Below are positions 1 to 64,000 of a stretch of DNA of 64,000 nt, piece after piece; positions within the stretch are counted from its first letter, which is position 1, and the number at the start of each line of letters is the position of its first letter. The stretch covers positions 20-64,019 of the forward strand of contig JAURLI010000072.1 of NCBI GenBank assembly GCA_030831315.1, in the 5' to 3' direction. Position numbers and translations under genes: made by a program. The notes beneath the pieces were generated by a model, which was given only the letters and a program-made list of their open reading frames with translations, had not been told where the DNA came from and did not search any database. Source of the stretch: Alphaproteobacteria bacterium. GTDB lineage: Bacteria; Pseudomonadota; Alphaproteobacteria; SMXQ01.

Positions 1-980
1 CTGGCGAGCATTTCCGGATGATTCTTGTAGAGGTCACGGACGAAACCCGAATCCTCGATCTCGCGCAGGAAGTGGAAGTTCCAAAGCGCCAGCGGGTGAA
101 TCTTCGCCGCATCGCCGTTCTTCTCGTCCTGCTTGAGGGCCTCCTGATAGACGTTGGAAACCGCGTCGAGGCCGGGGAACAGGTTGGGTTCCAGCACCGG
201 GGCGAGATCGTCGTAAAGGATTTCCGCCACCGCGCGGTCCAGCTTGCCTTCCTTGGTGTGCTTGTCCATCAGGATCTGCACGACCTTTTCGCGGTTCTGC
301 TTGAAATACGCGATGCCTTCCATCGTCGCCTTGAGGACGCGCTTCACGACGTCAGGATGCGTATCGACCATCTTCTTGCTGGTTGATACGGTCATGAAGA
401 ACACCATCGGCTGCGCCGGAATGTCGATGATCTTGAGACCGTTGCGATTGACGAACTCGAGCTTCGGCTGGGTAAGGAAGCAGGCGTCGATGTCGCCTTC
501 GACCAGCATCTGCTCCAGGCTCTTGCGGTTGATCTGCTTGGTGCCATCGGGCAGTTCGACGCGGGCCTCGCGCACGATCTCGACCTGGTCGGTATCGGGG
601 TTGAGGCCGTTCTGCTTGAGATAGAGCCAGGTGTTGAGCCCGGGATGGCGGCCGCGCGAGCCGAACTTGCGCTTGCGCACGTCTTCCAGCTTCTCGATCC
701 CGGTGTCGGGGCGGGTCACCAGCTTGATGTTGTTCTTGCTGACCGTCTGGCCCAGATAGACCCAGGTATCGCCGCGCGCACGCGCCGCGTAGGTGGACAC
801 GTGGTTACCGGAAACGAATTCGACCTCGCCGGTCGGCACCAGCTTGTGCGCGTCCTCGCGCCCGATGATCTTGTCGTATTCGACCGAAAGCCCGTTACGC
901 TCCCACGCACCGCACTCCTGGATGACATGCATCAGGGCGAGGTGGCTCGACGACCGGTAGGGAAAATGGATGTGGTCCAA
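1..980 (-). CDS. NMT1/THI5-like (SsuA/TauA-fold) binding-fold protein without signal peptide; 3' end runs off the window
   Basis: Absent from the ORF track because there is no stop inside the window. My reverse-strand translation reads (M)DHIHFPYRSSSHLALMHVIQECGAWERNGLSVEYDK...GNHVSTYAARARGDTWVYLGQ...LREIEDSGFVRDLYKNHPEML. It is colinear with the 46228..47214 protein (MADHIHFPYRSSSHLPFLHVVYESG...IRQIDDSGFIRDLYKNMPVTK). TTG at 980 lies 7 nt after GAGGAGA; an alternative ATG is at 1001. Confidence 0.8.
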   Translation of the reverse strand, partial: MDHIHFPYRSSSHLALMHVIQECGAWERNGLSVEYDKIIGREDAHKLVPTGEVEFVSGNHVSTYAARARGDTWVYLGQTVSKNNIKLVTRPDTGIEKLEDVRKRKFGSRGRHPGLNTWLYLKQNGLNPDTDQVEIVREARVELPDGTKQINRKSLEQMLVEGDIDACFLTQPKLEFVNRNGLKIIDIPAQPMVFFMTVSTSKKMVDTHPDVVKRVLKATMEGIAYFKQNREKVVQILMDKHTKEGKLDRAVAEILYDDLAPVLEPNLFPGLDAVSNVYQEALKQDEKNGDAAKIHPLALWNFHFLREIEDSGFVRDLYKNHPEMLA

Positions 981-1006
981 CTGGGTTCTCCTCTGCTTCA
1001 TGGCTT

Positions 1007-1030
1007 GCGGGCGGCCACCGGGCCGCCCGC
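1007..1030 (-). other. Perfect 10-bp GC hairpin (GCGGGCGGCC-ACCG-GGCCGCCCGC) between two co-directional genes
   Basis: Read directly from the sequence. It sits between the stop of the 1042..2364 gene and the start of the 1..980 gene. No U-run follows on the minus strand, so it is more likely an intercistronic stabiliser or attenuator than a full terminator. Confidence 0.5.
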
Positions 1031-1041
1031 GCCACTTTGAT

Positions 1042-2364
1042 TTACTTGCACTTTACTTCGGCAACCTCGGCGCCGTTCCCCATATAGGAGATTTCGCAGG
1101 CCATTCCCGCCTTGAGGGCGCCGCGCTTGGCTTCCTTGCCGGCGATCTCGATCTTGGTCCGGCTTCCCGAAACCTTGGACTTGATCGCCTTGCCGTTGGC
1201 CTTGTAATGCAGGACACGGCCGCCGTTCTCCACCTTTTCCAGGCTCGAGCTGACGGTGGTGATGCCGCCGCGGGCCTTGGCAAGCTTCATGAGCTCTTCA
1301 TCCGAAAGCGGCTCGCCGGGAAGGCCATGACGCACCGCCATGTCGTGCATGTAGGTGAAGATGCGCGCGTTCGGATAGGCGGTAGCGCTGATCAGTTCGG
1401 CAACGTCATCGGCGGTCTGCGGCGTGAAGTCCTCGCTGAACTGCAGCTTGGCGATCTTCAGGAATTCCGGATCGTTCGTGACCTTCATGTAAGCTGCGCG
1501 ATAAGCCGCGACGACATCCTTGGGCGACCCCGGCGGCAGTGCATACCATTTGTCGATCTGGTTGGTCTTGACCCAGAACCTGAACGCTTCCTGCGCTTCC
1601 CCCGACAGCTTGCCCTGCATCAGCGTGGGCATGGTCGGCACATTCGGGAAGGACACGCGAGGAACGATCTTGCCCCCCTCGGCCTCGCCAAGCTGGACGA
1701 AGGCATCGAATTCGCCGTTCTTGGCAAGGTCACGGTGCATCTTGATCGACGATGTGCCGAAGGCATCGACCTCTCCGCGGCGCGCCGCCATGGACAGCGC
1801 TGCGGTACCGGGATATCCGATGACGAACTTGACGTTCCAGCCAAGCGCATCCTTGCCCCACAGCATCATCTGGCCCCAGCTGCGGCTGCCGTCGATGTCG
1901 CCGATGATCACCGGCGGCTTCGACTTGTCGGTGACATTGGCGAATTTGGCCTTCCGCATGACGATGACCGAGCCGCCGCGCGCGACGCCGCCCACGTATT
2001 CGAACTTGGTCGGGTTGTATTCGACGACCGACTTGCGCAGGTTGCCCGAATCAACGTAGGAGCTCGATCCGCCGGTCCAGACGGTGCCGTCCTTCTTGGC
2101 GGTATTGGCGAAGTAATTCAGCGCCTGCACGCCGTGGCCCGCAGGCATGTTGCGGTAGAGGATCCGCGGCTTGCCCGGGAGATATTTTTCCAGGAACCGG
2201 CCGACGAGGCGGGTTGTGCCGTCGGTGCCGCCGCCGGGCGACGACCCGATCACGGCATCGAGCCGCTTGCCCTTGAAATCCACATCCGCCGCGACGGCGG
2301 GCGCGAGCGCCGTGCCGCAAAGCAGTCCGACGCTCAAAGCAATGCTGGCTGTGTTGCGAATCAT
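1042..2364 (-). CDS. TctC/Bug-family periplasmic binding protein with an extra ~85-aa C-terminal Cys-pair domain
   Basis: ORF track 1042..2565 trimmed to the ATG at 2364 (GGGAGA upstream). Signal peptide MIRNTASIALSVGLLCGTALAPAVAADV. Core motifs GSSPGGGTDGTTRLVGRFLEKYLPGKP and NMPAGHG. Paralog of 47248..48561 and 27486..28550. The C-terminal extension ends ...LKAGMACEISYMGNGAEVAEVKCK. Confidence 0.85.
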   Translation of the reverse strand: MIRNTASIALSVGLLCGTALAPAVAADVDFKGKRLDAVIGSSPGGGTDGTTRLVGRFLEKYLPGKPRILYRNMPAGHGVQALNYFANTAKKDGTVWTGGSSSYVDSGNLRKSVVEYNPTKFEYVGGVARGGSVIVMRKAKFANVTDKSKPPVIIGDIDGSRSWGQMMLWGKDALGWNVKFVIGYPGTAALSMAARRGEVDAFGTSSIKMHRDLAKNGEFDAFVQLGEAEGGKIVPRVSFPNVPTMPTLMQGKLSGEAQEAFRFWVKTNQIDKWYALPPGSPKDVVAAYRAAYMKVTNDPEFLKIAKLQFSEDFTPQTADDVAELISATAYPNARIFTYMHDMAVRHGLPGEPLSDEELMKLAKARGGITTVSSSLEKVENGGRVLHYKANGKAIKSKVSGSRTKIEIAGKEAKRGALKAGMACEISYMGNGAEVAEVKCK

Positions 2365-2656
2365 ATCAGTCTCCCATGGCTCGATCTGCCGAACGGGCGT
2401 GACGCTGCGGGGAACCGGAATGATGCTCTTGTGATTGTTTGAGGCTGTTGCCGCCTCTTGATGCCGGCTCCCTGTATCGCCCGACAATCTTCCCTGTCGA
2501 TTGTCGGCGAAAAAACCAGACAAGACAACGAAAGAGCGATCCTCGACCTCAGAAATCGGCCGCAAGGGACTGAATTATATCAGATGTCCGAAAAGACTAT
2601 CTACGCAGGAACGATGATGGGCAGCAATAAGCGGCCCGAAGCCCCCATCGCCCCCG

Positions 2657-3913
2657 TCAGGCCGCGGGCGCAGCGAAAGGCATGGCGCTGATTTCGCGGG
2701 CGACGCCCCTCAGTTCGTCCACCATCGACTGGGCGCCAGGCGAAAGCGCCGCATTGGCCCGCAGCGTCAGGCCGATGCGCCGGTCCGTGTCGGGAAGTTC
2801 CACCGGCAGGGAACGAAGCAGCCCGAAGTCCTCATCGTAATAGGCCTGATGGCGCGACAGCACGGCGATGCGATCACTCTCCATCAGGATTCCCCGCGCC
2901 ATGACCAGCGAGCTGGTCTCAATGACGTTGAGCGGCGGCGGTAGTCCGCATTCCTCAAGAACCTCGGTGAAGCGGGTGCGGCTCGGAATGCCTTCGCGTG
3001 GCAACACCCATTCGCAATCGCGAAGATCGGAAAGAGAAAGGTTTTTTCTTGCTGCGAGCGGATGACCCGCCCGCACGATCAGCGACAGCCGGTCGACGAA
3101 AAGGAATTCCTCGACCACGTCCGTCACTGGCGGCGGTTCGCGCAGCGCGCCGATAATCACATCGACATCGCCGCATCTGAGACCGGCCAACAGCGATTCG
3201 TACGGCCCGTCCACCGTCGCAACGCGCAACCGGGGGGACTTGTGCATCAGTCGGGTCACGGCGCGCGGCACCACCAATGTGCGGCACAGCGGCAGCGTTG
3301 CCACCGTGACCGTGCCGCCGCCCGTGCCGGCCAGTTGGTCGATCTCCTCGTCCGCGTTGCGCAATTCGGCAAGCGCGAGCTTGGCGCGCCTGACCAGTTC
3401 ATCCCCCGCCCATGTCGCGATCATGCCCTGCGGCGTGCGATTGAACAGCGACACGCCAATCATGCGCTCGATGTCACGAAAGGCCCGGTTCACCGCCGGC
3501 TGCGAGAGGCCGAGGCGGCGTGCCGCATAGGTGACGCTGCGGCATTCGGCGACACCGATCACGGCGCGGATTTGCCGAAAACTGACGTCACGGCTGAATC
3601 GCCACACCTGCGGGCGCCCTGACCGGGCGGTTCCGCTGGCACGAACCAATGCCGCCTCCGCCGCATCGAGATGCCCGAAGGCCTGGCGCGCGCGGCGCTC
3701 GAGGATGCGGCCATAGACAGTCGGCACCATGCCGTCGCGGCTGCGGTCGAACAACGGGTGGCCGACCTCGCTCTCTAGCCGCTTGATGGCATGGGTCACC
3801 GCCGGCTGCGACACGTTCAAAGCCGGCGAGGCACGGGCCACGCTGCGCTGGTCGACGACCGCGAGAAGCGCCCTCAGGCGACGCAGATTGGGCTCCATGA
3901 CGCGCTTTTCCAA
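2657..3913 (-). CDS. LysR-family transcriptional regulator with two tandem N-terminal HTH domains
   Basis: First HTH: LRRLRALLAVVDQRSVARASPALNVSQPAVTHAIKRLESEVGHPLFDR. Second HTH: FRQIRAVIGVAECRSVTYAARRLGLSQPAVNRAFRDIERMIGVSLFNR. A LysR effector domain follows. The TTG start at 3913 is uncertain; an ATG at 3898 is an alternative. Confidence 0.9.
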   Translation of the reverse strand: MEKRVMEPNLRRLRALLAVVDQRSVARASPALNVSQPAVTHAIKRLESEVGHPLFDRSRDGMVPTVYGRILERRARQAFGHLDAAEAALVRASGTARSGRPQVWRFSRDVSFRQIRAVIGVAECRSVTYAARRLGLSQPAVNRAFRDIERMIGVSLFNRTPQGMIATWAGDELVRRAKLALAELRNADEEIDQLAGTGGGTVTVATLPLCRTLVVPRAVTRLMHKSPRLRVATVDGPYESLLAGLRCGDVDVIIGALREPPPVTDVVEEFLFVDRLSLIVRAGHPLAARKNLSLSDLRDCEWVLPREGIPSRTRFTEVLEECGLPPPLNVIETSSLVMARGILMESDRIAVLSRHQAYYDEDFGLLRSLPVELPDTDRRIGLTLRANAALSPGAQSMVDELRGVAREISAMPFAAPAA

Positions 3914-4192
3914 ACCCGCTTCAGAAGAGAGGAAATACTCAAAATTTAATTATAGTAATATGATTTATATGGGTTTTTTCAATTTTATCGGATTCCTTAT
4001 AGCAGAAATCTATATCAGGTTCACGAAATATCATTGGACCTGCCGAGCCCCCTCCCCGACCCTTCATCCAGGCAAGCCGTCAAAGCGGCTGGCTGACAAA
4101 AACAACCGGCGGCAGCCCTCACCCTGAGGGCGCACGACCGGCAGCCGCGCGTCGCCAAACGGCCCGCGTTCAGCGCAATACAGGAGGCACTC
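3914..4192. promoter_or_regulatory. Divergent promoter/operator region between the LysR gene and tctC; strongly AT-rich core
   Basis: 279-nt intergenic spacer. The stretch around 3940-4030 (aaaatttaattatagtaatatgatttatatgggttttttcaattttatcgg...) is far more AT-rich than the surroundings. Confidence 0.5.
3998..4014. promoter_or_regulatory. Candidate LysR box: TATAG-N7-CTATA (contains T-N11-A)
   Basis: Perfect 5-bp inverted repeat, tatagcagaaatctata, in the divergent intergenic region. The T-N11-A architecture is the classical LysR recognition pattern. Confidence 0.4.
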
Positions 4193-5158
4193 ATGTCCCG
4201 TTTCTCGCTCCGCAGGCTTTCCCTGCTCGTCACCGTTTCCGCCGCAGGCGCGCTCGCCGCCAGCGGCAGTTCCTTCGCGTTCCCCGATAAGGCCGTCAAC
4301 TTCTTCGTCGGCGCGGGCGCCGGCGGCTCGACAGACGCCGGGGCGCGCATCCTCGCAAAGGCCATGGAAAAGAGCCTCAAGCAGCCGATCGTCGTGCTCA
4401 ACAAGACCGGCGGCGCCGGCTCCAAGGCGCTCGTCCTTCTCAAGAGCGAAAAAGCCGACGGCTACACGCTGGCCTTCGCCTATGCCCACCACGTCACCTT
4501 CCAGCCGCATTACCAGCGCGAAAAGTCACCCTACAAGGCGGCCGATTTCGACTACATCGGTTCGATCACTGCGCCGCGCATGAGTATCGTCGCGCTCAAC
4601 ACCGGTCCTTATGCCGACCTGAAGGAAATGGTCGCGCATTTCCGCAAGGAGAATAAGCCCTTGCGCCTGGCCTATTCCGGCGGCCCGGGCCGGCTGGTGG
4701 GCAACGCGATCTCCCGCGATCTCGGCTACCCGGTCAAGATCATCACCGAAAAGAGCGGCGGCAAGACGCTGCAGAAGCTGCTCGGTGGTCATGTCGATCT
4801 CGTCTATTCGGGCGGTGCCCATTCCAAGTACACGGAGGCCGGAAAGACCAAGGTGGTCGCCACGGTCGATGACGAAAGCGATCCCGATTACCCGAAGGCC
4901 AAGACAATGCCCCAGGTCGGCGTAAACGCGATCACGCCGACGCTGCAATTGCTGCTGGGGCCCAAGGGCATCCCTGCCGACCGCATGAAGGTTCTTTCGG
5001 ATGCCATGAAGGCCGCCCGCAAGGACGCCGAACTGACGAAGCTGTTCGAGAAGAATCTCAAGATGCACATCGACAGCAAGGATGGCGACAAGCTGCGCAG
5101 CTACATGCTCAAGTCGGAGCAGCAGTATCTGTCCCTCATCAAGTCCTACTCCAAGTAA
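4193..5158 (+). CDS. tctC: Tripartite tricarboxylate transporter substrate-binding protein TctC
   Basis: 321 aa. Signal peptide MSRFSLRRLSLLVTVSAAGALAASG, motif VGAGAGGSTDAGARILAKAME, SD caggagg upstream. tctB and tctA follow. Confidence 0.9.
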   Translation: MSRFSLRRLSLLVTVSAAGALAASGSSFAFPDKAVNFFVGAGAGGSTDAGARILAKAMEKSLKQPIVVLNKTGGAGSKALVLLKSEKADGYTLAFAYAHHVTFQPHYQREKSPYKAADFDYIGSITAPRMSIVALNTGPYADLKEMVAHFRKENKPLRLAYSGGPGRLVGNAISRDLGYPVKIITEKSGGKTLQKLLGGHVDLVYSGGAHSKYTEAGKTKVVATVDDESDPDYPKAKTMPQVGVNAITPTLQLLLGPKGIPADRMKVLSDAMKAARKDAELTKLFEKNLKMHIDSKDGDKLRSYMLKSEQQYLSLIKSYSK

Positions 5159-5197
5159 GGGTTCGTCACTCTTCATCGGTACCGGAAGCGAATCGAA

Positions 5198-5653
5198 ATG
5201 CGTAAGGCCGACATCGTTTCCGCCGGCGTAGTTGCCGTCTTCGGACTGTTCGTCCTGCTGGTCGTGATCCCCGTCTGGGTGCCCGGCCATCTGGAAGGCG
5301 GCGGCTATGGCCTGCGGGCCCAGGACTTCCCTCTGTTTACCGCGATTTCCTTCTCGCTGTTCGCGGCAGGACTGTTCGCCTACAGGGTGTTCTTCACCAA
5401 ACCCGACGAAGCCGATGAAACTCCCATCCCGCCGAAAAGCTGGCGCTTTCTTGCCATCGCCGGCGGTGTGCTGGCGGCCATCACCGTTCTTTTGGATACC
5501 GTCGGGTTCCTGGCCGGCGGCCCCGTGGCCATCGGCGCCTTCATGGTGATGATGGGCGAGCGCCGGCCGCTGCCGGTCGTCAGCCTGTCGCTGGCAGCGC
5601 CGCTCGCCGTGTGGCTGTTCTTCTGGAAATTCCTGGAGTTCCCGCTGCCTTAG
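5198..5653 (+). CDS. tctB: TTT small membrane subunit TctB
   Basis: 151 aa with four hydrophobic segments, positioned between tctC and tctA. Confidence 0.85.
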   Translation: MRKADIVSAGVVAVFGLFVLLVVIPVWVPGHLEGGGYGLRAQDFPLFTAISFSLFAAGLFAYRVFFTKPDEADETPIPPKSWRFLAIAGGVLAAITVLLDTVGFLAGGPVAIGAFMVMMGERRPLPVVSLSLAAPLAVWLFFWKFLEFPLP

Positions 5654-5683
5654 CCGCAAACCGTATCCGTCACAGGGCCATAA

Positions 5684-7204
5684 ATGGACTTTGAAACCAT
5701 CATCGCCGGCTTCGCCAGCAGTCTCACCCTGGCCAACCTGGTCTTCATCTGCCTCGGCGTCATCGTCGGCATCGTCGTCGGCGCTATCCCGGGCCTCAAC
5801 GGTCCGATGGCAATTGCCATCTGCGTCCCGCTGACCTTCGTGCTTGATCCCCTGACCGCCATCGCCTTTCTGATCGGCATCAACAAAGGCGCCAACTACG
5901 GGGGATCGGTCTCCGCCATTCTGATCAATGTTCCCGGCGCGGCGGAGGCCATGGCCACCACCTTCGATGGCTACCCGCTGGCCAGACTGGGAAAGGGTCT
6001 GAAGGCGCTCAAGATGTCGCTTTACGCATCGGTATGGGGCGACACTTTTTCTGATCTCGTTTTGATCCTCGTCGCCGCCCCCTTCGCCATCATGGCTCTC
6101 AAGATGGGGCCATCGGAACTTTTCGCCGTCCTTCTTTTTGCCCTGACCTTCATCGCGGCGCTGGTCGGCTCGTCCGCGACAAAAGGCATCATCGCCGCCA
6201 TCGCCGGTGTATTCCTGTCCACCGTGGGGCTCGACCCCGAAGCCTCGACCCCGCGCATGACATTCGGCCAGCTTGACCTTGAGGAAGGCGTTCCGCTGCT
6301 TGCGCTCATCGTCGGCATGCTGGCGCTGTCGGAAATCCTGATCCAGATCGAGGAAGGCTGGCGGACCCGCCATGCAAAGGAACCCGAACAGCGCGTCTCC
6401 GTGTTCGATGCCAAGGGCGACGACCGCCGCGTAACCTGGCCCGAATTCCGAGGCTGCCTGCGTACCATCTTCCGATCCAGCATCATCGGAACCGTCATCG
6501 GCGCGTTGCCCGGGTTGGGCTCGACGCTCGCGGGCTTCCTTGGGTACGGCGCGGCAAAGCGTGCTTCGAAAACCCCGGACGAATTCGGCAAGGGCAAGCT
6601 CGAGGGCGTGGCAGCGGCGGAAGCCGCCAACAGCGCCGTCGTCGGCGCCAACCTCATTCCGACACTGTCACTTGGGATTCCAGGAAACCTGTCGGCCGCC
6701 ATTTTGCTCGGCGCCTTGATCATTCATGGCGTCCAGCCCGGCCCGATGATCTTCGAGAGCCACGGGGAGTTGATCTACGGAATCTTTGGCGCCATGCTGG
6801 TCGCCAATTTCGCCAACCTCTTGATCGGTCATGGCGGCCTTCGGGTTTTCGCCTATATCATCAGCCTGCCCAACCGCTACATCCACCCCGTGATCGTGCT
6901 GATGTGCTTCGCCGGAACCTATCTGACCACCCAAAGCATGCTGGCAATCGGCGTCATGGTGGGATTCGCCCTACTCGGCTACATCATGCGCAAGCTCGAC
7001 TATTCCATTGTCGCCTTCATCATTGCCTTCATCATGGGACCGATGACCGAAGATGCCCTGCGCCAGACCATGGTTCTGTTCGGTGACCGGCCCACCGAAC
7101 TGCTCACCCGGCCGATCACCATGGTATTCTTCGCGCTGACGGCGTATTCCCTGTGGCGCTTCGTCGTCGGCCGAAAGCCGCAAATTCTGGCGGAGCCGAA
7201 CTGA
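5684..7204 (+). CDS. tctA: TTT large permease TctA
   Basis: 506 aa polytopic membrane protein with typical TctA stretches (GAIPGLNGPMAIAI..., IGALPGLGSTLAGFLGYG..., ANLIPTLSLGIPG). Confidence 0.9.
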   Translation: MDFETIIAGFASSLTLANLVFICLGVIVGIVVGAIPGLNGPMAIAICVPLTFVLDPLTAIAFLIGINKGANYGGSVSAILINVPGAAEAMATTFDGYPLARLGKGLKALKMSLYASVWGDTFSDLVLILVAAPFAIMALKMGPSELFAVLLFALTFIAALVGSSATKGIIAAIAGVFLSTVGLDPEASTPRMTFGQLDLEEGVPLLALIVGMLALSEILIQIEEGWRTRHAKEPEQRVSVFDAKGDDRRVTWPEFRGCLRTIFRSSIIGTVIGALPGLGSTLAGFLGYGAAKRASKTPDEFGKGKLEGVAAAEAANSAVVGANLIPTLSLGIPGNLSAAILLGALIIHGVQPGPMIFESHGELIYGIFGAMLVANFANLLIGHGGLRVFAYIISLPNRYIHPVIVLMCFAGTYLTTQSMLAIGVMVGFALLGYIMRKLDYSIVAFIIAFIMGPMTEDALRQTMVLFGDRPTELLTRPITMVFFALTAYSLWRFVVGRKPQILAEPN

Positions 7205-7278
7205 ATTTTTGAAAGCCGCCGCGGCGGCGAAACATCGCGTGACGGAAACTTGCCTGACTTATCCTTGAAGGTGTCAAC

Positions 7279-8400
7279 ATGACACAGCAGACACGGGTGC
7301 CCTGCGTGCTGATGCGAGGCGGAACCTCGAAGGGCGCGTATTTTCTCGCCTCCGACCTGCCCGCCGACCGCGCCCTGCGCGACCGGGTCATCCTGCGCAT
7401 CATGGGTTCGCCCGATCCGCGCCAGATCGACGGGCTCGGCGGCGCCGACCCGCTGACCACCAAGGTCGCCATCGTCGGGCCGTCGTCACGGCCGGATGCC
7501 GACATTGATTACCTGTTCGCCCAAGTCGTGGTCGACGAACCCACCGTCGATATCAGTCCCAACTGCGGCAACATGCTGGCGGGCGTCGGCCCCTTCGCTA
7601 TCGAGGCGGGCCTGTTCCCGGCCAATGATCCCGAAACCCGCATCCGCATCCACATGGTCAACAGCGCCAATGTCTGCGAGGTGATCCTGCAGACCCCGGG
7701 CGGCAAGGTGACTTACGACGGCGATGCCAAGATCGACGGCGTGCCCGGCACCGCCGCACCCGTGCTGACCAAGTTCCTCGACACCGCCGGCTCGACCTGC
7801 GGCGCGCTGCTGCCGACGGGCAACGTCGTGGACGAGATCGAAGGCGTGCCCTGCACCCTGATCGACAACGGCATGCCGGTCGTCGTCATGGACGCGAAGC
7901 ACTTCGGGCGCACCGGCTACGAAGACCGCGACGCCATGAACCGCGACACGGAATTGAAGGCGGCGATAGAGAAGATCCGCCTCAAGGCCGGGCCGATGAT
8001 GAATCTGGGCGACGTCACCGACAAGGTGGTACCCAAGATGTGCCTGATCGCCCCGCCGAAACACGGCGGCGTGGTCATGACCCGCTGCTTCATCCCCCAT
8101 GTCTGCCACGCCACCATCGGCGTGCTGGCGGCGGCCACCATCGCCACCGCCTGCGCCCTGCCCGGTTCCGCCGCGCAAGGTATCGCCCAGGTGAGCGAAG
8201 GCACGAACAAGCTGATGTCGATCGAACACCCGACCGGCGAAGTGACCGTGGGGCTGGAGCTGGAACCGGGCGCCAACCTTCCCGTCGTCCGCAGCGCAGC
8301 CCTTCTGCGTACCACGCGCCGCCTGATGGAAGGCTACGCCCTCCTCCCCGCCTCGATCTGGGACGGACGCGGCGAGCTTGCCCGGCAGGCCGCCGAATAG
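7279..8400 (+). CDS. PrpF-family isomerase, 4-oxalomesaconate tautomerase (GalD)-like
   Basis: 373 aa. N-terminus VPCVLMRGGTSKGAYFL and PNCGNMLAGVGPFA are hallmarks of the PrpF / methylaconitate isomerase / GalD family. The specific substrate is not determinable. Confidence 0.85.
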   Translation: MTQQTRVPCVLMRGGTSKGAYFLASDLPADRALRDRVILRIMGSPDPRQIDGLGGADPLTTKVAIVGPSSRPDADIDYLFAQVVVDEPTVDISPNCGNMLAGVGPFAIEAGLFPANDPETRIRIHMVNSANVCEVILQTPGGKVTYDGDAKIDGVPGTAAPVLTKFLDTAGSTCGALLPTGNVVDEIEGVPCTLIDNGMPVVVMDAKHFGRTGYEDRDAMNRDTELKAAIEKIRLKAGPMMNLGDVTDKVVPKMCLIAPPKHGGVVMTRCFIPHVCHATIGVLAAATIATACALPGSAAQGIAQVSEGTNKLMSIEHPTGEVTVGLELEPGANLPVVRSAALLRTTRRLMEGYALLPASIWDGRGELARQAAE

Positions 8401-8439
8401 ATTTATCCGTAAACCGCTTCAAGGGAGTGAACCCGTCAC

Positions 8440-9165
8440 ATGGCCGATACAGCCAAGAAATCCATCCTCGTCGTTTCCGCTCATGCCGCCGACTTCGTCT
8501 GGCGCTGCGGCGGCGCCATCGCGCTTTACGCCAAGCGCGGCTACCACGTGCGCGTCGTCTGCCTGTCCTACGGCGAGCGCGGCGAATCGGCGAAGGTCTG
8601 GCTCTCGGGCGAACGCGACATGGCCAAGGTCAAGGCCGGGCGCCGGGACGAGGCCGAACGCGCCGCCGCCATTCTGGGCGGCACGCCGGAATTTTACGAC
8701 CTTGGCGACTATCCGATGCGCGTCCCCGAAGAAGCGATCTACCGCCTCGCCGATACCTACCGCGAAATCCGCCCGGAATTCGTCCTCACCCACGCGCTGG
8801 AAGATCCCTACAACTTCGACCACCCGCTCGCCGCCCATGTCGCGCAGGAAGCGCGCGTCATCGCCCAGGCGCACGGCTACAAACCCGACGTCAAGGTGAT
8901 CGGCGCGCCCCAGGTCTACCTGTTCGAGCCGCACCAGACCGAACAGTGCAACTGGAAGCCGCAGTTCATCCTCGACATCTCCGAGGTGTGGGACCAGAAG
9001 CGCAAGGCCTTCGAGATCATGGAAGCGCAGGAATATCTCTGGGACTACTACACCCGCGTGGCGCTCAACCGCGGCATCCAGGGCAAGCGCAATTCCGGCC
9101 GCGACATGAAATACGGCGAGGCCTACCAGCGCATCTTCTCGAACGCCTCGGACCAGTTCATCTGA
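8440..9165 (+). CDS. PIG-L/LmbE-family zinc enzyme, 4-oxalomesaconate hydratase (GalB)-like
   Basis: 241 aa. ILVVSAHAADFVWRCGG...HVRVVCLSYGERGES...EDPYNFDHP fits the PIG-L/LmbE fold. The Pseudomonas putida gallate-pathway hydratase GalB belongs to this family and sits next to a PrpF-family GalD. Confidence 0.75.
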   Translation: MADTAKKSILVVSAHAADFVWRCGGAIALYAKRGYHVRVVCLSYGERGESAKVWLSGERDMAKVKAGRRDEAERAAAILGGTPEFYDLGDYPMRVPEEAIYRLADTYREIRPEFVLTHALEDPYNFDHPLAAHVAQEARVIAQAHGYKPDVKVIGAPQVYLFEPHQTEQCNWKPQFILDISEVWDQKRKAFEIMEAQEYLWDYYTRVALNRGIQGKRNSGRDMKYGEAYQRIFSNASDQFI

Positions 9166-9178
9166 GAACGGGAAAGGT

Positions 9179-10138
9179 CTAGCGGTCGTCGAAGGGCGGC
9201 TTGCCGGGCTCGGGCAGGAAGTTTTCCGTGAGCCCGCGCATGGCATTGCGGCCCATGGCGATCCGCGCATCGACCGTGCACGCCCCCGCATGCGGCGTCG
9301 GGATCAGGTTGGGCAGCGCCAGGAATTCCTTGTCGGCGGGCGGCTCGACGGCGAAGGCATCGATGCCCGCGCAGGAAATCGGCCCGTTGATGAGCGCTTC
9401 CTTCAGCGCCACCTCATCCACCAGAAGCCCGCGCGCGGTATTGACGAAGACGGCACCCGGCTTCATGCGGGAAAAAGCGGCACGGTCGTAGATGTTGCGG
9501 GTCTTCTTCGTCACCGTCAGGTGGACGGACAGGACGTCCGAGCGCGCCAGCAGCTCGTCGAATGACACCGCCTCCACCCCGTACTCGCGATAGAAATCGC
9601 CCATGTCGAGGATATCGCAGGCCAGCACCTTGCAGCCGAAGGGCTGCACCAGCTTGACCACTTCCTTGCCGATATGCCCGCAACCGTGAATGCCAACGGT
9701 GCAGCCGGAAAGATCGCGGCCGAGGATCGGCAGCGGTCCCTTGCCCGCCTTCATCTCGGCAATCAGCGGCGTCACGTGGCGCAGGCCCATCAGCATCAGG
9801 CACAGCGCCAGTTCCGCTACCGAACGCTTGTTGACGCCGCCCGCCCAGCCGAGGCGCACGCCGTGCTTTCGCATGGCGTGAGGATCGACCTTGTCGAGGC
9901 CGACGCCGAGCTTCGCCACCACCTTCAGTTCCGGCAGCGCCGACAGCACGCGGTCGTTGATCGGCTCGAAGGAGACGATCGCCGCGTCATAGCCCCGCAG
10001 GTATTCGATCACCCGTTCCTCGGAGAGGTAATAACGCTCGCCCGCCGTGTTCACCTTGCTGTCGGGATGCATCGCCTTCAGTTCATCCACCAGCGGCGGG
10101 AACTGGGCGAAGGCATAGGCGGGAACGGCGACGCGCAC
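9179..10138 (-). CDS. D-isomer-specific 2-hydroxyacid dehydrogenase family protein
   Basis: 319 aa. NAD fold GIHGCGHIGKEV and catalytic region FVNTARG...D..AL....I..AGIDAF..EP...HAG. GTG start with GAGAGG upstream. Confidence 0.9.
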   Translation of the reverse strand: MRVAVPAYAFAQFPPLVDELKAMHPDSKVNTAGERYYLSEERVIEYLRGYDAAIVSFEPINDRVLSALPELKVVAKLGVGLDKVDPHAMRKHGVRLGWAGGVNKRSVAELALCLMLMGLRHVTPLIAEMKAGKGPLPILGRDLSGCTVGIHGCGHIGKEVVKLVQPFGCKVLACDILDMGDFYREYGVEAVSFDELLARSDVLSVHLTVTKKTRNIYDRAAFSRMKPGAVFVNTARGLLVDEVALKEALINGPISCAGIDAFAVEPPADKEFLALPNLIPTPHAGACTVDARIAMGRNAMRGLTENFLPEPGKPPFDDR

Positions 10139-10164
10139 GGAAGACCTCTCTCGGAAATGGCGAC

Positions 10165-11637
10165 CTAGAGCATGATATTGATCGCTTTTTCTTCCGTATA
10201 GCTCAAGAGATCGTCGAGCGCTTCTTCGCGGCCGGTGCCCGAGTTCTTGTAGCCGCCGAACGGCGTCGCGGCGTAATGGGCGCCGACGCCGTTGATCCAG
10301 ATATAACCCGACTGGATGCGGCGCGCGGTGCGGATGGCGGCGGAAATGTCACGGGTCCAGACCGAACCCGACAGACCGAATTCCAGTTCGTTGGCGATCC
10401 TCAATGTGTCGTCGATATCTGTCCAACGAAACACCGACAGCACCGGGCCGAAGACCTCCTCGCGCGCAAGGCGCATGTCGGGCTTCATGTCGGCGAACAC
10501 CGTGGGTTCGATCCAGTAGCCCTTCTTGAAGGCTTCGCCCGTCGGGCGCTTGCCGCCGGTCATCAGGCGGCCGCCATCGGCCTTGCCCGCCTCGATATAG
10601 TGCAGGACCTTCTGGTACTGGCCCTTGTTGTTGATCGGCCCCATGTCGGAATCGTCCGACAGAGGCTCGCCGATCTTCATCTTGGCGATACGGCCGACGA
10701 GATCATTGAGGAAACGGTCATAGATGTCGGCATGCAGGAACAGGCGGCTGGTGGAGCCGCAGGACTGGCCCTGCCAGGCGAAGTTCATGCCGTTGATGGC
10801 GGCGGGAATGGCCTTTTCGAGATCGGCATCGGGGAAGACGATCATCGGGTTCTTGCCGCCAAGCTCCAGCGTCACGTTCTTGACCGCGACCTCGGCCGCC
10901 GTGCGCTGGATCATCATGCCGGTCGGCACCGAGCCGATGAAGGCCAGGCGCTTCACCCGCGGATGGCGAACCAGCGCGTCGCCCGCCTCGCGCCCCATGC
11001 CGGTGACGATGTTGACGACGCCCGGCGGCAGGATGTCCGCGCAGATCTCGGCAAGGATGCAGGCGCTGAACGGGCTTTGCTCGGACGGCTTTTCGACGAT
11101 GGTGTTGCCCGCCATGAGGGGGGCGGCCATCTTGGCAGCGGCGAACATCAGCGGGTGGTTGAAGGGGATGATGCGGCCGACGACGCCGTAGGGTTCGCGT
11201 ACGGTGATATGCAGGTTTTCCGGCGTCGCCGGGATGGTGTCGCCTTTGATCTCGTAGCCGAGGCCGGCGTAGTAATAGAGCTGGTCATAGGCGATCTGCA
11301 CGTCGCCGCGCATCTTGGCGATGGTATTGCCGGTGTCGATGACCTCGGTGACGAGGATGCGCTGGGATTGTTCCTTCAGCGCATCGGCCAGCTTGCGCAT
11401 GTAGCGCGCGCGCTCGGGCACCGGCAGCGCCGCCCAGGCGGGCTGCGCCGCTTCCGCCGCCTCGACCGCCGCGGCAATATCCTTCGCCGAGCCTTCCGGA
11501 ACCGATCCCAGGACTTCCTCGTTGGCCGGGTCGATCGATTCGAAGCGGCGCCCCGATTCGCTTTCGACCAGCTTGCCGTTGATCAGCATCCGCGGGTTTT
11601 CGATGGGAATGGCGTGGGAAAAGGACTGGGCAGACAT
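10165..11637 (-). CDS. NAD(P)-dependent aldehyde dehydrogenase
   Basis: ORF track 10165..11748 trimmed to the ATG at 11637 (GGGAG upstream). ALDH motifs VTLELGGKNP, FAWQGQSCGSTSR and EEVFGPV are present. Confidence 0.9.
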   Translation of the reverse strand: MSAQSFSHAIPIENPRMLINGKLVESESGRRFESIDPANEEVLGSVPEGSAKDIAAAVEAAEAAQPAWAALPVPERARYMRKLADALKEQSQRILVTEVIDTGNTIAKMRGDVQIAYDQLYYYAGLGYEIKGDTIPATPENLHITVREPYGVVGRIIPFNHPLMFAAAKMAAPLMAGNTIVEKPSEQSPFSACILAEICADILPPGVVNIVTGMGREAGDALVRHPRVKRLAFIGSVPTGMMIQRTAAEVAVKNVTLELGGKNPMIVFPDADLEKAIPAAINGMNFAWQGQSCGSTSRLFLHADIYDRFLNDLVGRIAKMKIGEPLSDDSDMGPINNKGQYQKVLHYIEAGKADGGRLMTGGKRPTGEAFKKGYWIEPTVFADMKPDMRLAREEVFGPVLSVFRWTDIDDTLRIANELEFGLSGSVWTRDISAAIRTARRIQSGYIWINGVGAHYAATPFGGYKNSGTGREEALDDLLSYTEEKAINIML

Positions 11638-11829
11638 GCTGGGGACTCCCTGATTATCGTTCTTGCCGTGCCTCAAATTGGTCCACGGCCCCGCCGCGGT
11701 CCAATAATATTTTGTAACCACCGGATCGTCTTGCGTTATGGCCGGCAACTACATGGTTTTACATAAAAAGACTGGAATTGAGAGAGGCCTGCCAAATGCC
11801 GATCCAAACCCGATCTATTACTTATTTTT

Positions 11830-12711
11830 ATGGGTACCCCCGGCATTGTGACTGGACAGGGCAGGCCCCGTCGCGCACCGTCAGGCAAAAGATGCGGCCA
11901 CGGGCCGCGCGGGGAGGCCGGACTGCTCGAGCTCTATCACAACGCCATGTCCGCCTGCAGCCAGAAGGTCCGCTTCTGCCTGGAGGAGAAGGGCCTTGAG
12001 TGGACCGACCGGCACATGAACCTGCGCGCGGGCGACCAGCAGACGCCCGCCTATCTCGCGCTCAACCCGCTGGGGGTGGTACCGACCCTGGTCCATGATG
12101 GCGCCGTGATCCCCGAATCGACCGTCATCAACGAATATCTCGATGACATCGCCCCTGCACCACCGCTGCGCCCCGCCGCCCCGGTGTCCGCCGCGCGCAT
12201 GCGCCTATGGACGAAGCAGCTCGATGAATGGATCCATGCCGATACGGGCGTCATTTCCAACGCGCTTGCCTTCCGCCACCAGAAGCTCGCCCTCGGCCCC
12301 GACAAGCTGCACGAGCTGATCGCGAGAATGCCCGACCCCGCCAAGCGGGCGCGCTATCAGTCCGTCGTCTATGAAGGCACCGCCTCTCCGCTCTTCATCG
12401 ATGCGATCAAGCGCTTCGCGTTCCTGATCGGCGCGCTCGACGATGCCCTTGAGGCCGGACCGTGGCTTGCCGGGCCGGAAATATCCCTTGCCGATATCGG
12501 TTACGCGCCGTATCTCACTCGACTGGAACATTTACGACTGCACAGGGTCTGGGACGACAAGCCGCGCGTGGCGGACTGGTACGAACGCATAAAGGAACGA
12601 CCGGCCTATGGCCGTTCCCACCGCGACTGGTTCGACGAAAAATACCTGACCCTGATGGCGGAAAAAGGTGACGACGCCTGGCCCGGGGTTGCCGCGGCGC
12701 TCGGCGCCTGA
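11830..12711 (+). CDS. Glutathione S-transferase family protein (start uncertain; probable CTG start at 11923)
   Basis: GST N-domain LELYHNAMSACSQKVRFCLEEKGLEW...LNPLGVVPTLVHDGAVIPESTVINEYLDD plus an alpha-helical C-domain. The ATG at 11830 has no SD and adds about 31 non-GST residues. The CTG at 11923 lies 5 nt after GGGGAGG. Confidence 0.8.
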   Translation: MGTPGIVTGQGRPRRAPSGKRCGHGPRGEAGLLELYHNAMSACSQKVRFCLEEKGLEWTDRHMNLRAGDQQTPAYLALNPLGVVPTLVHDGAVIPESTVINEYLDDIAPAPPLRPAAPVSAARMRLWTKQLDEWIHADTGVISNALAFRHQKLALGPDKLHELIARMPDPAKRARYQSVVYEGTASPLFIDAIKRFAFLIGALDDALEAGPWLAGPEISLADIGYAPYLTRLEHLRLHRVWDDKPRVADWYERIKERPAYGRSHRDWFDEKYLTLMAEKGDDAWPGVAAALGA

Positions 12712-12757
12712 ACCCGAAACGCGTTTTCTTATTTGCCCACTCGATACGAGGAACACC

Positions 12758-14623
12758 ATGTCCAAGAAGCCCAGCAAAAAGACCGCCACCGCGAAGAACG
12801 AGGCGGCTTTTCCCAAGCTCGACCGCCCCAAGGGCCTCGGAAACCGGCGCATGGGCTGGGGTTCGGACGTCGCCGCCGAGGCGATCCGCCGCCTCGACCT
12901 CAAGTACATCGCGCTGGTACCCGGCGCCAGCTATCGCGGCCTGCATGATTCGATCGTCAACTACCTGGGCAACGCCAATCCCCAGATGATGGTCTGCCTG
13001 CACGAGGAGCACGCCGTCGCCATCGCCGACGGCTACGCCCGCATCACCGAAAAGCCGATGGCCGTGGCGCTGCATTCCAACGTCGGCCTGATGCACGGCA
13101 TCATGCCGATCTTCAATTCCTGGTGTGGCCGCACGCCGGTCGTCATCTTCGGTGCGACCGGCCCGGTCGATGCCGACAAGCGCCGCCCGTGGATCGACTG
13201 GATCCATACCGCCAAGGACCAGGGCGGCATGATCCGCCCCTTCGTCAAGTTCGACGACCAGCCCGCCTCGCCGCAGGCGACGGTCGAATCGATCCTTCGC
13301 GCCACCCAGATGGCGACGACGCGCCCGTTCGGCCCGGTCTATATCTGCCTCGACGCCGACCTGCAGGAAGCGCCGCTCGACGGCGAGGTGCTGTTCCCCG
13401 ATCCCGCGCGCTTTCGCGCAGCACCGCCGCCGCCGGCCGCCGCCGACAGCGTGAAGGAAACCCTCGCCATCCTGCGCAAGGCCCGTTTTCCGCTGTTCAT
13501 GATGGGGCGCGTGTCGCGCAGCGAGGACGACTGGGCACGGCGCGTGCGTCTGGCCGAAGCGCTCGGCGCCGTCGTCATCACCGACCAGCACAATGGCGCC
13601 GCCTTCCCGACCGAACACCCCAACCATGTCGCCGCACCGTCCTTCCGCGTGAATGCGCCGGTGGCCGACCTGATGAAACAGGCCGACGTCATTGTTTCCT
13701 TCGACTGGCTCGACCTCGCCGGTACCTTGCGCCATGTCTTCGGCACCTCGCAGACCCAGGCCCCCGTCGACAAGACCGTGATCTCGTGCTCCCTCGATTC
13801 CCTCATCCACAACGGCTGGAGCGCCGATCACCAAGCTCTGCCCGCCGTCGATGTGCCCGTGCTTGCCGATCCCGATGTCTTCATCGGGCAGTTGCTCGAC
13901 GCGATGGGACCGGCAGCGAAGAAGACCGCTCCCCTGCCTGCCGGTGCGCGCAAGGCGACCCACTGGATCAAGGGCCCCGGCGGCAAGCTGAAAGCATCGG
14001 AAAGCGGGCCGCTGGCGCCGCTTGACCTCGCACTGACGATGTCTGCGTTCGCGCGCGCTAATGCGGGCGTACTGTCGCGCACGCCGCTCGGCTTCCCGGG
14101 TGAGGCCTGCCGCTTCACCCACCCGCTCGACTTCCTCGGCAACGACCAGGGCGGCGCCGTCGGCTCCGGCCCCGGTCACGCGGTAGGCGCGGCGCTGGCG
14201 CTGCGCGACAGCGAGCGCATGGCGATCGCCGTCATCGGCGACGGCGACTTCCTGATGGGCGTCAATGCACTGTGGACGGCGTCGCACTGCGAGCTGCCGC
14301 TGCTTCTTGTCGTCGCCAACAACCGCTCCTACTTCAACGACGAAGGCCATCAGGAGCGCGTCGCCATCGACCGCGACCGGCCCAAGGAAAACAAGTGGAT
14401 CGGACAGCAGATCGACAAGCCTGCCGTGGACCTCTGCAAGATGGCGGAAGCCCAGGGCTTTGAGGCGGAACAGGTGTCGACGACCAAGGACCTGCGCGCG
14501 GCGCTCGAGCGCGGCAAGAAGGCCTACAGGAAGGGCGGGCGCTACATGATCGACGCCCGTGTGCTGCCGGGCTATGCGGAGATCGCCGCGCGCGGCGCTT
14601 CGGGCGGACGCGGCGGGAAGTAG
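12758..14623 (+). CDS. Thiamine-diphosphate-dependent enzyme (acetolactate synthase / benzoylformate decarboxylase superfamily)
   Basis: ORF track 12668..14623 trimmed to the ATG at 12758 (GAGGAA upstream). ThDP motif GDGDFLMGVNALWTASHCELPLLLVVANN. N-terminal Pyr domain VPGASYRGLHDSI...HEEHAVAIADGYAR. There is a ~30-aa basic N-terminal extension, MSKKPSKKTATAKNEAAFPK. Confidence 0.9.
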   Translation: MSKKPSKKTATAKNEAAFPKLDRPKGLGNRRMGWGSDVAAEAIRRLDLKYIALVPGASYRGLHDSIVNYLGNANPQMMVCLHEEHAVAIADGYARITEKPMAVALHSNVGLMHGIMPIFNSWCGRTPVVIFGATGPVDADKRRPWIDWIHTAKDQGGMIRPFVKFDDQPASPQATVESILRATQMATTRPFGPVYICLDADLQEAPLDGEVLFPDPARFRAAPPPPAAADSVKETLAILRKARFPLFMMGRVSRSEDDWARRVRLAEALGAVVITDQHNGAAFPTEHPNHVAAPSFRVNAPVADLMKQADVIVSFDWLDLAGTLRHVFGTSQTQAPVDKTVISCSLDSLIHNGWSADHQALPAVDVPVLADPDVFIGQLLDAMGPAAKKTAPLPAGARKATHWIKGPGGKLKASESGPLAPLDLALTMSAFARANAGVLSRTPLGFPGEACRFTHPLDFLGNDQGGAVGSGPGHAVGAALALRDSERMAIAVIGDGDFLMGVNALWTASHCELPLLLVVANNRSYFNDEGHQERVAIDRDRPKENKWIGQQIDKPAVDLCKMAEAQGFEAEQVSTTKDLRAALERGKKAYRKGGRYMIDARVLPGYAEIAARGASGGRGGK

Positions 14624-14626
14624 GAC

Positions 14627-15025
14627 CTAGTCCTTCTTCCCCCGCCATTCCTCGGTGGTCTCGAACACCTCCTGCGCCAGGTGCATGGCTCCGTTCGCCG
14701 CGGGCAGGCCGCAGTAGAGACCGGACTGTAGGATCGCTTCCTTGATCTCCGCCCGCGTGACGCCGGTGTTGGCGGCAGAGCGCAGATGCATGATCAGTTC
14801 CGATTCGCGGTTGAGCGCGATCAGCATGACGATGGTCAGGAGGCTGCGCGTCTTCTTGTCCATGCCCGGCCGCGACCACACGTCGCCCCAGGCGTATTTG
14901 GTGATGAAATCCTGAAAATCCGCGTTGAAGTCGTTGCGGTTCTTTTCGGCGCGATCCACATGAGCATCGCCCAGCACCGAACGGCGCGTCGCCATGCCCT
15001 GCTTGTGGCGGTCCTTTTCGTCCAT
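14627..15025 (-). CDS. pcaC: 4-carboxymuconolactone decarboxylase
   Basis: ORF track 14627..15412 trimmed to MDEKDRHKQG... (132 aa). This is a CMD-family sequence (FITKYAWGDVWSRPGMDKKTRSLLTIVMLIALNRESELIMHLRSA) in pca operon context. Confidence 0.9.
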   Translation of the reverse strand: MDEKDRHKQGMATRRSVLGDAHVDRAEKNRNDFNADFQDFITKYAWGDVWSRPGMDKKTRSLLTIVMLIALNRESELIMHLRSAANTGVTRAEIKEAILQSGLYCGLPAANGAMHLAQEVFETTEEWRGKKD

Positions 15026-15039
15026 GACGGTCTCCCCGG

Positions 15040-16383
15040 TTAACTGCGTCGCGCGAGAACGCGATCGACGAAATCGAGCGCCGAGCCGAGATAGGCCTCG
15101 GGCCTGAGCGCGGCGTCGATCTCGCGCGCTGCCAGCGCCTTCGATATTTCCCTGTCGGCGAGAAGTGCGGTACGCAGGTCCGTTCCAGCCTTCACCGCCG
15201 CCGTACTTGCGCGCTTGATCGCGGCATGGGCGGCACCCTGCCCGATCTTTCGCGCAAGAACCATCTTCACCGATTCCGACATCATCTGCCCGCCCGATGC
15301 CGCAAGGTTGGCCGCCATGCGTTTGGGGAACACCTCCAGCCCTTTGGCCAGGAACACCGCCTGTTCGAGCGATCCGCCGGCAAGGGCGAACAGTTCCGGC
15401 ACCACCGCCCATTCCGCCTGCCAGCCGCCGAGGCCGCGCTCATTTTCCTGCGGCATCGCGGCCAGAAGCGTCTGGGCCAGGCCAGGTGCCCGCGTCGCAT
15501 TGGCAAGGATGGCAGCACACGACACGGGGTTGCGTTTCTGCGGCATGGCGGAAGACCCGCCACGGCCGGGTCCCGCGGGCTCGGCCACTTCGCCGATTTC
15601 GGTCTGGGCCAGCAATGCGATATCGCGCGCCATCTTGCCCAGCGTTCCGGCAAGGGAAGCAGCAAACAGGCCCGCTTCCACCACGCGGTCGCGATTGCCG
15701 TGCCAGGGCGCATCGGGCAACGCGAGTTTCAGATCGCGGGCGAGATTGCGCGCCACCTGCGGCCCCTTCTTGCCAAGCGAGGCCAAGGTTCCCGCGGCCC
15801 CGCCGAATTGCAGGACAAGGGCGCGCGCGCGCAATTCGCCAAGCCGCGCGCGGTGGCGCCTCACGCCATCGAGCCAGCCCGCCGCCTTGAGGCCGAAAGT
15901 CACCGGCAACGCCTGCTGCATCCACGTGCGCCCGGCCATCGGCGTCGCGCGGTATTTTTTGGCGAGCCGCGCCAGCGCGCGCTCGAGCTTCTTGAGGTCC
16001 GCCTCGACAATGGCGAAAGCCGCGCGCAACTGCAGCACGAGGCCGGTATCCATCGCATCCTGGCTGGTCGCCCCCCAGTGCACGAAGCCCGCAGCCGTCT
16101 TGTTCTTTGCGGCCACCTTGGCTGCGAGCGCCGCCTGCAGGGGAATGAAGGTATTGCCGGCGTCACGCGCCGCAGCACCGATGGCAGCCAGGTCAAAAGC
16201 CGCCGCGTCGCAGGCATTGATGATGGGGCCGACGGCAACGCGCGGAATGACGCCTGCCCCCGCTTCGGCGCGCGCAAGGGCCGCTTCGAAATCGAGCATG
16301 CCCTGAACATGGGCCCTGTCGTTGAACACCGCCTGCATGGCGCGGCCCGCGAAGATCTGGTCGAAGAGTCCGCCGCCCGCCAT
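15040..16383 (-). CDS. pcaB: 3-carboxy-cis,cis-muconate cycloisomerase
   Basis: 447 aa, fumarate-lyase superfamily (HWGATSQDAMDT, GSSAMPQKRNP), lying between pcaJ and pcaC. Confidence 0.9.
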   Translation of the reverse strand: MAGGGLFDQIFAGRAMQAVFNDRAHVQGMLDFEAALARAEAGAGVIPRVAVGPIINACDAAAFDLAAIGAAARDAGNTFIPLQAALAAKVAAKNKTAAGFVHWGATSQDAMDTGLVLQLRAAFAIVEADLKKLERALARLAKKYRATPMAGRTWMQQALPVTFGLKAAGWLDGVRRHRARLGELRARALVLQFGGAAGTLASLGKKGPQVARNLARDLKLALPDAPWHGNRDRVVEAGLFAASLAGTLGKMARDIALLAQTEIGEVAEPAGPGRGGSSAMPQKRNPVSCAAILANATRAPGLAQTLLAAMPQENERGLGGWQAEWAVVPELFALAGGSLEQAVFLAKGLEVFPKRMAANLAASGGQMMSESVKMVLARKIGQGAAHAAIKRASTAAVKAGTDLRTALLADREISKALAAREIDAALRPEAYLGSALDFVDRVLARRS

Positions 16384-16392
16384 CGCGCGCCC

Positions 16393-17166
16393 CTATTTAC
16401 CCGTGCCGTGGGCTTCGGCTGTGCGTTTGAGAAGATCGCGCAGCACCATGAGTTCCGTTTCGCTGGGCGAGCCGGTTTCGCGCAGGTCGTTGGCGAAGCG
16501 GACATCCCAGCCGGTCTTTTCGCGCACCTGGTCGGCGGTGACGCCAGGATGCAGGTCGGTCACGACCAGTTCCCGCGTCTCGGGATCGGGCCGCATGATG
16601 CAGAGATCGGTGATCACCGCCGTCGGCCCCTTGCCGGTCAGGCCCGCGGCTTGACGCGAGCCACCGCCCGTCAGGTGGCCCGCCGTGGTGATGAAATCGA
16701 GCTTGTCGACGAAGGCGCGCTTGTCCTGGCTCATGATGATCAGGATTTCGCCCGCCATGGCTGCGATCTCGGGCGCGCCGCCGGCACCCGGCAGGCGCAC
16801 CTTGGGCGCGTCATAAGGACCGATGACCGTGGTGTTGAGATTGGCGAAGCGGTCGATCTGCGCGCCGCCGAGGAAACCCACGTCAATGCGCCCGCCCTGC
16901 AGCCAGTAGCGGAAGATTTCCGGCGTGGACACGACCGTATCGGCATTGACCGCGAGATCGCCGTCGCCGATGGACAGCGGCAGGACCTCGGGCTTGGCGC
17001 CGATGGGGCCCGATTCGTAGATCAGCACCGCTTCCGGGGCATGGGTCAGGCGCGCGAGGTTGGCCGCCGTCGAGGGCAGGCCGATGCCGACGAAGCACAC
17101 GGTGCCGTTGCCCAGCATCCGCGCCGCGGCGACAGTCATCATTTCGCTGGTGGTGTAATCGGCCAT
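16393..17166 (-). CDS. pcaJ: 3-oxoadipate CoA-transferase subunit B
   Basis: ORF track 16393..17247 trimmed to MADYTTSEMMTVAAARML.... The start overlaps the pcaI stop by 1 nt (TGATG). CoA-transferase family I beta subunit. Confidence 0.9.
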   Translation of the reverse strand: MADYTTSEMMTVAAARMLGNGTVCFVGIGLPSTAANLARLTHAPEAVLIYESGPIGAKPEVLPLSIGDGDLAVNADTVVSTPEIFRYWLQGGRIDVGFLGGAQIDRFANLNTTVIGPYDAPKVRLPGAGGAPEIAAMAGEILIIMSQDKRAFVDKLDFITTAGHLTGGGSRQAAGLTGKGPTAVITDLCIMRPDPETRELVVTDLHPGVTADQVREKTGWDVRFANDLRETGSPSETELMVLRDLLKRTAEAHGTGK

Positions 17167-18023
17167 CAGACCTTGCCTCCGGTCTTCGCCAGCACGTCGC
17201 GGTATTCCGCCCAGTCGCGGGTCGCCAGGACGTGGCGCTCCATCCATTTGGTGAAGCTGTCGCGGTCGCGGGAAATGTCGTCCCAGGCGGTGTAGAAACG
17301 GTTGTCGCGCTCGTAATAGCCGTGGGCATAGGACGGATGCGCGCCCATCGGCACCTCGGCCACCGCCGAGACCACCCAGTAAGGCAGCACGCAGGCATTG
17401 GCATCGGCCTCAAGGTCGTCGACGATTTCCTCGACCGTGACGATGGCGCGCTTCGCCGCCATCACCGCTTCCTTCTGCACGCCGACGATGCCCCAGATCA
17501 GGACATTGCCCTTGCGATCGGCCTTCTGGGCGTGAATGACGGTAACGTCCGGGCGCACCGAAGGCACTGCCGCCAGTTGTTCGCCCGTGAACGGGCAATT
17601 GATGAACTTGATCCGCGGATTGTGCTTGGGCAGGTCCGAACCCGTGTAGCCGCGCAGGACGGCGAAGGGCAAACCGCTGGCGCCCGCCACATAGGCGTTG
17701 GCGAGCGCGGCGTGGGAATGTTCCTCGATCTCGAGCTTGTGCGGCCAGCCCTTTTCGACGGCATCGCGGAAACGATGGAGCGAGCCGACACCCGGATTGC
17801 CGCCCCACGAAAAAACGAGGCGCCGCGCGCAGCCCATGCCGATCAGCTGGTCGTAGATCAGGTCGGGCGTCATGCGCACCAGCGTCAGGTCTTTCCGCTT
17901 CTGGCGGATGACCTCATGGGCGGCGGCATGGGGAATAAGATGGGTAAATCCCTCCATGGCGACGGTATCGCCGTCCCGGAGGAATTCACCGATGGCTTCA
18001 GCTAGTGAACAGATTTTCGCCAT
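17166..18023 (-). CDS. pcaI: 3-oxoadipate CoA-transferase subunit A
   Basis: 285 aa, CoA-transferase alpha subunit (MAKICSLAEAIGEFLRDGDTVAMEGFTHLIP...), translationally coupled to pcaJ. Confidence 0.9.
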   Translation of the reverse strand: MAKICSLAEAIGEFLRDGDTVAMEGFTHLIPHAAAHEVIRQKRKDLTLVRMTPDLIYDQLIGMGCARRLVFSWGGNPGVGSLHRFRDAVEKGWPHKLEIEEHSHAALANAYVAGASGLPFAVLRGYTGSDLPKHNPRIKFINCPFTGEQLAAVPSVRPDVTVIHAQKADRKGNVLIWGIVGVQKEAVMAAKRAIVTVEEIVDDLEADANACVLPYWVVSAVAEVPMGAHPSYAHGYYERDNRFYTAWDDISRDRDSFTKWMERHVLATRDWAEYRDVLAKTGGKV

Positions 18024-18048
18024 TTACGAACACGGCGCGTCCCGATGC

Positions 18049-18657
18049 CTAGGCATCGAAGAACACGGTTTCCTGGTCCCCCTGCATGTGAATGTCGAGA
18101 TGATAGACGGCTCCACCCGGCGTGTCCTCGCGCCGCGCAATCACGGTCGGCCGGCGCGCCGCCTCGATCGAGTTGAGCACCGGGTCCTCGTCGTTCGCCT
18201 TGGTTTCATCGCCGAAGTAGATGCGGGTGAAGGCGTGCGACAGCATGCCGCGCGACTGGATGATGACGCTGATGTGCGGCGCCTGCAGGCGATTGCCCTG
18301 CCCCGGCACGCGGCCGGGCTTCACGGTATCGAAGGTGAAGCGGCCGTCCTTGTCGGTCTGGCAGCGGCCGAAGCCGTTGAAAGCCGGATCGAGGGCAACA
18401 TCCGCCCGGTTGTCGGCGGCATGCGCGTAGCGTCCGGCGGCATTGGCCTGCCAGACCTCGACCAGCGCATCGTCGAGCGGCGAGCCGTCACCCGCGATCA
18501 GGCGGCCAGTGATGCGAATGTGTTCGCCCTTGGTCGCCGGACCGGCGAGGACGTTGCTGGTGATGCCCTTGCGGCCGTAACCCTCGGGCGTCAGGCAGTA
18601 AGCAAAATAAGGCCCGATGGTCTGGCCGGGCGTTTGCTGCATCTTGCGGTTATCCAT
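18049..18657 (-). CDS. pcaG: Protocatechuate 3,4-dioxygenase alpha subunit
   Basis: 202 aa, intradiol dioxygenase fold, starting 2 nt after the pcaH stop. Confidence 0.9.
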   Translation of the reverse strand: MDNRKMQQTPGQTIGPYFAYCLTPEGYGRKGITSNVLAGPATKGEHIRITGRLIAGDGSPLDDALVEVWQANAAGRYAHAADNRADVALDPAFNGFGRCQTDKDGRFTFDTVKPGRVPGQGNRLQAPHISVIIQSRGMLSHAFTRIYFGDETKANDEDPVLNSIEAARRPTVIARREDTPGGAVYHLDIHMQGDQETVFFDA

Positions 18658-18659
18658 GA

Positions 18660-19370
18660 TCAGCCCTCCATCGGCGTGGCTTTGCTGCCGCGCAGGACGA
18701 TGTCGTATTCGTAACCGAGCGCGAAGTCGGCGTCCGTCGCCTCGACCGAGTAGCGCGAGATCAGACGATTGCGCGCGTTCACGTCGGGGATCGACAGGAA
18801 GATCGGATCGAGCGGCAGCAACGGATCACCCGGGAAATACATCTGCGTCACCAGGCGGGTGACGAAGCTCGGCCCGAACAGCGAGAAATGGATATGCGCC
18901 GGACGGAACGCCTTGTGATGGTTGGCCCAGGGATATTCCCCGGGGCGGATGCTGCGGAAGGTGTAGCGCCCGTCGGGGCCGGTCAGGAAGCGCCCGGCAC
19001 CGAAGAAATTGGGATCGAGCGGGGCATCATGGTTGTCCACCTTGTGGACGTAGCGCCCGGCGGCATTGGCCTGCCAGATCTCAATCAGGGCATTGGGCAC
19101 CGGACGGCCATTTTCGTCCGTGACGCGGCCGGTCACCTTGATGCGCTGGCCGAGCGGCTGGCCGTTGAGGGCGCCGTTCTTGGTCAGGTCCGAATCGATC
19201 TCGCGCACGGCATCATGGCCGTAAACGGGTCCGGTCAGCTCCGACAGCGTCTGGGGCAGCGGCACCAGCGGCTTCCTCGGCGACCGCTCGACGGTCGATT
19301 TGTAGCCTTCATAAAGGTACGGGGGCTGCAACCCCCAGTCCCTGGGCAGGTAGGTATTCGAATCGCTCAC
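18660..19370 (-). CDS. pcaH: Protocatechuate 3,4-dioxygenase beta subunit
   Basis: 236 aa. IEIWQANAAGRYVHKVDNHDAPLDPNFFGAGR...AFRPAHIHFSLFG carries the intradiol Tyr/His iron-ligand region. Confidence 0.9.
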   Translation of the reverse strand: MSDSNTYLPRDWGLQPPYLYEGYKSTVERSPRKPLVPLPQTLSELTGPVYGHDAVREIDSDLTKNGALNGQPLGQRIKVTGRVTDENGRPVPNALIEIWQANAAGRYVHKVDNHDAPLDPNFFGAGRFLTGPDGRYTFRSIRPGEYPWANHHKAFRPAHIHFSLFGPSFVTRLVTQMYFPGDPLLPLDPIFLSIPDVNARNRLISRYSVEATDADFALGYEYDIVLRGSKATPMEG

Positions 19371-19472
19371 GGTTCCCCCGTCGGATCAAAGGTTTGACGG
19401 TACCCCGCAGGGGGCCGCCGTCTCCGCCGCGTCCGATGCCGCCGCCCGGCAAGGGGCAAACCATTAGACATC

Positions 19473-19494
19473 GAACGCTTTCATTCTAGCGTTC
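19473..19494. promoter_or_regulatory. Inverted repeat GAACGC-N10-GCGTTC upstream of pcaH (candidate operator)
   Basis: Perfect 6-bp arms read directly, about 100 nt upstream of the pcaH start. An AT-rich aaaatttcgaaaaaa element lies nearby at 19515-19529. Confidence 0.3.
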
Positions 19495-19578
19495 TTTGTC
19501 CGCCGCTTAAGCGCAAAATTTCGAAAAAAGGCAGGTATTTGGAGAGAGCTGCCGCCCCCGGCCGGCCCGCCTGCCCGC

Positions 19579-20676
19579 CTACTGGCTTCTTTTCTTCTTC
19601 TTTTTCTTCTTGGCGCAGTACTTGGCGTCGGTGAAGCGTTCGCACTGGGTGCCGCCGCGGGCAAGGGCCGCGTTCATCAGGTCGACAACCGATTTGGGCG
19701 CAGCCACCAGCTCCACCGCCATATCCTGCAATTCCTTGCCGGTCAACGGATCGATGTCGAGGCGGCTCTTCTTGGCCTCCGCCAGAAATTTCGGGTTCTT
19801 CATGGTGGTATCGAAAGCCGTCCTTAGCGCGGCCAGCCGGTCGGCGGGAACATCCCGGTTGGTCAGCAGCGGACGACCGACGGCGGCGACCTTCCCCATC
19901 AGGTCGAGCACCATGCGCTGGTCGGGAGTCTGGGCGAGATCAACGAAGCGCGGCACATCGGGCAGGTCGGGATGCTTCTTCAGGCTGTTCTGGATCAGGA
20001 TCACGATCTTCTTGTCGCGGATCCAATGCGGGTAATCGGCGCGGATCTCATCCCAGGTGGCGCTGCCGCGCACGGCGATTTCGCCGCGCTCGAGCGCTAG
20101 GTCGACTTCGTGGCCGCCCTTGTAGCCGATGATGATCTTGAGCTTGAGACCGAACAGGTGATTGGCAAGCGCGGGGTAAATGAAATTCGCGCCCGTGGCG
20201 CTCGTAGCGCCGACGATCATTTCGCGATCCTTCGCCTGCATCAGCGAAGTAAATCCCGCCGCGCGCCAGGCAACCATGACGCTGACGGGCTGGATCGGCG
20301 TGCCGATCCAGTTGAACTTGGCCGCATCGTACTTGATGCCCCGTTCGCCCAGAGCCTGCGACATGGCGAGCGTCTGGGAGAACGCGCCGATCACGGAACC
20401 GTCGCGGGGCCCGGCGTTGTAAAGCCAGTTGGCGGCGACGCGGCTCGATGCGCCGGGGCGGTTCTGGACGATGACATTCGGTTTGCCCGGAACGTACTGA
20501 CCGAAATGGCGCGCGACCAAGCGCGCGGTCGTATCGTAACTGCCGCCCGCCGAGGTGCCGACAACGATGGTAATTTCCTTCTTCTTGTAGAAATCCTCGA
20601 CCGATTGGGCCACGGCGGGCAGCGAAACAAGCGCGGCAAGAGCCGCAACTGCGGAAACAAGGACGGGTCGGTTCAT
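19579..20676 (-). CDS. TctC/Bug-family binding protein with C-terminal poly-lysine tail (...AKKKKKKKRSQ)
   Basis: 365 aa. Signal peptide MNRPVLVSAVAALAALVSLPAVAQS. Subfamily motif FYKKKEITIVVGTSAGGSYDTTARLVARHFGQYVPGKPNVIVQNRPGAS. The tail is encoded at 19582-19611. Confidence 0.85.
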   Translation of the reverse strand: MNRPVLVSAVAALAALVSLPAVAQSVEDFYKKKEITIVVGTSAGGSYDTTARLVARHFGQYVPGKPNVIVQNRPGASSRVAANWLYNAGPRDGSVIGAFSQTLAMSQALGERGIKYDAAKFNWIGTPIQPVSVMVAWRAAGFTSLMQAKDREMIVGATSATGANFIYPALANHLFGLKLKIIIGYKGGHEVDLALERGEIAVRGSATWDEIRADYPHWIRDKKIVILIQNSLKKHPDLPDVPRFVDLAQTPDQRMVLDLMGKVAAVGRPLLTNRDVPADRLAALRTAFDTTMKNPKFLAEAKKSRLDIDPLTGKELQDMAVELVAAPKSVVDLMNAALARGGTQCERFTDAKYCAKKKKKKKRSQ

Positions 20677-20720
20677 GGCAGTCTCCCTTTCTTGCTTCCG
20701 GGCCCGTATTCAGGTCCCGG

Positions 20721-22196
20721 TCATTTCGTCAGGAACGCGAGCTTGTCCATCCATTTGGCGCGGATATCATCGGCGTATTCGCGGCTGACCGCGTTCACCT
20801 TCGGGAAATCGTCCTTCCAGTGCCATGGCCGCACGGCGTAGATGATGATGCGTGAATTGGTCATGTCATCGCCCTCGCGTCGCTCGGGCAGAAGCATGGG
20901 ATCGATATAACCGGTCCAGCAGCCGTCGATGATGTCGGTCTGGGTCTTGGGATCCCAACGCGTTGCCATCGCCCACATGACTTCCGCGGGATTGGTGATG
21001 TCGATATCGTCATCGACGATGATCACCATGCGCCCGAGATAGGCGGACGAGCCGCAGCCCGCCGCCACCAGCCCCGCCATCTTGGCGTGGCCCGCGTGCA
21101 TCTGCTTTATCGAGACAACGCGGATGAAGCGCGGCCCCCCGCCAGGCAAGGTGTAAACGCCCTGCACGCCGGGCACGCCCGCCGCTTCCAGTTCGTCCCA
21201 CATGGCGGCCGAGCGGAAATGCCCCGATCCAGCCGTGCCGAACCAGAAGCCCGGCAACGTCGGGCGCACCGGCGGCGCGCCGGTGATGATGGGGTCGTTG
21301 CGATGGTAGATCGCCTTGATTTCCAGCACCGGCTCGGGCCGCGAGTTGGAGGCGTAGTATCCGGGCCATTCGCCGAACGGGCCTTCGCTCGCCGAACGCC
21401 GGTCGGGTGGCGGCATGAAACCTTCAAACACGATCTCGGCGTCGGCGGGAAACGGAATGCCGGTGTGCTTGCCCGCGACGACCTCGATCGGCCGCCCGAT
21501 GCGCGCCCCGGCAAGGGCGTATTCGGAAACCTTTTCCGCCGCGGTAGACGCCGCCGCCGCGCCCAGGACCGGCGCCTGGCCGACGCTGATCACCATCGGA
21601 CAGGCTTCGCCGCGCGCCCAGTATTTCTTGCGGATGACGTCGCCATGCTTGCCCGGCTCGATAAAGGGAACCAGCGTATTCTCGTCCTCGACCTTGACGC
21701 GATAGGTGCCGACATTGACCCAGTCGCTGTCGGGATCTTTCGTCACCACCATGCATTCGGTGCCGATGTAATGCCCGCCATCGCCTTCATGCCAGATGGG
21801 TGCCGGAAAGGCGCGCGCGTTGACCTTTGCCCCTTCCATGACGTTTTCGAGCACCGGCCCCGCCTTCACCGTCGCCGGCGGGATCGGGGCCGAGGTCTTG
21901 CGCCGATGCTTGCGGTACTTCTGCACGGCCTCAAGGCCGGAACCGTTGTCGAACACCTTCGACGAGCGCACGTTGACGGCAACGCGAAAGCCCTTCGGGA
22001 AGCCCTTGATGTTATCGAAAACGATGATCGGCGGGTCCGGGCGTTCGAGGGACAACTCGTACAGCGCGCCGATTTCCATCTTCGTATCGGCGCCTTCAAC
22101 GACTTCGAGATCGTCCATCTCACGCGCCAGATCAAGGCAGGTGCGAAGGTCGCCAAGGGCGGCAAGGCGCCGCGATTCCACGTTATCGCCCGACAT
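20721..22196 (-). CDS. UbiD-family (prFMN-dependent) decarboxylase, paralog A (short class, 491 aa)
   Basis: ORF track 20721..22409 trimmed to MSGDNVESRRLAALGDL.... UbiD motifs WVNVGTYRVKV and SEGPFGEWPGYYAS, with a C-terminus shared with paralogs B, D and F. Confidence 0.9.
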   Translation of the reverse strand: MSGDNVESRRLAALGDLRTCLDLAREMDDLEVVEGADTKMEIGALYELSLERPDPPIIVFDNIKGFPKGFRVAVNVRSSKVFDNGSGLEAVQKYRKHRRKTSAPIPPATVKAGPVLENVMEGAKVNARAFPAPIWHEGDGGHYIGTECMVVTKDPDSDWVNVGTYRVKVEDENTLVPFIEPGKHGDVIRKKYWARGEACPMVISVGQAPVLGAAAASTAAEKVSEYALAGARIGRPIEVVAGKHTGIPFPADAEIVFEGFMPPPDRRSASEGPFGEWPGYYASNSRPEPVLEIKAIYHRNDPIITGAPPVRPTLPGFWFGTAGSGHFRSAAMWDELEAAGVPGVQGVYTLPGGGPRFIRVVSIKQMHAGHAKMAGLVAAGCGSSAYLGRMVIIVDDDIDITNPAEVMWAMATRWDPKTQTDIIDGCWTGYIDPMLLPERREGDDMTNSRIIIYAVRPWHWKDDFPKVNAVSREYADDIRAKWMDKLAFLTK

Positions 22197-22215
22197 CGGG
22201 TGCTCCACTGATTTT

Positions 22216-23268
22216 CTACTGGGACTTCTTCTTTTTCTTTCCGCCGCCAGTATTTTCCGTCGCCACCGCCGCCTTGAAGCGCGCAACCACGGCGGGGGAC
22301 GCAGCCGAAATACCTTCAACCATCTTCTGCAGCTTCGTGCCCTCGATCGGCTGGATTTCGAGCTTGGCGCGGCTCGCATCTGCAAGCAATTTCGGATCGC
22401 CAATCGCACTCATGAAGGCCTTGCGCAGGAGCGCGATCCGTTCCGTTGGCACGCCGGGCGGCGCCATCATGGCGCGGCCGATGGTTTCCGTCGTCGCCAG
22501 CAGCGAGATCACCTGCCGCTCTTCATCGTTGCGAGCATATTCGATCAGGGTCGGAACCTCCTTGAGCATCGGATCACGTTCCAGGGTCATCTGGAACAGA
22601 GGCACGATCTTTTTTTCCTTCACCCACTGCGGGTTCTGAAAAGTATAAGACATCCACGAATTACTGCCCCGCCCCGATACCTCGCCGCTTTCCATCGCCT
22701 TGTTCACTTCCGTGGCGCTGCCATAGCCGAGCACCACCTTGAACTTCGTTCCAAACAGGCGGTTCGCCATCAGCGGATACATTTCCTGGGTCGTACCCGG
22801 CGTCGTCGCCCCGACGGCAATCTGCTTCTTCGTGGCGTCGGTCAGCGTCTTGAAACCTGTGGAGTGCCAGACCACCAGCACATTGGTCGGACTGGCCGTC
22901 GTGCCGATCCAGTTGAATTTGCCGACGTCGTATTTGGCCTTGCCCGGATTAAGAAGCTGGAAAATCGGGATCGTATTGAGTGTGGCGCCAAGCTGTGTCC
23001 CATCCTTCGGCGCGACACTGTAAATGAACGCCGCGACACGGGTCCCCCCCGCGCCCGGCATGTTCTTCGGCACCATGGTGGGGTTTCCGGGAAGATGCTG
23101 GCCGAGATGTCGCGACATCAACCGCGCATAGGCGTCATAGCTGCCGCCGGCACCCGAACCGATGGAAATCGTGATGGTCTTTCCCGCGAAAAACTCGTCT
23201 GCCGAAACGGTCGCGGGCGCAAGCGCGCACGCACAGAGCACGGCAATGGCAGGAATACGATTCGTCAT
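22216..23268 (-). CDS. TctC/Bug-family binding protein with C-terminal poly-lysine tail (...GGGKKKKKSQ)
   Basis: ORF track 22216..23286 trimmed to the ATG at 23268 (AGGGAG upstream). Signal peptide MTNRIPAIAVLCACALAPATVSA. Motif FFAGKTITISIGSGAGGSYDAYARLMSRHLGQHLPGNP. Confidence 0.85.
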   Translation of the reverse strand: MTNRIPAIAVLCACALAPATVSADEFFAGKTITISIGSGAGGSYDAYARLMSRHLGQHLPGNPTMVPKNMPGAGGTRVAAFIYSVAPKDGTQLGATLNTIPIFQLLNPGKAKYDVGKFNWIGTTASPTNVLVVWHSTGFKTLTDATKKQIAVGATTPGTTQEMYPLMANRLFGTKFKVVLGYGSATEVNKAMESGEVSGRGSNSWMSYTFQNPQWVKEKKIVPLFQMTLERDPMLKEVPTLIEYARNDEERQVISLLATTETIGRAMMAPPGVPTERIALLRKAFMSAIGDPKLLADASRAKLEIQPIEGTKLQKMVEGISAASPAVVARFKAAVATENTGGGKKKKKSQ

Positions 23269-23483
23269 GGCAAGGCTCCCTGGCAATCGGGCTCTTCAAG
23301 GCCCCTCGTTCATGGTTTCATTGATAGCCCTCAGGCGGCAGGGATACAAGACGGCTGGAAGCCGGCAGTAGAGATTTTTTCGAATTTCAAAATTGTTTTC
23401 TTTATTTTCTTTGTACGGGCGCTTGGCTATTGTCGTCCCGGGCGCCTTCCTGCCCCGCGACGACCACAACCGGAACCACGGCG
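23269..23483. promoter_or_regulatory. Divergent promoter region with an AT-rich island (23371-23414)
   Basis: 215-nt spacer between divergent genes. It contains gagattttttcgaatttcaaaattgttttctttattttctttg, which stands out against the GC-rich background. Confidence 0.4.
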
Positions 23484-24545
23484 ATGAGTGACCAGGCCGC
23501 AACCCTCGAAGCGCTCGAAAAGCTTATGTCCGAAGCGCATGTGCGTGGGCAGTGGCAGGTGGGCGCCAACCGGCCGGAAAACATGAAGCGCAGCCCGGAC
23601 GGGCGTGTATGGATCGACCCCGTGGCCCAGGCGAAGCCCTACCTGTGGCCGTGGCCGGTGATGGAAAAGATCCTCGAAGGCTCCTGCGTCGCCCTGCCCG
23701 AAAGCAACACCGCAAGGCGCAGCCTGATCTACATGAACCCCGCCCTCCAGCGCGGCACCACCCACAACATCCTCGCGGGCATACAGGTCATCCAGCCCGG
23801 CGAAATCGCCTGGGCGCACCGCCATACGGTCAATGCCCTGCGCTTCACCATCGACGGCGGCAACGACGTCTATACGGTGGTCGACGGCGAAGTGCTGCCG
23901 ATGCTGCCCTATGACCTGATCCTGACCCCCGGCTGGTGCTGGCACGACCACCACAACGACCGCGGGCGCCCGGCGACATGGCTCGACGTGCTCGATGTGC
24001 CTTTCATCGCCGCCATCAACCAGAACTATTACGAGGAACTGGGCGAAACGACCCAGGACCGCCGCAACGAGGCACCCCTGCCCGGCATCGAGCTGCTGCG
24101 CCCGATCGGCGAAAACCGCCCGACGGCGCCGCGCCCCTTCCGCTATCCGTGGGCGGAAACGCGCGCAAGGCTCGAACAGCTGGCCGAACAGCCTCCCGAT
24201 CCCTGCGACGGTATCGCCATCGAATACATCAACCCCGTGAACGGCGGTGCGGCCCTGTCGACGCTCGCCTGTTATGCGCAGATGCTGCCGCCCGGCTTCG
24301 AAGGACAGCGCCGGCGGCGCGGCGCAAGTGCCGTGCATTTCGTTGTCTCGGGCGAAGGACGCATCGAATTCGACGATACGACCCTTTCCTTTTCGCAACA
24401 TGACGGCATGGCGGTGCCGAACTGGACATGGCACCGCTTCGTCAATGCCTCCGCTTCCACACCTGCCTTCCTGTTCACGGTGACCGACCGGCCGATCCTC
24501 GATGCGTTCGGTCTCTACCGCGAACAGGCTGAAACGAAAACATAA
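23484..24545 (+). CDS. Gentisate 1,2-dioxygenase-family bicupin
   Basis: ORF track 23430..24545 trimmed to MSDQAATLEALEKL.... The N-terminal cupin iron motif is IQPGEIAWAHRHTVNALRFTIDGG...TPGWCWHDHHN. Paralog of 51208..52320 and 26355..27410. Confidence 0.85.
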   Translation: MSDQAATLEALEKLMSEAHVRGQWQVGANRPENMKRSPDGRVWIDPVAQAKPYLWPWPVMEKILEGSCVALPESNTARRSLIYMNPALQRGTTHNILAGIQVIQPGEIAWAHRHTVNALRFTIDGGNDVYTVVDGEVLPMLPYDLILTPGWCWHDHHNDRGRPATWLDVLDVPFIAAINQNYYEELGETTQDRRNEAPLPGIELLRPIGENRPTAPRPFRYPWAETRARLEQLAEQPPDPCDGIAIEYINPVNGGAALSTLACYAQMLPPGFEGQRRRRGASAVHFVVSGEGRIEFDDTTLSFSQHDGMAVPNWTWHRFVNASASTPAFLFTVTDRPILDAFGLYREQAETKT

Positions 24546-24566
24546 TCCACCCGGGAGAACCGCCCC

Positions 24567-25358
24567 ATGGCGCGCAAGACCACATCCAAAGCCAAGACCG
24601 CGAAGAAACCACGCACTACCAAGGCGGCGCCCGCAAAGGGCCGGCGCAGCGATCCCCTGAAGGCGCACGAGCAGAAGCTCTTCGATCTCGCCAACGGCCA
24701 GTTCGAATCGGCTGCCTACAAGCGCATGTTCGCGGCCCCTTGGACGAAGAAGGGCGTGCAGCAGTTCTTCATGCAGCATGCCCAGTTCAACCTGAACCGG
24801 CGCGATTGCTGGGGCCATGTCCAGGGCTCCGCCCCCCTCGCCGTAAAGAAAATCGTATGGGAGCACGAGGAAGAGGAACTCGGCGGCGTTGCCGCGCGCG
24901 GCGGCGCCAATCACTACGAGCTTGCGGTTCAGCAGGGAGCATCCTTCGGACTCAAGCCAAAGGACTATTACGACGCTCCGACGATGGATGGGTCCTTCGT
25001 TTCCTTCCAGGCGTGGCTGCACATCGCCCAGCATTCGCACTGGCTCGAGGCCTTCGCCGCCTCTGCCGCGCTCGAATATTCGAACTCGGAAAAGGTCATT
25101 CGCGGTGGCTGCCTGTCGCGCCGCATGGGTGAAAAGCTCCAGAAGGAGCTCGGCATCCCGATGAAGAAACAGTATTCGAACGAGGAACACGTCACCGCCG
25201 ACGTCGCCCACGGCGAATTGCTGATCACCATCGGCCGCATGTACGGCGACACGCAGGAAGCGCGTGACCTAATCATGGCGGGCGCGGTCAAGAGCTGGAC
25301 CGTGGACCGCGTGTTCCGGAACTTCCTCGCCAGCCTGCTGGAGGACTGCGCCCGCTAG
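24567..25358 (+). CDS. TenA/PqqC/CADD-like heme-oxygenase-fold protein (putative di-iron enzyme) with basic N-terminal tail
   Basis: 263 aa, GGGAGAA upstream. Candidate ligand motifs are WEHEEEELGG...NHYEL, ALEYSNSE and EEHVTADVAHGE (H-x3-D-x2-H). Paralog of 52343..53074, more distantly of 39331..40104. Confidence 0.75.
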   Translation: MARKTTSKAKTAKKPRTTKAAPAKGRRSDPLKAHEQKLFDLANGQFESAAYKRMFAAPWTKKGVQQFFMQHAQFNLNRRDCWGHVQGSAPLAVKKIVWEHEEEELGGVAARGGANHYELAVQQGASFGLKPKDYYDAPTMDGSFVSFQAWLHIAQHSHWLEAFAASAALEYSNSEKVIRGGCLSRRMGEKLQKELGIPMKKQYSNEEHVTADVAHGELLITIGRMYGDTQEARDLIMAGAVKSWTVDRVFRNFLASLLEDCAR

Positions 25359-26191
25359 GCGTCCTTCTCTTCCGTCGCGCCGAGTTTGCGCGACAACTCG
25401 CGGGTTACATCCTTGAGGATTCGCGCGGCTTCGCCCGAATAGGACGTGTCGTAGCTGCCGCGCACGCCGATCAAAGTCATGGCGAGGGCGATATGCACGT
25501 CGCGGCCGAATACGGGTGCCGCGATATTCGCGTGATTGGGCGTGCGTTCGCCGATGGCCCGCGTGATGCCGCGCTTGCGCACCTCGTCACGGATCTTAAC
25601 GACCCGTTCCATCGTCATCTGGTCCCTGCCCTCGCGCGCGGCGTTCCATTCCGGAATCTCGCGATCGAGCAACGGCTTGCTCAATTGATCGGATTCGTAG
25701 GCAAGAAACAGGTTGCCGGCCGACGTGGTAAGAAGCGGAAGCACCACGCCTTCGCGGATGCGGATGGGTGTCGACAGGGTCGCATGTTCGCAACGGATCA
25801 CCGTCGGACCGTGGGTGCCCCAGATCGTCAGGGTCGAGACCAGCCCGGTGCGCTGCGACAGGTCGGGCATCGCCGCCATCGCAAGGCGCACGGGATCGAT
25901 GCGGCTGATCGCCGCAAGGCCGAGACGCAGCACCTCTGGTCCCAGATCGTAGCGGCCGGAAATCTCGTCCTGCTCCACCAGCCCACTGTCGACCAGGGCG
26001 CGCAGGTAGCGGTAGGCCCGGCTCGGCGACATATCGGCGGCGGCGGCAACCCGCGTCAGCGTCGTCGGCCCGTCAAAATTCGAGACGACACCAAGCAGAT
26101 GCGCGCCGATCACCAGCGTGCTGTTGCCGCGCGTCTCCGGCGCCTTGGCACGGGGGCGACGGGGTTTCTTGGGAGCGGGCTTGCGGGCCAT
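25355..26191 (-). CDS. IclR-family transcriptional regulator
   Basis: 278 aa. Winged HTH TLTRVAAAADMSPSRAYRYLRALVDSGLVEQDEISGRYDLGP plus an IclR effector domain. Its stop overlaps the convergent 24567..25358 gene by 4 nt (CTAG). Confidence 0.9.
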   Translation of the reverse strand: MARKPAPKKPRRPRAKAPETRGNSTLVIGAHLLGVVSNFDGPTTLTRVAAAADMSPSRAYRYLRALVDSGLVEQDEISGRYDLGPEVLRLGLAAISRIDPVRLAMAAMPDLSQRTGLVSTLTIWGTHGPTVIRCEHATLSTPIRIREGVVLPLLTTSAGNLFLAYESDQLSKPLLDREIPEWNAAREGRDQMTMERVVKIRDEVRKRGITRAIGERTPNHANIAAPVFGRDVHIALAMTLIGVRGSYDTSYSGEAARILKDVTRELSRKLGATEEKDA

Positions 26192-26354
26192 GAACAGCCT
26201 TTCGGTGGGTCGGGGGAATGGCGAAATGCAGGCGGATTATATTTTTGATATTCGAAATAACCAGCCCCGACGACCAGCAAAAAGCAAAAGCCGTTTCCCA
26301 TAGCGCAACGGCTCAGGCAAAATAGCCCTGCCGCGGGCCGCAGGGGAGGCAGGC
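26192..26354. promoter_or_regulatory. Divergent promoter region (IclR / dioxygenase-like operon) with an AT-rich element
   Basis: Contains ggattatatttttgatattcgaaataacc (26235-26262), the only AT-rich patch in the spacer. Confidence 0.4.
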
Positions 26355-27410
26355 GTGAGCCAAGCGAAAGACAAGCCGGGAGGCATCGGAGCGGAAAAGC
26401 GCGATGCCTTCGACCGTCGGGTGCGGGACAGGAACCTGCTCGGCTACTGGATGATTCCCAACCGCTCCGACGGCCACCGCGAGCCCGAACCGGGCTACGG
26501 CGTCCATCTCTGGCACTGGTCGGAGATGCAGGCGATCCTCGACGAGGCCGTCGACAACATCCCCAAGGAAGAAGCCCACCGCCGCTTCATCGGCTACCAG
26601 CATCCCGATCTCAAGATGGGCACGACGCCTAACCTGATGCTCGGCGCCCAGATGCTGATGCCGGGCGAGATGGCGCCCTGCCACCGTCACACGATGGATG
26701 CCGTGCGCTTCGTCGTCGAAGGCGACGGCAGCACCTGTACCGTGGTCGAAGGCGAAGAATTCCCGATGGCGCGCGGCGATCTCGTCACCACGCCGAACTG
26801 GAGCTGGCACGACCACATTTCCGGCGGCGCCAGCCGGACGATCTGGATGGACGCCGCGGTGGCGCCACTGACGACTCATTTCCGTATCGGTTTTGCCGAC
26901 CTGCACCAGGCGCCGCAGCAGACCGTGACGCGCCCGCGCGGCTGGTCGGCGGCCCAGTTCGGTCCGCTGCGGGCGAAGAACCGGGAGTACTCTGCCACCG
27001 CTTACCGCCCGCCTTACCGCTATCCCTGGGTCGAAACGAAAGCCGCCCTCGATGTCCTTGCCGAAGGTGCCGGCGACCCGTACGAGGCCGTGACTCTCTC
27101 CTTTGCCGATCCCCTTTCCGGCGGGCCAACGCTGCCCACCGTCGATTGCGAACTGACAATGCTGCGATCTGGAGAAAAGACTCGTTCCCACCGCCACACG
27201 GCGGCGGCGATCTATCATGTCTTTCAAGGACGCGGCAGCGCTGCGGTCGGAGACGCTCGCGTCGCATGGGAAGAAGGCGATACCTTCGTCGTGCCCAGCT
27301 GGGCCTGGCATGGGCTGGAAAACCGCGGCAGCGAACCCGCGCTGCTGTTTTCCATAAACGACGGCCCGGTGATGAATGCGCTCGGATTCTGGCGGGAAGA
27401 GCGCAGATAA
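26355..27410 (+). CDS. Gentisate 1,2-dioxygenase-family bicupin
   Basis: 351 aa, GTG start after GGGAGG. N-cupin motif MPGEMAPCHRHTMDAVRFVVEGDG...TPNWSWHDH. The C-cupin retains SHRHTAAAIYHVFQGRG. Confidence 0.85.
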   Translation: MSQAKDKPGGIGAEKRDAFDRRVRDRNLLGYWMIPNRSDGHREPEPGYGVHLWHWSEMQAILDEAVDNIPKEEAHRRFIGYQHPDLKMGTTPNLMLGAQMLMPGEMAPCHRHTMDAVRFVVEGDGSTCTVVEGEEFPMARGDLVTTPNWSWHDHISGGASRTIWMDAAVAPLTTHFRIGFADLHQAPQQTVTRPRGWSAAQFGPLRAKNREYSATAYRPPYRYPWVETKAALDVLAEGAGDPYEAVTLSFADPLSGGPTLPTVDCELTMLRSGEKTRSHRHTAAAIYHVFQGRGSAAVGDARVAWEEGDTFVVPSWAWHGLENRGSEPALLFSINDGPVMNALGFWREERR

Positions 27411-27485
27411 CGCCGATAAGGGGTTGCAGCGCTTTGCGAATATTGCGACCCTTGGGCAAATTTCAAAAATACAGGGAGTGTTCAC

Positions 27486-28550
27486 ATGAAGATATCCGCT
27501 TCGCTCCGCTTTGCCGCGCTTGCCGCCGTGACCGCGGCGGCCGTCGCAACGACACCGGCCGTCGCCGAGGTGTCCTTCAAGGGCAAGACGGTCAAGATCA
27601 TCATCAATTCGAAGCCGGGCGGCGGCACCGACGCCAGCGCCCGCCAGGTCGGCGCGCTGCTTGCCGACAATCTGCCGGGCAAGCCGCAGATCGTGTTCCA
27701 GAACCTTCCAGGCGGCGGCGGCATCAAGGCGAATAATTACTTCGCCGCTAAGGTCAAGGGTGACGGCCTGACCGCGCTGGCCGGATCGCGCACCCAGGTC
27801 AGCCCCTACAAGCTGCGCCACAAGAGCGTGAAATACGATCCGGGCAAGTACCGCTTTGTCGGCGGCACAGCCCGTCTCGGCACCATCATCCTGATCAACA
27901 AGGATCCGAAAATTCAGGCGCGGCTCATGGACAAGTCCCAGAAGCCGGTCGCCTTCGGCGCCATCGACGGCGAACGCACCGGCGACCATGCCGCCGTCTG
28001 GGCGATGGAATACCTCGGCTGGAATCTCAAGTTCGTGCTGGGCTACGCGGGCACGTCGGAAATGCTGCTGGCGGCGCGCCGCGGCGAAGTCGACATGGTC
28101 AACAACCAGACCGTGTTCAATGTCATGCCGCTAATGAACGACAACATGAAGGCGATCGTCCAGCTCGGCAACCGCGACGACAACGACAAGTTTGTCGAGC
28201 GCGTCGAATTCAAGGGCGTGCCGGTTCTGGGCGACATGCTGAAAGGCAAGCTCGACGCCAAGGCGGCAAAGTCCTACGCGGGCTGGCTCGACGACCAGAC
28301 CGTGGAAAAGTGGATCGCCCTGCCCGCCGGCACTCCCGACGACCTGACCAAGGCCTGGCGCGATGCCCATGACAAGGTGATGAAGGATCCCAAGTTCGTC
28401 GAGCTCGCCAAGCGGGAATTCGGCGGCGACTTCGGCTGGTATACGGGCCGGCAGATGGACAGCATCGTGAAAAATCTCGTCGCCACCACGGACGAGGACC
28501 TCGCCTTCTTCATCAACCTGCGCAAGAAGCACGGGCTGCCCATTCAGTAA
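27486..28550 (+). CDS. TctC/Bug-family binding protein (EVxFKGK subfamily, no C-terminal extension)
   Basis: 354 aa. Signal peptide MKISASLRFAALAAVTAAAVATTPAVAEV, motif NSKPGGGTDASARQVGALLADNLPGKP. Colinear with 1042..2364 and 47248..48561 but ends where their extra domain begins. Confidence 0.85.
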   Translation: MKISASLRFAALAAVTAAAVATTPAVAEVSFKGKTVKIIINSKPGGGTDASARQVGALLADNLPGKPQIVFQNLPGGGGIKANNYFAAKVKGDGLTALAGSRTQVSPYKLRHKSVKYDPGKYRFVGGTARLGTIILINKDPKIQARLMDKSQKPVAFGAIDGERTGDHAAVWAMEYLGWNLKFVLGYAGTSEMLLAARRGEVDMVNNQTVFNVMPLMNDNMKAIVQLGNRDDNDKFVERVEFKGVPVLGDMLKGKLDAKAAKSYAGWLDDQTVEKWIALPAGTPDDLTKAWRDAHDKVMKDPKFVELAKREFGGDFGWYTGRQMDSIVKNLVATTDEDLAFFINLRKKHGLPIQ

Positions 28551-28559
28551 TCCATCAGC

Positions 28560-28600
28560 GCGCAGCCGGCGATTACCCCCGCCGGCTGCGCAACTTCTTT
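28560..28600 (+). terminator. Candidate intrinsic terminator/attenuator between the binding-protein gene and the permease gene
   Basis: 12-bp GC stem (gcgcagccggcg / cgccggctgcgc) with an 8-nt loop, followed by the pyrimidine-rich aacttcttttcctttcccc. It lies 10 nt after the stop at 28550. Confidence 0.45.
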
Positions 28601-28634
28601 TCCTTTCCCCGTTGACCGGGCCTCAATCCAGAAC

Positions 28635-30632
28635 ATGAAAGACCTTTACGATCCGTCGGCCATGCTCAATGGCTTCCTCGGCCTGATGACTCCGGCCGGG
28701 ATCGCCCTGATCATCGCCGGCACCGTCGTCTGCTCGATCTTCGCCGCCATGCCCGGCATCGGCACGCTGCTGCTGCTCTCGATGGTTCTGCCCTACGCGA
28801 TGAAGCTCGATCCCTTCCTGTGCATCGCGCTGCTCATCAGCATCGGCGCGGTCGGCGGCACGGCCAGCACGTTTTCGTCCGTCCTGATCGCAGTGCCGGG
28901 CACCGCCGGGTCACAGGCGACGATCCTCGACGGCCACCCGATGGCCAAGCGTGGCGAAGCCGCGCGCGCCTTCGGTGCCGCCTATGTCGGCTCCGCCGTC
29001 GGCGGCCTGTTCGGCGGGCTGGTCTTCGTACTCTCGCTGCCGGTGATGAAGCCGCTGGTCTTCGCGCTGGGATCGCCGGAATTCATGATGCTGGTACTGT
29101 GGGGCCTGTCGGCGGTCGGCGTGCTCTCGGGCAATGCGCCGGTGAAGGGCCTGATGGCGGCGGCACTTGGCCTCGGTCTGTCGCTGATCGGCACCGACGC
29201 GCGCACCGGCATAGAGCGCTTCACCTTCGAAGACTATTACCTGTGGAACGGCATCCACCTCGTCCTCATCGCGCTCGGCATCTTCGCCGTGCCGGAACTG
29301 GTGGACCTTTCCGTGCGTCGCACCTCGGTCGCGGAAGCGGGGCGCATCGGCAAAGGCCAATGGGAAGGCGCCAAGGACGTCTATCGTCATTGGTGGCTGG
29401 TGCTGCGCAGTTCCGTTGTCGGCGTCTGGGTGGGGATGATCCCCGGCCTCGGCTCCTCGGTCGCGGACTGGTTTGCCTATGCCCACGCGGTGCAGACGGA
29501 AAAGAACCCCGAAAAATTCGGCACCGGCGACGTGCGCGGCGTGCTGGCGCCTGAAAGCGCCAACAATGCCAAGGAAGGCGGCGACCTGATCCCCTCGATC
29601 CTGTTCGGCGTTCCCGGCGGCACATCGATGGCGCTGATGCTGACGGCCTTCATTTCCGTCGGCATACAGCCCGGAGAAAAGATGCTGGGCGAACAGTTGC
29701 CCTACCTCTACGCGATGCTGTGGGTGCTGATCATTTCCAACCTTATCGCCACCAGCATCTCGATGGGATTCGCCAACAGCTTCGCCAAGCTGTCGCTGGC
29801 ACCTTTCTACGCCATCGTGCCGATGACGCTGATCTTCTGCGTCGTCGCCGCCTTCAGCGCCAACTACGCCTGGGCCGACTTTCTGGTCCTGGCGATCTTC
29901 TCCGTCGTCGGCATCATCATGAAGCGCCACGGCTGGCCGCGCCCGCCCCTGCTGGTGGCCGTGGTGCTGGGGCCACAGTTGCAGAACTATCTGTGGCTGA
30001 CCGTGGAACGCTATGAGCCGCAGGAGTGGATGCTGCGCCCGGGCGTCATGGCCTTCGCCGCGCTGATCGCCCTTACCGTTGCCGTACCGATCATTCGCAA
30101 TCGCCGGCGCAAGGCGCGCGGCATGCACATGGATCTTGCCAGCGAAGGGCCGAAGGTCGGCCCGAAGGGCGATATCGCTATCGTCGCCTTCTATCTTGCG
30201 CTGGCGGCATTTGCCGTGAGCCAGGCCGTCGCCTGGCCGGCCAAGGCCGCGGTCCCGGTCTACGCCTTTGCCGCCTTCGGCAGCGCCCTTGCGGTCGCAC
30301 AACTGGCACTCAGCCTGATGGCGCTCAGGCGGAGCGGTAACGTCGCTTACGCGCCCACCGACGAAGACCGCGAGAAAGCACGCCGCTTCCGGGAAATCAT
30401 CCTGTGGATCGGGGGTTTGGGTGCCGGCATCATCGTTGTCGGCTTCACCGTGACGCTGTTCCTGTTTCCGCTGCTCTATGCGCGGCGCTACGGCGGCGGC
30501 TGGAAGCTGGCGCTCGGCATGGGCATCAGCGCGGTCGCCATATTGATCGGGATTTTCGACACGCTGATCCACATCATCTGGCCGGAACCGCTCGTCGAGC
30601 TGCTGTGGGACGCGATCTTCCCCGGCAAATAG
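28635..30632 (+). CDS. TTT permease: TctA domain fused to a C-terminal TctB-like four-helix module
   Basis: 665 aa. Residues ~1-500 are colinear with TctA (e.g. MIPGLGSSVADWFAYAHA, DLIPSILFGVPGG). Residues ~505-665 add four hydrophobic helices ending LLWDAIFPGK, comparable to the standalone TctB end FFWKFLEFPLP. Confidence 0.85.
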   Translation: MKDLYDPSAMLNGFLGLMTPAGIALIIAGTVVCSIFAAMPGIGTLLLLSMVLPYAMKLDPFLCIALLISIGAVGGTASTFSSVLIAVPGTAGSQATILDGHPMAKRGEAARAFGAAYVGSAVGGLFGGLVFVLSLPVMKPLVFALGSPEFMMLVLWGLSAVGVLSGNAPVKGLMAAALGLGLSLIGTDARTGIERFTFEDYYLWNGIHLVLIALGIFAVPELVDLSVRRTSVAEAGRIGKGQWEGAKDVYRHWWLVLRSSVVGVWVGMIPGLGSSVADWFAYAHAVQTEKNPEKFGTGDVRGVLAPESANNAKEGGDLIPSILFGVPGGTSMALMLTAFISVGIQPGEKMLGEQLPYLYAMLWVLIISNLIATSISMGFANSFAKLSLAPFYAIVPMTLIFCVVAAFSANYAWADFLVLAIFSVVGIIMKRHGWPRPPLLVAVVLGPQLQNYLWLTVERYEPQEWMLRPGVMAFAALIALTVAVPIIRNRRRKARGMHMDLASEGPKVGPKGDIAIVAFYLALAAFAVSQAVAWPAKAAVPVYAFAAFGSALAVAQLALSLMALRRSGNVAYAPTDEDREKARRFREIILWIGGLGAGIIVVGFTVTLFLFPLLYARRYGGGWKLALGMGISAVAILIGIFDTLIHIIWPEPLVELLWDAIFPGK

Positions 30633-30635
30633 CCG

Positions 30636-31757
30636 CTAGCGGGGGATATTGTCCTCGTCGAGGTACCTGCCCATGGCGCAGGCGACTCCGCTCTTTTCCA
30701 GTTCCGCCAGGAACATCCGGTGGATGCGCGGATCCTGGTTTTGGTACTCGATCTGGTTGCCGCCCTTGTTGACGTCGATATCGACGCCGCGCTTGATGGC
30801 GCGTTTTTCCTCGGTGAAAGGATAGCGGGTCGAACCCATCGCGGTCGCGAGGTAACGCGCCGGAACGGCAGCCGTGTTGAAGTGCTGGTGCCAGATCATG
30901 TCGGTGGGCGCGAACACCGAGCCCTGCTTCCAGTCGAAGCGCTTCAGTTCTTCATCGCCATCGTGCCAAAACAGCGAATAACCGTGCCCCGACACGATGA
31001 AGACATGAAAGTCCGGCCCGTGACGGTGGCCCTTCTTGTAGGTGCCCACGCCCATCTGCGAACAATGGGCGTGCAGGTTGCCGTCGGCGAGGCAGAACTG
31101 CACATGGGCGCTGCCCGCCCCGCGCTGGTTCCATGACTGGACCTCGAAACCCGCGACATCGGCCACGAAATTAGTCTCCCACATCCTGAGCCCGCGATGC
31201 ACCGTGCTGCGCGCGCCGCTGCCTTCAAACCACGATCCATCGGCCCCTTCACGCAGCGGGAATTTCCAGCCGTTGGCGAAGATGAAGTCATCGTCATGGA
31301 TGAGATTCATGATCAGGCAGAGGTTGTTGGTGGAGGCCAGCCTTGCGCGCTCGCTGCCGGATCCGTTGAAGATCTGGTAGCGGGCGTTAAGCGGGATCGC
31401 AAACAGCGAATTCGGCCCCCATTCGAAACTGCGCTTTTCGCCGTTGGCCATCTCGATCGTCGTCGAGCCGTGGCCCGATACGACAAGGAACACCTCTTCG
31501 TAGAGATGCCCCTGGGGCACAGTCTTGGCCCCCGGGGCCAGATCGAACAGGAACACCGATACAAAATCGCCGCGGCCTTTCAGATGCACGAAGGCGGCTT
31601 CGACCCCTGCCCGCGCCCAGTGCGCGGTCGGTGCCGTGTGCAGATCGACGCAGAAATCCTCGATCACCGGCAGGCCCTCTGCCTCGCACCAGTCGAGGTA
31701 GGGCTCCAGCAGGATGCCGGTGTACTGGATCTGCTTCTTGAGGTCTTCGAGCGCCAT
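30636..31757 (-). CDS. Bicupin protein, paralog 1 of a tandem array (function unknown; metal site only in the C-terminal cupin)
   Basis: ORF track 30636..32297 trimmed to MALEDLKKQIQY.... The ATG shares 1 nt with the upstream stop (TGATG). Motifs FEWGPNSLFAIPLNARYQIFNGSG, MWETNFVADV, VGTYKKGHRHGPDFHVFIVSGHGYSLFW and WHQHFNT. Confidence 0.85.
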   Translation of the reverse strand: MALEDLKKQIQYTGILLEPYLDWCEAEGLPVIEDFCVDLHTAPTAHWARAGVEAAFVHLKGRGDFVSVFLFDLAPGAKTVPQGHLYEEVFLVVSGHGSTTIEMANGEKRSFEWGPNSLFAIPLNARYQIFNGSGSERARLASTNNLCLIMNLIHDDDFIFANGWKFPLREGADGSWFEGSGARSTVHRGLRMWETNFVADVAGFEVQSWNQRGAGSAHVQFCLADGNLHAHCSQMGVGTYKKGHRHGPDFHVFIVSGHGYSLFWHDGDEELKRFDWKQGSVFAPTDMIWHQHFNTAAVPARYLATAMGSTRYPFTEEKRAIKRGVDIDVNKGGNQIEYQNQDPRIHRMFLAELEKSGVACAMGRYLDEDNIPR

Positions 31758-32869
31758 CAGTATCCGCTTTCGTCGATGTATTCGCCCATCAGCGACGTGA
31801 CGCCGTTCTTGCGCAGCTCGGACAGGAACAGTGCATGAATGCGTGGGTCCTGATCGTGATATTCGATCTGGTTGCCGCCCTTCTTCACGTCCACGTCGAC
31901 GCCGAGCGTGATCTGTTTCTTGGCGGTGGTCAGCGGATAGCGCGTGGAACCGAGCGCCAGCGGCAGATAGCGCGCCGGGTTGGGCCCGGTGTTGAAATGT
32001 TGGTGGAAGATGTTGTCTACCGGCGCAAACACGACGCCGGGCGCCCAGTCGACGCGGCGGAAGTCCTTGTCGCCTTCGAACCAGAACAGCGAATAGCCGC
32101 TGCCCGAAAGCAACAGCACATGGAAGTCGGCACCGTGGCGATGGCCCTTCTTGTAGGTACCGACGGCCATTTCCGAGGTGTGTACGTGCACCACCCCGTC
32201 GGCCAGCGCGAAGCGCATGTTGGACGACCGCCCGCCGCGCTTTTCCCAGCCTTCGAGCTTGAAGTTGGCGACATCGGCGACAAAGTTGGTTTCCCACATG
32301 AAGCGTCCGGGCTGGGTTTCGATCTTTTCGCCCTCGCCGTCGAAATAGCCGGGCTTTCCGATGCGGCCGGGAAACAGCGCGTCATTGGCGAAGATGAAAT
32401 CGCGGTCGTGAAAGATGTTCAGCATGATCGGCAGCGAATTGGCCGAGATCAGACGCGCCTTCTCGCGCCCCGATCCGTTGAAATGCTGGTATCGCGTATT
32501 GAGCGGCAGCGCGAACAGGGAATTCGGCCCCCATTCGAAAGTGTGCCGTGTCCCATCGATCTCCACCATGGTCGAGCCATGGCCCGACAGGACGTAGATC
32601 ACCTCTTCATAGACGTGACGCTGGGGAAGCGTCTTGCCACCGGGCGCCAGATCAAGGACGAACAGGGCCATGAAGTCGCCGCGCCCATCCAGATGTACAA
32701 AGGCCGCATCGGCGCCGAGCCGCGGCCAGGGCGCGGTTTTTACCTCGTGCAGGTTGACGGCGAATTCCCGCACGACGGGCACGCCTTCGTCCGCGCTCCA
32801 TTCGAGATAAGGATCGCGCAGGTAGTCGATGCCTTCGCGCCCCTGTGGCGCTTCTTCGGTCGCACTCAT
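31757..32869 (-). CDS. Bicupin protein, paralog 2 of the tandem array
   Basis: ORF track 31757..33184 trimmed to MSATEEAPQGREGIDYL.... The start overlaps the upstream stop (ATGA). Same motif set (FEWGPNSLFALPLNTRYQHFNGSG, VGTYKKGHRHGADFHV, FHQHFNTG). Confidence 0.85.
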   Translation of the reverse strand: MSATEEAPQGREGIDYLRDPYLEWSADEGVPVVREFAVNLHEVKTAPWPRLGADAAFVHLDGRGDFMALFVLDLAPGGKTLPQRHVYEEVIYVLSGHGSTMVEIDGTRHTFEWGPNSLFALPLNTRYQHFNGSGREKARLISANSLPIMLNIFHDRDFIFANDALFPGRIGKPGYFDGEGEKIETQPGRFMWETNFVADVANFKLEGWEKRGGRSSNMRFALADGVVHVHTSEMAVGTYKKGHRHGADFHVLLLSGSGYSLFWFEGDKDFRRVDWAPGVVFAPVDNIFHQHFNTGPNPARYLPLALGSTRYPLTTAKKQITLGVDVDVKKGGNQIEYHDQDPRIHALFLSELRKNGVTSLMGEYIDESGY

Positions 32870-33975
32870 TCCCTGATAAAACCTTCCATCTTCGGGGCGA
32901 GGCCGATCTTTTCCATCGCCTCCACGTACATGCGGTGAATGCGCGGGTCCTGATCCCCGTATTCGATCTGGTTGCCGCCCTGTTTCACGTCGACGTCGAT
33001 GCCCTGGTATATGCGCCACATGTTCTGGGTGAAGGGATAGCGCACGCTGCCGTGGCCGACGGCGAGGTAACGCACCGGCTCTGCCCCAGTATTGAAATGC
33101 TGGTGGAACATCATGTCGGGCGGCGCGAACACCCAGCCGTGGCACCAGTCGACGCGGGTAATGTCGTCGTCGCCTTCGTACCACAGCAGCGAGTAGCCGG
33201 TGCCCGACAGGCAGTAAACGTGAACGTCCGGCCCATGCCGGTGCGCCTTCTTGTAGGTGCCGACGGGCATTTCCGAGACATGGGCATGCAGGATGCCGTC
33301 AGCGAGGATGAGCTGGATATGCGAGCCGCCCGCCCCGCGCGCCGCCCATTTCTCGAGCTTGAGATCGGTCGCATCGGGCACGAAATTGGTTTCCCACATG
33401 TGCTTGCCCGGACGCACGGCGATGAAGTCGCCATCGCCCCGGAAATGTCCCTCTCCGCCCTCGCGCTCGGGAAAGCGCGCCAGATTGTCGAAAACGAAGC
33501 TCTCGCTGTGGAACAGGTTCATCACGGCGGGCAGGTTCGACGATACGGCGAGGCGCACCGGTTCGGAGCCCGAGCCGTTGAAATGCCGGTAGCGGGCGTT
33601 GAGCGGCGGCGCGAAAATGCTGTTGGGACCCCATTCGAAGGTGTGGCTGCGGCCTTCGCTGTCCTCAACCGTCGTGGTGCCGCGCCCCGACAAGACGTAA
33701 ACGACCGATTCGCAGAGATGACGCACGGGCGCGCTGGCGCCCCCCGGCGGAATTTCCCAGACGAACACGGTCATGAAATCGCCGCGTCCCTGCACGTGGG
33801 CGATGGCGCCGTTCACGCCGAAACGCGGCCACGGCTTGACGTCGAGATCGAGAAGATTGAAGCCGAAGGCTTCGAAGATCGGCACCCCCTGCCCCTTCGC
33901 CCATTCAAGGTAGGGATCCACCATGAACTTTCCGGCGGGAACCGCGGCACCAGTCTGGGAGGTCTCGGACGCCAT
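32866..33975 (-). CDS. Bicupin protein, paralog 3 of the tandem array
   Basis: ORF track 32866..34041 trimmed to MASETSQTGAAVPAGKF..., 10 nt after the stop of UbiD paralog B. Motifs FEWGPNSIFAPPLNARYRHFNGSG, VGTYKKAHRHGPDVHV and FHQHFNTG. Confidence 0.85.
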   Translation of the reverse strand: MASETSQTGAAVPAGKFMVDPYLEWAKGQGVPIFEAFGFNLLDLDVKPWPRFGVNGAIAHVQGRGDFMTVFVWEIPPGGASAPVRHLCESVVYVLSGRGTTTVEDSEGRSHTFEWGPNSIFAPPLNARYRHFNGSGSEPVRLAVSSNLPAVMNLFHSESFVFDNLARFPEREGGEGHFRGDGDFIAVRPGKHMWETNFVPDATDLKLEKWAARGAGGSHIQLILADGILHAHVSEMPVGTYKKAHRHGPDVHVYCLSGTGYSLLWYEGDDDITRVDWCHGWVFAPPDMMFHQHFNTGAEPVRYLAVGHGSVRYPFTQNMWRIYQGIDVDVKQGGNQIEYGDQDPRIHRMYVEAMEKIGLAPKMEGFIRE

Positions 33976-33985
33976 CACCTGTCCT

Positions 33986-35455
33986 TCAGTCCCGCAGGAA
34001 CTTGAGCTTGTCGCGCCACTTGGCGCGGACTTCCTCGGCATAGCCCTTGCTCACCGCATTGACCTTTGGGAAGTCGTCCTTCCAGTGCCAGGGCCGGACG
34101 GCGTAGACGATCATGCGCGAATTGGTGATGTCGTCTTTTTCGCGCTTTTCAGGCGACAGCGCCGGGTCGATATGCCCAGTCCAGCAGCCGTCGATGATGT
34201 CGGTCTGGGTCTTGGGGTCCCAGCGCGTCGCCATCGCCCACATCACCTCGGCGGGCTTGGTGATGTCGATATCGTCGTCGACGACCACGATCATGCGCGC
34301 CATGTAGGCACCCGGCCGGCATCCCGCCAGCACAAGGCCCGCCATCTTGGCGTGGCCCGCGTGCATCTGCTTGATCGAGACCACCGGAATGAAGCGCGAG
34401 CCGCCGCCCTGCAACAGCCACACGCCGGTCACCCCCGGCACGCCCGCGCCTTCCAGCGCGTCCCACAACCCGGCAAGGCGCGGAATTTTGATCTGGCGGC
34501 CCGGATAGTTGGGCTTCACCGGCGGCTGACCGAGGATGATCGGATCGTTGCGATGATAGACGGCCTTAACGTGGACCACCGGCTCCGGCCGGTCGGCGGA
34601 TGCGTAATAGCCCGGCCATTCGCCGAACGGCCCCTCGGTCGCCGATTCCTTGTCGAGCGGCGGCATGAAGCCCTCGAAAACCAGTTCCGCGTCCGCCGGG
34701 AAAGGCAGGCCCGTATGCTTGCCGCGCACGGTCTTGACCGCCTGTCCGACGCGCCCGCCGGCAATCGCCAACTCGCTCTCGCCGTCCTTGGCCGAAAGCG
34801 AGGCGACGACGCCCAGAACCGGCGCCTGTCCGACGACGACGGCGATCGGGCAGGCCTCGCCCTTGTCCCAGTATTTCTTGCGGATCACGTCGCCGTGCTT
34901 GCCGGGTTCTATGAACACGGACAGGCGCTTGTCGTCCTGGATCATCACGCGATAGGTGCCGATGTTCACCCAGTCGCTGTCGGGATCCTTGGTCACGATC
35001 AGGCATTCTGTGCCGATGTAATTGCCGCCGTCGCCTTCGTGCCAACGCGGCGCCGGGTAGTTCGACAGGTTGACCGCGGCACCCTCGACGATGTTGTCCA
35101 TGACCGGGCCGCTGTTGACGTCCTGGGGCGGGATCGGCTCGCTTTTCTGCTTGGGCCGCGCGCGATAGGCGCGCACCGCATCGAGGCTGATATCGCCGAC
35201 CAGGAAGCGCGATGTGCGCACGTTCGAAAGGATGCGAAAGCGCGGATCGAAGCCGGGAATATCCTCGAACAGCAGCACCGGCGGATAGGTATGCTCGTTC
35301 GAAAGTTCGAACAGCGCGCCGATTTCAAGGTCGGCCTTTGCCCCTTTGACGCGCACCAGCTCGCCCTCGGCCTCGGCCTCGCGCAGGAAGACGCGCAGGT
35401 CGGCCATCGCCTCCTGCCGCCGTTCGCGCACATCGTCTTTTTTGCTTTCCGCCAT
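33986..35455 (-). CDS. UbiD-family decarboxylase, paralog B (short class, 489 aa)
   Basis: Motifs WVNIGTYRVMI, TEGPFGEWPGYYAS, QMHAGHAKMAGL and WDPKTQTDIIDGCWTGHIDP. Embedded between bicupin genes. Confidence 0.9.
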   Translation of the reverse strand: MAESKKDDVRERRQEAMADLRVFLREAEAEGELVRVKGAKADLEIGALFELSNEHTYPPVLLFEDIPGFDPRFRILSNVRTSRFLVGDISLDAVRAYRARPKQKSEPIPPQDVNSGPVMDNIVEGAAVNLSNYPAPRWHEGDGGNYIGTECLIVTKDPDSDWVNIGTYRVMIQDDKRLSVFIEPGKHGDVIRKKYWDKGEACPIAVVVGQAPVLGVVASLSAKDGESELAIAGGRVGQAVKTVRGKHTGLPFPADAELVFEGFMPPLDKESATEGPFGEWPGYYASADRPEPVVHVKAVYHRNDPIILGQPPVKPNYPGRQIKIPRLAGLWDALEGAGVPGVTGVWLLQGGGSRFIPVVSIKQMHAGHAKMAGLVLAGCRPGAYMARMIVVVDDDIDITKPAEVMWAMATRWDPKTQTDIIDGCWTGHIDPALSPEKREKDDITNSRMIVYAVRPWHWKDDFPKVNAVSKGYAEEVRAKWRDKLKFLRD

Positions 35456-35484
35456 GCTCTCCGCCTGTTACCCGACCTTCCGGC

Positions 35485-36585
35485 TCACGCCGGGGCCATG
35501 ACCTCGAAACCGTTCTTCGCGCATTCCTCGACATAGGTATTCCAGATCCACGAACGCAGGTCGGGATCGAGGTCCTTGTAGTGAATCAGCTTGCCGCCTT
35601 CCGACACATGCTTGTGCGACTTGTCGAACAGATGGTTGATCGGCAGCTTGCGCGAGCGCAGCTTGATGGCGAGCTGCACGCTGACCGGGTCCGTGCCGAA
35701 ATGCCCATGCCACCACATGTTGGGCGGCACGATCACGCCGATGTCGTCCTCGGGCCAATCGAAGCGCTCCATGGCGCCGTTCTCCTGCCACATCAGCGAA
35801 TAGCCCTTGCCCGACAGGTTGAACACGAAGGCCGAAGGCCCGTGCCGGTGCGGGTTGAAGAAACGAAGCCCCGGATGCTCGGCGATGTGCACGGAAATGA
35901 CGCTGTTCGCCATCTCGAAATAGGCGGTGTTGTTGCCAACGCCCTTTTCGCGGAAGGACGACCGCTGCACGCCGAGCACATCGGGCACGAAGGTCGTCTC
36001 ATAAAGGTTGACCGCGGTCTTGTTGTGATTGGGGTCCGGTTCGAACAGCACGGCTTCGGACGGGTCGATATCGGCTTCGATGCGGTTGAAGTCGTAATCG
36101 AGGCCGAAGACGAACTTGCGGTCGCGGTAGAGGTTGTAAACGATGGGTATGGTGTTGACGCTGACGAAGCGCGCCGGCTCGCTGCCCGACCCGTTGTGCA
36201 GCTGGTAGCGGCAATTCATGGGGATGGCGAACAGCGAACGCGGGCCCCATTCGAAAGACACCTTGCCCTTCGCGGTTTCGACCGTCGCATTGCCGTGACC
36301 CGCCATGATGTAGATGCATTCGTCGGCAAGCTGGCGCCACGGCGCGCTCGATTTGCCCGGTGCCAGTTCGCCCACGAACATACCGGCAAGGGATTCGGCG
36401 CCGATCAGGTCGACGAAGGCAGCACCGATGCCGCGCTCGGCCCAGGGCGCCACGGGAAAACTTTTCAGCGGGCCGAAGGCATAGCCGCGATGCAGCGCAA
36501 GGCCTAGGTCGTCCTCCACCCATTTTTCGTAGGCCGTGCGCCCATCCCAGGGAACGCCCGTATGCTTTTCGCGAACCGTGACCAT
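35485..36585 (-). CDS. Bicupin protein, divergent paralog 4
   Basis: ORF track 35485..36600 trimmed to the ATG at 36585 (GGGAGGA 3 nt upstream). Motifs FEWGPRSLFAIPMNCRYQLHNGSG, LYETTFVPDV, FFNPHRHGPSAFVFNLSGKGYSLMW and WWHGHFGT. Confidence 0.85.
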   Translation of the reverse strand: MVTVREKHTGVPWDGRTAYEKWVEDDLGLALHRGYAFGPLKSFPVAPWAERGIGAAFVDLIGAESLAGMFVGELAPGKSSAPWRQLADECIYIMAGHGNATVETAKGKVSFEWGPRSLFAIPMNCRYQLHNGSGSEPARFVSVNTIPIVYNLYRDRKFVFGLDYDFNRIEADIDPSEAVLFEPDPNHNKTAVNLYETTFVPDVLGVQRSSFREKGVGNNTAYFEMANSVISVHIAEHPGLRFFNPHRHGPSAFVFNLSGKGYSLMWQENGAMERFDWPEDDIGVIVPPNMWWHGHFGTDPVSVQLAIKLRSRKLPINHLFDKSHKHVSEGGKLIHYKDLDPDLRSWIWNTYVEECAKNGFEVMAPA

Positions 36586-36858
36586 TAATCCTCCCGACAC
36601 TTACTCGCGCTGCGGCGGAGAAAAAGGACGGGAACGGATGCGATGGAAAACCGCTGCGCTGCGCGCCTTGCGGTCCCGGACCTCCCTGTCTTTTTTTTCG
36701 CGTCGTTGCGCTCTTTTGTTTATTTTACACCGGCAGCCCCGTCGCGCCAGTGCCCATCTCGTCCGTTTCTCCTGGTTTTCAACGCTTCGCGGCCTTTTCC
36801 CGATTGACCGGAAAAATTCCGATTATCAGAATGACGTAAAAGCACCAATCGAGAGACA
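36586..36858. promoter_or_regulatory. Divergent promoter region (bicupin/UbiD operon versus IclR gene)
   Basis: 273-nt spacer with a T-run (cttttttttcg), ttttgtttattttaca and ggaaaaattccgattatcagaatgacgtaaaa patches. No specific site can be defined. Confidence 0.35.
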
Positions 36859-37719
36859 ATGCCAAAACCGCCAGCGAAAACTGCCCGCCACGCCGCCGCC
36901 ACGCCGAGATCGCCGAAGAACGCCAACCGTTCGGTCGGCATCGGCCTGGCCGTGCTTCAGGCCATCGCCGGACTCGGCCGCGCCGGCACGTTGTCTGAAA
37001 TCGCGCGGGCCGCGCGCATGCCGGCAAGCCGCACGCACCGCTTCCTTGCCGGCATGATCCAGGTCGGCGCGGTGCGCCAGGATCCTGTTTCGGGCCGCTA
37101 CGACCTTGGGCCGCTGATGGTCGATCTCGGCGTGGCGGCGCTCGGCCGCGTCGACGGGGTCAAGTCGGGCAGCGAGGCCCTCGCCCGCCTGACCGAACGC
37201 ACGGGCCTTGTGTCCGTGCTCGTCATCTGGTCCACCAACGGACCTACCGTAATCCGCTGGGAACAGGGCGAACTGGCAACCGCCATCCGCATCCGCGAAG
37301 GGCGCAACCTGTCGCTGTTGCGCACGGCATCGGGAAAGATTTTTCTCGCTCACCTCGGGTCCGAAAAAACCGGGGAGCTGGTCGATACCGAATTGGCGAG
37401 TGCCGCGCACAGGGCGAGCACTTCGCCGCTGCGCACGCTCGATGACGTCGAAAAGGAAAAACTGCGCGTGCGTTCCGAAGGCATTGCCGACAATCCAGGC
37501 GAGTCGGATCTCGGCATAGCCGCCCTCGCGGCTCCCGTATTCGGCGCCGCCGGCACGCTGGCGATGGTCATCGCGCTGATCGGGGTGCATGGCGTCGCCC
37601 AGCTCGACCGCCACGGGCCTTCTGCTACGGCACTCAGGGAAGCTGCCGACGAGGTGACGCTCAGCCTGGGAGGGCGCCCTGCCACGGCGCCACGGCTGCC
37701 CGTGCGCCCGGCAACCTGA
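36859..37719 (+). CDS. IclR-family transcriptional regulator
   Basis: 286 aa. SVGIGLAVLQAIAGLGRAGTLSEIARAARMPASRTHRFLAGMIQVGAVRQDPVSGRYDLGP plus an effector domain. Confidence 0.9.
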   Translation: MPKPPAKTARHAAATPRSPKNANRSVGIGLAVLQAIAGLGRAGTLSEIARAARMPASRTHRFLAGMIQVGAVRQDPVSGRYDLGPLMVDLGVAALGRVDGVKSGSEALARLTERTGLVSVLVIWSTNGPTVIRWEQGELATAIRIREGRNLSLLRTASGKIFLAHLGSEKTGELVDTELASAAHRASTSPLRTLDDVEKEKLRVRSEGIADNPGESDLGIAALAAPVFGAAGTLAMVIALIGVHGVAQLDRHGPSATALREAADEVTLSLGGRPATAPRLPVRPAT

Positions 37720-37720
37720 T

Positions 37721-39310
37721 CTAGTCGATCCGCTTGCGCACGTTGCGCAGCTTGGCGCCGGTCTCGAAATGGCGTCCCTCAACAGCGAGCTGCGCCTCTT
37801 CTTCCAGTTCCTTCGTCCACGCGCCGAGCTGGTAGCCGTACCAGGGCGAGCGCAGATCGAGGGCGGGCAGTTGCAGCTCGCGCCAGATGTCGAGCGCGCG
37901 TTCCATGTATTCCCTGCGCGGCAACGAGATCGGCGGGTAATCCCAAGGCATCGTCGCGTCGATCAGCAGGCCCGTGGATACCGGCGCCTCCGCCGTGGCG
38001 ATGCCGCGCGAGGTACCCGGCGGCGCCACCGAAGGATCGAGGGCCAGAAGCGGGGTCTCGATCGACTTGACGTCGACATGCGGGCGCACCCGCCATGCGA
38101 CCGCCCACAGGATATGCTCCAGCGAGGTGATGTCGATATCCTCGTCCACGGCGATCGCGAACTTGCCGATGTATTTCGACGCGAGATGCTCGAGCGCCTT
38201 CATACCCTCGTCGGCGCTGTGCTTCTTCAGCTTGACGACGACGAGGGAATTGGCGCCGCCGCATTCGAGATAGTCGAGATCGCTCACGGTCGTGAAACCG
38301 GCATCGATCAGAAACTTCTTGGCCGCCGCCGACCGGCCGAGGTGACGCATCATCGAGGATTCGGACGGCGGCAGTTGCGACAGGATGGCGAGGTAGATGG
38401 GCTTCCTGCGCATGGTGATGCAGGTCACGTCCATGAAGAAGCTGTAGTCGCGCTGGGCCATGTAGCCGGGGAACTCGCCGAAGGGGCCTTCCATCTCGAC
38501 CTCGCTGGTCGGCACGGTACCTTCGATGACGATTTCCGCCTCGGCCGGAACCAGCAGGTCCTGCGTGCGACATTTGACCAGATCGAGCGGCTTGCCCGCG
38601 ATGGAGCCGGCGACGTCGTATTCGCACATGTCGTTGGGAATGCGGGTAACGGCGGTATAGCTGACGTGCGGCGGCGCCCCCAGCACGATGGCGGCCGGCA
38701 TGCGCTCGACCCCCGCCGCGCGCCACAGGTCGATGTGGTTGCGCATGCCGACGCCGAGCATGGCGGGCAACGTGCCGATGCGGTCCGGCGCCTTGACCAT
38801 GCCGCGGTAGTTGCCGAGGTTGTGCAGGCCCGTTTCCGGGTCCTTGCTGACCCAGTGCGAGGCCGAGGTATAGGGGGCGTTGTCGAACCCGGGCGTCGAA
38901 ATCGGCACCGGCAGAAGGTCGAGGCCTCCGGTCTTGAGCCGCTCGCCCTCGATCACGACCTCCTGGCAGGAACCGGTCGCCACCACGTTCGATGGCGTCG
39001 GGTTCTTCATCGCCTGCGCCCACCGGTCCGGGATCTCGTCCACCGCGCAGCCCATGCCGAGTGCATAGATTTCGGAAGATCCCGCCATCGCGCCGACCAG
39101 CACGGGCATGTCGTACTTGCGCCCCCTCGCGTCGTGGACGTTTTCGAACAGGAAGGCCTTGCGCTTGGCTTCCGGCAGGCCGCGGAACTGCAGCCGCACG
39201 AGCGGATGCAGTTCGGTGTCCTTGTTGATCGGCACCGTGACGCGCACGAGCTTGTCGGCGGCTTCCAGCGCCGCGACATATTCGGCGAGATTGCGATAGG
39301 ACCGCGCCAT
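37721..39310 (-). CDS. UbiD-family decarboxylase, paralog C (long class, 529 aa)
   Basis: ORF track 37721..39640 trimmed to MARSYRNLAEYVAALEAADKLVRVTVPINKDTELHPLV... (AAGGGAAAGGA upstream). Motifs HNLGNYRGMV and MEGPFGEFPGYMAQ. C-terminal extension WDYPPISLPRREYMERALDIWRELQLP. Confidence 0.9.
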   Translation of the reverse strand: MARSYRNLAEYVAALEAADKLVRVTVPINKDTELHPLVRLQFRGLPEAKRKAFLFENVHDARGRKYDMPVLVGAMAGSSEIYALGMGCAVDEIPDRWAQAMKNPTPSNVVATGSCQEVVIEGERLKTGGLDLLPVPISTPGFDNAPYTSASHWVSKDPETGLHNLGNYRGMVKAPDRIGTLPAMLGVGMRNHIDLWRAAGVERMPAAIVLGAPPHVSYTAVTRIPNDMCEYDVAGSIAGKPLDLVKCRTQDLLVPAEAEIVIEGTVPTSEVEMEGPFGEFPGYMAQRDYSFFMDVTCITMRRKPIYLAILSQLPPSESSMMRHLGRSAAAKKFLIDAGFTTVSDLDYLECGGANSLVVVKLKKHSADEGMKALEHLASKYIGKFAIAVDEDIDITSLEHILWAVAWRVRPHVDVKSIETPLLALDPSVAPPGTSRGIATAEAPVSTGLLIDATMPWDYPPISLPRREYMERALDIWRELQLPALDLRSPWYGYQLGAWTKELEEEAQLAVEGRHFETGAKLRNVRKRID

Positions 39311-39330
39311 GCCGGTATCCTTTCCCTTGC

Positions 39331-40104
39331 TTATTTCTTGCTGACGCGCACGCCCGCCTTCGCTTTCTCGTAGCAGGCATCGAGCATCTGGCAATAGAGA
39401 TCGACCGGCGTCAAAGCGCAGTATTCGAACGGATAGCCCGGTCGCTCCGTCACCCCCTTCGTCAGGATGCGGCGCAGCACGTGCTTGGTGACGGAGGAAT
39501 GCGCCTCGCGTCCCAGGTGGTCCTGCGTGTCGGCCTCGTGATGTTTGTGGAAGTAATCGGCCTGCTTTGGCGTCAGCTTGTAGTGCTTGGTCAGCGCCTT
39601 GTACCAGCGCATGCAGGACCAGCCGAAAGCCCCTTCCCACAGGACGGATGCCCAGTATTCATGCATGGCGCCATCGTTGACCAGGGTGCGATGGAAGTCG
39701 GTCAGCGCACGCGCCTCGGGCATCATCGGGCGGGTGAGAATCTGGTCCGCCGTGAGACTCAGGGCCTTGCCCGAGGAAATCAGGATCTTGATGTGGCCCG
39801 GGGGCTCCGGATGGCCGAATTCGTCGAGCACCTTGTGGGTATAGGTCTCCATCAGGTCGACGTTGGAGACGAAGAAGGACAGATGCTTGTAGAACTGCAC
39901 CATATAGAGCGAGTTGATTACCGGCACGAAGGCGCCCCAGTTGGAATAGAACAGCTGGATCGTGCTCAGCGGCAGCTTGCCCTTTTCCAGATCCGTCATG
40001 AACCGGGTCTTCTCGACGGTCTTGTTCCAGCGGGCTTCGACCCGCTTCTGGAGGTCTTCCAGATACGGACCGACCTCCTTATTGGATATCTTCAGCGTTG
40101 TCAT
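39331..40104 (-). CDS. TenA/PqqC-like heme-oxygenase-fold protein (divergent third paralog)
   Basis: 257 aa, all-helical-looking sequence. Motifs VLDEFGHPEPPGHIKIL, VLWEGAFGW and FHKHHEADTQDHLG. Sandwiched between two UbiD genes with 20-nt and 52-nt spacers. Confidence 0.75.
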   Translation of the reverse strand: MTTLKISNKEVGPYLEDLQKRVEARWNKTVEKTRFMTDLEKGKLPLSTIQLFYSNWGAFVPVINSLYMVQFYKHLSFFVSNVDLMETYTHKVLDEFGHPEPPGHIKILISSGKALSLTADQILTRPMMPEARALTDFHRTLVNDGAMHEYWASVLWEGAFGWSCMRWYKALTKHYKLTPKQADYFHKHHEADTQDHLGREAHSSVTKHVLRRILTKGVTERPGYPFEYCALTPVDLYCQMLDACYEKAKAGVRVSKK

Positions 40105-40156
40105 GACGTTACCTGCCCTTTCTGCGCCAAGGCGCCATCGTTCGAATTTTTTTCAT

Positions 40157-41620
40157 TCAGTCGTCAAGAAACTTGAGCCGGTCGCGCCAGCGGGCGCGAA
40201 CTTCCTCGGCATACTCGCGGCTGACCGCATTGACCTTCGGGAACTGGTCCTTCCAGTGCCACGGACGCACGGCGTAGATGATGATGCGCGAATTGGTCGT
40301 GTCCCCCGCCGCCCGCTTTTCCGGCGGCAGCACGGGATCGAGATAGCCCGACCAGCAGCCGTCGATGATGTCGGTCTGTGTCTTCGGGTCCCAGCGCGTC
40401 GCCATCGCCCAGACGACCTCGGCCATGCTGGTGATGTCGATGTCGTCGTCGACCACGATGGTCATGCGGCCGAGGAATGCCGCAGGCGCCGCGCCGGTGG
40501 CGACGAGGCCCGCCATCTTGGCGTGGCCCGCGTGCATCTGGCGGATGGCAACGACGTTTATGAAACGGGTACCGCCCGCCGAAAGTTTCCAGACACCGGT
40601 GACACCGGGCACGCCCGCGCCTTCGAGGGCGTCCCAGATCGCCGCCGCGCCCGCGATATGGGTCTGGCGCCCGGGCAGCGTCGGACGCACCGGCGGCTGG
40701 CCGATCAGGATGGGATCGTTGCGGTGATAGACCGCTGTGACCCGCGTCGCCGGCTCGTCCCGCCGGCCCGACGCGTAATAGCCCGGCCATTCGCCGAAGG
40801 GACCTTCCGGGCGAGTTTCGACATCGGGCGATACCATCAGGCCTTCGACGGCGATTTCCGCATCGGCGGGAATCGGCAGCCCAGTTTTCGACCCCTTGAT
40901 GACCTCGATGGCACGGCCGATCTGGCCGCCCGCGATGGCAAGCTCGGAAATGCACTGCCCGTAGCCCACCCGCGCCACGCTGCCCAGTACCGGCGCCTGG
41001 CCGAAGCAGACGACAACGGGGCAGGCCTCGCCGCGCTCCCAGTACTTGCGGCGGATGACGTCGCCGTGCTTGCCCGGTTCGGTGAACACGGTCAGCGTGC
41101 GACGATCATGCACCTGGGTGCGGTAGGTGCCGACGTTGATCCAGTCGCTGTCGGGGTCCTTCATGATGACGACGCATTCGGTGCCGAGATAGACGCCGCC
41201 GTCGTCTTCGTGCCAGACGGGCTGGGGAAAGCGTGTCATGTCCACATGATCGCCTTCCATCACGTTTTCCATCACCGGGCCGCTTGCCACCTCGCGCGGG
41301 GGGATCGGCTCGGCCTTGCGCTTGTCCCTGCAGGCGCGATAGGCGCGCACGGCGTCGAGGTTCAGCTCGCCCACCATCAACGGCGAAGTACGCACGTTCA
41401 TGATCACCCGGCAGCCGGGCGCGCAACCCTTCATGTCCTTGAACAGCAGGACCGGCGGGTAGAGTTGTTCGAGGCTGAGCTCGTAAAGGGCGCCCATCTC
41501 GCGGTCCGGATCGGCGCCTGCGACGACCTGCACCTCGCCGCGGCTTTCGGAAATGCGCAGGAATTCGCGCAACGACGCGATCGCCGCGGTCTTTTTGTCG
41601 TTGACGCGCGCATCGCTCAC
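40157..41620 (-). CDS. UbiD-family decarboxylase, paralog D (short class; start uncertain)
   Basis: ORF track 40157..41734. Alignment with paralogs B and F suggests the GTG at 41620 (VSDARVNDKKTAAIASLREFL...), but no clear SD precedes it; the ATG at 41734 remains possible. Motifs WINVGTYRTQV and PEGPFGEWPGYYAS. Confidence 0.85.
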   Translation of the reverse strand: MSDARVNDKKTAAIASLREFLRISESRGEVQVVAGADPDREMGALYELSLEQLYPPVLLFKDMKGCAPGCRVIMNVRTSPLMVGELNLDAVRAYRACRDKRKAEPIPPREVASGPVMENVMEGDHVDMTRFPQPVWHEDDGGVYLGTECVVIMKDPDSDWINVGTYRTQVHDRRTLTVFTEPGKHGDVIRRKYWERGEACPVVVCFGQAPVLGSVARVGYGQCISELAIAGGQIGRAIEVIKGSKTGLPIPADAEIAVEGLMVSPDVETRPEGPFGEWPGYYASGRRDEPATRVTAVYHRNDPILIGQPPVRPTLPGRQTHIAGAAAIWDALEGAGVPGVTGVWKLSAGGTRFINVVAIRQMHAGHAKMAGLVATGAAPAAFLGRMTIVVDDDIDITSMAEVVWAMATRWDPKTQTDIIDGCWSGYLDPVLPPEKRAAGDTTNSRIIIYAVRPWHWKDQFPKVNAVSREYAEEVRARWRDRLKFLDD

Positions 41621-41734
41621 GACGGCTGCCGGACGCAAATCCAGCCTCTTGAACCCGGTAAAATCCCCGCCTGCACGCCGGCATCTCCCTGTGCGGTCAA
41701 AATGGCGGATTTCTGCTGTTTTTCTGGCCGCCAT

Positions 41735-41851
41735 CGGGACCCCGAGGGGCCCGATTCAGGGATAGACAAGGGTAGTCCTTCATGCAAGTCTAAAAATCGA
41801 AATGCGTTCTGTTTTTGTGAATATCAGAAAAATAACCGGGGATTCGCAGGG
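41735..41851. promoter_or_regulatory. Divergent promoter region (UbiD-D operon versus Rieske operon), AT-rich
   Basis: Contains gcaagtctaaaaatcgaaatgcgttctgtttttgtgaatatcagaaaaataacc, the most AT-rich stretch for several kb. Confidence 0.35.
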
Positions 41852-42163
41852 ATGAGCAGGGATTACGTCGTCGGCCGGATCGAGGACATTCCCGACAAGG
41901 GTTCGGTGGCGGTTCGCGCCGGCAGGCAGACGATCGCCGTGTTCCGGGACGGTGAAAGTTTCTACGCCATCCACGACAATTGCCCGCACAAGGGCGGACA
42001 CATGTGCCAGGGCGAATTCGAGCCGCAGAACGCCCTTGTCCGCTGCCCGATCCACCTTTGGGGCTGGAGCCTCAGGACCGGCGAACTCGAGACCGATACG
42101 CGCCAGATGATCCGCACCTACCCCGTGAAGGTGGTGGACGGTCAGGTCGTCCTCAGCGCATGA
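41852..42163 (+). CDS. Small Rieske [2Fe-2S] domain protein (NirD/ferredoxin-like, 103 aa)
   Basis: Hidden in the spurious 39962..42163 track ORF. MSRDYVVGRIEDIPDKGSVAV...HDNCPHKGGHMCQGEFEPQNALVRCPIHLWGW carries the CxH...CxxH cluster ligands. Confidence 0.8.
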   Translation: MSRDYVVGRIEDIPDKGSVAVRAGRQTIAVFRDGESFYAIHDNCPHKGGHMCQGEFEPQNALVRCPIHLWGWSLRTGELETDTRQMIRTYPVKVVDGQVVLSA

Positions 42164-42191
42164 TTTAGCGGATATCTGCAGGAGACCAGAG

Positions 42192-43349
42192 ATGACCAAG
42201 GTCAAGACCGAGGGCGCTCCCGAACGGGCGGAAATCGTCAAGCCCGAGCGTGTCGATCCGCGCGTCCATGATTATGAAATCATCGATACCGACATTCACC
42301 TGCTGCCCGACTGGGACCGGCTGCGCGACTACATGCCCGAACCCTATCGCACCAAGCTCAAGACCTTCCCGCTCGTGGGCTCGGACTACAACCCGTCCTA
42401 CGCGACCAACAAGCCGGGCACCGGGCAGGAAGTTTTCGGCCGCGCCAAGACCGGCGCCGATGTGCTGGATTCGATGAAGGATACGGGCGCCAATTCGGTC
42501 ATCATCGTGCCCGGATTCCTCAGGCCCCAGAGCATGTATCACAAGTCCTGGGTTTCCGTTCTGGCCTCGGCCTACAACGACTACGTGATCGAGAACGTCT
42601 TTCCGGCCAGCCCCGACATCAAGGCGGAGCTGATGATCAACCAGCGCATCCCCGAAGATGCGGCACGGGAAATCCGCCGGGTCGGCCATCACAAGCAGTT
42701 CGTCAGCGCCTATACCGAATTCGGCGGCAACTACGAGCAGATCGGCACCGTCGATCACGACCCGATCTTCGAGGCCGCGCTCGAACACCAGCTGATCGTC
42801 ACCCTTCACGCAGGCACGTTCTGGCAGGCCTACACGCCCTTGCACCAGGGCGCGCGCACGTGGACGGAACTGCTCGGCGTTTCGACCATGGCAATCTGCC
42901 TGGCGGACGTCGCCAGCATGATCATCCAGGGCGTTTTCGACAAGTACCCGGACCTGCGCTGCACAATCAAGGAAGGCGGCTTCTGGTGGATACCGGAGAT
43001 GTCGCTGCGGCTCGACGATTATTACCTGAACCACCCGCACGACATCAGCCTGTGCGAACGCAAGATCGAGGCAGGCGAAGCCTTCCTGCGCCACCTGCCG
43101 AGCGATTACATCTGGGAACACTTCCGCTTCTCGACCCAGCCGATGCTGTTTCCGAAAAATCCGAAACACGCTCAGTGGCTCTGGGAAATGTGCCGGGCAG
43201 AGGACATGCTGCTGTTCTCCACCGACTGGCCCCACGCCACCTTTGATCCGCCCAACTGGATGTTCGATACAGGCTTCATCACCGAAAAGGCGCGGCGCAG
43301 GATATTCAGCGAAAATGCCCGCGCCTGGTACCCGCGGCTGGCAAAATAG
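42192..43349 (+). CDS. Amidohydrolase_2 (ACMSD/LigW/LigJ-type) metal-dependent decarboxylase/hydratase family protein
   Basis: 385 aa. N-terminal IIDTDIHLLP (DxH variant of the metal motif), internal TLHAG, and C-terminal LLFSTDWPH aspartate motif. Confidence 0.85.
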   Translation: MTKVKTEGAPERAEIVKPERVDPRVHDYEIIDTDIHLLPDWDRLRDYMPEPYRTKLKTFPLVGSDYNPSYATNKPGTGQEVFGRAKTGADVLDSMKDTGANSVIIVPGFLRPQSMYHKSWVSVLASAYNDYVIENVFPASPDIKAELMINQRIPEDAAREIRRVGHHKQFVSAYTEFGGNYEQIGTVDHDPIFEAALEHQLIVTLHAGTFWQAYTPLHQGARTWTELLGVSTMAICLADVASMIIQGVFDKYPDLRCTIKEGGFWWIPEMSLRLDDYYLNHPHDISLCERKIEAGEAFLRHLPSDYIWEHFRFSTQPMLFPKNPKHAQWLWEMCRAEDMLLFSTDWPHATFDPPNWMFDTGFITEKARRRIFSENARAWYPRLAK

Positions 43350-43393
43350 GTTCGCGCGGCACAAGCGCGGCGATAGTAACAGGGAGATTACGA

Positions 43394-45013
43394 GTGGACG
43401 GCAAGCACGACGGGTCCGCGCAGTTGCAGGACCTGAGGGCGCATCTCGAGCGCCTGGAAAAGGAAGAACTTCTCACCCGCGTCACGCGGCCGATCAACAA
43501 GGATACGGAACTCATGCCGCTCGTGCGCTGGCAGTTCCGCGGCCTGCATGAGGATCAGCGGCGAGGCTTCCTGTTCGAAAACGTCACCGATGCGCGCGGA
43601 CGCAATTTCGAGGGATCCGTCGCGGTCGGCATATATGCCGCCTCGCGCAAGGTCTATTCCCTCGGCATGGGCTGCCCGGTCGACCAGATCCGCAAACGCT
43701 GGGCGGAAGCCCAGGCCCGGCCGCTCAAGCCGGTCGAGGTCGCCACCGGCCCGGTGCATGAGGAAGTGCACATGGGCAAGGACCTCCTCGCCCACAACGG
43801 CATCGAGGAATTCCCGATTCCCATTTCGACGCCCGGTTTTGACGTCGGCCCCTACACCACCGCGTCGAACTGGATCACGCGCGATCCCGATACGGGCTGG
43901 ATCAACGTCGGCAACTACCGCGGACAGGTCAAGGCGGCCGATCGATTCGGCATGTTCATCAGCCCGCGCAATCACGGCTTCAAGCACTGGGATTCGGCGC
44001 GTCAGAAGGGCAAGGCGCTGGAAGCGGCACTGGTCATTGGCGGCCCCGCCGCCGTCACCTATGCGTCTGGTTCACGCATTCCCTGGGGCGTCGAGGAATA
44101 CGCCGTCGCCGGCGGCCTGATCGGCGAGCCGCTCGAGGTCGTCAAGTGCAAGACCGTCGACCTGACCGTTCCGGCCCATGCCGAGTTGGTGATCGAGGGA
44201 CGCATCAGCCACGAATACCTGGAGCCGGAAGCGCCGTTCGGCGAATACACCGGCTACATGGGCGGGCGCCTCTATAACGCGGTGATGGAAGTCACCGCTA
44301 TCACCCACCGCAAGAATCCCGTCTTTGCCGCGATCATCAGCCAGATGCCGCCGAGCGAATCGAGCATGCTGAAGAAAATCGGCCAGGATGCGGCCTATCT
44401 CCATTACCTGCGCAACACCTGCAACCTGCCCGATGTCCTCGAAGTCAACTGCCACGAGATCGCCGTCGATTCCTGGGTCGTCGTGCGCATGCGCCGCTGC
44501 AACCAGGCCGCCGTATGGCAGGCGCTCTACGCCGTCGCCGGACGCAACGCGATGGTCGGCAAGTACATCATCGCGGTGGACGAGGACATCGATGCGAGCG
44601 ACCTCGACGCCGTCATCTGGGCGCTGAGCTACCGCACCCAGCCCCATGCCGACAGCCTGATCCTGCCCAACCGCTCCGTCGGGCTCGATCCGTCGGGCCT
44701 GCCGCCGGGCGAGGACATCAGCGATTCGACCGTGCAGCAGCATTTCGGCTCGGCCATCCTGATCAACGCGATGCGCAAATGGGATTACCCGCCGGTCTCA
44801 CTGCCGCGCAAGGAATACATGGAAAACGCGCGGCGCATCTGGGAGGAACTCCAGCTGCCCCGCCTGACCCCGCGCAACCCGTGGCACGGCTACGAGCTGG
44901 GCGACTGGTCGGAACGCGACCGCGAGGAGGCCGACTGGGCCGTGAAAGGCGAGTACATCAGGACCGGCGAACGCGCGCTGAAAGAGCGCAAGCCGGTCGA
45001 AGGCGAAGAATAA
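43394..45013 (+). CDS. UbiD-family decarboxylase, paralog E (long class, 539 aa)
   Basis: GTG start after AGGGAG. Motifs RVTRPINKDTELMPLV, WINVGNYRGQV and PEAPFGEYTGYMGG. C-terminal WDYPPVSLPRKEYMENARRIWEELQLP shared with paralog C. Confidence 0.9.
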   Translation: MDGKHDGSAQLQDLRAHLERLEKEELLTRVTRPINKDTELMPLVRWQFRGLHEDQRRGFLFENVTDARGRNFEGSVAVGIYAASRKVYSLGMGCPVDQIRKRWAEAQARPLKPVEVATGPVHEEVHMGKDLLAHNGIEEFPIPISTPGFDVGPYTTASNWITRDPDTGWINVGNYRGQVKAADRFGMFISPRNHGFKHWDSARQKGKALEAALVIGGPAAVTYASGSRIPWGVEEYAVAGGLIGEPLEVVKCKTVDLTVPAHAELVIEGRISHEYLEPEAPFGEYTGYMGGRLYNAVMEVTAITHRKNPVFAAIISQMPPSESSMLKKIGQDAAYLHYLRNTCNLPDVLEVNCHEIAVDSWVVVRMRRCNQAAVWQALYAVAGRNAMVGKYIIAVDEDIDASDLDAVIWALSYRTQPHADSLILPNRSVGLDPSGLPPGEDISDSTVQQHFGSAILINAMRKWDYPPVSLPRKEYMENARRIWEELQLPRLTPRNPWHGYELGDWSERDREEADWAVKGEYIRTGERALKERKPVEGEE

Positions 45014-45065
45014 GCGCCGCAAAAGGCGTGCCCCGCCGAAGGCGCGGGCAAAACAGGAGGGAAAC

Positions 45066-46175
45066 ATGACGGGATACAAGACAGGACAGGTGCGCCTTGG
45101 CTGTTACGCCGGGGCGTTGACCGCGGCGATCGCGCTTGCGGCCCCCGCGGGTGCGCAAGGCTTCGACGCGAAGGCCGAAGCCGCCTTCTTCAAGGGCAAA
45201 ACGGTCACCGTCGTCGTCGGCTTCGGCACCGGCGGTGGCTACGACACCTATGCCCGGCTGCTTGCCCGACACTACGGTCGCCATCTGCTGGGCGCACCCA
45301 ACGTCATTGTCCAGAACATGCCGGGCGCGTCCGGTATCAAGTCGGGCAATTACATTTACGAGGTCGCCCCGCGCGACGGGACGGCCATTTCGCTGTTCAA
45401 CAAGTCGATGCCGACCTACGAGGCGCTTGAACGGCCGGGCGTCCGTTTCAAGTCGAAAGAGCTCAACTGGATCGGGTCGATCGAAGCCGCCAATGCCACG
45501 ATGATCGTGATGGCATCTTCGGGCATCAAGACGATGGCCGATGCGGGCAAGCGCGAGGTCATCCTGGGCGCGGTCAGCGCATCCGGGTCGATGGGTTTCT
45601 ACCCGGCCATGACCAACCGCCTGCTCGGCACGAAATTCAAAATCATCTCGGGCTATCCCGGATCAAAGGCGATCACGCTGGCGATGGAACGCGGCGAGGT
45701 CGAAGGCGTCGGCAGCCCGCCGTGGACGTCCTGGCTCGCCACCACGCCCGAATGGGTGCGCGACAAGAAGATCAACGTGCTGGCGCAGCTCGGCCTCAAG
45801 AAGGATCCGACGATCCCGGGGCCGCTGCTGACCGAACTCGCGGCGGACGAGAAATCCCGCAAGATCATCGAGTTCGTCTCCGCCGACATCGCCATCGGGC
45901 GTCCTGTGGCCGCGCCGCCCAAGGTGCCCGCCGGGCGCGTTCAGGCCATGCGCCGGTCCTTCGATGCCGCGCTTAAGGACCAGAAGCTTCTCGCCGATGC
46001 GATGCGCCTCAAGCTCGATATCGGTCCCGACACGGGCGAAACCGTCGAAAAGCTGGTGCACGCCATGATCGACACGCCGAAAGACATCATCGCCGAGGCC
46101 AAGGACGCGATCGAGCCCAAGGGCCTCGTCAAACGAGAGATCAAGAGCAAGAAGAAAAAGAAGAAAGCCGAATAG
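45066..46175 (+). CDS. TctC/Bug-family binding protein with C-terminal poly-lysine tail (...KSKKKKKKAE)
   Basis: 369 aa, AGGAGGG upstream, signal peptide, motif FFKGKTVTVVVGFGTGGGYDTYARLLARHYGRHLLGAPNVIVQNMPGASG. The K-run is at 46149-46166. Confidence 0.85.
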   Translation: MTGYKTGQVRLGCYAGALTAAIALAAPAGAQGFDAKAEAAFFKGKTVTVVVGFGTGGGYDTYARLLARHYGRHLLGAPNVIVQNMPGASGIKSGNYIYEVAPRDGTAISLFNKSMPTYEALERPGVRFKSKELNWIGSIEAANATMIVMASSGIKTMADAGKREVILGAVSASGSMGFYPAMTNRLLGTKFKIISGYPGSKAITLAMERGEVEGVGSPPWTSWLATTPEWVRDKKINVLAQLGLKKDPTIPGPLLTELAADEKSRKIIEFVSADIAIGRPVAAPPKVPAGRVQAMRRSFDAALKDQKLLADAMRLKLDIGPDTGETVEKLVHAMIDTPKDIIAEAKDAIEPKGLVKREIKSKKKKKKAE

Positions 46176-46227
46176 GCAACTAAACCGCGCCGGCCAATGC
46201 CGGCACGCGACATTAAGGGAGGTAACA

Positions 46228-47214
46228 TTGGCGGACCATATCCATTTCCCCTATCGTTCTTCGAGCCACCTGCCATTCCTGCACGTGGTTTACGAATCGG
46301 GTTCGTGGAAGAAGCACGGGCTCGAGGTCGATTACAATTACAAGATCAGTTCCAAGGACGCGCACATGGAAGTGCCGTCGGAACATGTCGAATTCGTCGG
46401 CGGCAATCATGTCTCGACCTACGCCCAGCGCGCCCACGAAGACACTTGGGTATACCTGGGCCAGAGCGTGAATACGCTGAATACGCGTCTTGTCGTGAAG
46501 CTGGACTCCGAAATCTGCGGCGTGCCGGACCTGATGGGCAAGAAGATCGGTACCCGCGGCATGCACCCGGGGCTCAACGACTGGATCTACTGCAAGCAGC
46601 GGGGACTGGATGTGGACCGCGGCGACATTGAATTCGTCAGCCAGATCAGCGCCCCCATGGGCAGCATGGACCCCGGCTTCAAGGATGAGGACGTCGAGCG
46701 TCTGCCGCTCTGGCACTGGGTGCGCGACGGCAAGGTCGATGCCGCCTTCGTCACGGCGCCGGGCTGCCTTCACGCGCAGAAGGCGGGACTCAAGGTCATC
46801 GACATCGATCCGCTGCCGATGATCTGGTTCACGACGATCTCCTCGTCCTCCACCTTCATCAAGAAGCATCCCGATATCGTGGAGCGATTCCTCAAGGGGC
46901 TGATCGAGGGCATCCACTACTTCAAGACCCACGAGGCGGAAGCGACCGCCATGATCAAGAAGCACTATACGGATGAAGGCCAACTGACAGACGACGAGGC
47001 GACCTTCCTTTATCACGACGTCGCCCGAATTCTGGAACCGAAGCTCTATCCGTCGATGACGTCGATCTCGAACGTCTATCAGGAGGCGATCCGCCAGAAC
47101 AAGGATGCGCGCCAGGTCAATCCCATGGAACTTTGGGACATGCACCACATCCGCCAGATCGACGACAGCGGGTTCATTCGTGATCTCTACAAGAACATGC
47201 CCGTGACGAAATGA
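46228..47214 (+). CDS. NMT1/THI5-like (SsuA/TauA-fold) protein without signal peptide
   Basis: 328 aa, TTG start after AAGGGAGG. It begins directly MADHIHFPYRSSSHLPF with no hydrophobic leader. Paralog of the 1..980 gene. Confidence 0.8.
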   Translation: MADHIHFPYRSSSHLPFLHVVYESGSWKKHGLEVDYNYKISSKDAHMEVPSEHVEFVGGNHVSTYAQRAHEDTWVYLGQSVNTLNTRLVVKLDSEICGVPDLMGKKIGTRGMHPGLNDWIYCKQRGLDVDRGDIEFVSQISAPMGSMDPGFKDEDVERLPLWHWVRDGKVDAAFVTAPGCLHAQKAGLKVIDIDPLPMIWFTTISSSSTFIKKHPDIVERFLKGLIEGIHYFKTHEAEATAMIKKHYTDEGQLTDDEATFLYHDVARILEPKLYPSMTSISNVYQEAIRQNKDARQVNPMELWDMHHIRQIDDSGFIRDLYKNMPVTK

Positions 47215-47247
47215 TTGAGGCGGGGCGACCCGCCAAAGGAGGCCACA

Positions 47248-48561
47248 ATGCACAAAATGCTTTCCCGTAGCTTTGCGCGTACCGCCTTCATTGCCGGCAT
47301 CACTGCCGGCATGGCTTGCACGATTTCTGCTCCGGCCAGCGCCGAGGTCGATTTCAAGGGCAAGCAGATCGTCATGATCATCGGCAATGCCGCCGGCGGC
47401 GGCACCGATGCCGTCGGCCGTCTTGTCGGCGAATACCTGACGCGATACCTGCCGGGCAAACCAACACTCATTGTCCGAAACATGCCCGGCGCCGGCGGCA
47501 TCACCGCCCTCAACTTCTTCGCCACCCAGGTGAAGAACGACGGCACCTACCTTACCACCGGGGCTTCGACCCAGACCGATCCCGTCCATTGGCGGGCCAA
47601 GGCATCGAAATACGACCCCCGGGACTTCCGCATGATCGGCGGCATCGTGCGCGGCTCGACCGTGCTGATGCTGAACAAGAAGGCGGTCGAACGCCTCACG
47701 GACAAGTCAAAACCGCCGGTCGTGGTCGGCGCCATCGACGGCACCCGCTCGGGCATCATCATGTCCATGTGGGGCGGCAAGTACCTGGGCTGGAACATCA
47801 AGTGGGTAACCGGCTACGGCGGCACTTCGGAACTGATTCTCGCGCTGCAGCGTGGCGAGATCGACCTGACGTCCACCGCTAACAGCTTCCTCATCCGCGA
47901 GATGCTGCAAAAAGGCAGCCACGTCGCGCTCGCCCAGTCGGGCACGCTGGTTGACGGCAAGCTGATCGCGCGTGCGGAGCACAAGACCGTTCCGATCTTC
48001 CCCGAACAGATCCGCCCGCACCTCAAGTCCGAGGTCGAGCAGCAGGCCTTCGGCTACTGGGAAGGCATCAACGCCACGGACAAGTGGCTCGCCCTGCCCA
48101 AGGGCACGCCCGATGACGTGGTCAAAGCCTACGAAACCGCATTCCTGAAAGCGGTCAAGGACCCGACCTTCATCCAGCGGGGCAAGGCCTCGATCAGCGA
48201 GGACATCAGCGCCCTCAACGCGGCCGATCAGGACAAGCTGGTCCGCCAGCTTGCGGCGACCACGGACGAGGCGCTGACCTTCATCGAAAACGTGAAGAAA
48301 GAACAGGGCCTCCGTTCACATGCCAAGAAGAAGGTGGCGATCAGAACCGTCAGCACGAAGATCGACGCCGTCGAGAACAAGAGCCGGGTGCTGGTGTTCA
48401 AGGCAGCTGGCAAGACCGACAAGGTCGAACTTTCGGGCGGCGCCACCGAGATCAAGATCGCCGGCAAGAAAGCCTCGCGCCGCGACCTGAAAGCGGGCAT
48501 GGCCTGCGATATCAGTTATGGCGCCTCGGGGAGCATGGCGAAGGCCGTTACCTGCAAGTAA
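47248..48561 (+). CDS. TctC/Bug-family binding protein with an extra ~85-aa C-terminal Cys-pair domain
   Basis: ORF track 47215..48561 trimmed to the ATG at 47248 (AAAGGAGG upstream). Signal peptide MHKMLSRSFARTAFIAGITAGMACTISAPASAEV. The C-terminal extension ends ...LKAGMACDISYGASGSMAKAVTCK. Confidence 0.85.
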   Translation: MHKMLSRSFARTAFIAGITAGMACTISAPASAEVDFKGKQIVMIIGNAAGGGTDAVGRLVGEYLTRYLPGKPTLIVRNMPGAGGITALNFFATQVKNDGTYLTTGASTQTDPVHWRAKASKYDPRDFRMIGGIVRGSTVLMLNKKAVERLTDKSKPPVVVGAIDGTRSGIIMSMWGGKYLGWNIKWVTGYGGTSELILALQRGEIDLTSTANSFLIREMLQKGSHVALAQSGTLVDGKLIARAEHKTVPIFPEQIRPHLKSEVEQQAFGYWEGINATDKWLALPKGTPDDVVKAYETAFLKAVKDPTFIQRGKASISEDISALNAADQDKLVRQLAATTDEALTFIENVKKEQGLRSHAKKKVAIRTVSTKIDAVENKSRVLVFKAAGKTDKVELSGGATEIKIAGKKASRRDLKAGMACDISYGASGSMAKAVTCK

Positions 48562-48631
48562 TGCATCCGGTGGCCGCGCGCAGGGCGTGGCCACCGTCGT
48601 TTTCTCAATCAGCAAAGTCCGGAACACGGAA

Positions 48632-50110
48632 ATGAGCGCAAAAAAGGATGACATTGATCCCGCCCTCAGGAAGGCCGCGATGGCCGACCTGCGCGATTAC
48701 CTGCGCATCGTCACCGAACGTGGCGAACTGGAAGAAGTCCACGGCGCGGACCCCATGCTGGAGATGGGCGCGCTCTATGAGCTGTCGCTGGAAAAGCTCT
48801 ATCCGCCCGTCCTGCATTTCCGCAACCTCAAGGGAATCGATCCGAACTTCTCGGTCCTGACCAACGTACGGTTCGCACGCACGATGGTCGGCAATCTTGA
48901 TCTGGAGGCTGTGCGAAACCTCAAGAACACGAACCGCTGGGCCTCGGACCCCATTCCGCCCGAGGAAGTGAACACCGGCCCGATCATGGATCACGTCGAT
49001 GAAGGGGATGCCGTCAATCTTCTCAAGTTTCCGGCAGCACAGTGGAAAGAAGGCGACGGCGGCCGCTACATCGGCACCGAATGTCTCGTCATAAACCGCG
49101 ATCCCGATACCGGCTACGTCAACCTCGGCACCTACAGAAACATGGTCGTTGACGGCAAGACCCTCGCCGTCTTCATCGAACCTGGCAAGCATGGCGATCT
49201 CATCCGCAAGAAATACTGGGCTCGGGGTGAACCGTGCCCGATGGTGATCTGCGTCGGTCAGGCACCCATTCTCGGCATGGTCGCGGGTACCGCGTCGCGT
49301 TTCGGCGTCAGCGAATACGACATGGCGGGTGCGCGCATCGGCCGAGCGATCAAAGTGGTGCGCGGCAAGCTCACTGACCTGCCCATCCCCGCAGATGCGG
49401 AAGTGGCCTTTGAGGGCTTCATGCCCCCGGTCGAGGTCGAAAGCACCACCGAAGGCCCGTTCGGCGAGTGGCCGGGCTATTACGCTTCTGACGTGCGGCG
49501 CGAAACGGTACTCAAGGTCGGGGCGACCTATCACAGGGACAAACCGATCCTGATCGGCCAACCGCCTGCCAAGCCTACCCTGCCCGGCCGACAGCCCTCT
49601 CTTACAGCAATGGCGGCGCTGTGGAATGCTCTGGAAGCGGCCGGCGTACCCGGAGTCAAGGGCGTGTGGAAGATGGCCGGTGGGGGCGTCAGCTTCATCA
49701 ACGTTGTCGCCATCGAGCAGATGCATGCAGGCCACGCCAAGATGGCCGGCATGGTGGCGGCCGGTTGTGCGCCCGGCGCCTACATGACGCGAATCGTCAT
49801 TATTGTCGATGACGACATCGACGTCACCAACCCGGCCGAAGTGATGTGGGCGCTGGCGACGCGATGGGACCCCAAGACCCAGACCGACATCATCGACGGC
49901 TGCTGGACTGGCTATATCGACCCTTACCTGCCGCCGGACAAACGCGAAAAGGACGACCTGACGACACCGCGGGTCATCATCTACGCAGTACGGCCATGGC
50001 ACTGGAAGGACCAGTTCCCGAAGGTCAACGCCGTCAGCCGGGATTACGCGGACGAAGTTCGTAAAAAGTGGGCGTCAAAGCTTCCATTCCTGAATATGCC
50101 TGAAAGATAG
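48632..50110 (+). CDS. UbiD-family decarboxylase, paralog F (short class, 492 aa)
   Basis: ORF track 48518..50110 trimmed to MSAKKDDIDPALRKAAMADLRDYL.... Motifs YVNLGTYRNMV, TEGPFGEWPGYYAS and WDPKTQTDIIDGCWTGYIDP. Confidence 0.9.
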   Translation: MSAKKDDIDPALRKAAMADLRDYLRIVTERGELEEVHGADPMLEMGALYELSLEKLYPPVLHFRNLKGIDPNFSVLTNVRFARTMVGNLDLEAVRNLKNTNRWASDPIPPEEVNTGPIMDHVDEGDAVNLLKFPAAQWKEGDGGRYIGTECLVINRDPDTGYVNLGTYRNMVVDGKTLAVFIEPGKHGDLIRKKYWARGEPCPMVICVGQAPILGMVAGTASRFGVSEYDMAGARIGRAIKVVRGKLTDLPIPADAEVAFEGFMPPVEVESTTEGPFGEWPGYYASDVRRETVLKVGATYHRDKPILIGQPPAKPTLPGRQPSLTAMAALWNALEAAGVPGVKGVWKMAGGGVSFINVVAIEQMHAGHAKMAGMVAAGCAPGAYMTRIVIIVDDDIDVTNPAEVMWALATRWDPKTQTDIIDGCWTGYIDPYLPPDKREKDDLTTPRVIIYAVRPWHWKDQFPKVNAVSRDYADEVRKKWASKLPFLNMPER

Positions 50111-50133
50111 AAAACGCTGCAGGAGACAGAACC

Positions 50134-51186
50134 ATGCGCCGGATGAAATTAAGCTCGATTGCCATTATCGCCGCTTTCTGCACGGCCCCAGCAATGGCCG
50201 CCGATTTTTACGCCGGAAAGCAAATCAAGATCGCCATCGGCCTTGGTGCAGGATCGACCTACGACGCCTATGCCCGAACGCTCGTGCGCCACATGGGCCG
50301 CCATATTCCCGGCAGGCCCGAATTCCTTAACGTCAACATGCCCGGTGCCGGCAGCCTGAAGGCCTATAACTACATCTACACGGTTGCCAAGAAGGACGGC
50401 ACCGAATTCGGCACCGGTCACCGCTTCGTCCCCATCATGCCGCTGTTCGGCATCAAGGGGACCCAGTTCGACGGCACCAAATTCGGCTACATCGGCTCGG
50501 CCAACCGGGAAGTCGGCGTCACCATTGCCTGGCACACGTCGCCGGTAAAGACCTTCGATGATCTGAAGAAGCACGAACTGATCATCGGCACGACCGGTGC
50601 GGGCGCCCAGCTCACCAACTTTACCAGCGTGCTCAAGACCGCGCTCGGCGCCAAGCTGAAAGTCGTCTACGGCTACAAGACCACGCGCGAGATCGACCTT
50701 GCCGTCGAGCGTGGCGAAATTCAGGGTCGCGCTGGCGTGTCCTACAATTCGATCAAGAACGCGACGCCGGAATGGCTGAGCCAGAAGAAGATCAGCATCC
50801 TGAACCAGATGGGGCTCAGCAAGCATCCCGAATTGCCGAACGTGCCGAATATCCTCGATCTCGTGACCGCCAAGCTTGACCGCGAGGCGATCGAGCTTCT
50901 GCTGGCACCCTCCGAAATGGGCCGCCCCTTCGTGACGCCCCCGGGCATTCCGGCCGACCGTCTTGCCGCGCTTCGGAGCGCCTTCGACCAGACGATGAAG
51001 GACAAGGCTTTCCTTGCGGACGCTGAAAAGCAGAAAATGGAAATCAACCCGATGACGGGGGCAGAGGTGGAGACCTTGATCAAGCGCATATATGCCACCG
51101 CATCGCCCGAAGTCGTCGCCCGCGCCAAGGCGCTCACGGCCGACGGCATCAACACCTCGAAGAAGAAAAACAAGAAAAGCCAGTAA
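50134..51186 (+). CDS. TctC/Bug-family binding protein with C-terminal lysine-rich tail (...SKKKNKKSQ)
   Basis: 350 aa, AGGAGA upstream. Signal peptide MRRMKLSSIAIIAAFCTAPAMA, motif FYAGKQIKIAIGLGAGSTYDAYARTLVRHMGRHIPGRP. The tail is at 51160-51183. Confidence 0.85.
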   Translation: MRRMKLSSIAIIAAFCTAPAMAADFYAGKQIKIAIGLGAGSTYDAYARTLVRHMGRHIPGRPEFLNVNMPGAGSLKAYNYIYTVAKKDGTEFGTGHRFVPIMPLFGIKGTQFDGTKFGYIGSANREVGVTIAWHTSPVKTFDDLKKHELIIGTTGAGAQLTNFTSVLKTALGAKLKVVYGYKTTREIDLAVERGEIQGRAGVSYNSIKNATPEWLSQKKISILNQMGLSKHPELPNVPNILDLVTAKLDREAIELLLAPSEMGRPFVTPPGIPADRLAALRSAFDQTMKDKAFLADAEKQKMEINPMTGAEVETLIKRIYATASPEVVARAKALTADGINTSKKKNKKSQ

Positions 51187-51207
51187 GCAAAGGAACCGGG
51201 ATCAGGC

Positions 51208-52320
51208 ATGAGCGACGACGCACTCAAGTCCCTCGACGAAAAGCTGAAACAGGCCGGAATGTACGGCCAGTGGACGGCCGACCTCTACCTTCAGCAGGTG
51301 ATGGACGGCCCGAAGCCCGCCGGTATTCCGAAGGTCTGGCGCTGGGACGAGGTTTCGGCGCTGCTCGACGAAGCCTGCACGGCCATGTCCGAAAGCCTGA
51401 CCGCCCGGCGCAGCCTGATGTTCGTCAATCCCGGCCTGCAGCGCGGCAGCACCCATACCCTCGCCATGGGCGTGCAGATGATCCTGCCCGGCGAAACCGC
51501 GTGGTCGCACCGCCATTCGATCTCCGCCCTGCGCTTCACCATCATGGGCAGCAAACGGCTTTATTCGGTGGTGGACGGCGAGTCCTGTCTGATGGAGCCG
51601 AACGACCTCGTGCTGACGCCGGGATGGACATGGCATGACCATCACAACGAATCGGACGAGCGCTGCGCCTGGCTCGACGTTCTCGACGTGCCGCTGATGA
51701 TCGCCCTCAACCAGGCGTTCTACGAACCCTATGGCGAGGAGCGCCAGCCGCTGCGCAACGACGGCGAGGCGCAGGCGACCCGTTACGGCACTTTCCCGCC
51801 CGCCTGGGAAGCCGCACCCGAACGCCGCGTGCCCGTCCGCTACGCCTGGGCCGACATGGAAGTACGCCTGCGCGCCGTGGCGGCAACGGGAGACGGCAGC
51901 CCCTTCGACGGCGTCGCGCTGGAATATGCAAACCCGATCACCGGCGGGCCGACGCTGCCGACGCTGACGTGCTGGGCGAACTGGATCAAGCCCGGACAGA
52001 AGCTGCAAAGCCACCGTCGCACGTCCTCGGCCATCTATCACGTCATCCGGGGCGAAGGACGGGCCCGGATCGGCGATACCGACCTGAGCTTCGGCCCGCG
52101 CGACAGCTTCTGCGTGCCCAACTGGAGCTGGCACCACATCGAAAACGCAAGCGCGCGCGACGAGCTCGTGCTGTTTTCGGTGCATGACATCCCGGTGCTG
52201 CGCGCGCTTGGCCTCTACCGAGAAGACCCCATCGGACAAGTGGGCGCCGCCGCGCCCGCACGCGTACCGGGCGATCTCGCCCGCCCCGGCGGTCCCTCCA
52301 AATGGGACCAGCCGGAATAG
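51208..52320 (+). CDS. Gentisate 1,2-dioxygenase-family bicupin
   Basis: 370 aa. ILPGETAWSHRHSISALRFTIMGS...TPGWTWHDHHN. Colinear with 23484..24545. Confidence 0.85.
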   Translation: MSDDALKSLDEKLKQAGMYGQWTADLYLQQVMDGPKPAGIPKVWRWDEVSALLDEACTAMSESLTARRSLMFVNPGLQRGSTHTLAMGVQMILPGETAWSHRHSISALRFTIMGSKRLYSVVDGESCLMEPNDLVLTPGWTWHDHHNESDERCAWLDVLDVPLMIALNQAFYEPYGEERQPLRNDGEAQATRYGTFPPAWEAAPERRVPVRYAWADMEVRLRAVAATGDGSPFDGVALEYANPITGGPTLPTLTCWANWIKPGQKLQSHRRTSSAIYHVIRGEGRARIGDTDLSFGPRDSFCVPNWSWHHIENASARDELVLFSVHDIPVLRALGLYREDPIGQVGAAAPARVPGDLARPGGPSKWDQPE

Positions 52321-52342
52321 ATATTTCAGAAAGGACGAGACG

Positions 52343-53074
52343 ATGACGACCACGCTGGCAGATGCGGCCCTGATGGCGGAACTTAAAGACGCGATTTCGA
52401 CGATGGCGAATGCCCAGTTCGATTCCCCGAACTACCGCCGGTTGCTTGCCCTGCCTCTCACCAAGGCCCGCGCCCAGGCCTATGTCATCCAACGCACCCA
52501 CTGGACCATCAACCGGCGCGACTGCTGGGCGCTGGCGCAGGGTATCGCGCCGCTCGACGTCAAGAAGGTCATCTGGGACCACGAACGCGAGGAACTGGCC
52601 GGCAAACCCGAGGACGGGACTCCCGATCACTACACCCTTTCGATCCGCGAGGCGGCGGCCCTCGATCTCACGCCCGACGATCTCGTCAACACGCCGCCCT
52701 TCGACGGCGCCGTGACCTGCATGGCGGCGTGGCTGCACCTGGTCAAGCACAGCCACTGGCTTTCCGCGGTCGCCGCCTGCTCGGCACTGGAACTGTCGAA
52801 TTCCGAAGCGGTTCTGAAGAACGGCTCGATGTCGCGGCGCATGGGCGAGAAGATGCAGCGCGAACTCGGCATCCCGATGAAGAAACAGCCCATGAACGAT
52901 GTCCACATGGTCGCCGACGCCGAGCACGGCAACCTGATGACCGATGTCGCCGCGCGCCACCTGCATACCCGCGCCGATTATGAGTTGATCGTCGAAGGCC
53001 TGCGCCAGAGCTGGACCATCGACAGGGTATGGAAAGGCCAGTTGGCCGACCTGCTGGAAAGCATTCCCGCCTGA
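52343..53074 (+). CDS. TenA/PqqC/CADD-like heme-oxygenase-fold protein (putative di-iron enzyme)
   Basis: ORF track 52184..53074 trimmed to the ATG at 52343 (AAGGA upstream), MTTTLADAALMAELKD.... Motifs IWDHEREELAG...DHYTL, ALELSNSE and DVHMVADAEHGN. Confidence 0.75.
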   Translation: MTTTLADAALMAELKDAISTMANAQFDSPNYRRLLALPLTKARAQAYVIQRTHWTINRRDCWALAQGIAPLDVKKVIWDHEREELAGKPEDGTPDHYTLSIREAAALDLTPDDLVNTPPFDGAVTCMAAWLHLVKHSHWLSAVAACSALELSNSEAVLKNGSMSRRMGEKMQRELGIPMKKQPMNDVHMVADAEHGNLMTDVAARHLHTRADYELIVEGLRQSWTIDRVWKGQLADLLESIPA

Positions 53075-53131
53075 TCCACCTGCCTTTCCGGCCCGTACAA
53101 AGTGCGGCTTCAGTAACCTACGGACCGAATA

Positions 53132-54568
53132 TTGACCGCACCCGTCATCTGCCTGTTCAGCCAGGACCTGCGCCTTGACGATCACCCGGCGCTTTGCGCC
53201 GCCGTGGCGAGCGGTCATCCCGTCATCCCTCTTTACGTCCTCGATGAAAGCACCGACTGGGCGCCGGGTGGTGCCGGCCGCTGGTGGCTGCACCACAGCC
53301 TAGTCGCCCTCGCCAGCACCCTTGCCGCAAAGGGCAGCCGCCTGATCCTGCGCCAGGGTGACCATGCCGCCACAATTGCGGCCTTTGCCCGCGAGGTTGG
53401 CGCATCGGCCATATATTTCTCGCGCCGGTACGAACCGCGCGCAGCGCTGGCACAGGAACAGCTGAAAAACGCCCTCATCGCCGACGGCATAACCTGTCAT
53501 CGCTTCGGCGGAACGCTTCTGTTCGAACCCGAATCGGTGTTCACAGGCGCAGGCGGCCCGTTCAAGGTTTTCACGCCTTTCTATCGCGCCTGCCTTGCCG
53601 GGCCGCCACCGCCAGCACCCATTCCGGCCCCGGACCGCATTCCCGCTCCGGGTACATGGCCCGCGAGCGACGCGGTTGAGGGCTGGCGCCTAAAGCCATC
53701 GAAACCCGACTGGTCGGGCGGCCTCAGGTCCGCCTGGCGGCCCGGGGAAAAAGCAGCCGGAGAACGCCTCGCCGATTTTCTGGCAGGCGGCGCAGCGGAA
53801 TATCCCCAGCAGCGCGACCGACCGGACCGCGACGGCACCTCCCGCCTTTCGCCGCATCTGCATTTCGGGGAAATCAGCCCGCGCCGCATCTGGCAGATGG
53901 CGAATTTCGCAGCCGACGCCGGAGGCCGCGCCGGGATCGACGGATTCCTGCGCCAGCTCGCATGGCGCGAATTCTGCCACCACCTGCTGCATCATTTCCC
54001 GCAGATCGACCGCGCGCCCTTTCGCCCGGAATTCGCGTCATTCCCCTGGCGCGACGATCCGCAGGCTCTCGCCCTTTGGCAGAAAGGCCGCACCGGTTAC
54101 CCGATCGTCGATGCCGGGATGCGCCAGCTCTGGCAGACGGGCTGGATGCACAACCGGGTGCGCATGATCGCCGCATCCTTTCTGGTCAAGGATATGCTGA
54201 TCCCCTGGCAGCGCGGGGCGGAATGGTTCTGGGATACGCTGGTCGACGCCGATCTCGCCAACAACGCGGCGGGCTGGCAATGGGTGGCGGGTTCCGGCGC
54301 CGACGCCGCCCCCTATTTCCGCATCTTCAATCCCGTATTGCAGGGCGGCCGCTTCGATCCCGACGGTGCCTATATCCGGCAGTGGCTGCCCGAACTGGCT
54401 GCCCTGCCCGCCGACACCATCCACGCGCCGTGGCAGGCCGACGATGCGACGCTCGCGGCGGCAAAGGTACGGCTGGGCGAAACCTATCCCCACCCGATGG
54501 TCGATCACGGCAAGGCCCGCGACCGCGCCCTTGCCGCCCTCAAGACGATCAAGAAGGGTGAGGGCTGA
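53132..54568 (+). CDS. phrB: Deoxyribodipyrimidine photolyase (class I CPD photolyase/cryptochrome family)
   Basis: 478 aa, TTG start. Motifs LSPHLHFGEISPR, LAWREF, TGYPIVDAGMRQLWQTGWMHNRVRM and DADLANNAAGWQWVAGSGADAAPYFRIFNP. Confidence 0.9.
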   Translation: MTAPVICLFSQDLRLDDHPALCAAVASGHPVIPLYVLDESTDWAPGGAGRWWLHHSLVALASTLAAKGSRLILRQGDHAATIAAFAREVGASAIYFSRRYEPRAALAQEQLKNALIADGITCHRFGGTLLFEPESVFTGAGGPFKVFTPFYRACLAGPPPPAPIPAPDRIPAPGTWPASDAVEGWRLKPSKPDWSGGLRSAWRPGEKAAGERLADFLAGGAAEYPQQRDRPDRDGTSRLSPHLHFGEISPRRIWQMANFAADAGGRAGIDGFLRQLAWREFCHHLLHHFPQIDRAPFRPEFASFPWRDDPQALALWQKGRTGYPIVDAGMRQLWQTGWMHNRVRMIAASFLVKDMLIPWQRGAEWFWDTLVDADLANNAAGWQWVAGSGADAAPYFRIFNPVLQGGRFDPDGAYIRQWLPELAALPADTIHAPWQADDATLAAAKVRLGETYPHPMVDHGKARDRALAALKTIKKGEG

Positions 54569-54570
54569 GA

Positions 54571-55713
54571 TCAGCCTGCGTCGTGGTGGGCGCGCGCCTC
54601 GGGGCTACCCGCCACGGGGCGCGGCAGGCCGATGCATTTCTCCGCCGGCAGGCTGACGGCAACGTTCGAGCCGATACCGAAATCCCATTCGGGCCGCGCG
54701 CGCACGCGGAACGTATCGTCGCCCACACTGATTTCGTAGTCGATCAGATCGCCCAGGAAGATGCGATTGACGATGCGGCCCGAGAAGGTGTTTTCGCCGG
54801 CGCCACTGGCGCTGACGATGATGTCTTCGGGACGCACGATCACTTCGACCGCCGCGCCGGCGGACACAGGCGTCGCGAAGGTACAGGCGACGGCGCCGTG
54901 GCGGGTGGTGACCCGCCCCCGCCCATCCGCGCCCGGGGCGCCATCCAGCGTGCCTTCCAGCATGTTGGTGGAGCCGATGAAGTCGGCCACGAATTCGCAA
55001 TTCGGCCGGTGATAGATGTCGTGGGGGGTGCCGCGCTGGATGACCTTGCCCGCATTCAGAACCGCGATTTCGTCGGACAGCGCCAGCGCTTCCGCCTGGT
55101 CATGGGTCACGTAAAGCGTGGTTACCCCCAGTTCCAGTTGCAGGCGCTTGAGTTCGAAGCGCATCTGTTCGCGCAGCTTGGCATCGAGGTTGCTGAGCGG
55201 CTCGTCCAGCAGAAGCAGGCTCGGCTCGCGCACAAGTCCGCGCGCAAGCGCCAAACGCTGCTGCTGGCCGCCGGAAAGCTGGGTCGCGGCACGGTCGCCG
55301 AACCCGCTGAGGCGGACCATGTCGAGCGCGCGGTTGACGCGGCGCTCGACGTCCTCGCGCGAATACTTCTTGTCCTTGGCCACGCGCAACGGGAAGGCCA
55401 CGTTCTCGAACACCGTCATGTGCGGCCAGATCGCGTAGGACTGGAACACCATGCCGATGCCGCGCTGGTTCGCAGGCCTCAGAACACGGTTGGCGCTGTC
55501 GTAGACCGTATTGCCGCCGATGGCGATGCCCCCGGAATCGGGCCGCTCCAGACCGGCAACGCAGCGCAGCGTCGTCGTCTTGCCGCAACCGGATGGCCCA
55601 AGCAGTGTCAGAAGCTTGCCCTGCTCGACATCGAGCGAGACACCGTCGATCGCGTGCACGCGTGTGCCGTCGCGCGCGATGAAGGTCTTCATCAGGGACT
55701 GGATCGAGAGCAT
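54571..55713 (-). CDS. ABC transporter ATP-binding protein (FbpC/PotA-like)
   Basis: Walker A GPSGCGKTT, signature LSGGQQQR, Walker B LLLLDEP, and a C-terminal TOBE-like regulatory domain. Confidence 0.9.
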   Translation of the reverse strand: MLSIQSLMKTFIARDGTRVHAIDGVSLDVEQGKLLTLLGPSGCGKTTTLRCVAGLERPDSGGIAIGGNTVYDSANRVLRPANQRGIGMVFQSYAIWPHMTVFENVAFPLRVAKDKKYSREDVERRVNRALDMVRLSGFGDRAATQLSGGQQQRLALARGLVREPSLLLLDEPLSNLDAKLREQMRFELKRLQLELGVTTLYVTHDQAEALALSDEIAVLNAGKVIQRGTPHDIYHRPNCEFVADFIGSTNMLEGTLDGAPGADGRGRVTTRHGAVACTFATPVSAGAAVEVIVRPEDIIVSASGAGENTFSGRIVNRIFLGDLIDYEISVGDDTFRVRARPEWDFGIGSNVAVSLPAEKCIGLPRPVAGSPEARAHHDAG

Positions 55714-55737
55714 GACTGGTTCTTCCTTGTTTTTTCT

Positions 55738-57474
55738 CTAGTGGTCCACACGCACGGCGCGTTCGATCCGCCGCAAGATGAACACGATGACGATGAGCGG
55801 CATGATCTGGATGACACCGAGCGCGCAAACGGCCCCGAAACTGCCGCCCTCTTCCCACATGGTCAGGCTGATGGTTCCGAGCACCTGGGTGCCGGGACCA
55901 GCCAGGAAGATCGAGGCCGCAAGTTCTCGAACCGCCAGCACGAAGACGTAAAGCCAAGAAGCCACCAGTACCGGCGCCAGCAGGGGCAGCAGGACCCTGC
56001 GGAAGGTCTGGCCGATGGTTGCGCCTGAAACTTCGGCGACCTCTTCGAGTTCCCGGTGGATCTGCACGAGGCCGCCCGAGGCGAAGCGCATGCCGTAAGG
56101 CAGGTACATCGTCACATAGGCGATCAGCAGGATCCAGATCGTGTTGTAGACCGGCAGCGGGATCACGAGATAGGCGAACAGGATGGATGCGCCGATGATC
56201 ACGCTCGGGATGGCAATGGGCGTGAAGGCGATGGCGTCCAGTATCCAGCCCTGATGCTTCATCATGCGCTGGGCCACCCATGCCATCATGAAGGCAAGGA
56301 TGGTGACGCCCGTCGCCGCCATGACGCCGAGCATGCCGGAGTTCTTCAGGGCCGTGAGAAACACCGGGTACTCGATCAGGAATCGATAGTTATCAAGCCC
56401 GGCCTTGTCGAGAACGGCGAGAGAAGGCGCCGCGATCGTCGGGAAAAACGACTGCCAAAGAAGCGTCGCCAGCGGCAGTCCCAGATTGATCAAGAAACTG
56501 AAGGCCACCAGCATGGCAAGTGGCCAGCGCCAGGCGCCAAGACGGATCGGCGTCGGCTGATAGCCCTTGCCGGTGACGGTCGCGTAGGCCTCCGCGTTCG
56601 CCGTGGCCTTTCGGTAGAGATAGACGCCAAGGATACACAGGGCCAGAAGACCCAGGCCGAGCGCCGCGGCGACGCCGAACTTTGGCGGTGCTTCGCTGGT
56701 GGCGAACTGGATTTCCGTGGTCAGGACGTGAATGCGGGCCGGCATGCCGAGAAGACGCGGCACCTCGAAGGATTCGATGCCGCGCACGAACAGAAGCAGC
56801 AGCGTGGACAGGATCGCCGGGCGCAGCAGCGGCATCGTCACCCGGGAGGCCACCTGCCAGTTGCCCGCGCCGGACACGACAGCCGCTTCTTCCATGCGGA
56901 TGTCGAGCACGCGGAAGGCCGGCCCCATCAGCAGGTAGGCGAGCGGGAAGTAATGCGACGACAGCGCCCAGATCATGCCGCCCATTGAATAGATGTTGAA
57001 CGGCGCCTCGCTCAGCCCGAACCACGACTTCAACAGCCCGTTGCCCCAGCCGATGTTGGGCGACAGGATCAGCGCCCAGGCCATGGTCGTGAGCAGGCCG
57101 GGAATGGCGAAGGACATCAGGGCGAGCAGATGGAAGGTATCGCGCCACGGCGCATCCGTGCGCTCGACCACCCAGGCGATGCCGCCCCCCATGAGCAGCG
57201 TCAGCACTGCGGTGCCCGAAGCGAAGATCACCGAATTGGCAAAAAGCCCGGCGATACCGCGTGTCGTATAGGCATCGACGAAATTCTTGAGCGTGGCTGC
57301 GCCTGGGCCAAGCGGCGTGTCCTCGGTCAGCGCCACATAGAACAACGAGCCGAGCGGCACGAACACCAGCCACACGCCGAGTGCGACACCGAGCGCAAGG
57401 AGCACGTAGCCGGGCGAAAGCCAGCGTGCCCATCGGCCCCCAAAAGTTGAGCCCGTTTCCGTAGTGGCTGTCAT
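55738..57474 (-). CDS. ABC transporter permease, duplicated-domain FbpB/AfuB-like
   Basis: 578 aa with two tandem permease modules, each with an EAA-type loop (MEEAAVVSGAG / LEEVAEVSGAT). Confidence 0.9.
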   Translation of the reverse strand: MTATTETGSTFGGRWARWLSPGYVLLALGVALGVWLVFVPLGSLFYVALTEDTPLGPGAATLKNFVDAYTTRGIAGLFANSVIFASGTAVLTLLMGGGIAWVVERTDAPWRDTFHLLALMSFAIPGLLTTMAWALILSPNIGWGNGLLKSWFGLSEAPFNIYSMGGMIWALSSHYFPLAYLLMGPAFRVLDIRMEEAAVVSGAGNWQVASRVTMPLLRPAILSTLLLLFVRGIESFEVPRLLGMPARIHVLTTEIQFATSEAPPKFGVAAALGLGLLALCILGVYLYRKATANAEAYATVTGKGYQPTPIRLGAWRWPLAMLVAFSFLINLGLPLATLLWQSFFPTIAAPSLAVLDKAGLDNYRFLIEYPVFLTALKNSGMLGVMAATGVTILAFMMAWVAQRMMKHQGWILDAIAFTPIAIPSVIIGASILFAYLVIPLPVYNTIWILLIAYVTMYLPYGMRFASGGLVQIHRELEEVAEVSGATIGQTFRRVLLPLLAPVLVASWLYVFVLAVRELAASIFLAGPGTQVLGTISLTMWEEGGSFGAVCALGVIQIMPLIVIVFILRRIERAVRVDH

Positions 57475-57583
57475 GTTGTTGGCACCCCGACCTCACGTGA
57501 ACAGACGCGGGCGGCGCAACCGGCGCCCCCGCATCGAAGAAACCCGCGCAGGGCGAAGCCTGCGCGGGGAACAGACCTGCGAA

Positions 57584-58621
57584 CTAACGGCGGGCGAAGA
57601 GTTCCTTGAACAGCTTGCCCCACTTGTCTTCTTCCGCGCCGGCGATGACGGCCGGAATGACGACCTTGTTGCCGATGCCGTCGAGGACGCCCTTGGGGTT
57701 CGTGTCGACGCCCGGACGGGTCGGGATACGCCCGCCCTTGGTCAGGACCTTCTGACCGTCGGCGCTCGCCAGGAAGTTGGCGACCAGCTTCGCCGCGTTC
57801 GGATGCGGCGCGCCTGAGTTGACGCCGACCTGACCGTAGAACACCGTGACGGGTTCCAAATACCAGAAGTCGGTGGCGCCACCGCGCATCTTCACGTTAA
57901 CGGTGAGGTTGACGTAGTTGTTCAGCGCGACCGCGTATTCGCCGGCGCCGACCTGACGGGCCATCGCAAGGTGACCCTTGGTAACCGCGGGCTTCAGATT
58001 CTTGACCAGCGCGCCGACGATTTCCTTGCACTTGGCTTCGCCGTAGTGCTTGCACATGGCATAGAGCCATTCTTCGTCGGTGCCATCGATCGCAACCTTT
58101 CCGGCCCACTCGGTCTTCTTCGCGAATTCTTCATAGGTCTTGGGCAGCTCCGACTTCTTCACCAGGTTGGTGTTGAAGGCGGGCGAATTGTAATTGGCGT
58201 AAATGCCGACCCAGCGCATCCCCGGATCCTTGGCGCCGGCGGGAATGGCTTTGGCCTCGGGCGGATCGATCACGGTCAGCCATTCCTTGGGCAGCCGGTG
58301 CAGCGCGGTAGTCTGCAGGATGTCCCAGCTGTCCTTGCGGGCACGTTTTTCGACGGTGATGCGCGCCAGAAGGCCGGTGTCGGACGAACGCACGTATTCG
58401 ACCTTGATGCCGGTGGCTTTTTCGAAGGCACCGTAAACGGTGGCACCTTCCTTTTCGTTCATCGAGGCATAAACGACGACCTTGCCTTCCTTCTTGGCCT
58501 TGGCGACGAGGTCCTTGTCGGCCATCCACGACGGATCGGCGGCAAGGGCGCTACCGGCGGCAAAAACCGCGGCGGTACCAATGGCGGCGAGGCGCGCCGC
58601 GCGCATGGTCAAAGTGGTCAT
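57584..58621 (-). CDS. ABC transporter periplasmic binding protein (Fe(III)/AfuA-like family)
   Basis: ORF track 57584..58813 trimmed to the ATG at 58621 (AGGGAG upstream). Signal peptide MTTLTMRAARLAAIGTAAVFAAGSALA, then KEGKVVVYASMNEKEGATVYGAFEKATGIKVEYVR. Confidence 0.85.
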   Translation of the reverse strand: MTTLTMRAARLAAIGTAAVFAAGSALAADPSWMADKDLVAKAKKEGKVVVYASMNEKEGATVYGAFEKATGIKVEYVRSSDTGLLARITVEKRARKDSWDILQTTALHRLPKEWLTVIDPPEAKAIPAGAKDPGMRWVGIYANYNSPAFNTNLVKKSELPKTYEEFAKKTEWAGKVAIDGTDEEWLYAMCKHYGEAKCKEIVGALVKNLKPAVTKGHLAMARQVGAGEYAVALNNYVNLTVNVKMRGGATDFWYLEPVTVFYGQVGVNSGAPHPNAAKLVANFLASADGQKVLTKGGRIPTRPGVDTNPKGVLDGIGNKVVIPAVIAGAEEDKWGKLFKELFARR

Positions 58622-58685
58622 ATTGTTAAGTCTCCCTGTTTGGCCGGCCCCGGAACGGGAACCGGAAGTAAATGACTGGAATCGA

Positions 58686-59738
58686 TTACTGGGCGGCCCG
58701 GCGCAGCCGGTCCAGAAGGTCCTTCGGACGCGAATAGACCGCGTCGAGAAGCTTGTTGATGCGCTCGCCACGCACCGGGTTGATCTCGAGCTTCTGCTTG
58801 TCGGCGTCGGCAAGATAGGCCTTGTCCTTCATGGTCGCATCGAAAGCGTCGCGCAGCACCTTCACGCGGTCTGCAGGGACCCCCGGGGGCGTCAGGAAAG
58901 GCCGCCCCATGACCTGTTCGGCAAAGGCGAGTTCGAACAGCTGCTTGTCTTCGGCTTTCATGGGCAGGTCCACCACCAGCGGCGCATTGGGATAGGCCGG
59001 ATCCTTTTCGAGGCCCATCTGCAGCAGCACCACAACCCTGCCCTCTTTCACCCAGGGCGCGAAGCGGTTGCGGAAATTGGGCGACGAGCCGCCCGAGGTA
59101 TGGGCGTCGACCTCGCCGTTTTCGAGCGCGAGAAGAGCTTCCTGTGACCCCTTGTAGCCTTCGATGACGCGGAATTTCGTCCCGAACACCTCGTTCATCA
59201 GGCGCGGATAGACCGAGGTCGCGGCGCCGCGCCCGGTGGACGACGTCGTCAACTCGCGCCCCTTGAGGTCTTCGAAGGTCTTCACGCCGGTCTTCCCCGC
59301 CACCAGCATCAGACCCAGTTCCTGCTGCGGCGATCCGATCCAGTGAAACTTGCGGCCATCGAACTTGAGCGCCGTCGGCTTCTTTTTCTTCTTTTTGCCC
59401 TGGGGCGCGCCGAGCAGCGGCATGAAGGCGACGTTGCGCTGCAACTGGCCGATCACCGAACCGTCCTGCGCGGCAACGTTGTAAAGATGGTTGGCCGCGA
59501 TTACCCCCGCCGCCCCCACCATGTTGCGCACCAGAAGCTTCGGCTTGCCGGGAATATGATTGGCGATGTGGCGAGCCAGGTGGCGGGCATAGAGGTCATA
59601 GCCGCCGCCGACCGAACCGGAAGCGACCAGCGACATCTGCTTGTCTTTGAAAAATTCGGCCGCGCCGACGGGCGCCCCCAACAGGACGGCCGGCACGAAG
59701 GCGGCAACGGATAGGCGCAAAAGGCGCGAAGACGGCAT
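58686..59738 (-). CDS. TctC/Bug-family binding protein with internal K6 insertion and no lysine tail
   Basis: ORF track 58686..59957 trimmed to the ATG at 59738 (GGGAGGA upstream). Signal peptide MPSSRLLRLSVAAFVPAVLLGAPVGA. Subfamily motif FFKDKQMSLVASGSVGGGYDLYARHLARHIANHIPGKP. Insertion APQGKKKKKKPT encoded at 59379-59396. Confidence 0.85.
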   Translation of the reverse strand: MPSSRLLRLSVAAFVPAVLLGAPVGAAEFFKDKQMSLVASGSVGGGYDLYARHLARHIANHIPGKPKLLVRNMVGAAGVIAANHLYNVAAQDGSVIGQLQRNVAFMPLLGAPQGKKKKKKPTALKFDGRKFHWIGSPQQELGLMLVAGKTGVKTFEDLKGRELTTSSTGRGAATSVYPRLMNEVFGTKFRVIEGYKGSQEALLALENGEVDAHTSGGSSPNFRNRFAPWVKEGRVVVLLQMGLEKDPAYPNAPLVVDLPMKAEDKQLFELAFAEQVMGRPFLTPPGVPADRVKVLRDAFDATMKDKAYLADADKQKLEINPVRGERINKLLDAVYSRPKDLLDRLRRAAQ

Positions 59739-60058
59739 GGTTATTCCTCCCCGTTCGGACTGTCCTACCGTGGAACAAGTCCCTGATGCGGCCCCTTTTT
59801 TGCCCCTGTGAAATGGACGAGGGGGCCGGTCGTATTTTTCTTTGAAATGTAAGCATTGTTCGGCCCCCCTCTCAACCGCTTTTGCGAGCCTGCGGGCGAC
59901 AAAAACCGCCTTGCCGGGCCCGTCTTCCCGGGGCGGATTTCCGCCGAATTTCCTCAATGGAAAGAGGGGTTAAAGACTGTAGATTTTAACGTCCTGATAT
60001 ACGAAACTGCCCCCCTGATTAGGCCCCGGGGCGTCGTAAAAGAGCTGACCAAACCAAA

Positions 60059-61879
60059 ATGAAACCAACGGATACGTCCGATCCCGACTACTTTCACCGG
60101 GTCGTGGATTGCCAGTGGGCCTGTCCGGCCCATACACCGGTTCCCGAATACATTCGGTTGATCGCCCAGGGTCGCTTCGCCGACGCCTACCTGGTCAACC
60201 GCCAGTCCAACGTTTTCCCGGGCATTCTCGGGCGCGTCTGCGACCGGCCCTGCGAACCCGCCTGCCGCCGCGGCCGGCTGGGTGCCGAGGAAAAGCCGGT
60301 CGCCATCTGCCGCCTGAAGCGCGTCGCCGCCGACCATCGCGGCGACGTGACCGAGCACCTGCCCAAGGCGCCGGAACAGAAGAACGGCAAGCGCGTGGCG
60401 CTGGTCGGCGCCGGCCCCGCTTCGCTGACGGTGGCCAATGACCTGGCCCAGATCGGCTATGCCTGCACCATTTTCGAAGCCCTCGACAAACCGGGCGGGC
60501 TGATGCGTTCCAACATTCCGTCCTTCCGTCTGCCCGCGCAGGTTCTGGATGACGAAATCGGCTACGTCGTCGGCATGGATGTCGACCTGCGCCTCGGCAC
60601 CCCGGTCAAGAGCATGAAGGCGCTGCTGGCCGAGGGCTATGATGCCGTCTTCGTCGGTTCCGGCGCGCCCAAGGGCAAGAATCTCGATCTGCCCGGCCGC
60701 GAGGAAGCCGCCGCCAATATCCATATCGGCATCCAGTGGCTGGAATCGGTTGCCTTCGGGCACATCAATTCGGTCGGCAAGCGCGTGCTGATTATCGGCG
60801 TCGGCAATACGGCGATGGACTGCTGCCGGTCCTCGCTCCGGCTCGGCGCCACCGACGTCAAGGTCATGGCGCGCAAGCCGCGCGCCTTCTTCAAGGCTTC
60901 CGAATGGGAGCTCGAGGACGCCGAGGAAGAAAACGTCGAGATCGTCATCAACCACTCGCCCAAGTCCTTCGTCGTGAAGGACGGCAAGCTCGCCGGCATG
61001 ATGTTCGAAAAGATCGAATACAGCTTCGATGCGAAGGGCGAAATCACCGATCAGCAAGTCGTCGAGGACGTCTTCTTTCCGGCCGACGACGTGGTGCTGG
61101 CGATCGGCCAGGACAATGCCTTCCCGTGGATCGAGCGCGATCTCGGTATCGAGTTCGGCAAGTGGGAAGTGCCTGTTGTCGACAAGAAGACCTTCCAGTC
61201 CACCCGCCCCGAGGTGTTCTTTGGCGGCGATGCTGCCTTCGGCCCCGCCAACATCATCTGGGCGGTGGAGCACGGCCACCAGGCCGCGATTTCCATCCAT
61301 CGCCATTGCATGGGCGAGAGCGTTTCCGACCGCCTGCCGCGCGGGGTGACGCTCGCCTCCACCAAGATGGGCATGCACGAGTGGAGCTATTCCAACGATT
61401 TCGATCCTTCGGCCCGGCGCAAGATGCAGCACGTCGAACTGAAGCGCCGCTTCGAAAAGCTCGATGTCGAAGTCGAACTGGGCTTCACTGCTGACGAAGC
61501 GGCGACCGAGGTCGAACGCTGCCTCAACTGCGACATCCAGACCGTGTTCATGCCGCAGCTCTGCACCGAATGCGATGCCTGCATTGATATCTGCCCGGTC
61601 GACTGCCTGACCATCACCCCCGACGGCGAGGAAGCCGATGTACTGAAGCGCCTGTCGGCCCCGGTCGAGAACCCGGGTCAGGCGGTTTTCGCCTCCGTGC
61701 CGCTCAAGCTCACGGGGCGCATCATGGTCAAGGACGAGAACGTCTGCCTGCATTGCGGCCTGTGCGCCGAGCGCTGCCCGACCGCGGCCTGGGACATGCA
61801 GAAATCGAGCATCGATATCCCCTATGCGTCCGATGAACTTGGAGGAAACACACCGTGTCAGCAGCGCAAGGCCGGCTGA
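60059..61879 (+). CDS. GltD-like NAD(P)H-dependent FAD oxidoreductase fused to a C-terminal 2x[4Fe-4S] ferredoxin domain
   Basis: 606 aa. N-terminal Fe-S region CQWACPAHTPVPEYI...GRVCDRPCEPAC, dinucleotide folds VALVGAGPASL and VLIIGVGNTAMDC, C-terminal CLNCD...CTECDACIDICP and CLHCGLCAERCP. Confidence 0.85.
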   Translation: MKPTDTSDPDYFHRVVDCQWACPAHTPVPEYIRLIAQGRFADAYLVNRQSNVFPGILGRVCDRPCEPACRRGRLGAEEKPVAICRLKRVAADHRGDVTEHLPKAPEQKNGKRVALVGAGPASLTVANDLAQIGYACTIFEALDKPGGLMRSNIPSFRLPAQVLDDEIGYVVGMDVDLRLGTPVKSMKALLAEGYDAVFVGSGAPKGKNLDLPGREEAAANIHIGIQWLESVAFGHINSVGKRVLIIGVGNTAMDCCRSSLRLGATDVKVMARKPRAFFKASEWELEDAEEENVEIVINHSPKSFVVKDGKLAGMMFEKIEYSFDAKGEITDQQVVEDVFFPADDVVLAIGQDNAFPWIERDLGIEFGKWEVPVVDKKTFQSTRPEVFFGGDAAFGPANIIWAVEHGHQAAISIHRHCMGESVSDRLPRGVTLASTKMGMHEWSYSNDFDPSARRKMQHVELKRRFEKLDVEVELGFTADEAATEVERCLNCDIQTVFMPQLCTECDACIDICPVDCLTITPDGEEADVLKRLSAPVENPGQAVFASVPLKLTGRIMVKDENVCLHCGLCAERCPTAAWDMQKSSIDIPYASDELGGNTPCQQRKAG

Positions 61880-63672
61880 ACGACTTCGTCGTCAAGATCG
61901 CAACGGCCAACGGCACCGGTTCGGCGAGCGCCAACGGGCTGCTCCTGAAGGCGTTCTTTCGCATGGGCATTCCCGTGGTGGGCAAGAACTACTTCCCGTC
62001 CAACATTCAGGGCATGCCCACCTGGTACGAAATCCGCGTCACCCGCGACGGCTTTACGGCGCGCTCGGGCGAGGTCGATCTCATGATCGCCATGAACGCC
62101 GAGACTTACGCTCAGGACGTCAAGGAAGTCGCCCCGGGCGGCTACCTCGTCTATGACGCGACCTGGCCGCGCCAGAAGACCCTGTCGCGCCCCGACATCA
62201 CCGTGATCGGCATCCCGCTCGCCCAGATGGTGAACGATTCCTTCGCCAATGCCCGCGTGCGCATCCTGATGAAGAACATGGCCTATGTCGGCGCGCTGGC
62301 CGCACTGGTCAACATCGAGATGGACGTCATCCGCGGCCTGATCGAGGAAATGTTCGCCGGCAAGCCCAAGCTGATCCCCGCCAACATGCAGGCGATCGAG
62401 CTCGGCTACAACTGGGTGAAGGAAAACATCGCTTCGCCGCTGCCGCTGCGCGTCGAGCGCTTGGACAAGACCAAGGGCCACATCATGATCGACGGCAACA
62501 CCGCCGCCGGGCTCGGCTGCGTCTATGCGGGCGCGACCGTCGGCGCGTGGTACCCGATCACGCCGTCGACCTCGCTGATGGACGCCTACAAGTCGTTCTG
62601 CGCCAAGCTGCGCACAGACAAGGAAACCGGCGAGAAGCGCTACATCATCGTTCAGGGCGAAGACGAGCTGTCTTCGGCCGGCATCACGCTGGGGGCGGGC
62701 TGGACGGGTGCCCGTGCCTTCACGACGACGTCGGGGCCCGGAATTTCGCTGATGAGCGAGCTGGTCGGCCTCGCCTATTACTCCGAAGTGCCGATGGTGC
62801 TGTTCGACATCCAGCGCGTCGGACCGTCGACGGGCATGCCGACGCGTACCCAGCAGGGCGACCTGCAGATCTGCGCCTATGCCTCGCACGGCGACACCAA
62901 GCATGTCTGCCTCTATCCGGCCGACCCGCGCGAATGCTTCGAGATGGCGGTCAATGCCTTCGACCTGGCCGAACGCCTGCAAACGCCCGTGTTCGTCGTA
63001 TCCGATCTCGACGTCGGCATGAACGACTGGATGGTGCCGGACCTGACCTGGGACGATTCCTACCGGCCCGACCGCGGCAAGGTCCTGTCGGATGCGGAAC
63101 TGGAAAAGATCACCAAGTTCTCGCGTTATCTCGATGTCGACGGTGACGGCATTCCCTACCGCACCCTGCCCGGCTGCCACCCCAAGGGCGCCAACTTCAA
63201 CCGCGGCGCCGGCCACAACAAATGGGGCGGGCGCACGGAACTGAGCGACGAATACCAGGACGTCATGGACCGGTTGCTGGTGAAGTGGCGGACGGCTTCG
63301 ACCCTCGTGCCCAAACCCGAAATCATCAAGGCTGCCAGCGGCACGAACTGGGGCATCCTGACCGTCGGCAGTTGCGACGGCGCCTGCAAGGAAGCCCTCG
63401 CGCGCCTCGCCGACAAGGGCATCGGCGTCGATTACCTGCGGGTCAAGGGCTTCCCCTTCTCCGCCGAAGTCGAGGCCTTCCTCGCCTCCCATGAACGGGT
63501 CTTCGTCGTCGAACAGAACCGCGACGCCCAGCTGCGCGGCATGCTGCTGAATGAAACCGATGTCGAAAAAGCCAAAATGACGTCGGTGCTCAATTACGAC
63601 GGCATGCCCATGGATCATCGCACCATCGTCCGCGCCATCGAGGACGCGGTTGCCAAGGAGGCCGCGGCATGA
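61855..63672 (+). CDS. korA: 2-oxoacid:ferredoxin oxidoreductase alpha (fused gamma/alpha) subunit
   Basis: 605 aa, GTG start after GGAGGA. The N-terminal gamma-like segment is VVKIATANGTGSASANGLLLKAFFRMGIPVVGKNYFPSNIQGMPTWYEIRV, followed by an alpha domain (GNTAAGLGCVYAGATVGAWYPITPST). Confidence 0.85.
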   Translation: MSAAQGRLNDFVVKIATANGTGSASANGLLLKAFFRMGIPVVGKNYFPSNIQGMPTWYEIRVTRDGFTARSGEVDLMIAMNAETYAQDVKEVAPGGYLVYDATWPRQKTLSRPDITVIGIPLAQMVNDSFANARVRILMKNMAYVGALAALVNIEMDVIRGLIEEMFAGKPKLIPANMQAIELGYNWVKENIASPLPLRVERLDKTKGHIMIDGNTAAGLGCVYAGATVGAWYPITPSTSLMDAYKSFCAKLRTDKETGEKRYIIVQGEDELSSAGITLGAGWTGARAFTTTSGPGISLMSELVGLAYYSEVPMVLFDIQRVGPSTGMPTRTQQGDLQICAYASHGDTKHVCLYPADPRECFEMAVNAFDLAERLQTPVFVVSDLDVGMNDWMVPDLTWDDSYRPDRGKVLSDAELEKITKFSRYLDVDGDGIPYRTLPGCHPKGANFNRGAGHNKWGGRTELSDEYQDVMDRLLVKWRTASTLVPKPEIIKAASGTNWGILTVGSCDGACKEALARLADKGIGVDYLRVKGFPFSAEVEAFLASHERVFVVEQNRDAQLRGMLLNETDVEKAKMTSVLNYDGMPMDHRTIVRAIEDAVAKEAAA

Positions 63673-64000
63673 CTTACATCCGCAAGCCCAATATCGCCTA
63701 CAAGGGCCGCGCCACCAACACGCTCGGCCTAACCGAAGCCTCCTACGAAGGCGCCATGTCGACGCTATGCGCCGGTTGCGGCCACGATTCGATCACCGCC
63801 GCCATGACGCGGGCGTTTTTCGAGCTCGGCATTCCGCCCAACCGCGCGGTGAAGGTTTCAGGCATCGGCTGCTCGTCCAAGACGACCGCCTATTTCCTCT
63901 CCCAGTCCCACGGCTACAACACCGTGCACGGCCGCATGCCCTCGATCACCACCGGAGCGTCGGCCGCCAACAGCGAGTTGCACTACGTCGGCGTGTCGGG
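63669..64000 (+). CDS. korB: 2-oxoacid:ferredoxin oxidoreductase beta (ThDP-binding) subunit, 5' part only
   Basis: The start overlaps the korA stop (ATGA). My translation is MTYIRKPNIAYKGRATNTLGL...LCAGCGHDSITAAMTRAFFELGIPPNRAVKVSGIGCSSKTTAYF..., typical of KorB N-termini. It runs off the window. Confidence 0.8.
   Translation, partial: MTYIRKPNIAYKGRATNTLGLTEASYEGAMSTLCAGCGHDSITAAMTRAFFELGIPPNRAVKVSGIGCSSKTTAYFLSQSHGYNTVHGRMPSITTGASAANSELHYVGVS

Follow-up and report, generated by a model that had tools for sequence, protein, structure and literature searches.

A heme-oxygenase-fold protein, HO3, is encoded between two UbiD-type prFMN decarboxylases, UbiD_A and UbiD_B, in 64,000 nt of alphaproteobacterial DNA (hereafter the window), and further uncultured bacteria show the same oxidase-decarboxylase pairing, which points to an unstudied route of aromatic-acid breakdown. 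The trio is best read as one operon of the window, itself a catabolic island for aromatic acids. The reading that carries about half of our confidence takes the trio as three separate pathway enzymes, in which HO3 would oxidize a ring substrate ahead of ring cleavage by a bicupin. It builds on the observed gene order, folds, motif conservation and conserved neighborhoods. The oxidase-decarboxylase link is a well-founded lead rather than a mechanism, and adjacency is compatible with a role of HO3 in the pathway and with a role as a UbiD helper alike. The locus comprises the following features:

40157..41620, minus strand: UbiD_A, short-class prFMN decarboxylase, 487 aa, GTG start
39331..40104, minus strand: HO3, heme-oxygenase-fold, CADD-like putative dimetal oxidase/oxygenase, 257 aa
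37721..39310, minus strand: UbiD_B, long-class prFMN decarboxylase, 529 aa, C-terminal tail of ~45 aa
41621..41851, no strand: divergent AT-rich intergenic region from UbiD_A to the Rieske gene, likely promoter/operator

The three minus-strand reading frames follow each other in the order UbiD_A, HO3 and UbiD_B, separated by spacers of 52 nt and then 20 nt, and these positions as well as the tight co-directional arrangement agree with a preliminary description of the locus. The spacers are too short to accommodate further genes (e.g. for gamma/delta subunits) within the trio, and a purine-rich stretch precedes the ATG that follows each of them. A scan of the minus strand from 36500 to 42300 found no terminator-like sites, and a sigma-70 scan of the intergenic region 41621..41851 found no consensus match. 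Both trio junctions are spanned by independent metagenome contigs (X2 records 12 and 13; X3 record 17), and near-identical fragments of UbiD_A and UbiD_B are present in one RNA library. The UbiD_A frame is open further upstream, up to an ATG at 41734, and its start was set at the GTG based on ortholog lengths of 486-493 aa. Similarly, the UbiD_B frame is open up to 39640, overlapping HO3, and its start was chosen by orthologs, whose N-terminus is MARSYRNL. The source bacterium is uncultured and estuarine.

The trio is surrounded by further genes:

33986..35455, minus strand: UbiD_C, short-class, bicupins on both sides (Pfam, motif alignment)
35485..36600, minus strand: bicupin cupinX, which opens the next unit on the minus strand (weak Cupin_2 match)
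36859..37719, plus strand: IclR-family regulator (HTH_IclR and IclR_C), convergent with the UbiD_B end
41852..42163, plus strand: stand-alone Rieske [2Fe-2S] ferredoxin-like protein, 103 aa (Rieske E 1e-15)
42192..43349, plus strand: Amidohydro_2 protein (PF04909, E 5e-22)
43394..45013, plus strand: UbiD_D, second long-class UbiD (Pfam, motif alignment)
46228..47214, plus strand: cytosolic NMT1/THI5-like protein with periplasmic-binding-protein fold (PF09084)

In total, the window holds six UbiDs (four of them short-class), pca genes, TctC receptors and many bicupins, whose family is gentisate-1,2-dioxygenase-like (3bu7 at E 7e-58). The operon of UbiD_F also includes pcaHG, pcaIJ and a pcaB-like gene, so that a short-class UbiD feeds a ring-cleavage pathway in the same island. 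The Amidohydro_2 family includes non-oxidative aromatic decarboxylases. The IclR regulator is kept at the same position in loci L003, L004, L006, L008 and L057, while the Rieske gene, divergent beside UbiD_A, is conserved in L003-L006, L057 and L063-L067; matches of its product to the NCBIfam NirD and HcaC-type ferredoxin models remain below cut-offs. The fold of the NMT1/THI5-like protein resembles Thi5, ThiY, SsuA, DszB and PqqT, and no signal peptide was found in any of its orthologs.

Both flanking genes of the trio encode the Pfam domains UbiD and UbiD_C. UbiD_A matches UbiD at E 2e-53 (181 bits) and UbiD_C at E 2.6e-22 (80 bits), and UbiD_B matches UbiD at E 1e-53 (182 bits), UbiD_C at 57 bits and additionally UbiD_N, with cut-offs of 23-24 bits. 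As proposed previously, the two proteins belong to different UbiD classes: they share 29% identity, and the nearest solved structure is the phenazine-1-carboxylate decarboxylase PhdA (7pda, E 5e-107) for UbiD_A and 6h6x (E 8e-44) for UbiD_B. We take 6h6x/6h6v, which is titled generically in the database, to be the 2,5-furandicarboxylate decarboxylase HmfF. The elements N-x-G-x-Y-R, Glu226 and E-G/A-P-F-G-E, which presumably correspond to Fdc1 R173, E277 and E282, are kept in all six UbiDs of the window; UbiD_A carries the last motif as E-G-P-F-G-E and E226 as the conserved Glu, and the same catalytic residues are invariant in sequence across 27 short-class proteins. Judged from these alignments, UbiD_A and UbiD_B are each best read as complete enzymes that retain the full catalytic motifs, and thus neither resembles a degenerate subunit. 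The top NCBIfam match of UbiD_A is the phenylphosphate carboxylase beta model, at 215 bits against a cut-off of 469 bits, and the alpha model reaches 142 against 565 bits; UbiD_B scores still lower, and neither cut-off of these equivalog models (TIGR02723, TIGR02724) is reached. The C-terminal tail of UbiD_B is also present in UbiD_D.

HO3 scores 27.1 bits against PF14518, below the gathering cut-off of 28.9, while precomputed PF14518 matches exist for most members of its clade. Among solved structures, the best match of the HO3-clade profile A1 is the chlamydial protein CADD (E 7e-5). The AF2 model of HO3 (pLDDT 93) adopts the seven-helix heme-oxygenase fold, and a Foldseek search with it places CADD on top (target-normalised TM 0.84), with a probability of 1.0 for CADD, PqqC, FlcD, TenA, UndA and BesC. 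Heme-oxygenase-like dimetal oxidases/oxygenases (HDOs, PF14518) are recognized by six carboxylate/histidine metal ligands on three helices. Five of the six positions in CADD align with E95, H104, E157, H188 and D192 of HO3, which are conserved across the clade, and D195, H196 or H202 are candidates for the sixth ligand by alignment. The motifs DEFGH..GH, WEGAFG and HHEADTQDH, quoted earlier for HO3, are all there. Taken together, HO3 is a putative CADD-like dimetal oxidase/oxygenase with a presumed metal content. It had also been called the more divergent paralog, correctly so, since BLASTP detects no similarity to the other two HO-fold proteins of the window, HO1 and HO2 (E 1-2), which are 48% identical to each other. 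An assignment as PqqC, the metal-free PQQ synthase, is not supported, with no significant sequence match (PqqC chains against the HO3 profile: E 0.06-0.33). Nor is a self-sacrificing p-aminobenzoate (pABA) synthase of the CADD type, as HO3 has a Trp at the position of the sacrificial K152; the sacrificial residues of CADD are presumably Lys152 and Tyr27 (Y27). The label 'PqqC' given by JGI to HO3 relatives is a name at fold level.

A similarity search with HO3 collected 59 loci from Alphaproteobacteria and Binatia-type MAGs, and counts among them overstate independent events because many loci are close relatives. In 50/59 loci, a same-strand UbiD gene lies no more than 3 kb from HO3, and in 33 a UbiD gene directly adjoins it. 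In the reverse test, HO3 lies directly downstream in 10 of 14 assessable UbiD_A orthologs, and the UbiD_A clade is placed directly upstream of HO3 in 9/11 tree rows. The co-occurrence of the HO3 clade with UbiD genes, which had been put forward as a test, is thus strongly positive. The UbiD gene lies upstream of HO3 in Alphaproteobacteria and downstream in Binatia-type MAGs, with different short-class clades involved, and the linkage survives this rearrangement. The exact UbiD_A-HO3-UbiD_B sandwich is confined to the family from which the window comes, where three genera have it (7 other genomes), UbiD_A and HO3 are found without UbiD_B in L009, L011, L071, L073 and L074, and UbiD_B orthologs stand apart from UbiD_A in L014 and L015. 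Bicupin and TctA/TctC genes accompany HO3 across loci, 30/59 loci have an NMT1-like gene at a distance of up to 3 kb, and the NMT1/THI5-like protein is a recurrent partner of HO3 plus a short-class UbiD in other genomes. UbiD and PF14518 genes are co-expanded in HO3-bearing genomes, with 13-125 and 4-17 copies, respectively. Of the seven HO-fold genes in the window's genome, 5/7 lie within 1.3 kb of a bicupin and 3/7 within 2.3 kb of a UbiD. Literature searches found no paper that links the HO-fold/HDO and UbiD families.

In the favored scheme, the trio would be one operon within a large island devoted to the aerobic catabolism of aromatic or heteroaromatic (poly)carboxylic acids. TctC/TctA systems may provide uptake, the adjacent IclR regulator control. 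The PhdA-like UbiD_A and the 6h6x-related UbiD_B may take off different carboxyl groups or differ in the intermediate used. HO3, as an O2-activating dimetal HDO, would oxidize and most likely hydroxylate its presumed ring substrate, and a product with an ortho-hydroxy-carboxylate pattern could be cleaved by the neighboring bicupins of the gentisate/salicylate-dioxygenase type. A sequence of decarboxylation, oxidation and decarboxylation, suggested earlier, fits the gene context as a candidate, with the order of the steps being tentative. The divergent Rieske ferredoxin is a possible electron source, and since no Rieske gene was found beside HO3 at the Binatia-type loci, this putative donor would not be general. 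In the searched parts of a mini-review from 2026, HDOs feature as natural-product enzymes, and 'aromatic' appears 0 times and 'catabol' for heme only, so that these parts hold no precedent for a catabolic arene-oxidizing HDO (PMC13108848).

The best-surviving alternative, although unlikely, is that the partner of HO3 is a bicupin dioxygenase rather than the UbiDs, either in a split two-protein oxidase like SznF, which unites HDO and cupin domains (PMC13108848), or with HO3 acting on the ring-cleavage product; its place between UbiDs would then reflect operon shuffling. HO1, HO2 and the HO-fold genes of contigs C9 and C62 all abut bicupins. The preliminary description held that HO3 is not paired with a cupin, which is true in this lineage only; elsewhere, a gentisate-dioxygenase-type bicupin directly follows HO3 in 19/59 loci. 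Against this alternative, the nearest bicupin is 2.7 kb from HO3 here, past a regulator gene, and most of the 40 loci without a directly adjacent bicupin have a UbiD within 3 kb. In addition, the cupin of SznF is a single barrel and its substrate an amino-acid derivative.

Ranking next, and again doubtful, HO3 might help PhdA-like UbiDs as a non-homologous analogue of PhdC, through O2-dependent maturing (prFMNH2 or radical to iminium) or another activation of prFMN. PhdA, the closest solved relative of UbiD_A, has PhdC as a maturase of its own, and LpdD acts as a chaperone for other UbiDs (PMC13040415, PMC10865409). As noted before, no UbiX is encoded nearby: the window ORFs run through Pfam show no Flavoprotein (UbiX) or Flavin_Reduct (PhdC-type) domain, and neither PF02441 nor PF01613 finds a match on the window's contig. 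Across the genome, PF02441 matches just two frames, one on contig C13 and one on C4; the former, a 200-aa Flavoprotein-family frame (C13:13504-14016), makes a UbiX prenyltransferase available outside the window. The genome's only Flavin_Reduct genes are on contigs without UbiD. A phdABC-type operon, with UbiX (PhdB) and an HpaC-like maturase (PhdC), was accordingly rejected. The very strong HO3-UbiD linkage would also suit a helper. However, HO-fold proteins in general pair at least as well with bicupins in the same genomes, often with no UbiD nearby, the catabolic partners bicupin and TctA/TctC move with HO3, and 13 UbiDs face one HO3-clade gene in this genome. Moreover, the 1.5 kb downstream of UbiD_A lack HO3 in 4/14 orthologs, and for one of these genomes, G028 (95% complete), the query used retrieved no HO3. 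About equally doubtful is a broader form, in which HO3-type proteins would serve PhdA-like UbiDs as dedicated oxidative partners, being dimetal, O2-dependent prFMN maturases or activators that replace PhdC or LpdD in lineages with UbiD expanded to dozens of copies, with the NMT1/THI5-like protein as a further cofactor or substrate carrier. A maturation helper or a heteromeric UbiD is possible and less supported than three separate enzymes. An obligatory heteromer of UbiD_A and UbiD_B is unlikely. Least probable is the single heteromeric (de)carboxylase of UbiD_A and UbiD_B (with or without HO3) that had been considered earlier, for which the tight co-directional spacing, the sandwich kept in 7 other genomes and the best NCBIfam match of UbiD_A speak, but against which stand the scores far below cut-offs, the full catalytic motifs in both UbiDs, the loci in which either occurs without the other and the homohexameric state of PhdA (PMC10850782).

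Taking the trio as separate pathway enzymes, the HDO-UbiD link would reveal the first catabolic arene-oxidizing HDO; otherwise, it might reveal a new UbiD activation factor. If HO3 is an activator, UbiDs would have a third, unrelated way of being activated, and an HDO would for the first time be assigned a role in cofactor maturation. The HDO family is young and has to date been linked to natural-product biosynthesis, and UbiD enzymes are wanted as reversible (de)carboxylation catalysts, many of which cannot be activated in foreign hosts. The link is found in uncultured Alphaproteobacteria and Binatia-type MAGs rich in UbiD genes, and the module of HDO, short-class UbiD, gentisate-type bicupin, cytosolic THI5-like protein and TTT transporter may underlie aromatic polycarboxylate turnover in estuarine, soil and groundwater communities.

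Several known systems resemble parts of the locus. CADD (CT610; PDB 1rcw, 8va9), the self-sacrificing dimetal p-aminobenzoate synthase of Chlamydia, has the helical heme-oxygenase-like fold in common with HO3, in which its Glu, His, Glu, His and Asp ligand positions are kept. The two proteins share only ~14% identity, however, HO3 has a displaced third His in its last helix and a Trp aligned with Lys152, and CADD belongs to a folate context whereas HO3 is found in catabolic operons. PhdA matches UbiD_A over almost its full length and shares its short class, similar length and catalytic Glu motif, but comes with PhdB (UbiX) and the maturase PhdC, while UbiD_A has no adjacent phdB/phdC homolog and is one of a large paralog family, with four short-class copies in the window alone. 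The closest solved relative of UbiD_B, 6h6x, is a far weaker match than PhdA is to UbiD_A, and UbiD_B has its C-terminal tail in addition. Phenylphosphate carboxylase alpha/beta is a heteromeric UbiD-like enzyme, for which two different UbiD-like proteins are encoded side by side as in the trio, but the trio UbiDs miss its equivalog cut-offs widely. Finally, SznF, an HDO that works with a cupin, parallels the HO-fold/bicupin gene pairs seen here (PMC13108848). It is a single polypeptide that acts on an arginine derivative in natural-product biosynthesis, whereas the window encodes separate proteins, with gentisate-dioxygenase-type bicupins and with UbiDs among them.

The trio under study comprises HO3, a heme-oxygenase-fold protein, and the prFMN decarboxylases UbiD_A and UbiD_B, two of the six UbiD paralogs (UbiD_A to UbiD_F) of the window. 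Gene order and coordinates agree with the preliminary description, and its spacers of 52 and 20 nt were confirmed.

Genes of the trio and two further features of the window
40157-41620, minus strand: UbiD_A, 487 aa, GTG start
39331-40104, minus strand: HO3, 257 aa
37721-39310, minus strand: UbiD_B, 529 aa
46228-47214, plus strand: cytosolic NMT1/THI5-like (NMT1-like) protein
15040-22409, minus strand: UbiD_F and a TctC-like gene, then protocatechuate 3,4-dioxygenase alpha/beta, CoA-transferase subunits and Lyase_1 (pcaB-like)

Pfam identifies UbiD domains in both genes flanking HO3. Longer open frames reach up to 41734 for UbiD_A and 39640 for UbiD_B; the shorter starts are preferred because ortholog lengths and N-termini support them. 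A purine-rich stretch precedes the ATG at both spacers, a scan of the minus strand around the trio returned no terminator-like site, and a sigma-70 promoter scan gave no excess over shuffled expectation. The genome (2.70 Mb, 99% complete, 89 contigs) carries the window on contig C56, and both trio junctions are bridged by contigs of two other metagenome runs. Runs containing the stretch are labelled as estuary or marine metagenomes. In one metatranscriptomic library, 151-nt contigs with 0-2 differences fall inside UbiD_A and UbiD_B and may represent DNA carry-over; since they span no gene junction, they do not demonstrate a single transcript, and trio parts without RNA cover carry no information on expression.

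The co-occurrence of HO3 with UbiD genes, which the preliminary description had proposed to examine, was found from both sides. Among 59 loci fetched by HO3 similarity, many of them close kin and all titled as Alphaproteobacteria, Binatia or 'Deltaproteobacteria' MAGs, a same-strand UbiD gene lies within 3 kb of HO3 in 50. It adjoins HO3 (within 400 nt, same strand) in 33 of the 59 loci, a UbiD occurs anywhere in the locus in 54, and the exact UbiD-HO3-UbiD sandwich is present in 6. In five of the nine loci without a same-strand UbiD within 3 kb, the sequence breaks off at HO3 or close to it (L013, L014, L016, L024 and L058), and a UbiD is present within 3 kb in 41 of the 45 loci that extend 1.5 kb or more in both directions. 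By our own arithmetic, the chance expectation is about 10% or less, even in the UbiD-densest genomes examined, of 3.5 and 8.3 Mb with 52 and 125 copies, respectively. In a quick tree, the HO3-linked UbiD of Alphaproteobacteria belongs to the UbiD_A clade and is located upstream of HO3, while that of Binatia-type MAGs forms a separate short-class clade (33 rows) and is located downstream; as both clade and side differ by lineage, the association has survived rearrangement. The usual Binatia order is HO3, an optional two-cupin protein (bicupin), UbiD, NMT1-like gene, HO3 paralog and an optional second UbiD, sometimes with TctC and TctA. Across the 59 loci, a gentisate-dioxygenase-type (GDO-type) bicupin adjoins HO3 in 19, and within 3 kb a cytosolic NMT1-like gene is found in 30 and a second HO3-like paralog in 12.

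The reverse search was anchored on UbiD_A in 60 relatives of the window's genome and overlaps the HO3-anchored loci, so that it is not independent of them. Of 30 genomes from the window's family, 29 gave strong short-class UbiD matches, against none of the 30 that represent other families of the class. The best UbiD_A match reaches at least 69% identity in 15 other genomes, one of them cut at a contig end, and HO3 lies directly downstream of the UbiD_A ortholog in 10 of the 14 assessable genomes; UbiD_B then follows in seven of these 10, giving the sandwich in three genera. The other four carry an NMT1-like gene in HO3's place; HO3 is encoded elsewhere in three of them and was not found with the HO3 query used in the fourth (95% complete). 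The NMT1-like protein is itself a steady neighbour of HO3 and short-class UbiDs (loci L009-L061). No signal peptide was detected in 30 sequences and no solved structure matched by sequence; a fold search retrieved generic binding-protein-fold relatives only, with resemblance to Thi5, ThiY, SsuA, DszB and PqqT.

HO3 scores 27.1 bits against PF14518, the family of heme-oxygenase-like dimetal oxidases/oxygenases (HDO), just below the Pfam cut-off of 28.9, and all motifs quoted previously (DEFGH..GH, WEGAFG and HHEADTQDH) are found in it. A profile of 27 HO3-clade members matches CADD/CT610, a solved dimetal relative from Chlamydia deposited as '4-aminobenzoate synthase' (E 7e-5), and PqqC chains score insignificantly against the same profile. 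The AlphaFold model is confident (pLDDT 93), and Foldseek returns CADD first (target-normalised TM 0.84), followed by PqqC, FlcD, TenA, UndA and BesC. In HMMER alignments, HO3 E95, H104, E157, H188 and D192 align with the CADD metal ligands, and all five are conserved across the clade. The sixth ligand position falls on Asp195, but the ligand itself may be Asp195, the adjoining His196 or an invariant His202 that lies beyond a helix break. The clade is narrow, with 228 of 1.84 billion cluster representatives matching at E <=0.001 and 40 at <=1e-30, and an Atlas search retrieved unnamed clusters of HO3's own family only. A database protein resembling a fusion of HO3 with UbiD_N (P0063, 379 aa) was rejected as such: on a contig of 287 kb, a frameshift lets the HO3 frame read through into the neighbouring UbiD_B orthologue. 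Five proteins of 483-519 aa (P0099, P0101, P0107, P0121 and P0209) each contain two stretches matching the HO3 profile and are tandem double-HO fusions, and Binatia operons pair HO3 with an HO3 paralog at 43% identity; both hint that HO3-type proteins may be heterodimeric.

The surroundings suggest aromatic catabolism. Besides six UbiDs and three HO-fold genes, the window encodes gentisate-1,2-dioxygenase-like bicupins (3bu7, E 7e-58), a second bicupin family, two IclR regulators, many TctC-like receptors and TctA/TctB. Two of these receptors, at 45066-46175 and 50134-51186 (plus strand), end in lysine runs (…KSKKKKKKAE and …SKKKNKKSQ). Divergent from UbiD_A, a stand-alone Rieske ferredoxin-like gene (103 aa) and an Amidohydro_2 gene occupy 41852-43349 (plus strand), a position conserved in close relatives; no Rieske-oxygenase large subunit was matched among the window ORFs run through Pfam. 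The pcaHG-pcaIJ-pcaB-like block directly downstream of UbiD_F suggests decarboxylation of a carboxylated precursor to protocatechuate. Genome-wide, 13 UbiD, 7 HO-fold and 26 bicupin places were counted, with a bicupin within 1.3 kb of five of the seven HO-fold genes and a UbiD within 2.3 kb of three. UbiD and PF14518 HO-fold genes show extreme parallel expansion in this and five other HO3-bearing genomes: UbiD is present in 13 copies in 2.7 Mb here, with 14, 24, 30, 52 and 125 matches in the others, and PF14518 is matched six times here, with one further gene recovered by tblastn, and 4-17 times in the other five genomes; in contrast, only two of 14 control genomes contain a PF14518 match.

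The simplest account, a catabolic operon of separate enzymes in which HO3 readies the ring for bicupin cleavage, is given about an even chance on this contextual basis. UbiD_A and UbiD_B would be two decarboxylases of different specificity beside an O2-activating dimetal enzyme, HO3, which would prepare the ring for cleavage by the bicupin dioxygenases encoded close by; hydroxylation is its most likely reaction. It is rather improbable that HO3 is instead a helper in prFMN maturation or activation of UbiDs resembling PhdA, the phenazine-1-carboxylate decarboxylase. UbiX is encoded on another contig, in line with its absence near the trio pointed out in the preliminary description, and the two Flavin_Reduct genes of the genome are both on contigs without UbiD. 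Helpers do have precedents: PhdA is reported to own a maturase, PhdC, with an HpaC-like fold (PMC13040415), and LpdD to serve as chaperone for other UbiDs (PMC10865409); however, HO-fold paralogs accompany bicupins without UbiDs, and HO3 is missing beside some UbiD_A orthologs.

The two decarboxylases belong to different classes, as previously described (29% identity), and both classes recur in the window: UbiD_A, C, E and F form the short class (mutual identity 61-64%), UbiD_B and UbiD_D the long class. A charged C-terminal extension, roughly 45 aa long, is conserved between UbiD_B and UbiD_D (43394-45013) and absent from the short class. Each of the six UbiDs carries N-x-G-x-Y-R together with the conserved Glu and E-G/A-P-F-G-E, which we take from Fdc1 work to serve prFMN/metal binding and catalysis. 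With these motifs intact, neither UbiD_A nor UbiD_B resembles a dead subunit, and the heteromeric decarboxylase considered in the preliminary description is unlikely in its obligatory form. The top solved relative of UbiD_B is 6h6x (E 8e-44), presumably the furandicarboxylate decarboxylase HmfF; that of UbiD_A is 7pda (E 5e-107), PhdA, which is reported to be hexameric and to have a Glu in its active site (PMC10850782). An NCBIfam equivalog search placed neither protein in any equivalog, and both missed the phenylphosphate carboxylase models by >250 bits.

Breakdown or salvage of PQQ, prompted by the PqqC label on HO3 relatives, a partner fold resembling PqqT among many others and the tricarboxylate transporters, is only remotely conceivable given the CADD-type metal ligands of HO3 and the insignificant PqqC matches. 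A literature search outside the subscription journals turned up no paper that connects UbiD with HDO or PF14518 proteins, or that describes a UbiD, gentisate and tripartite tricarboxylate module. In the searched passages of a 2026 HDO mini-review (PMC13108848), the family is placed in natural-product biosynthesis only. On its CADD-like fold and ligands, HO3 is a predicted HDO-type protein, and it is not a CADD orthologue by residue comparison, because the position of the sacrificial Lys152 of CADD is occupied by Trp in HO3.
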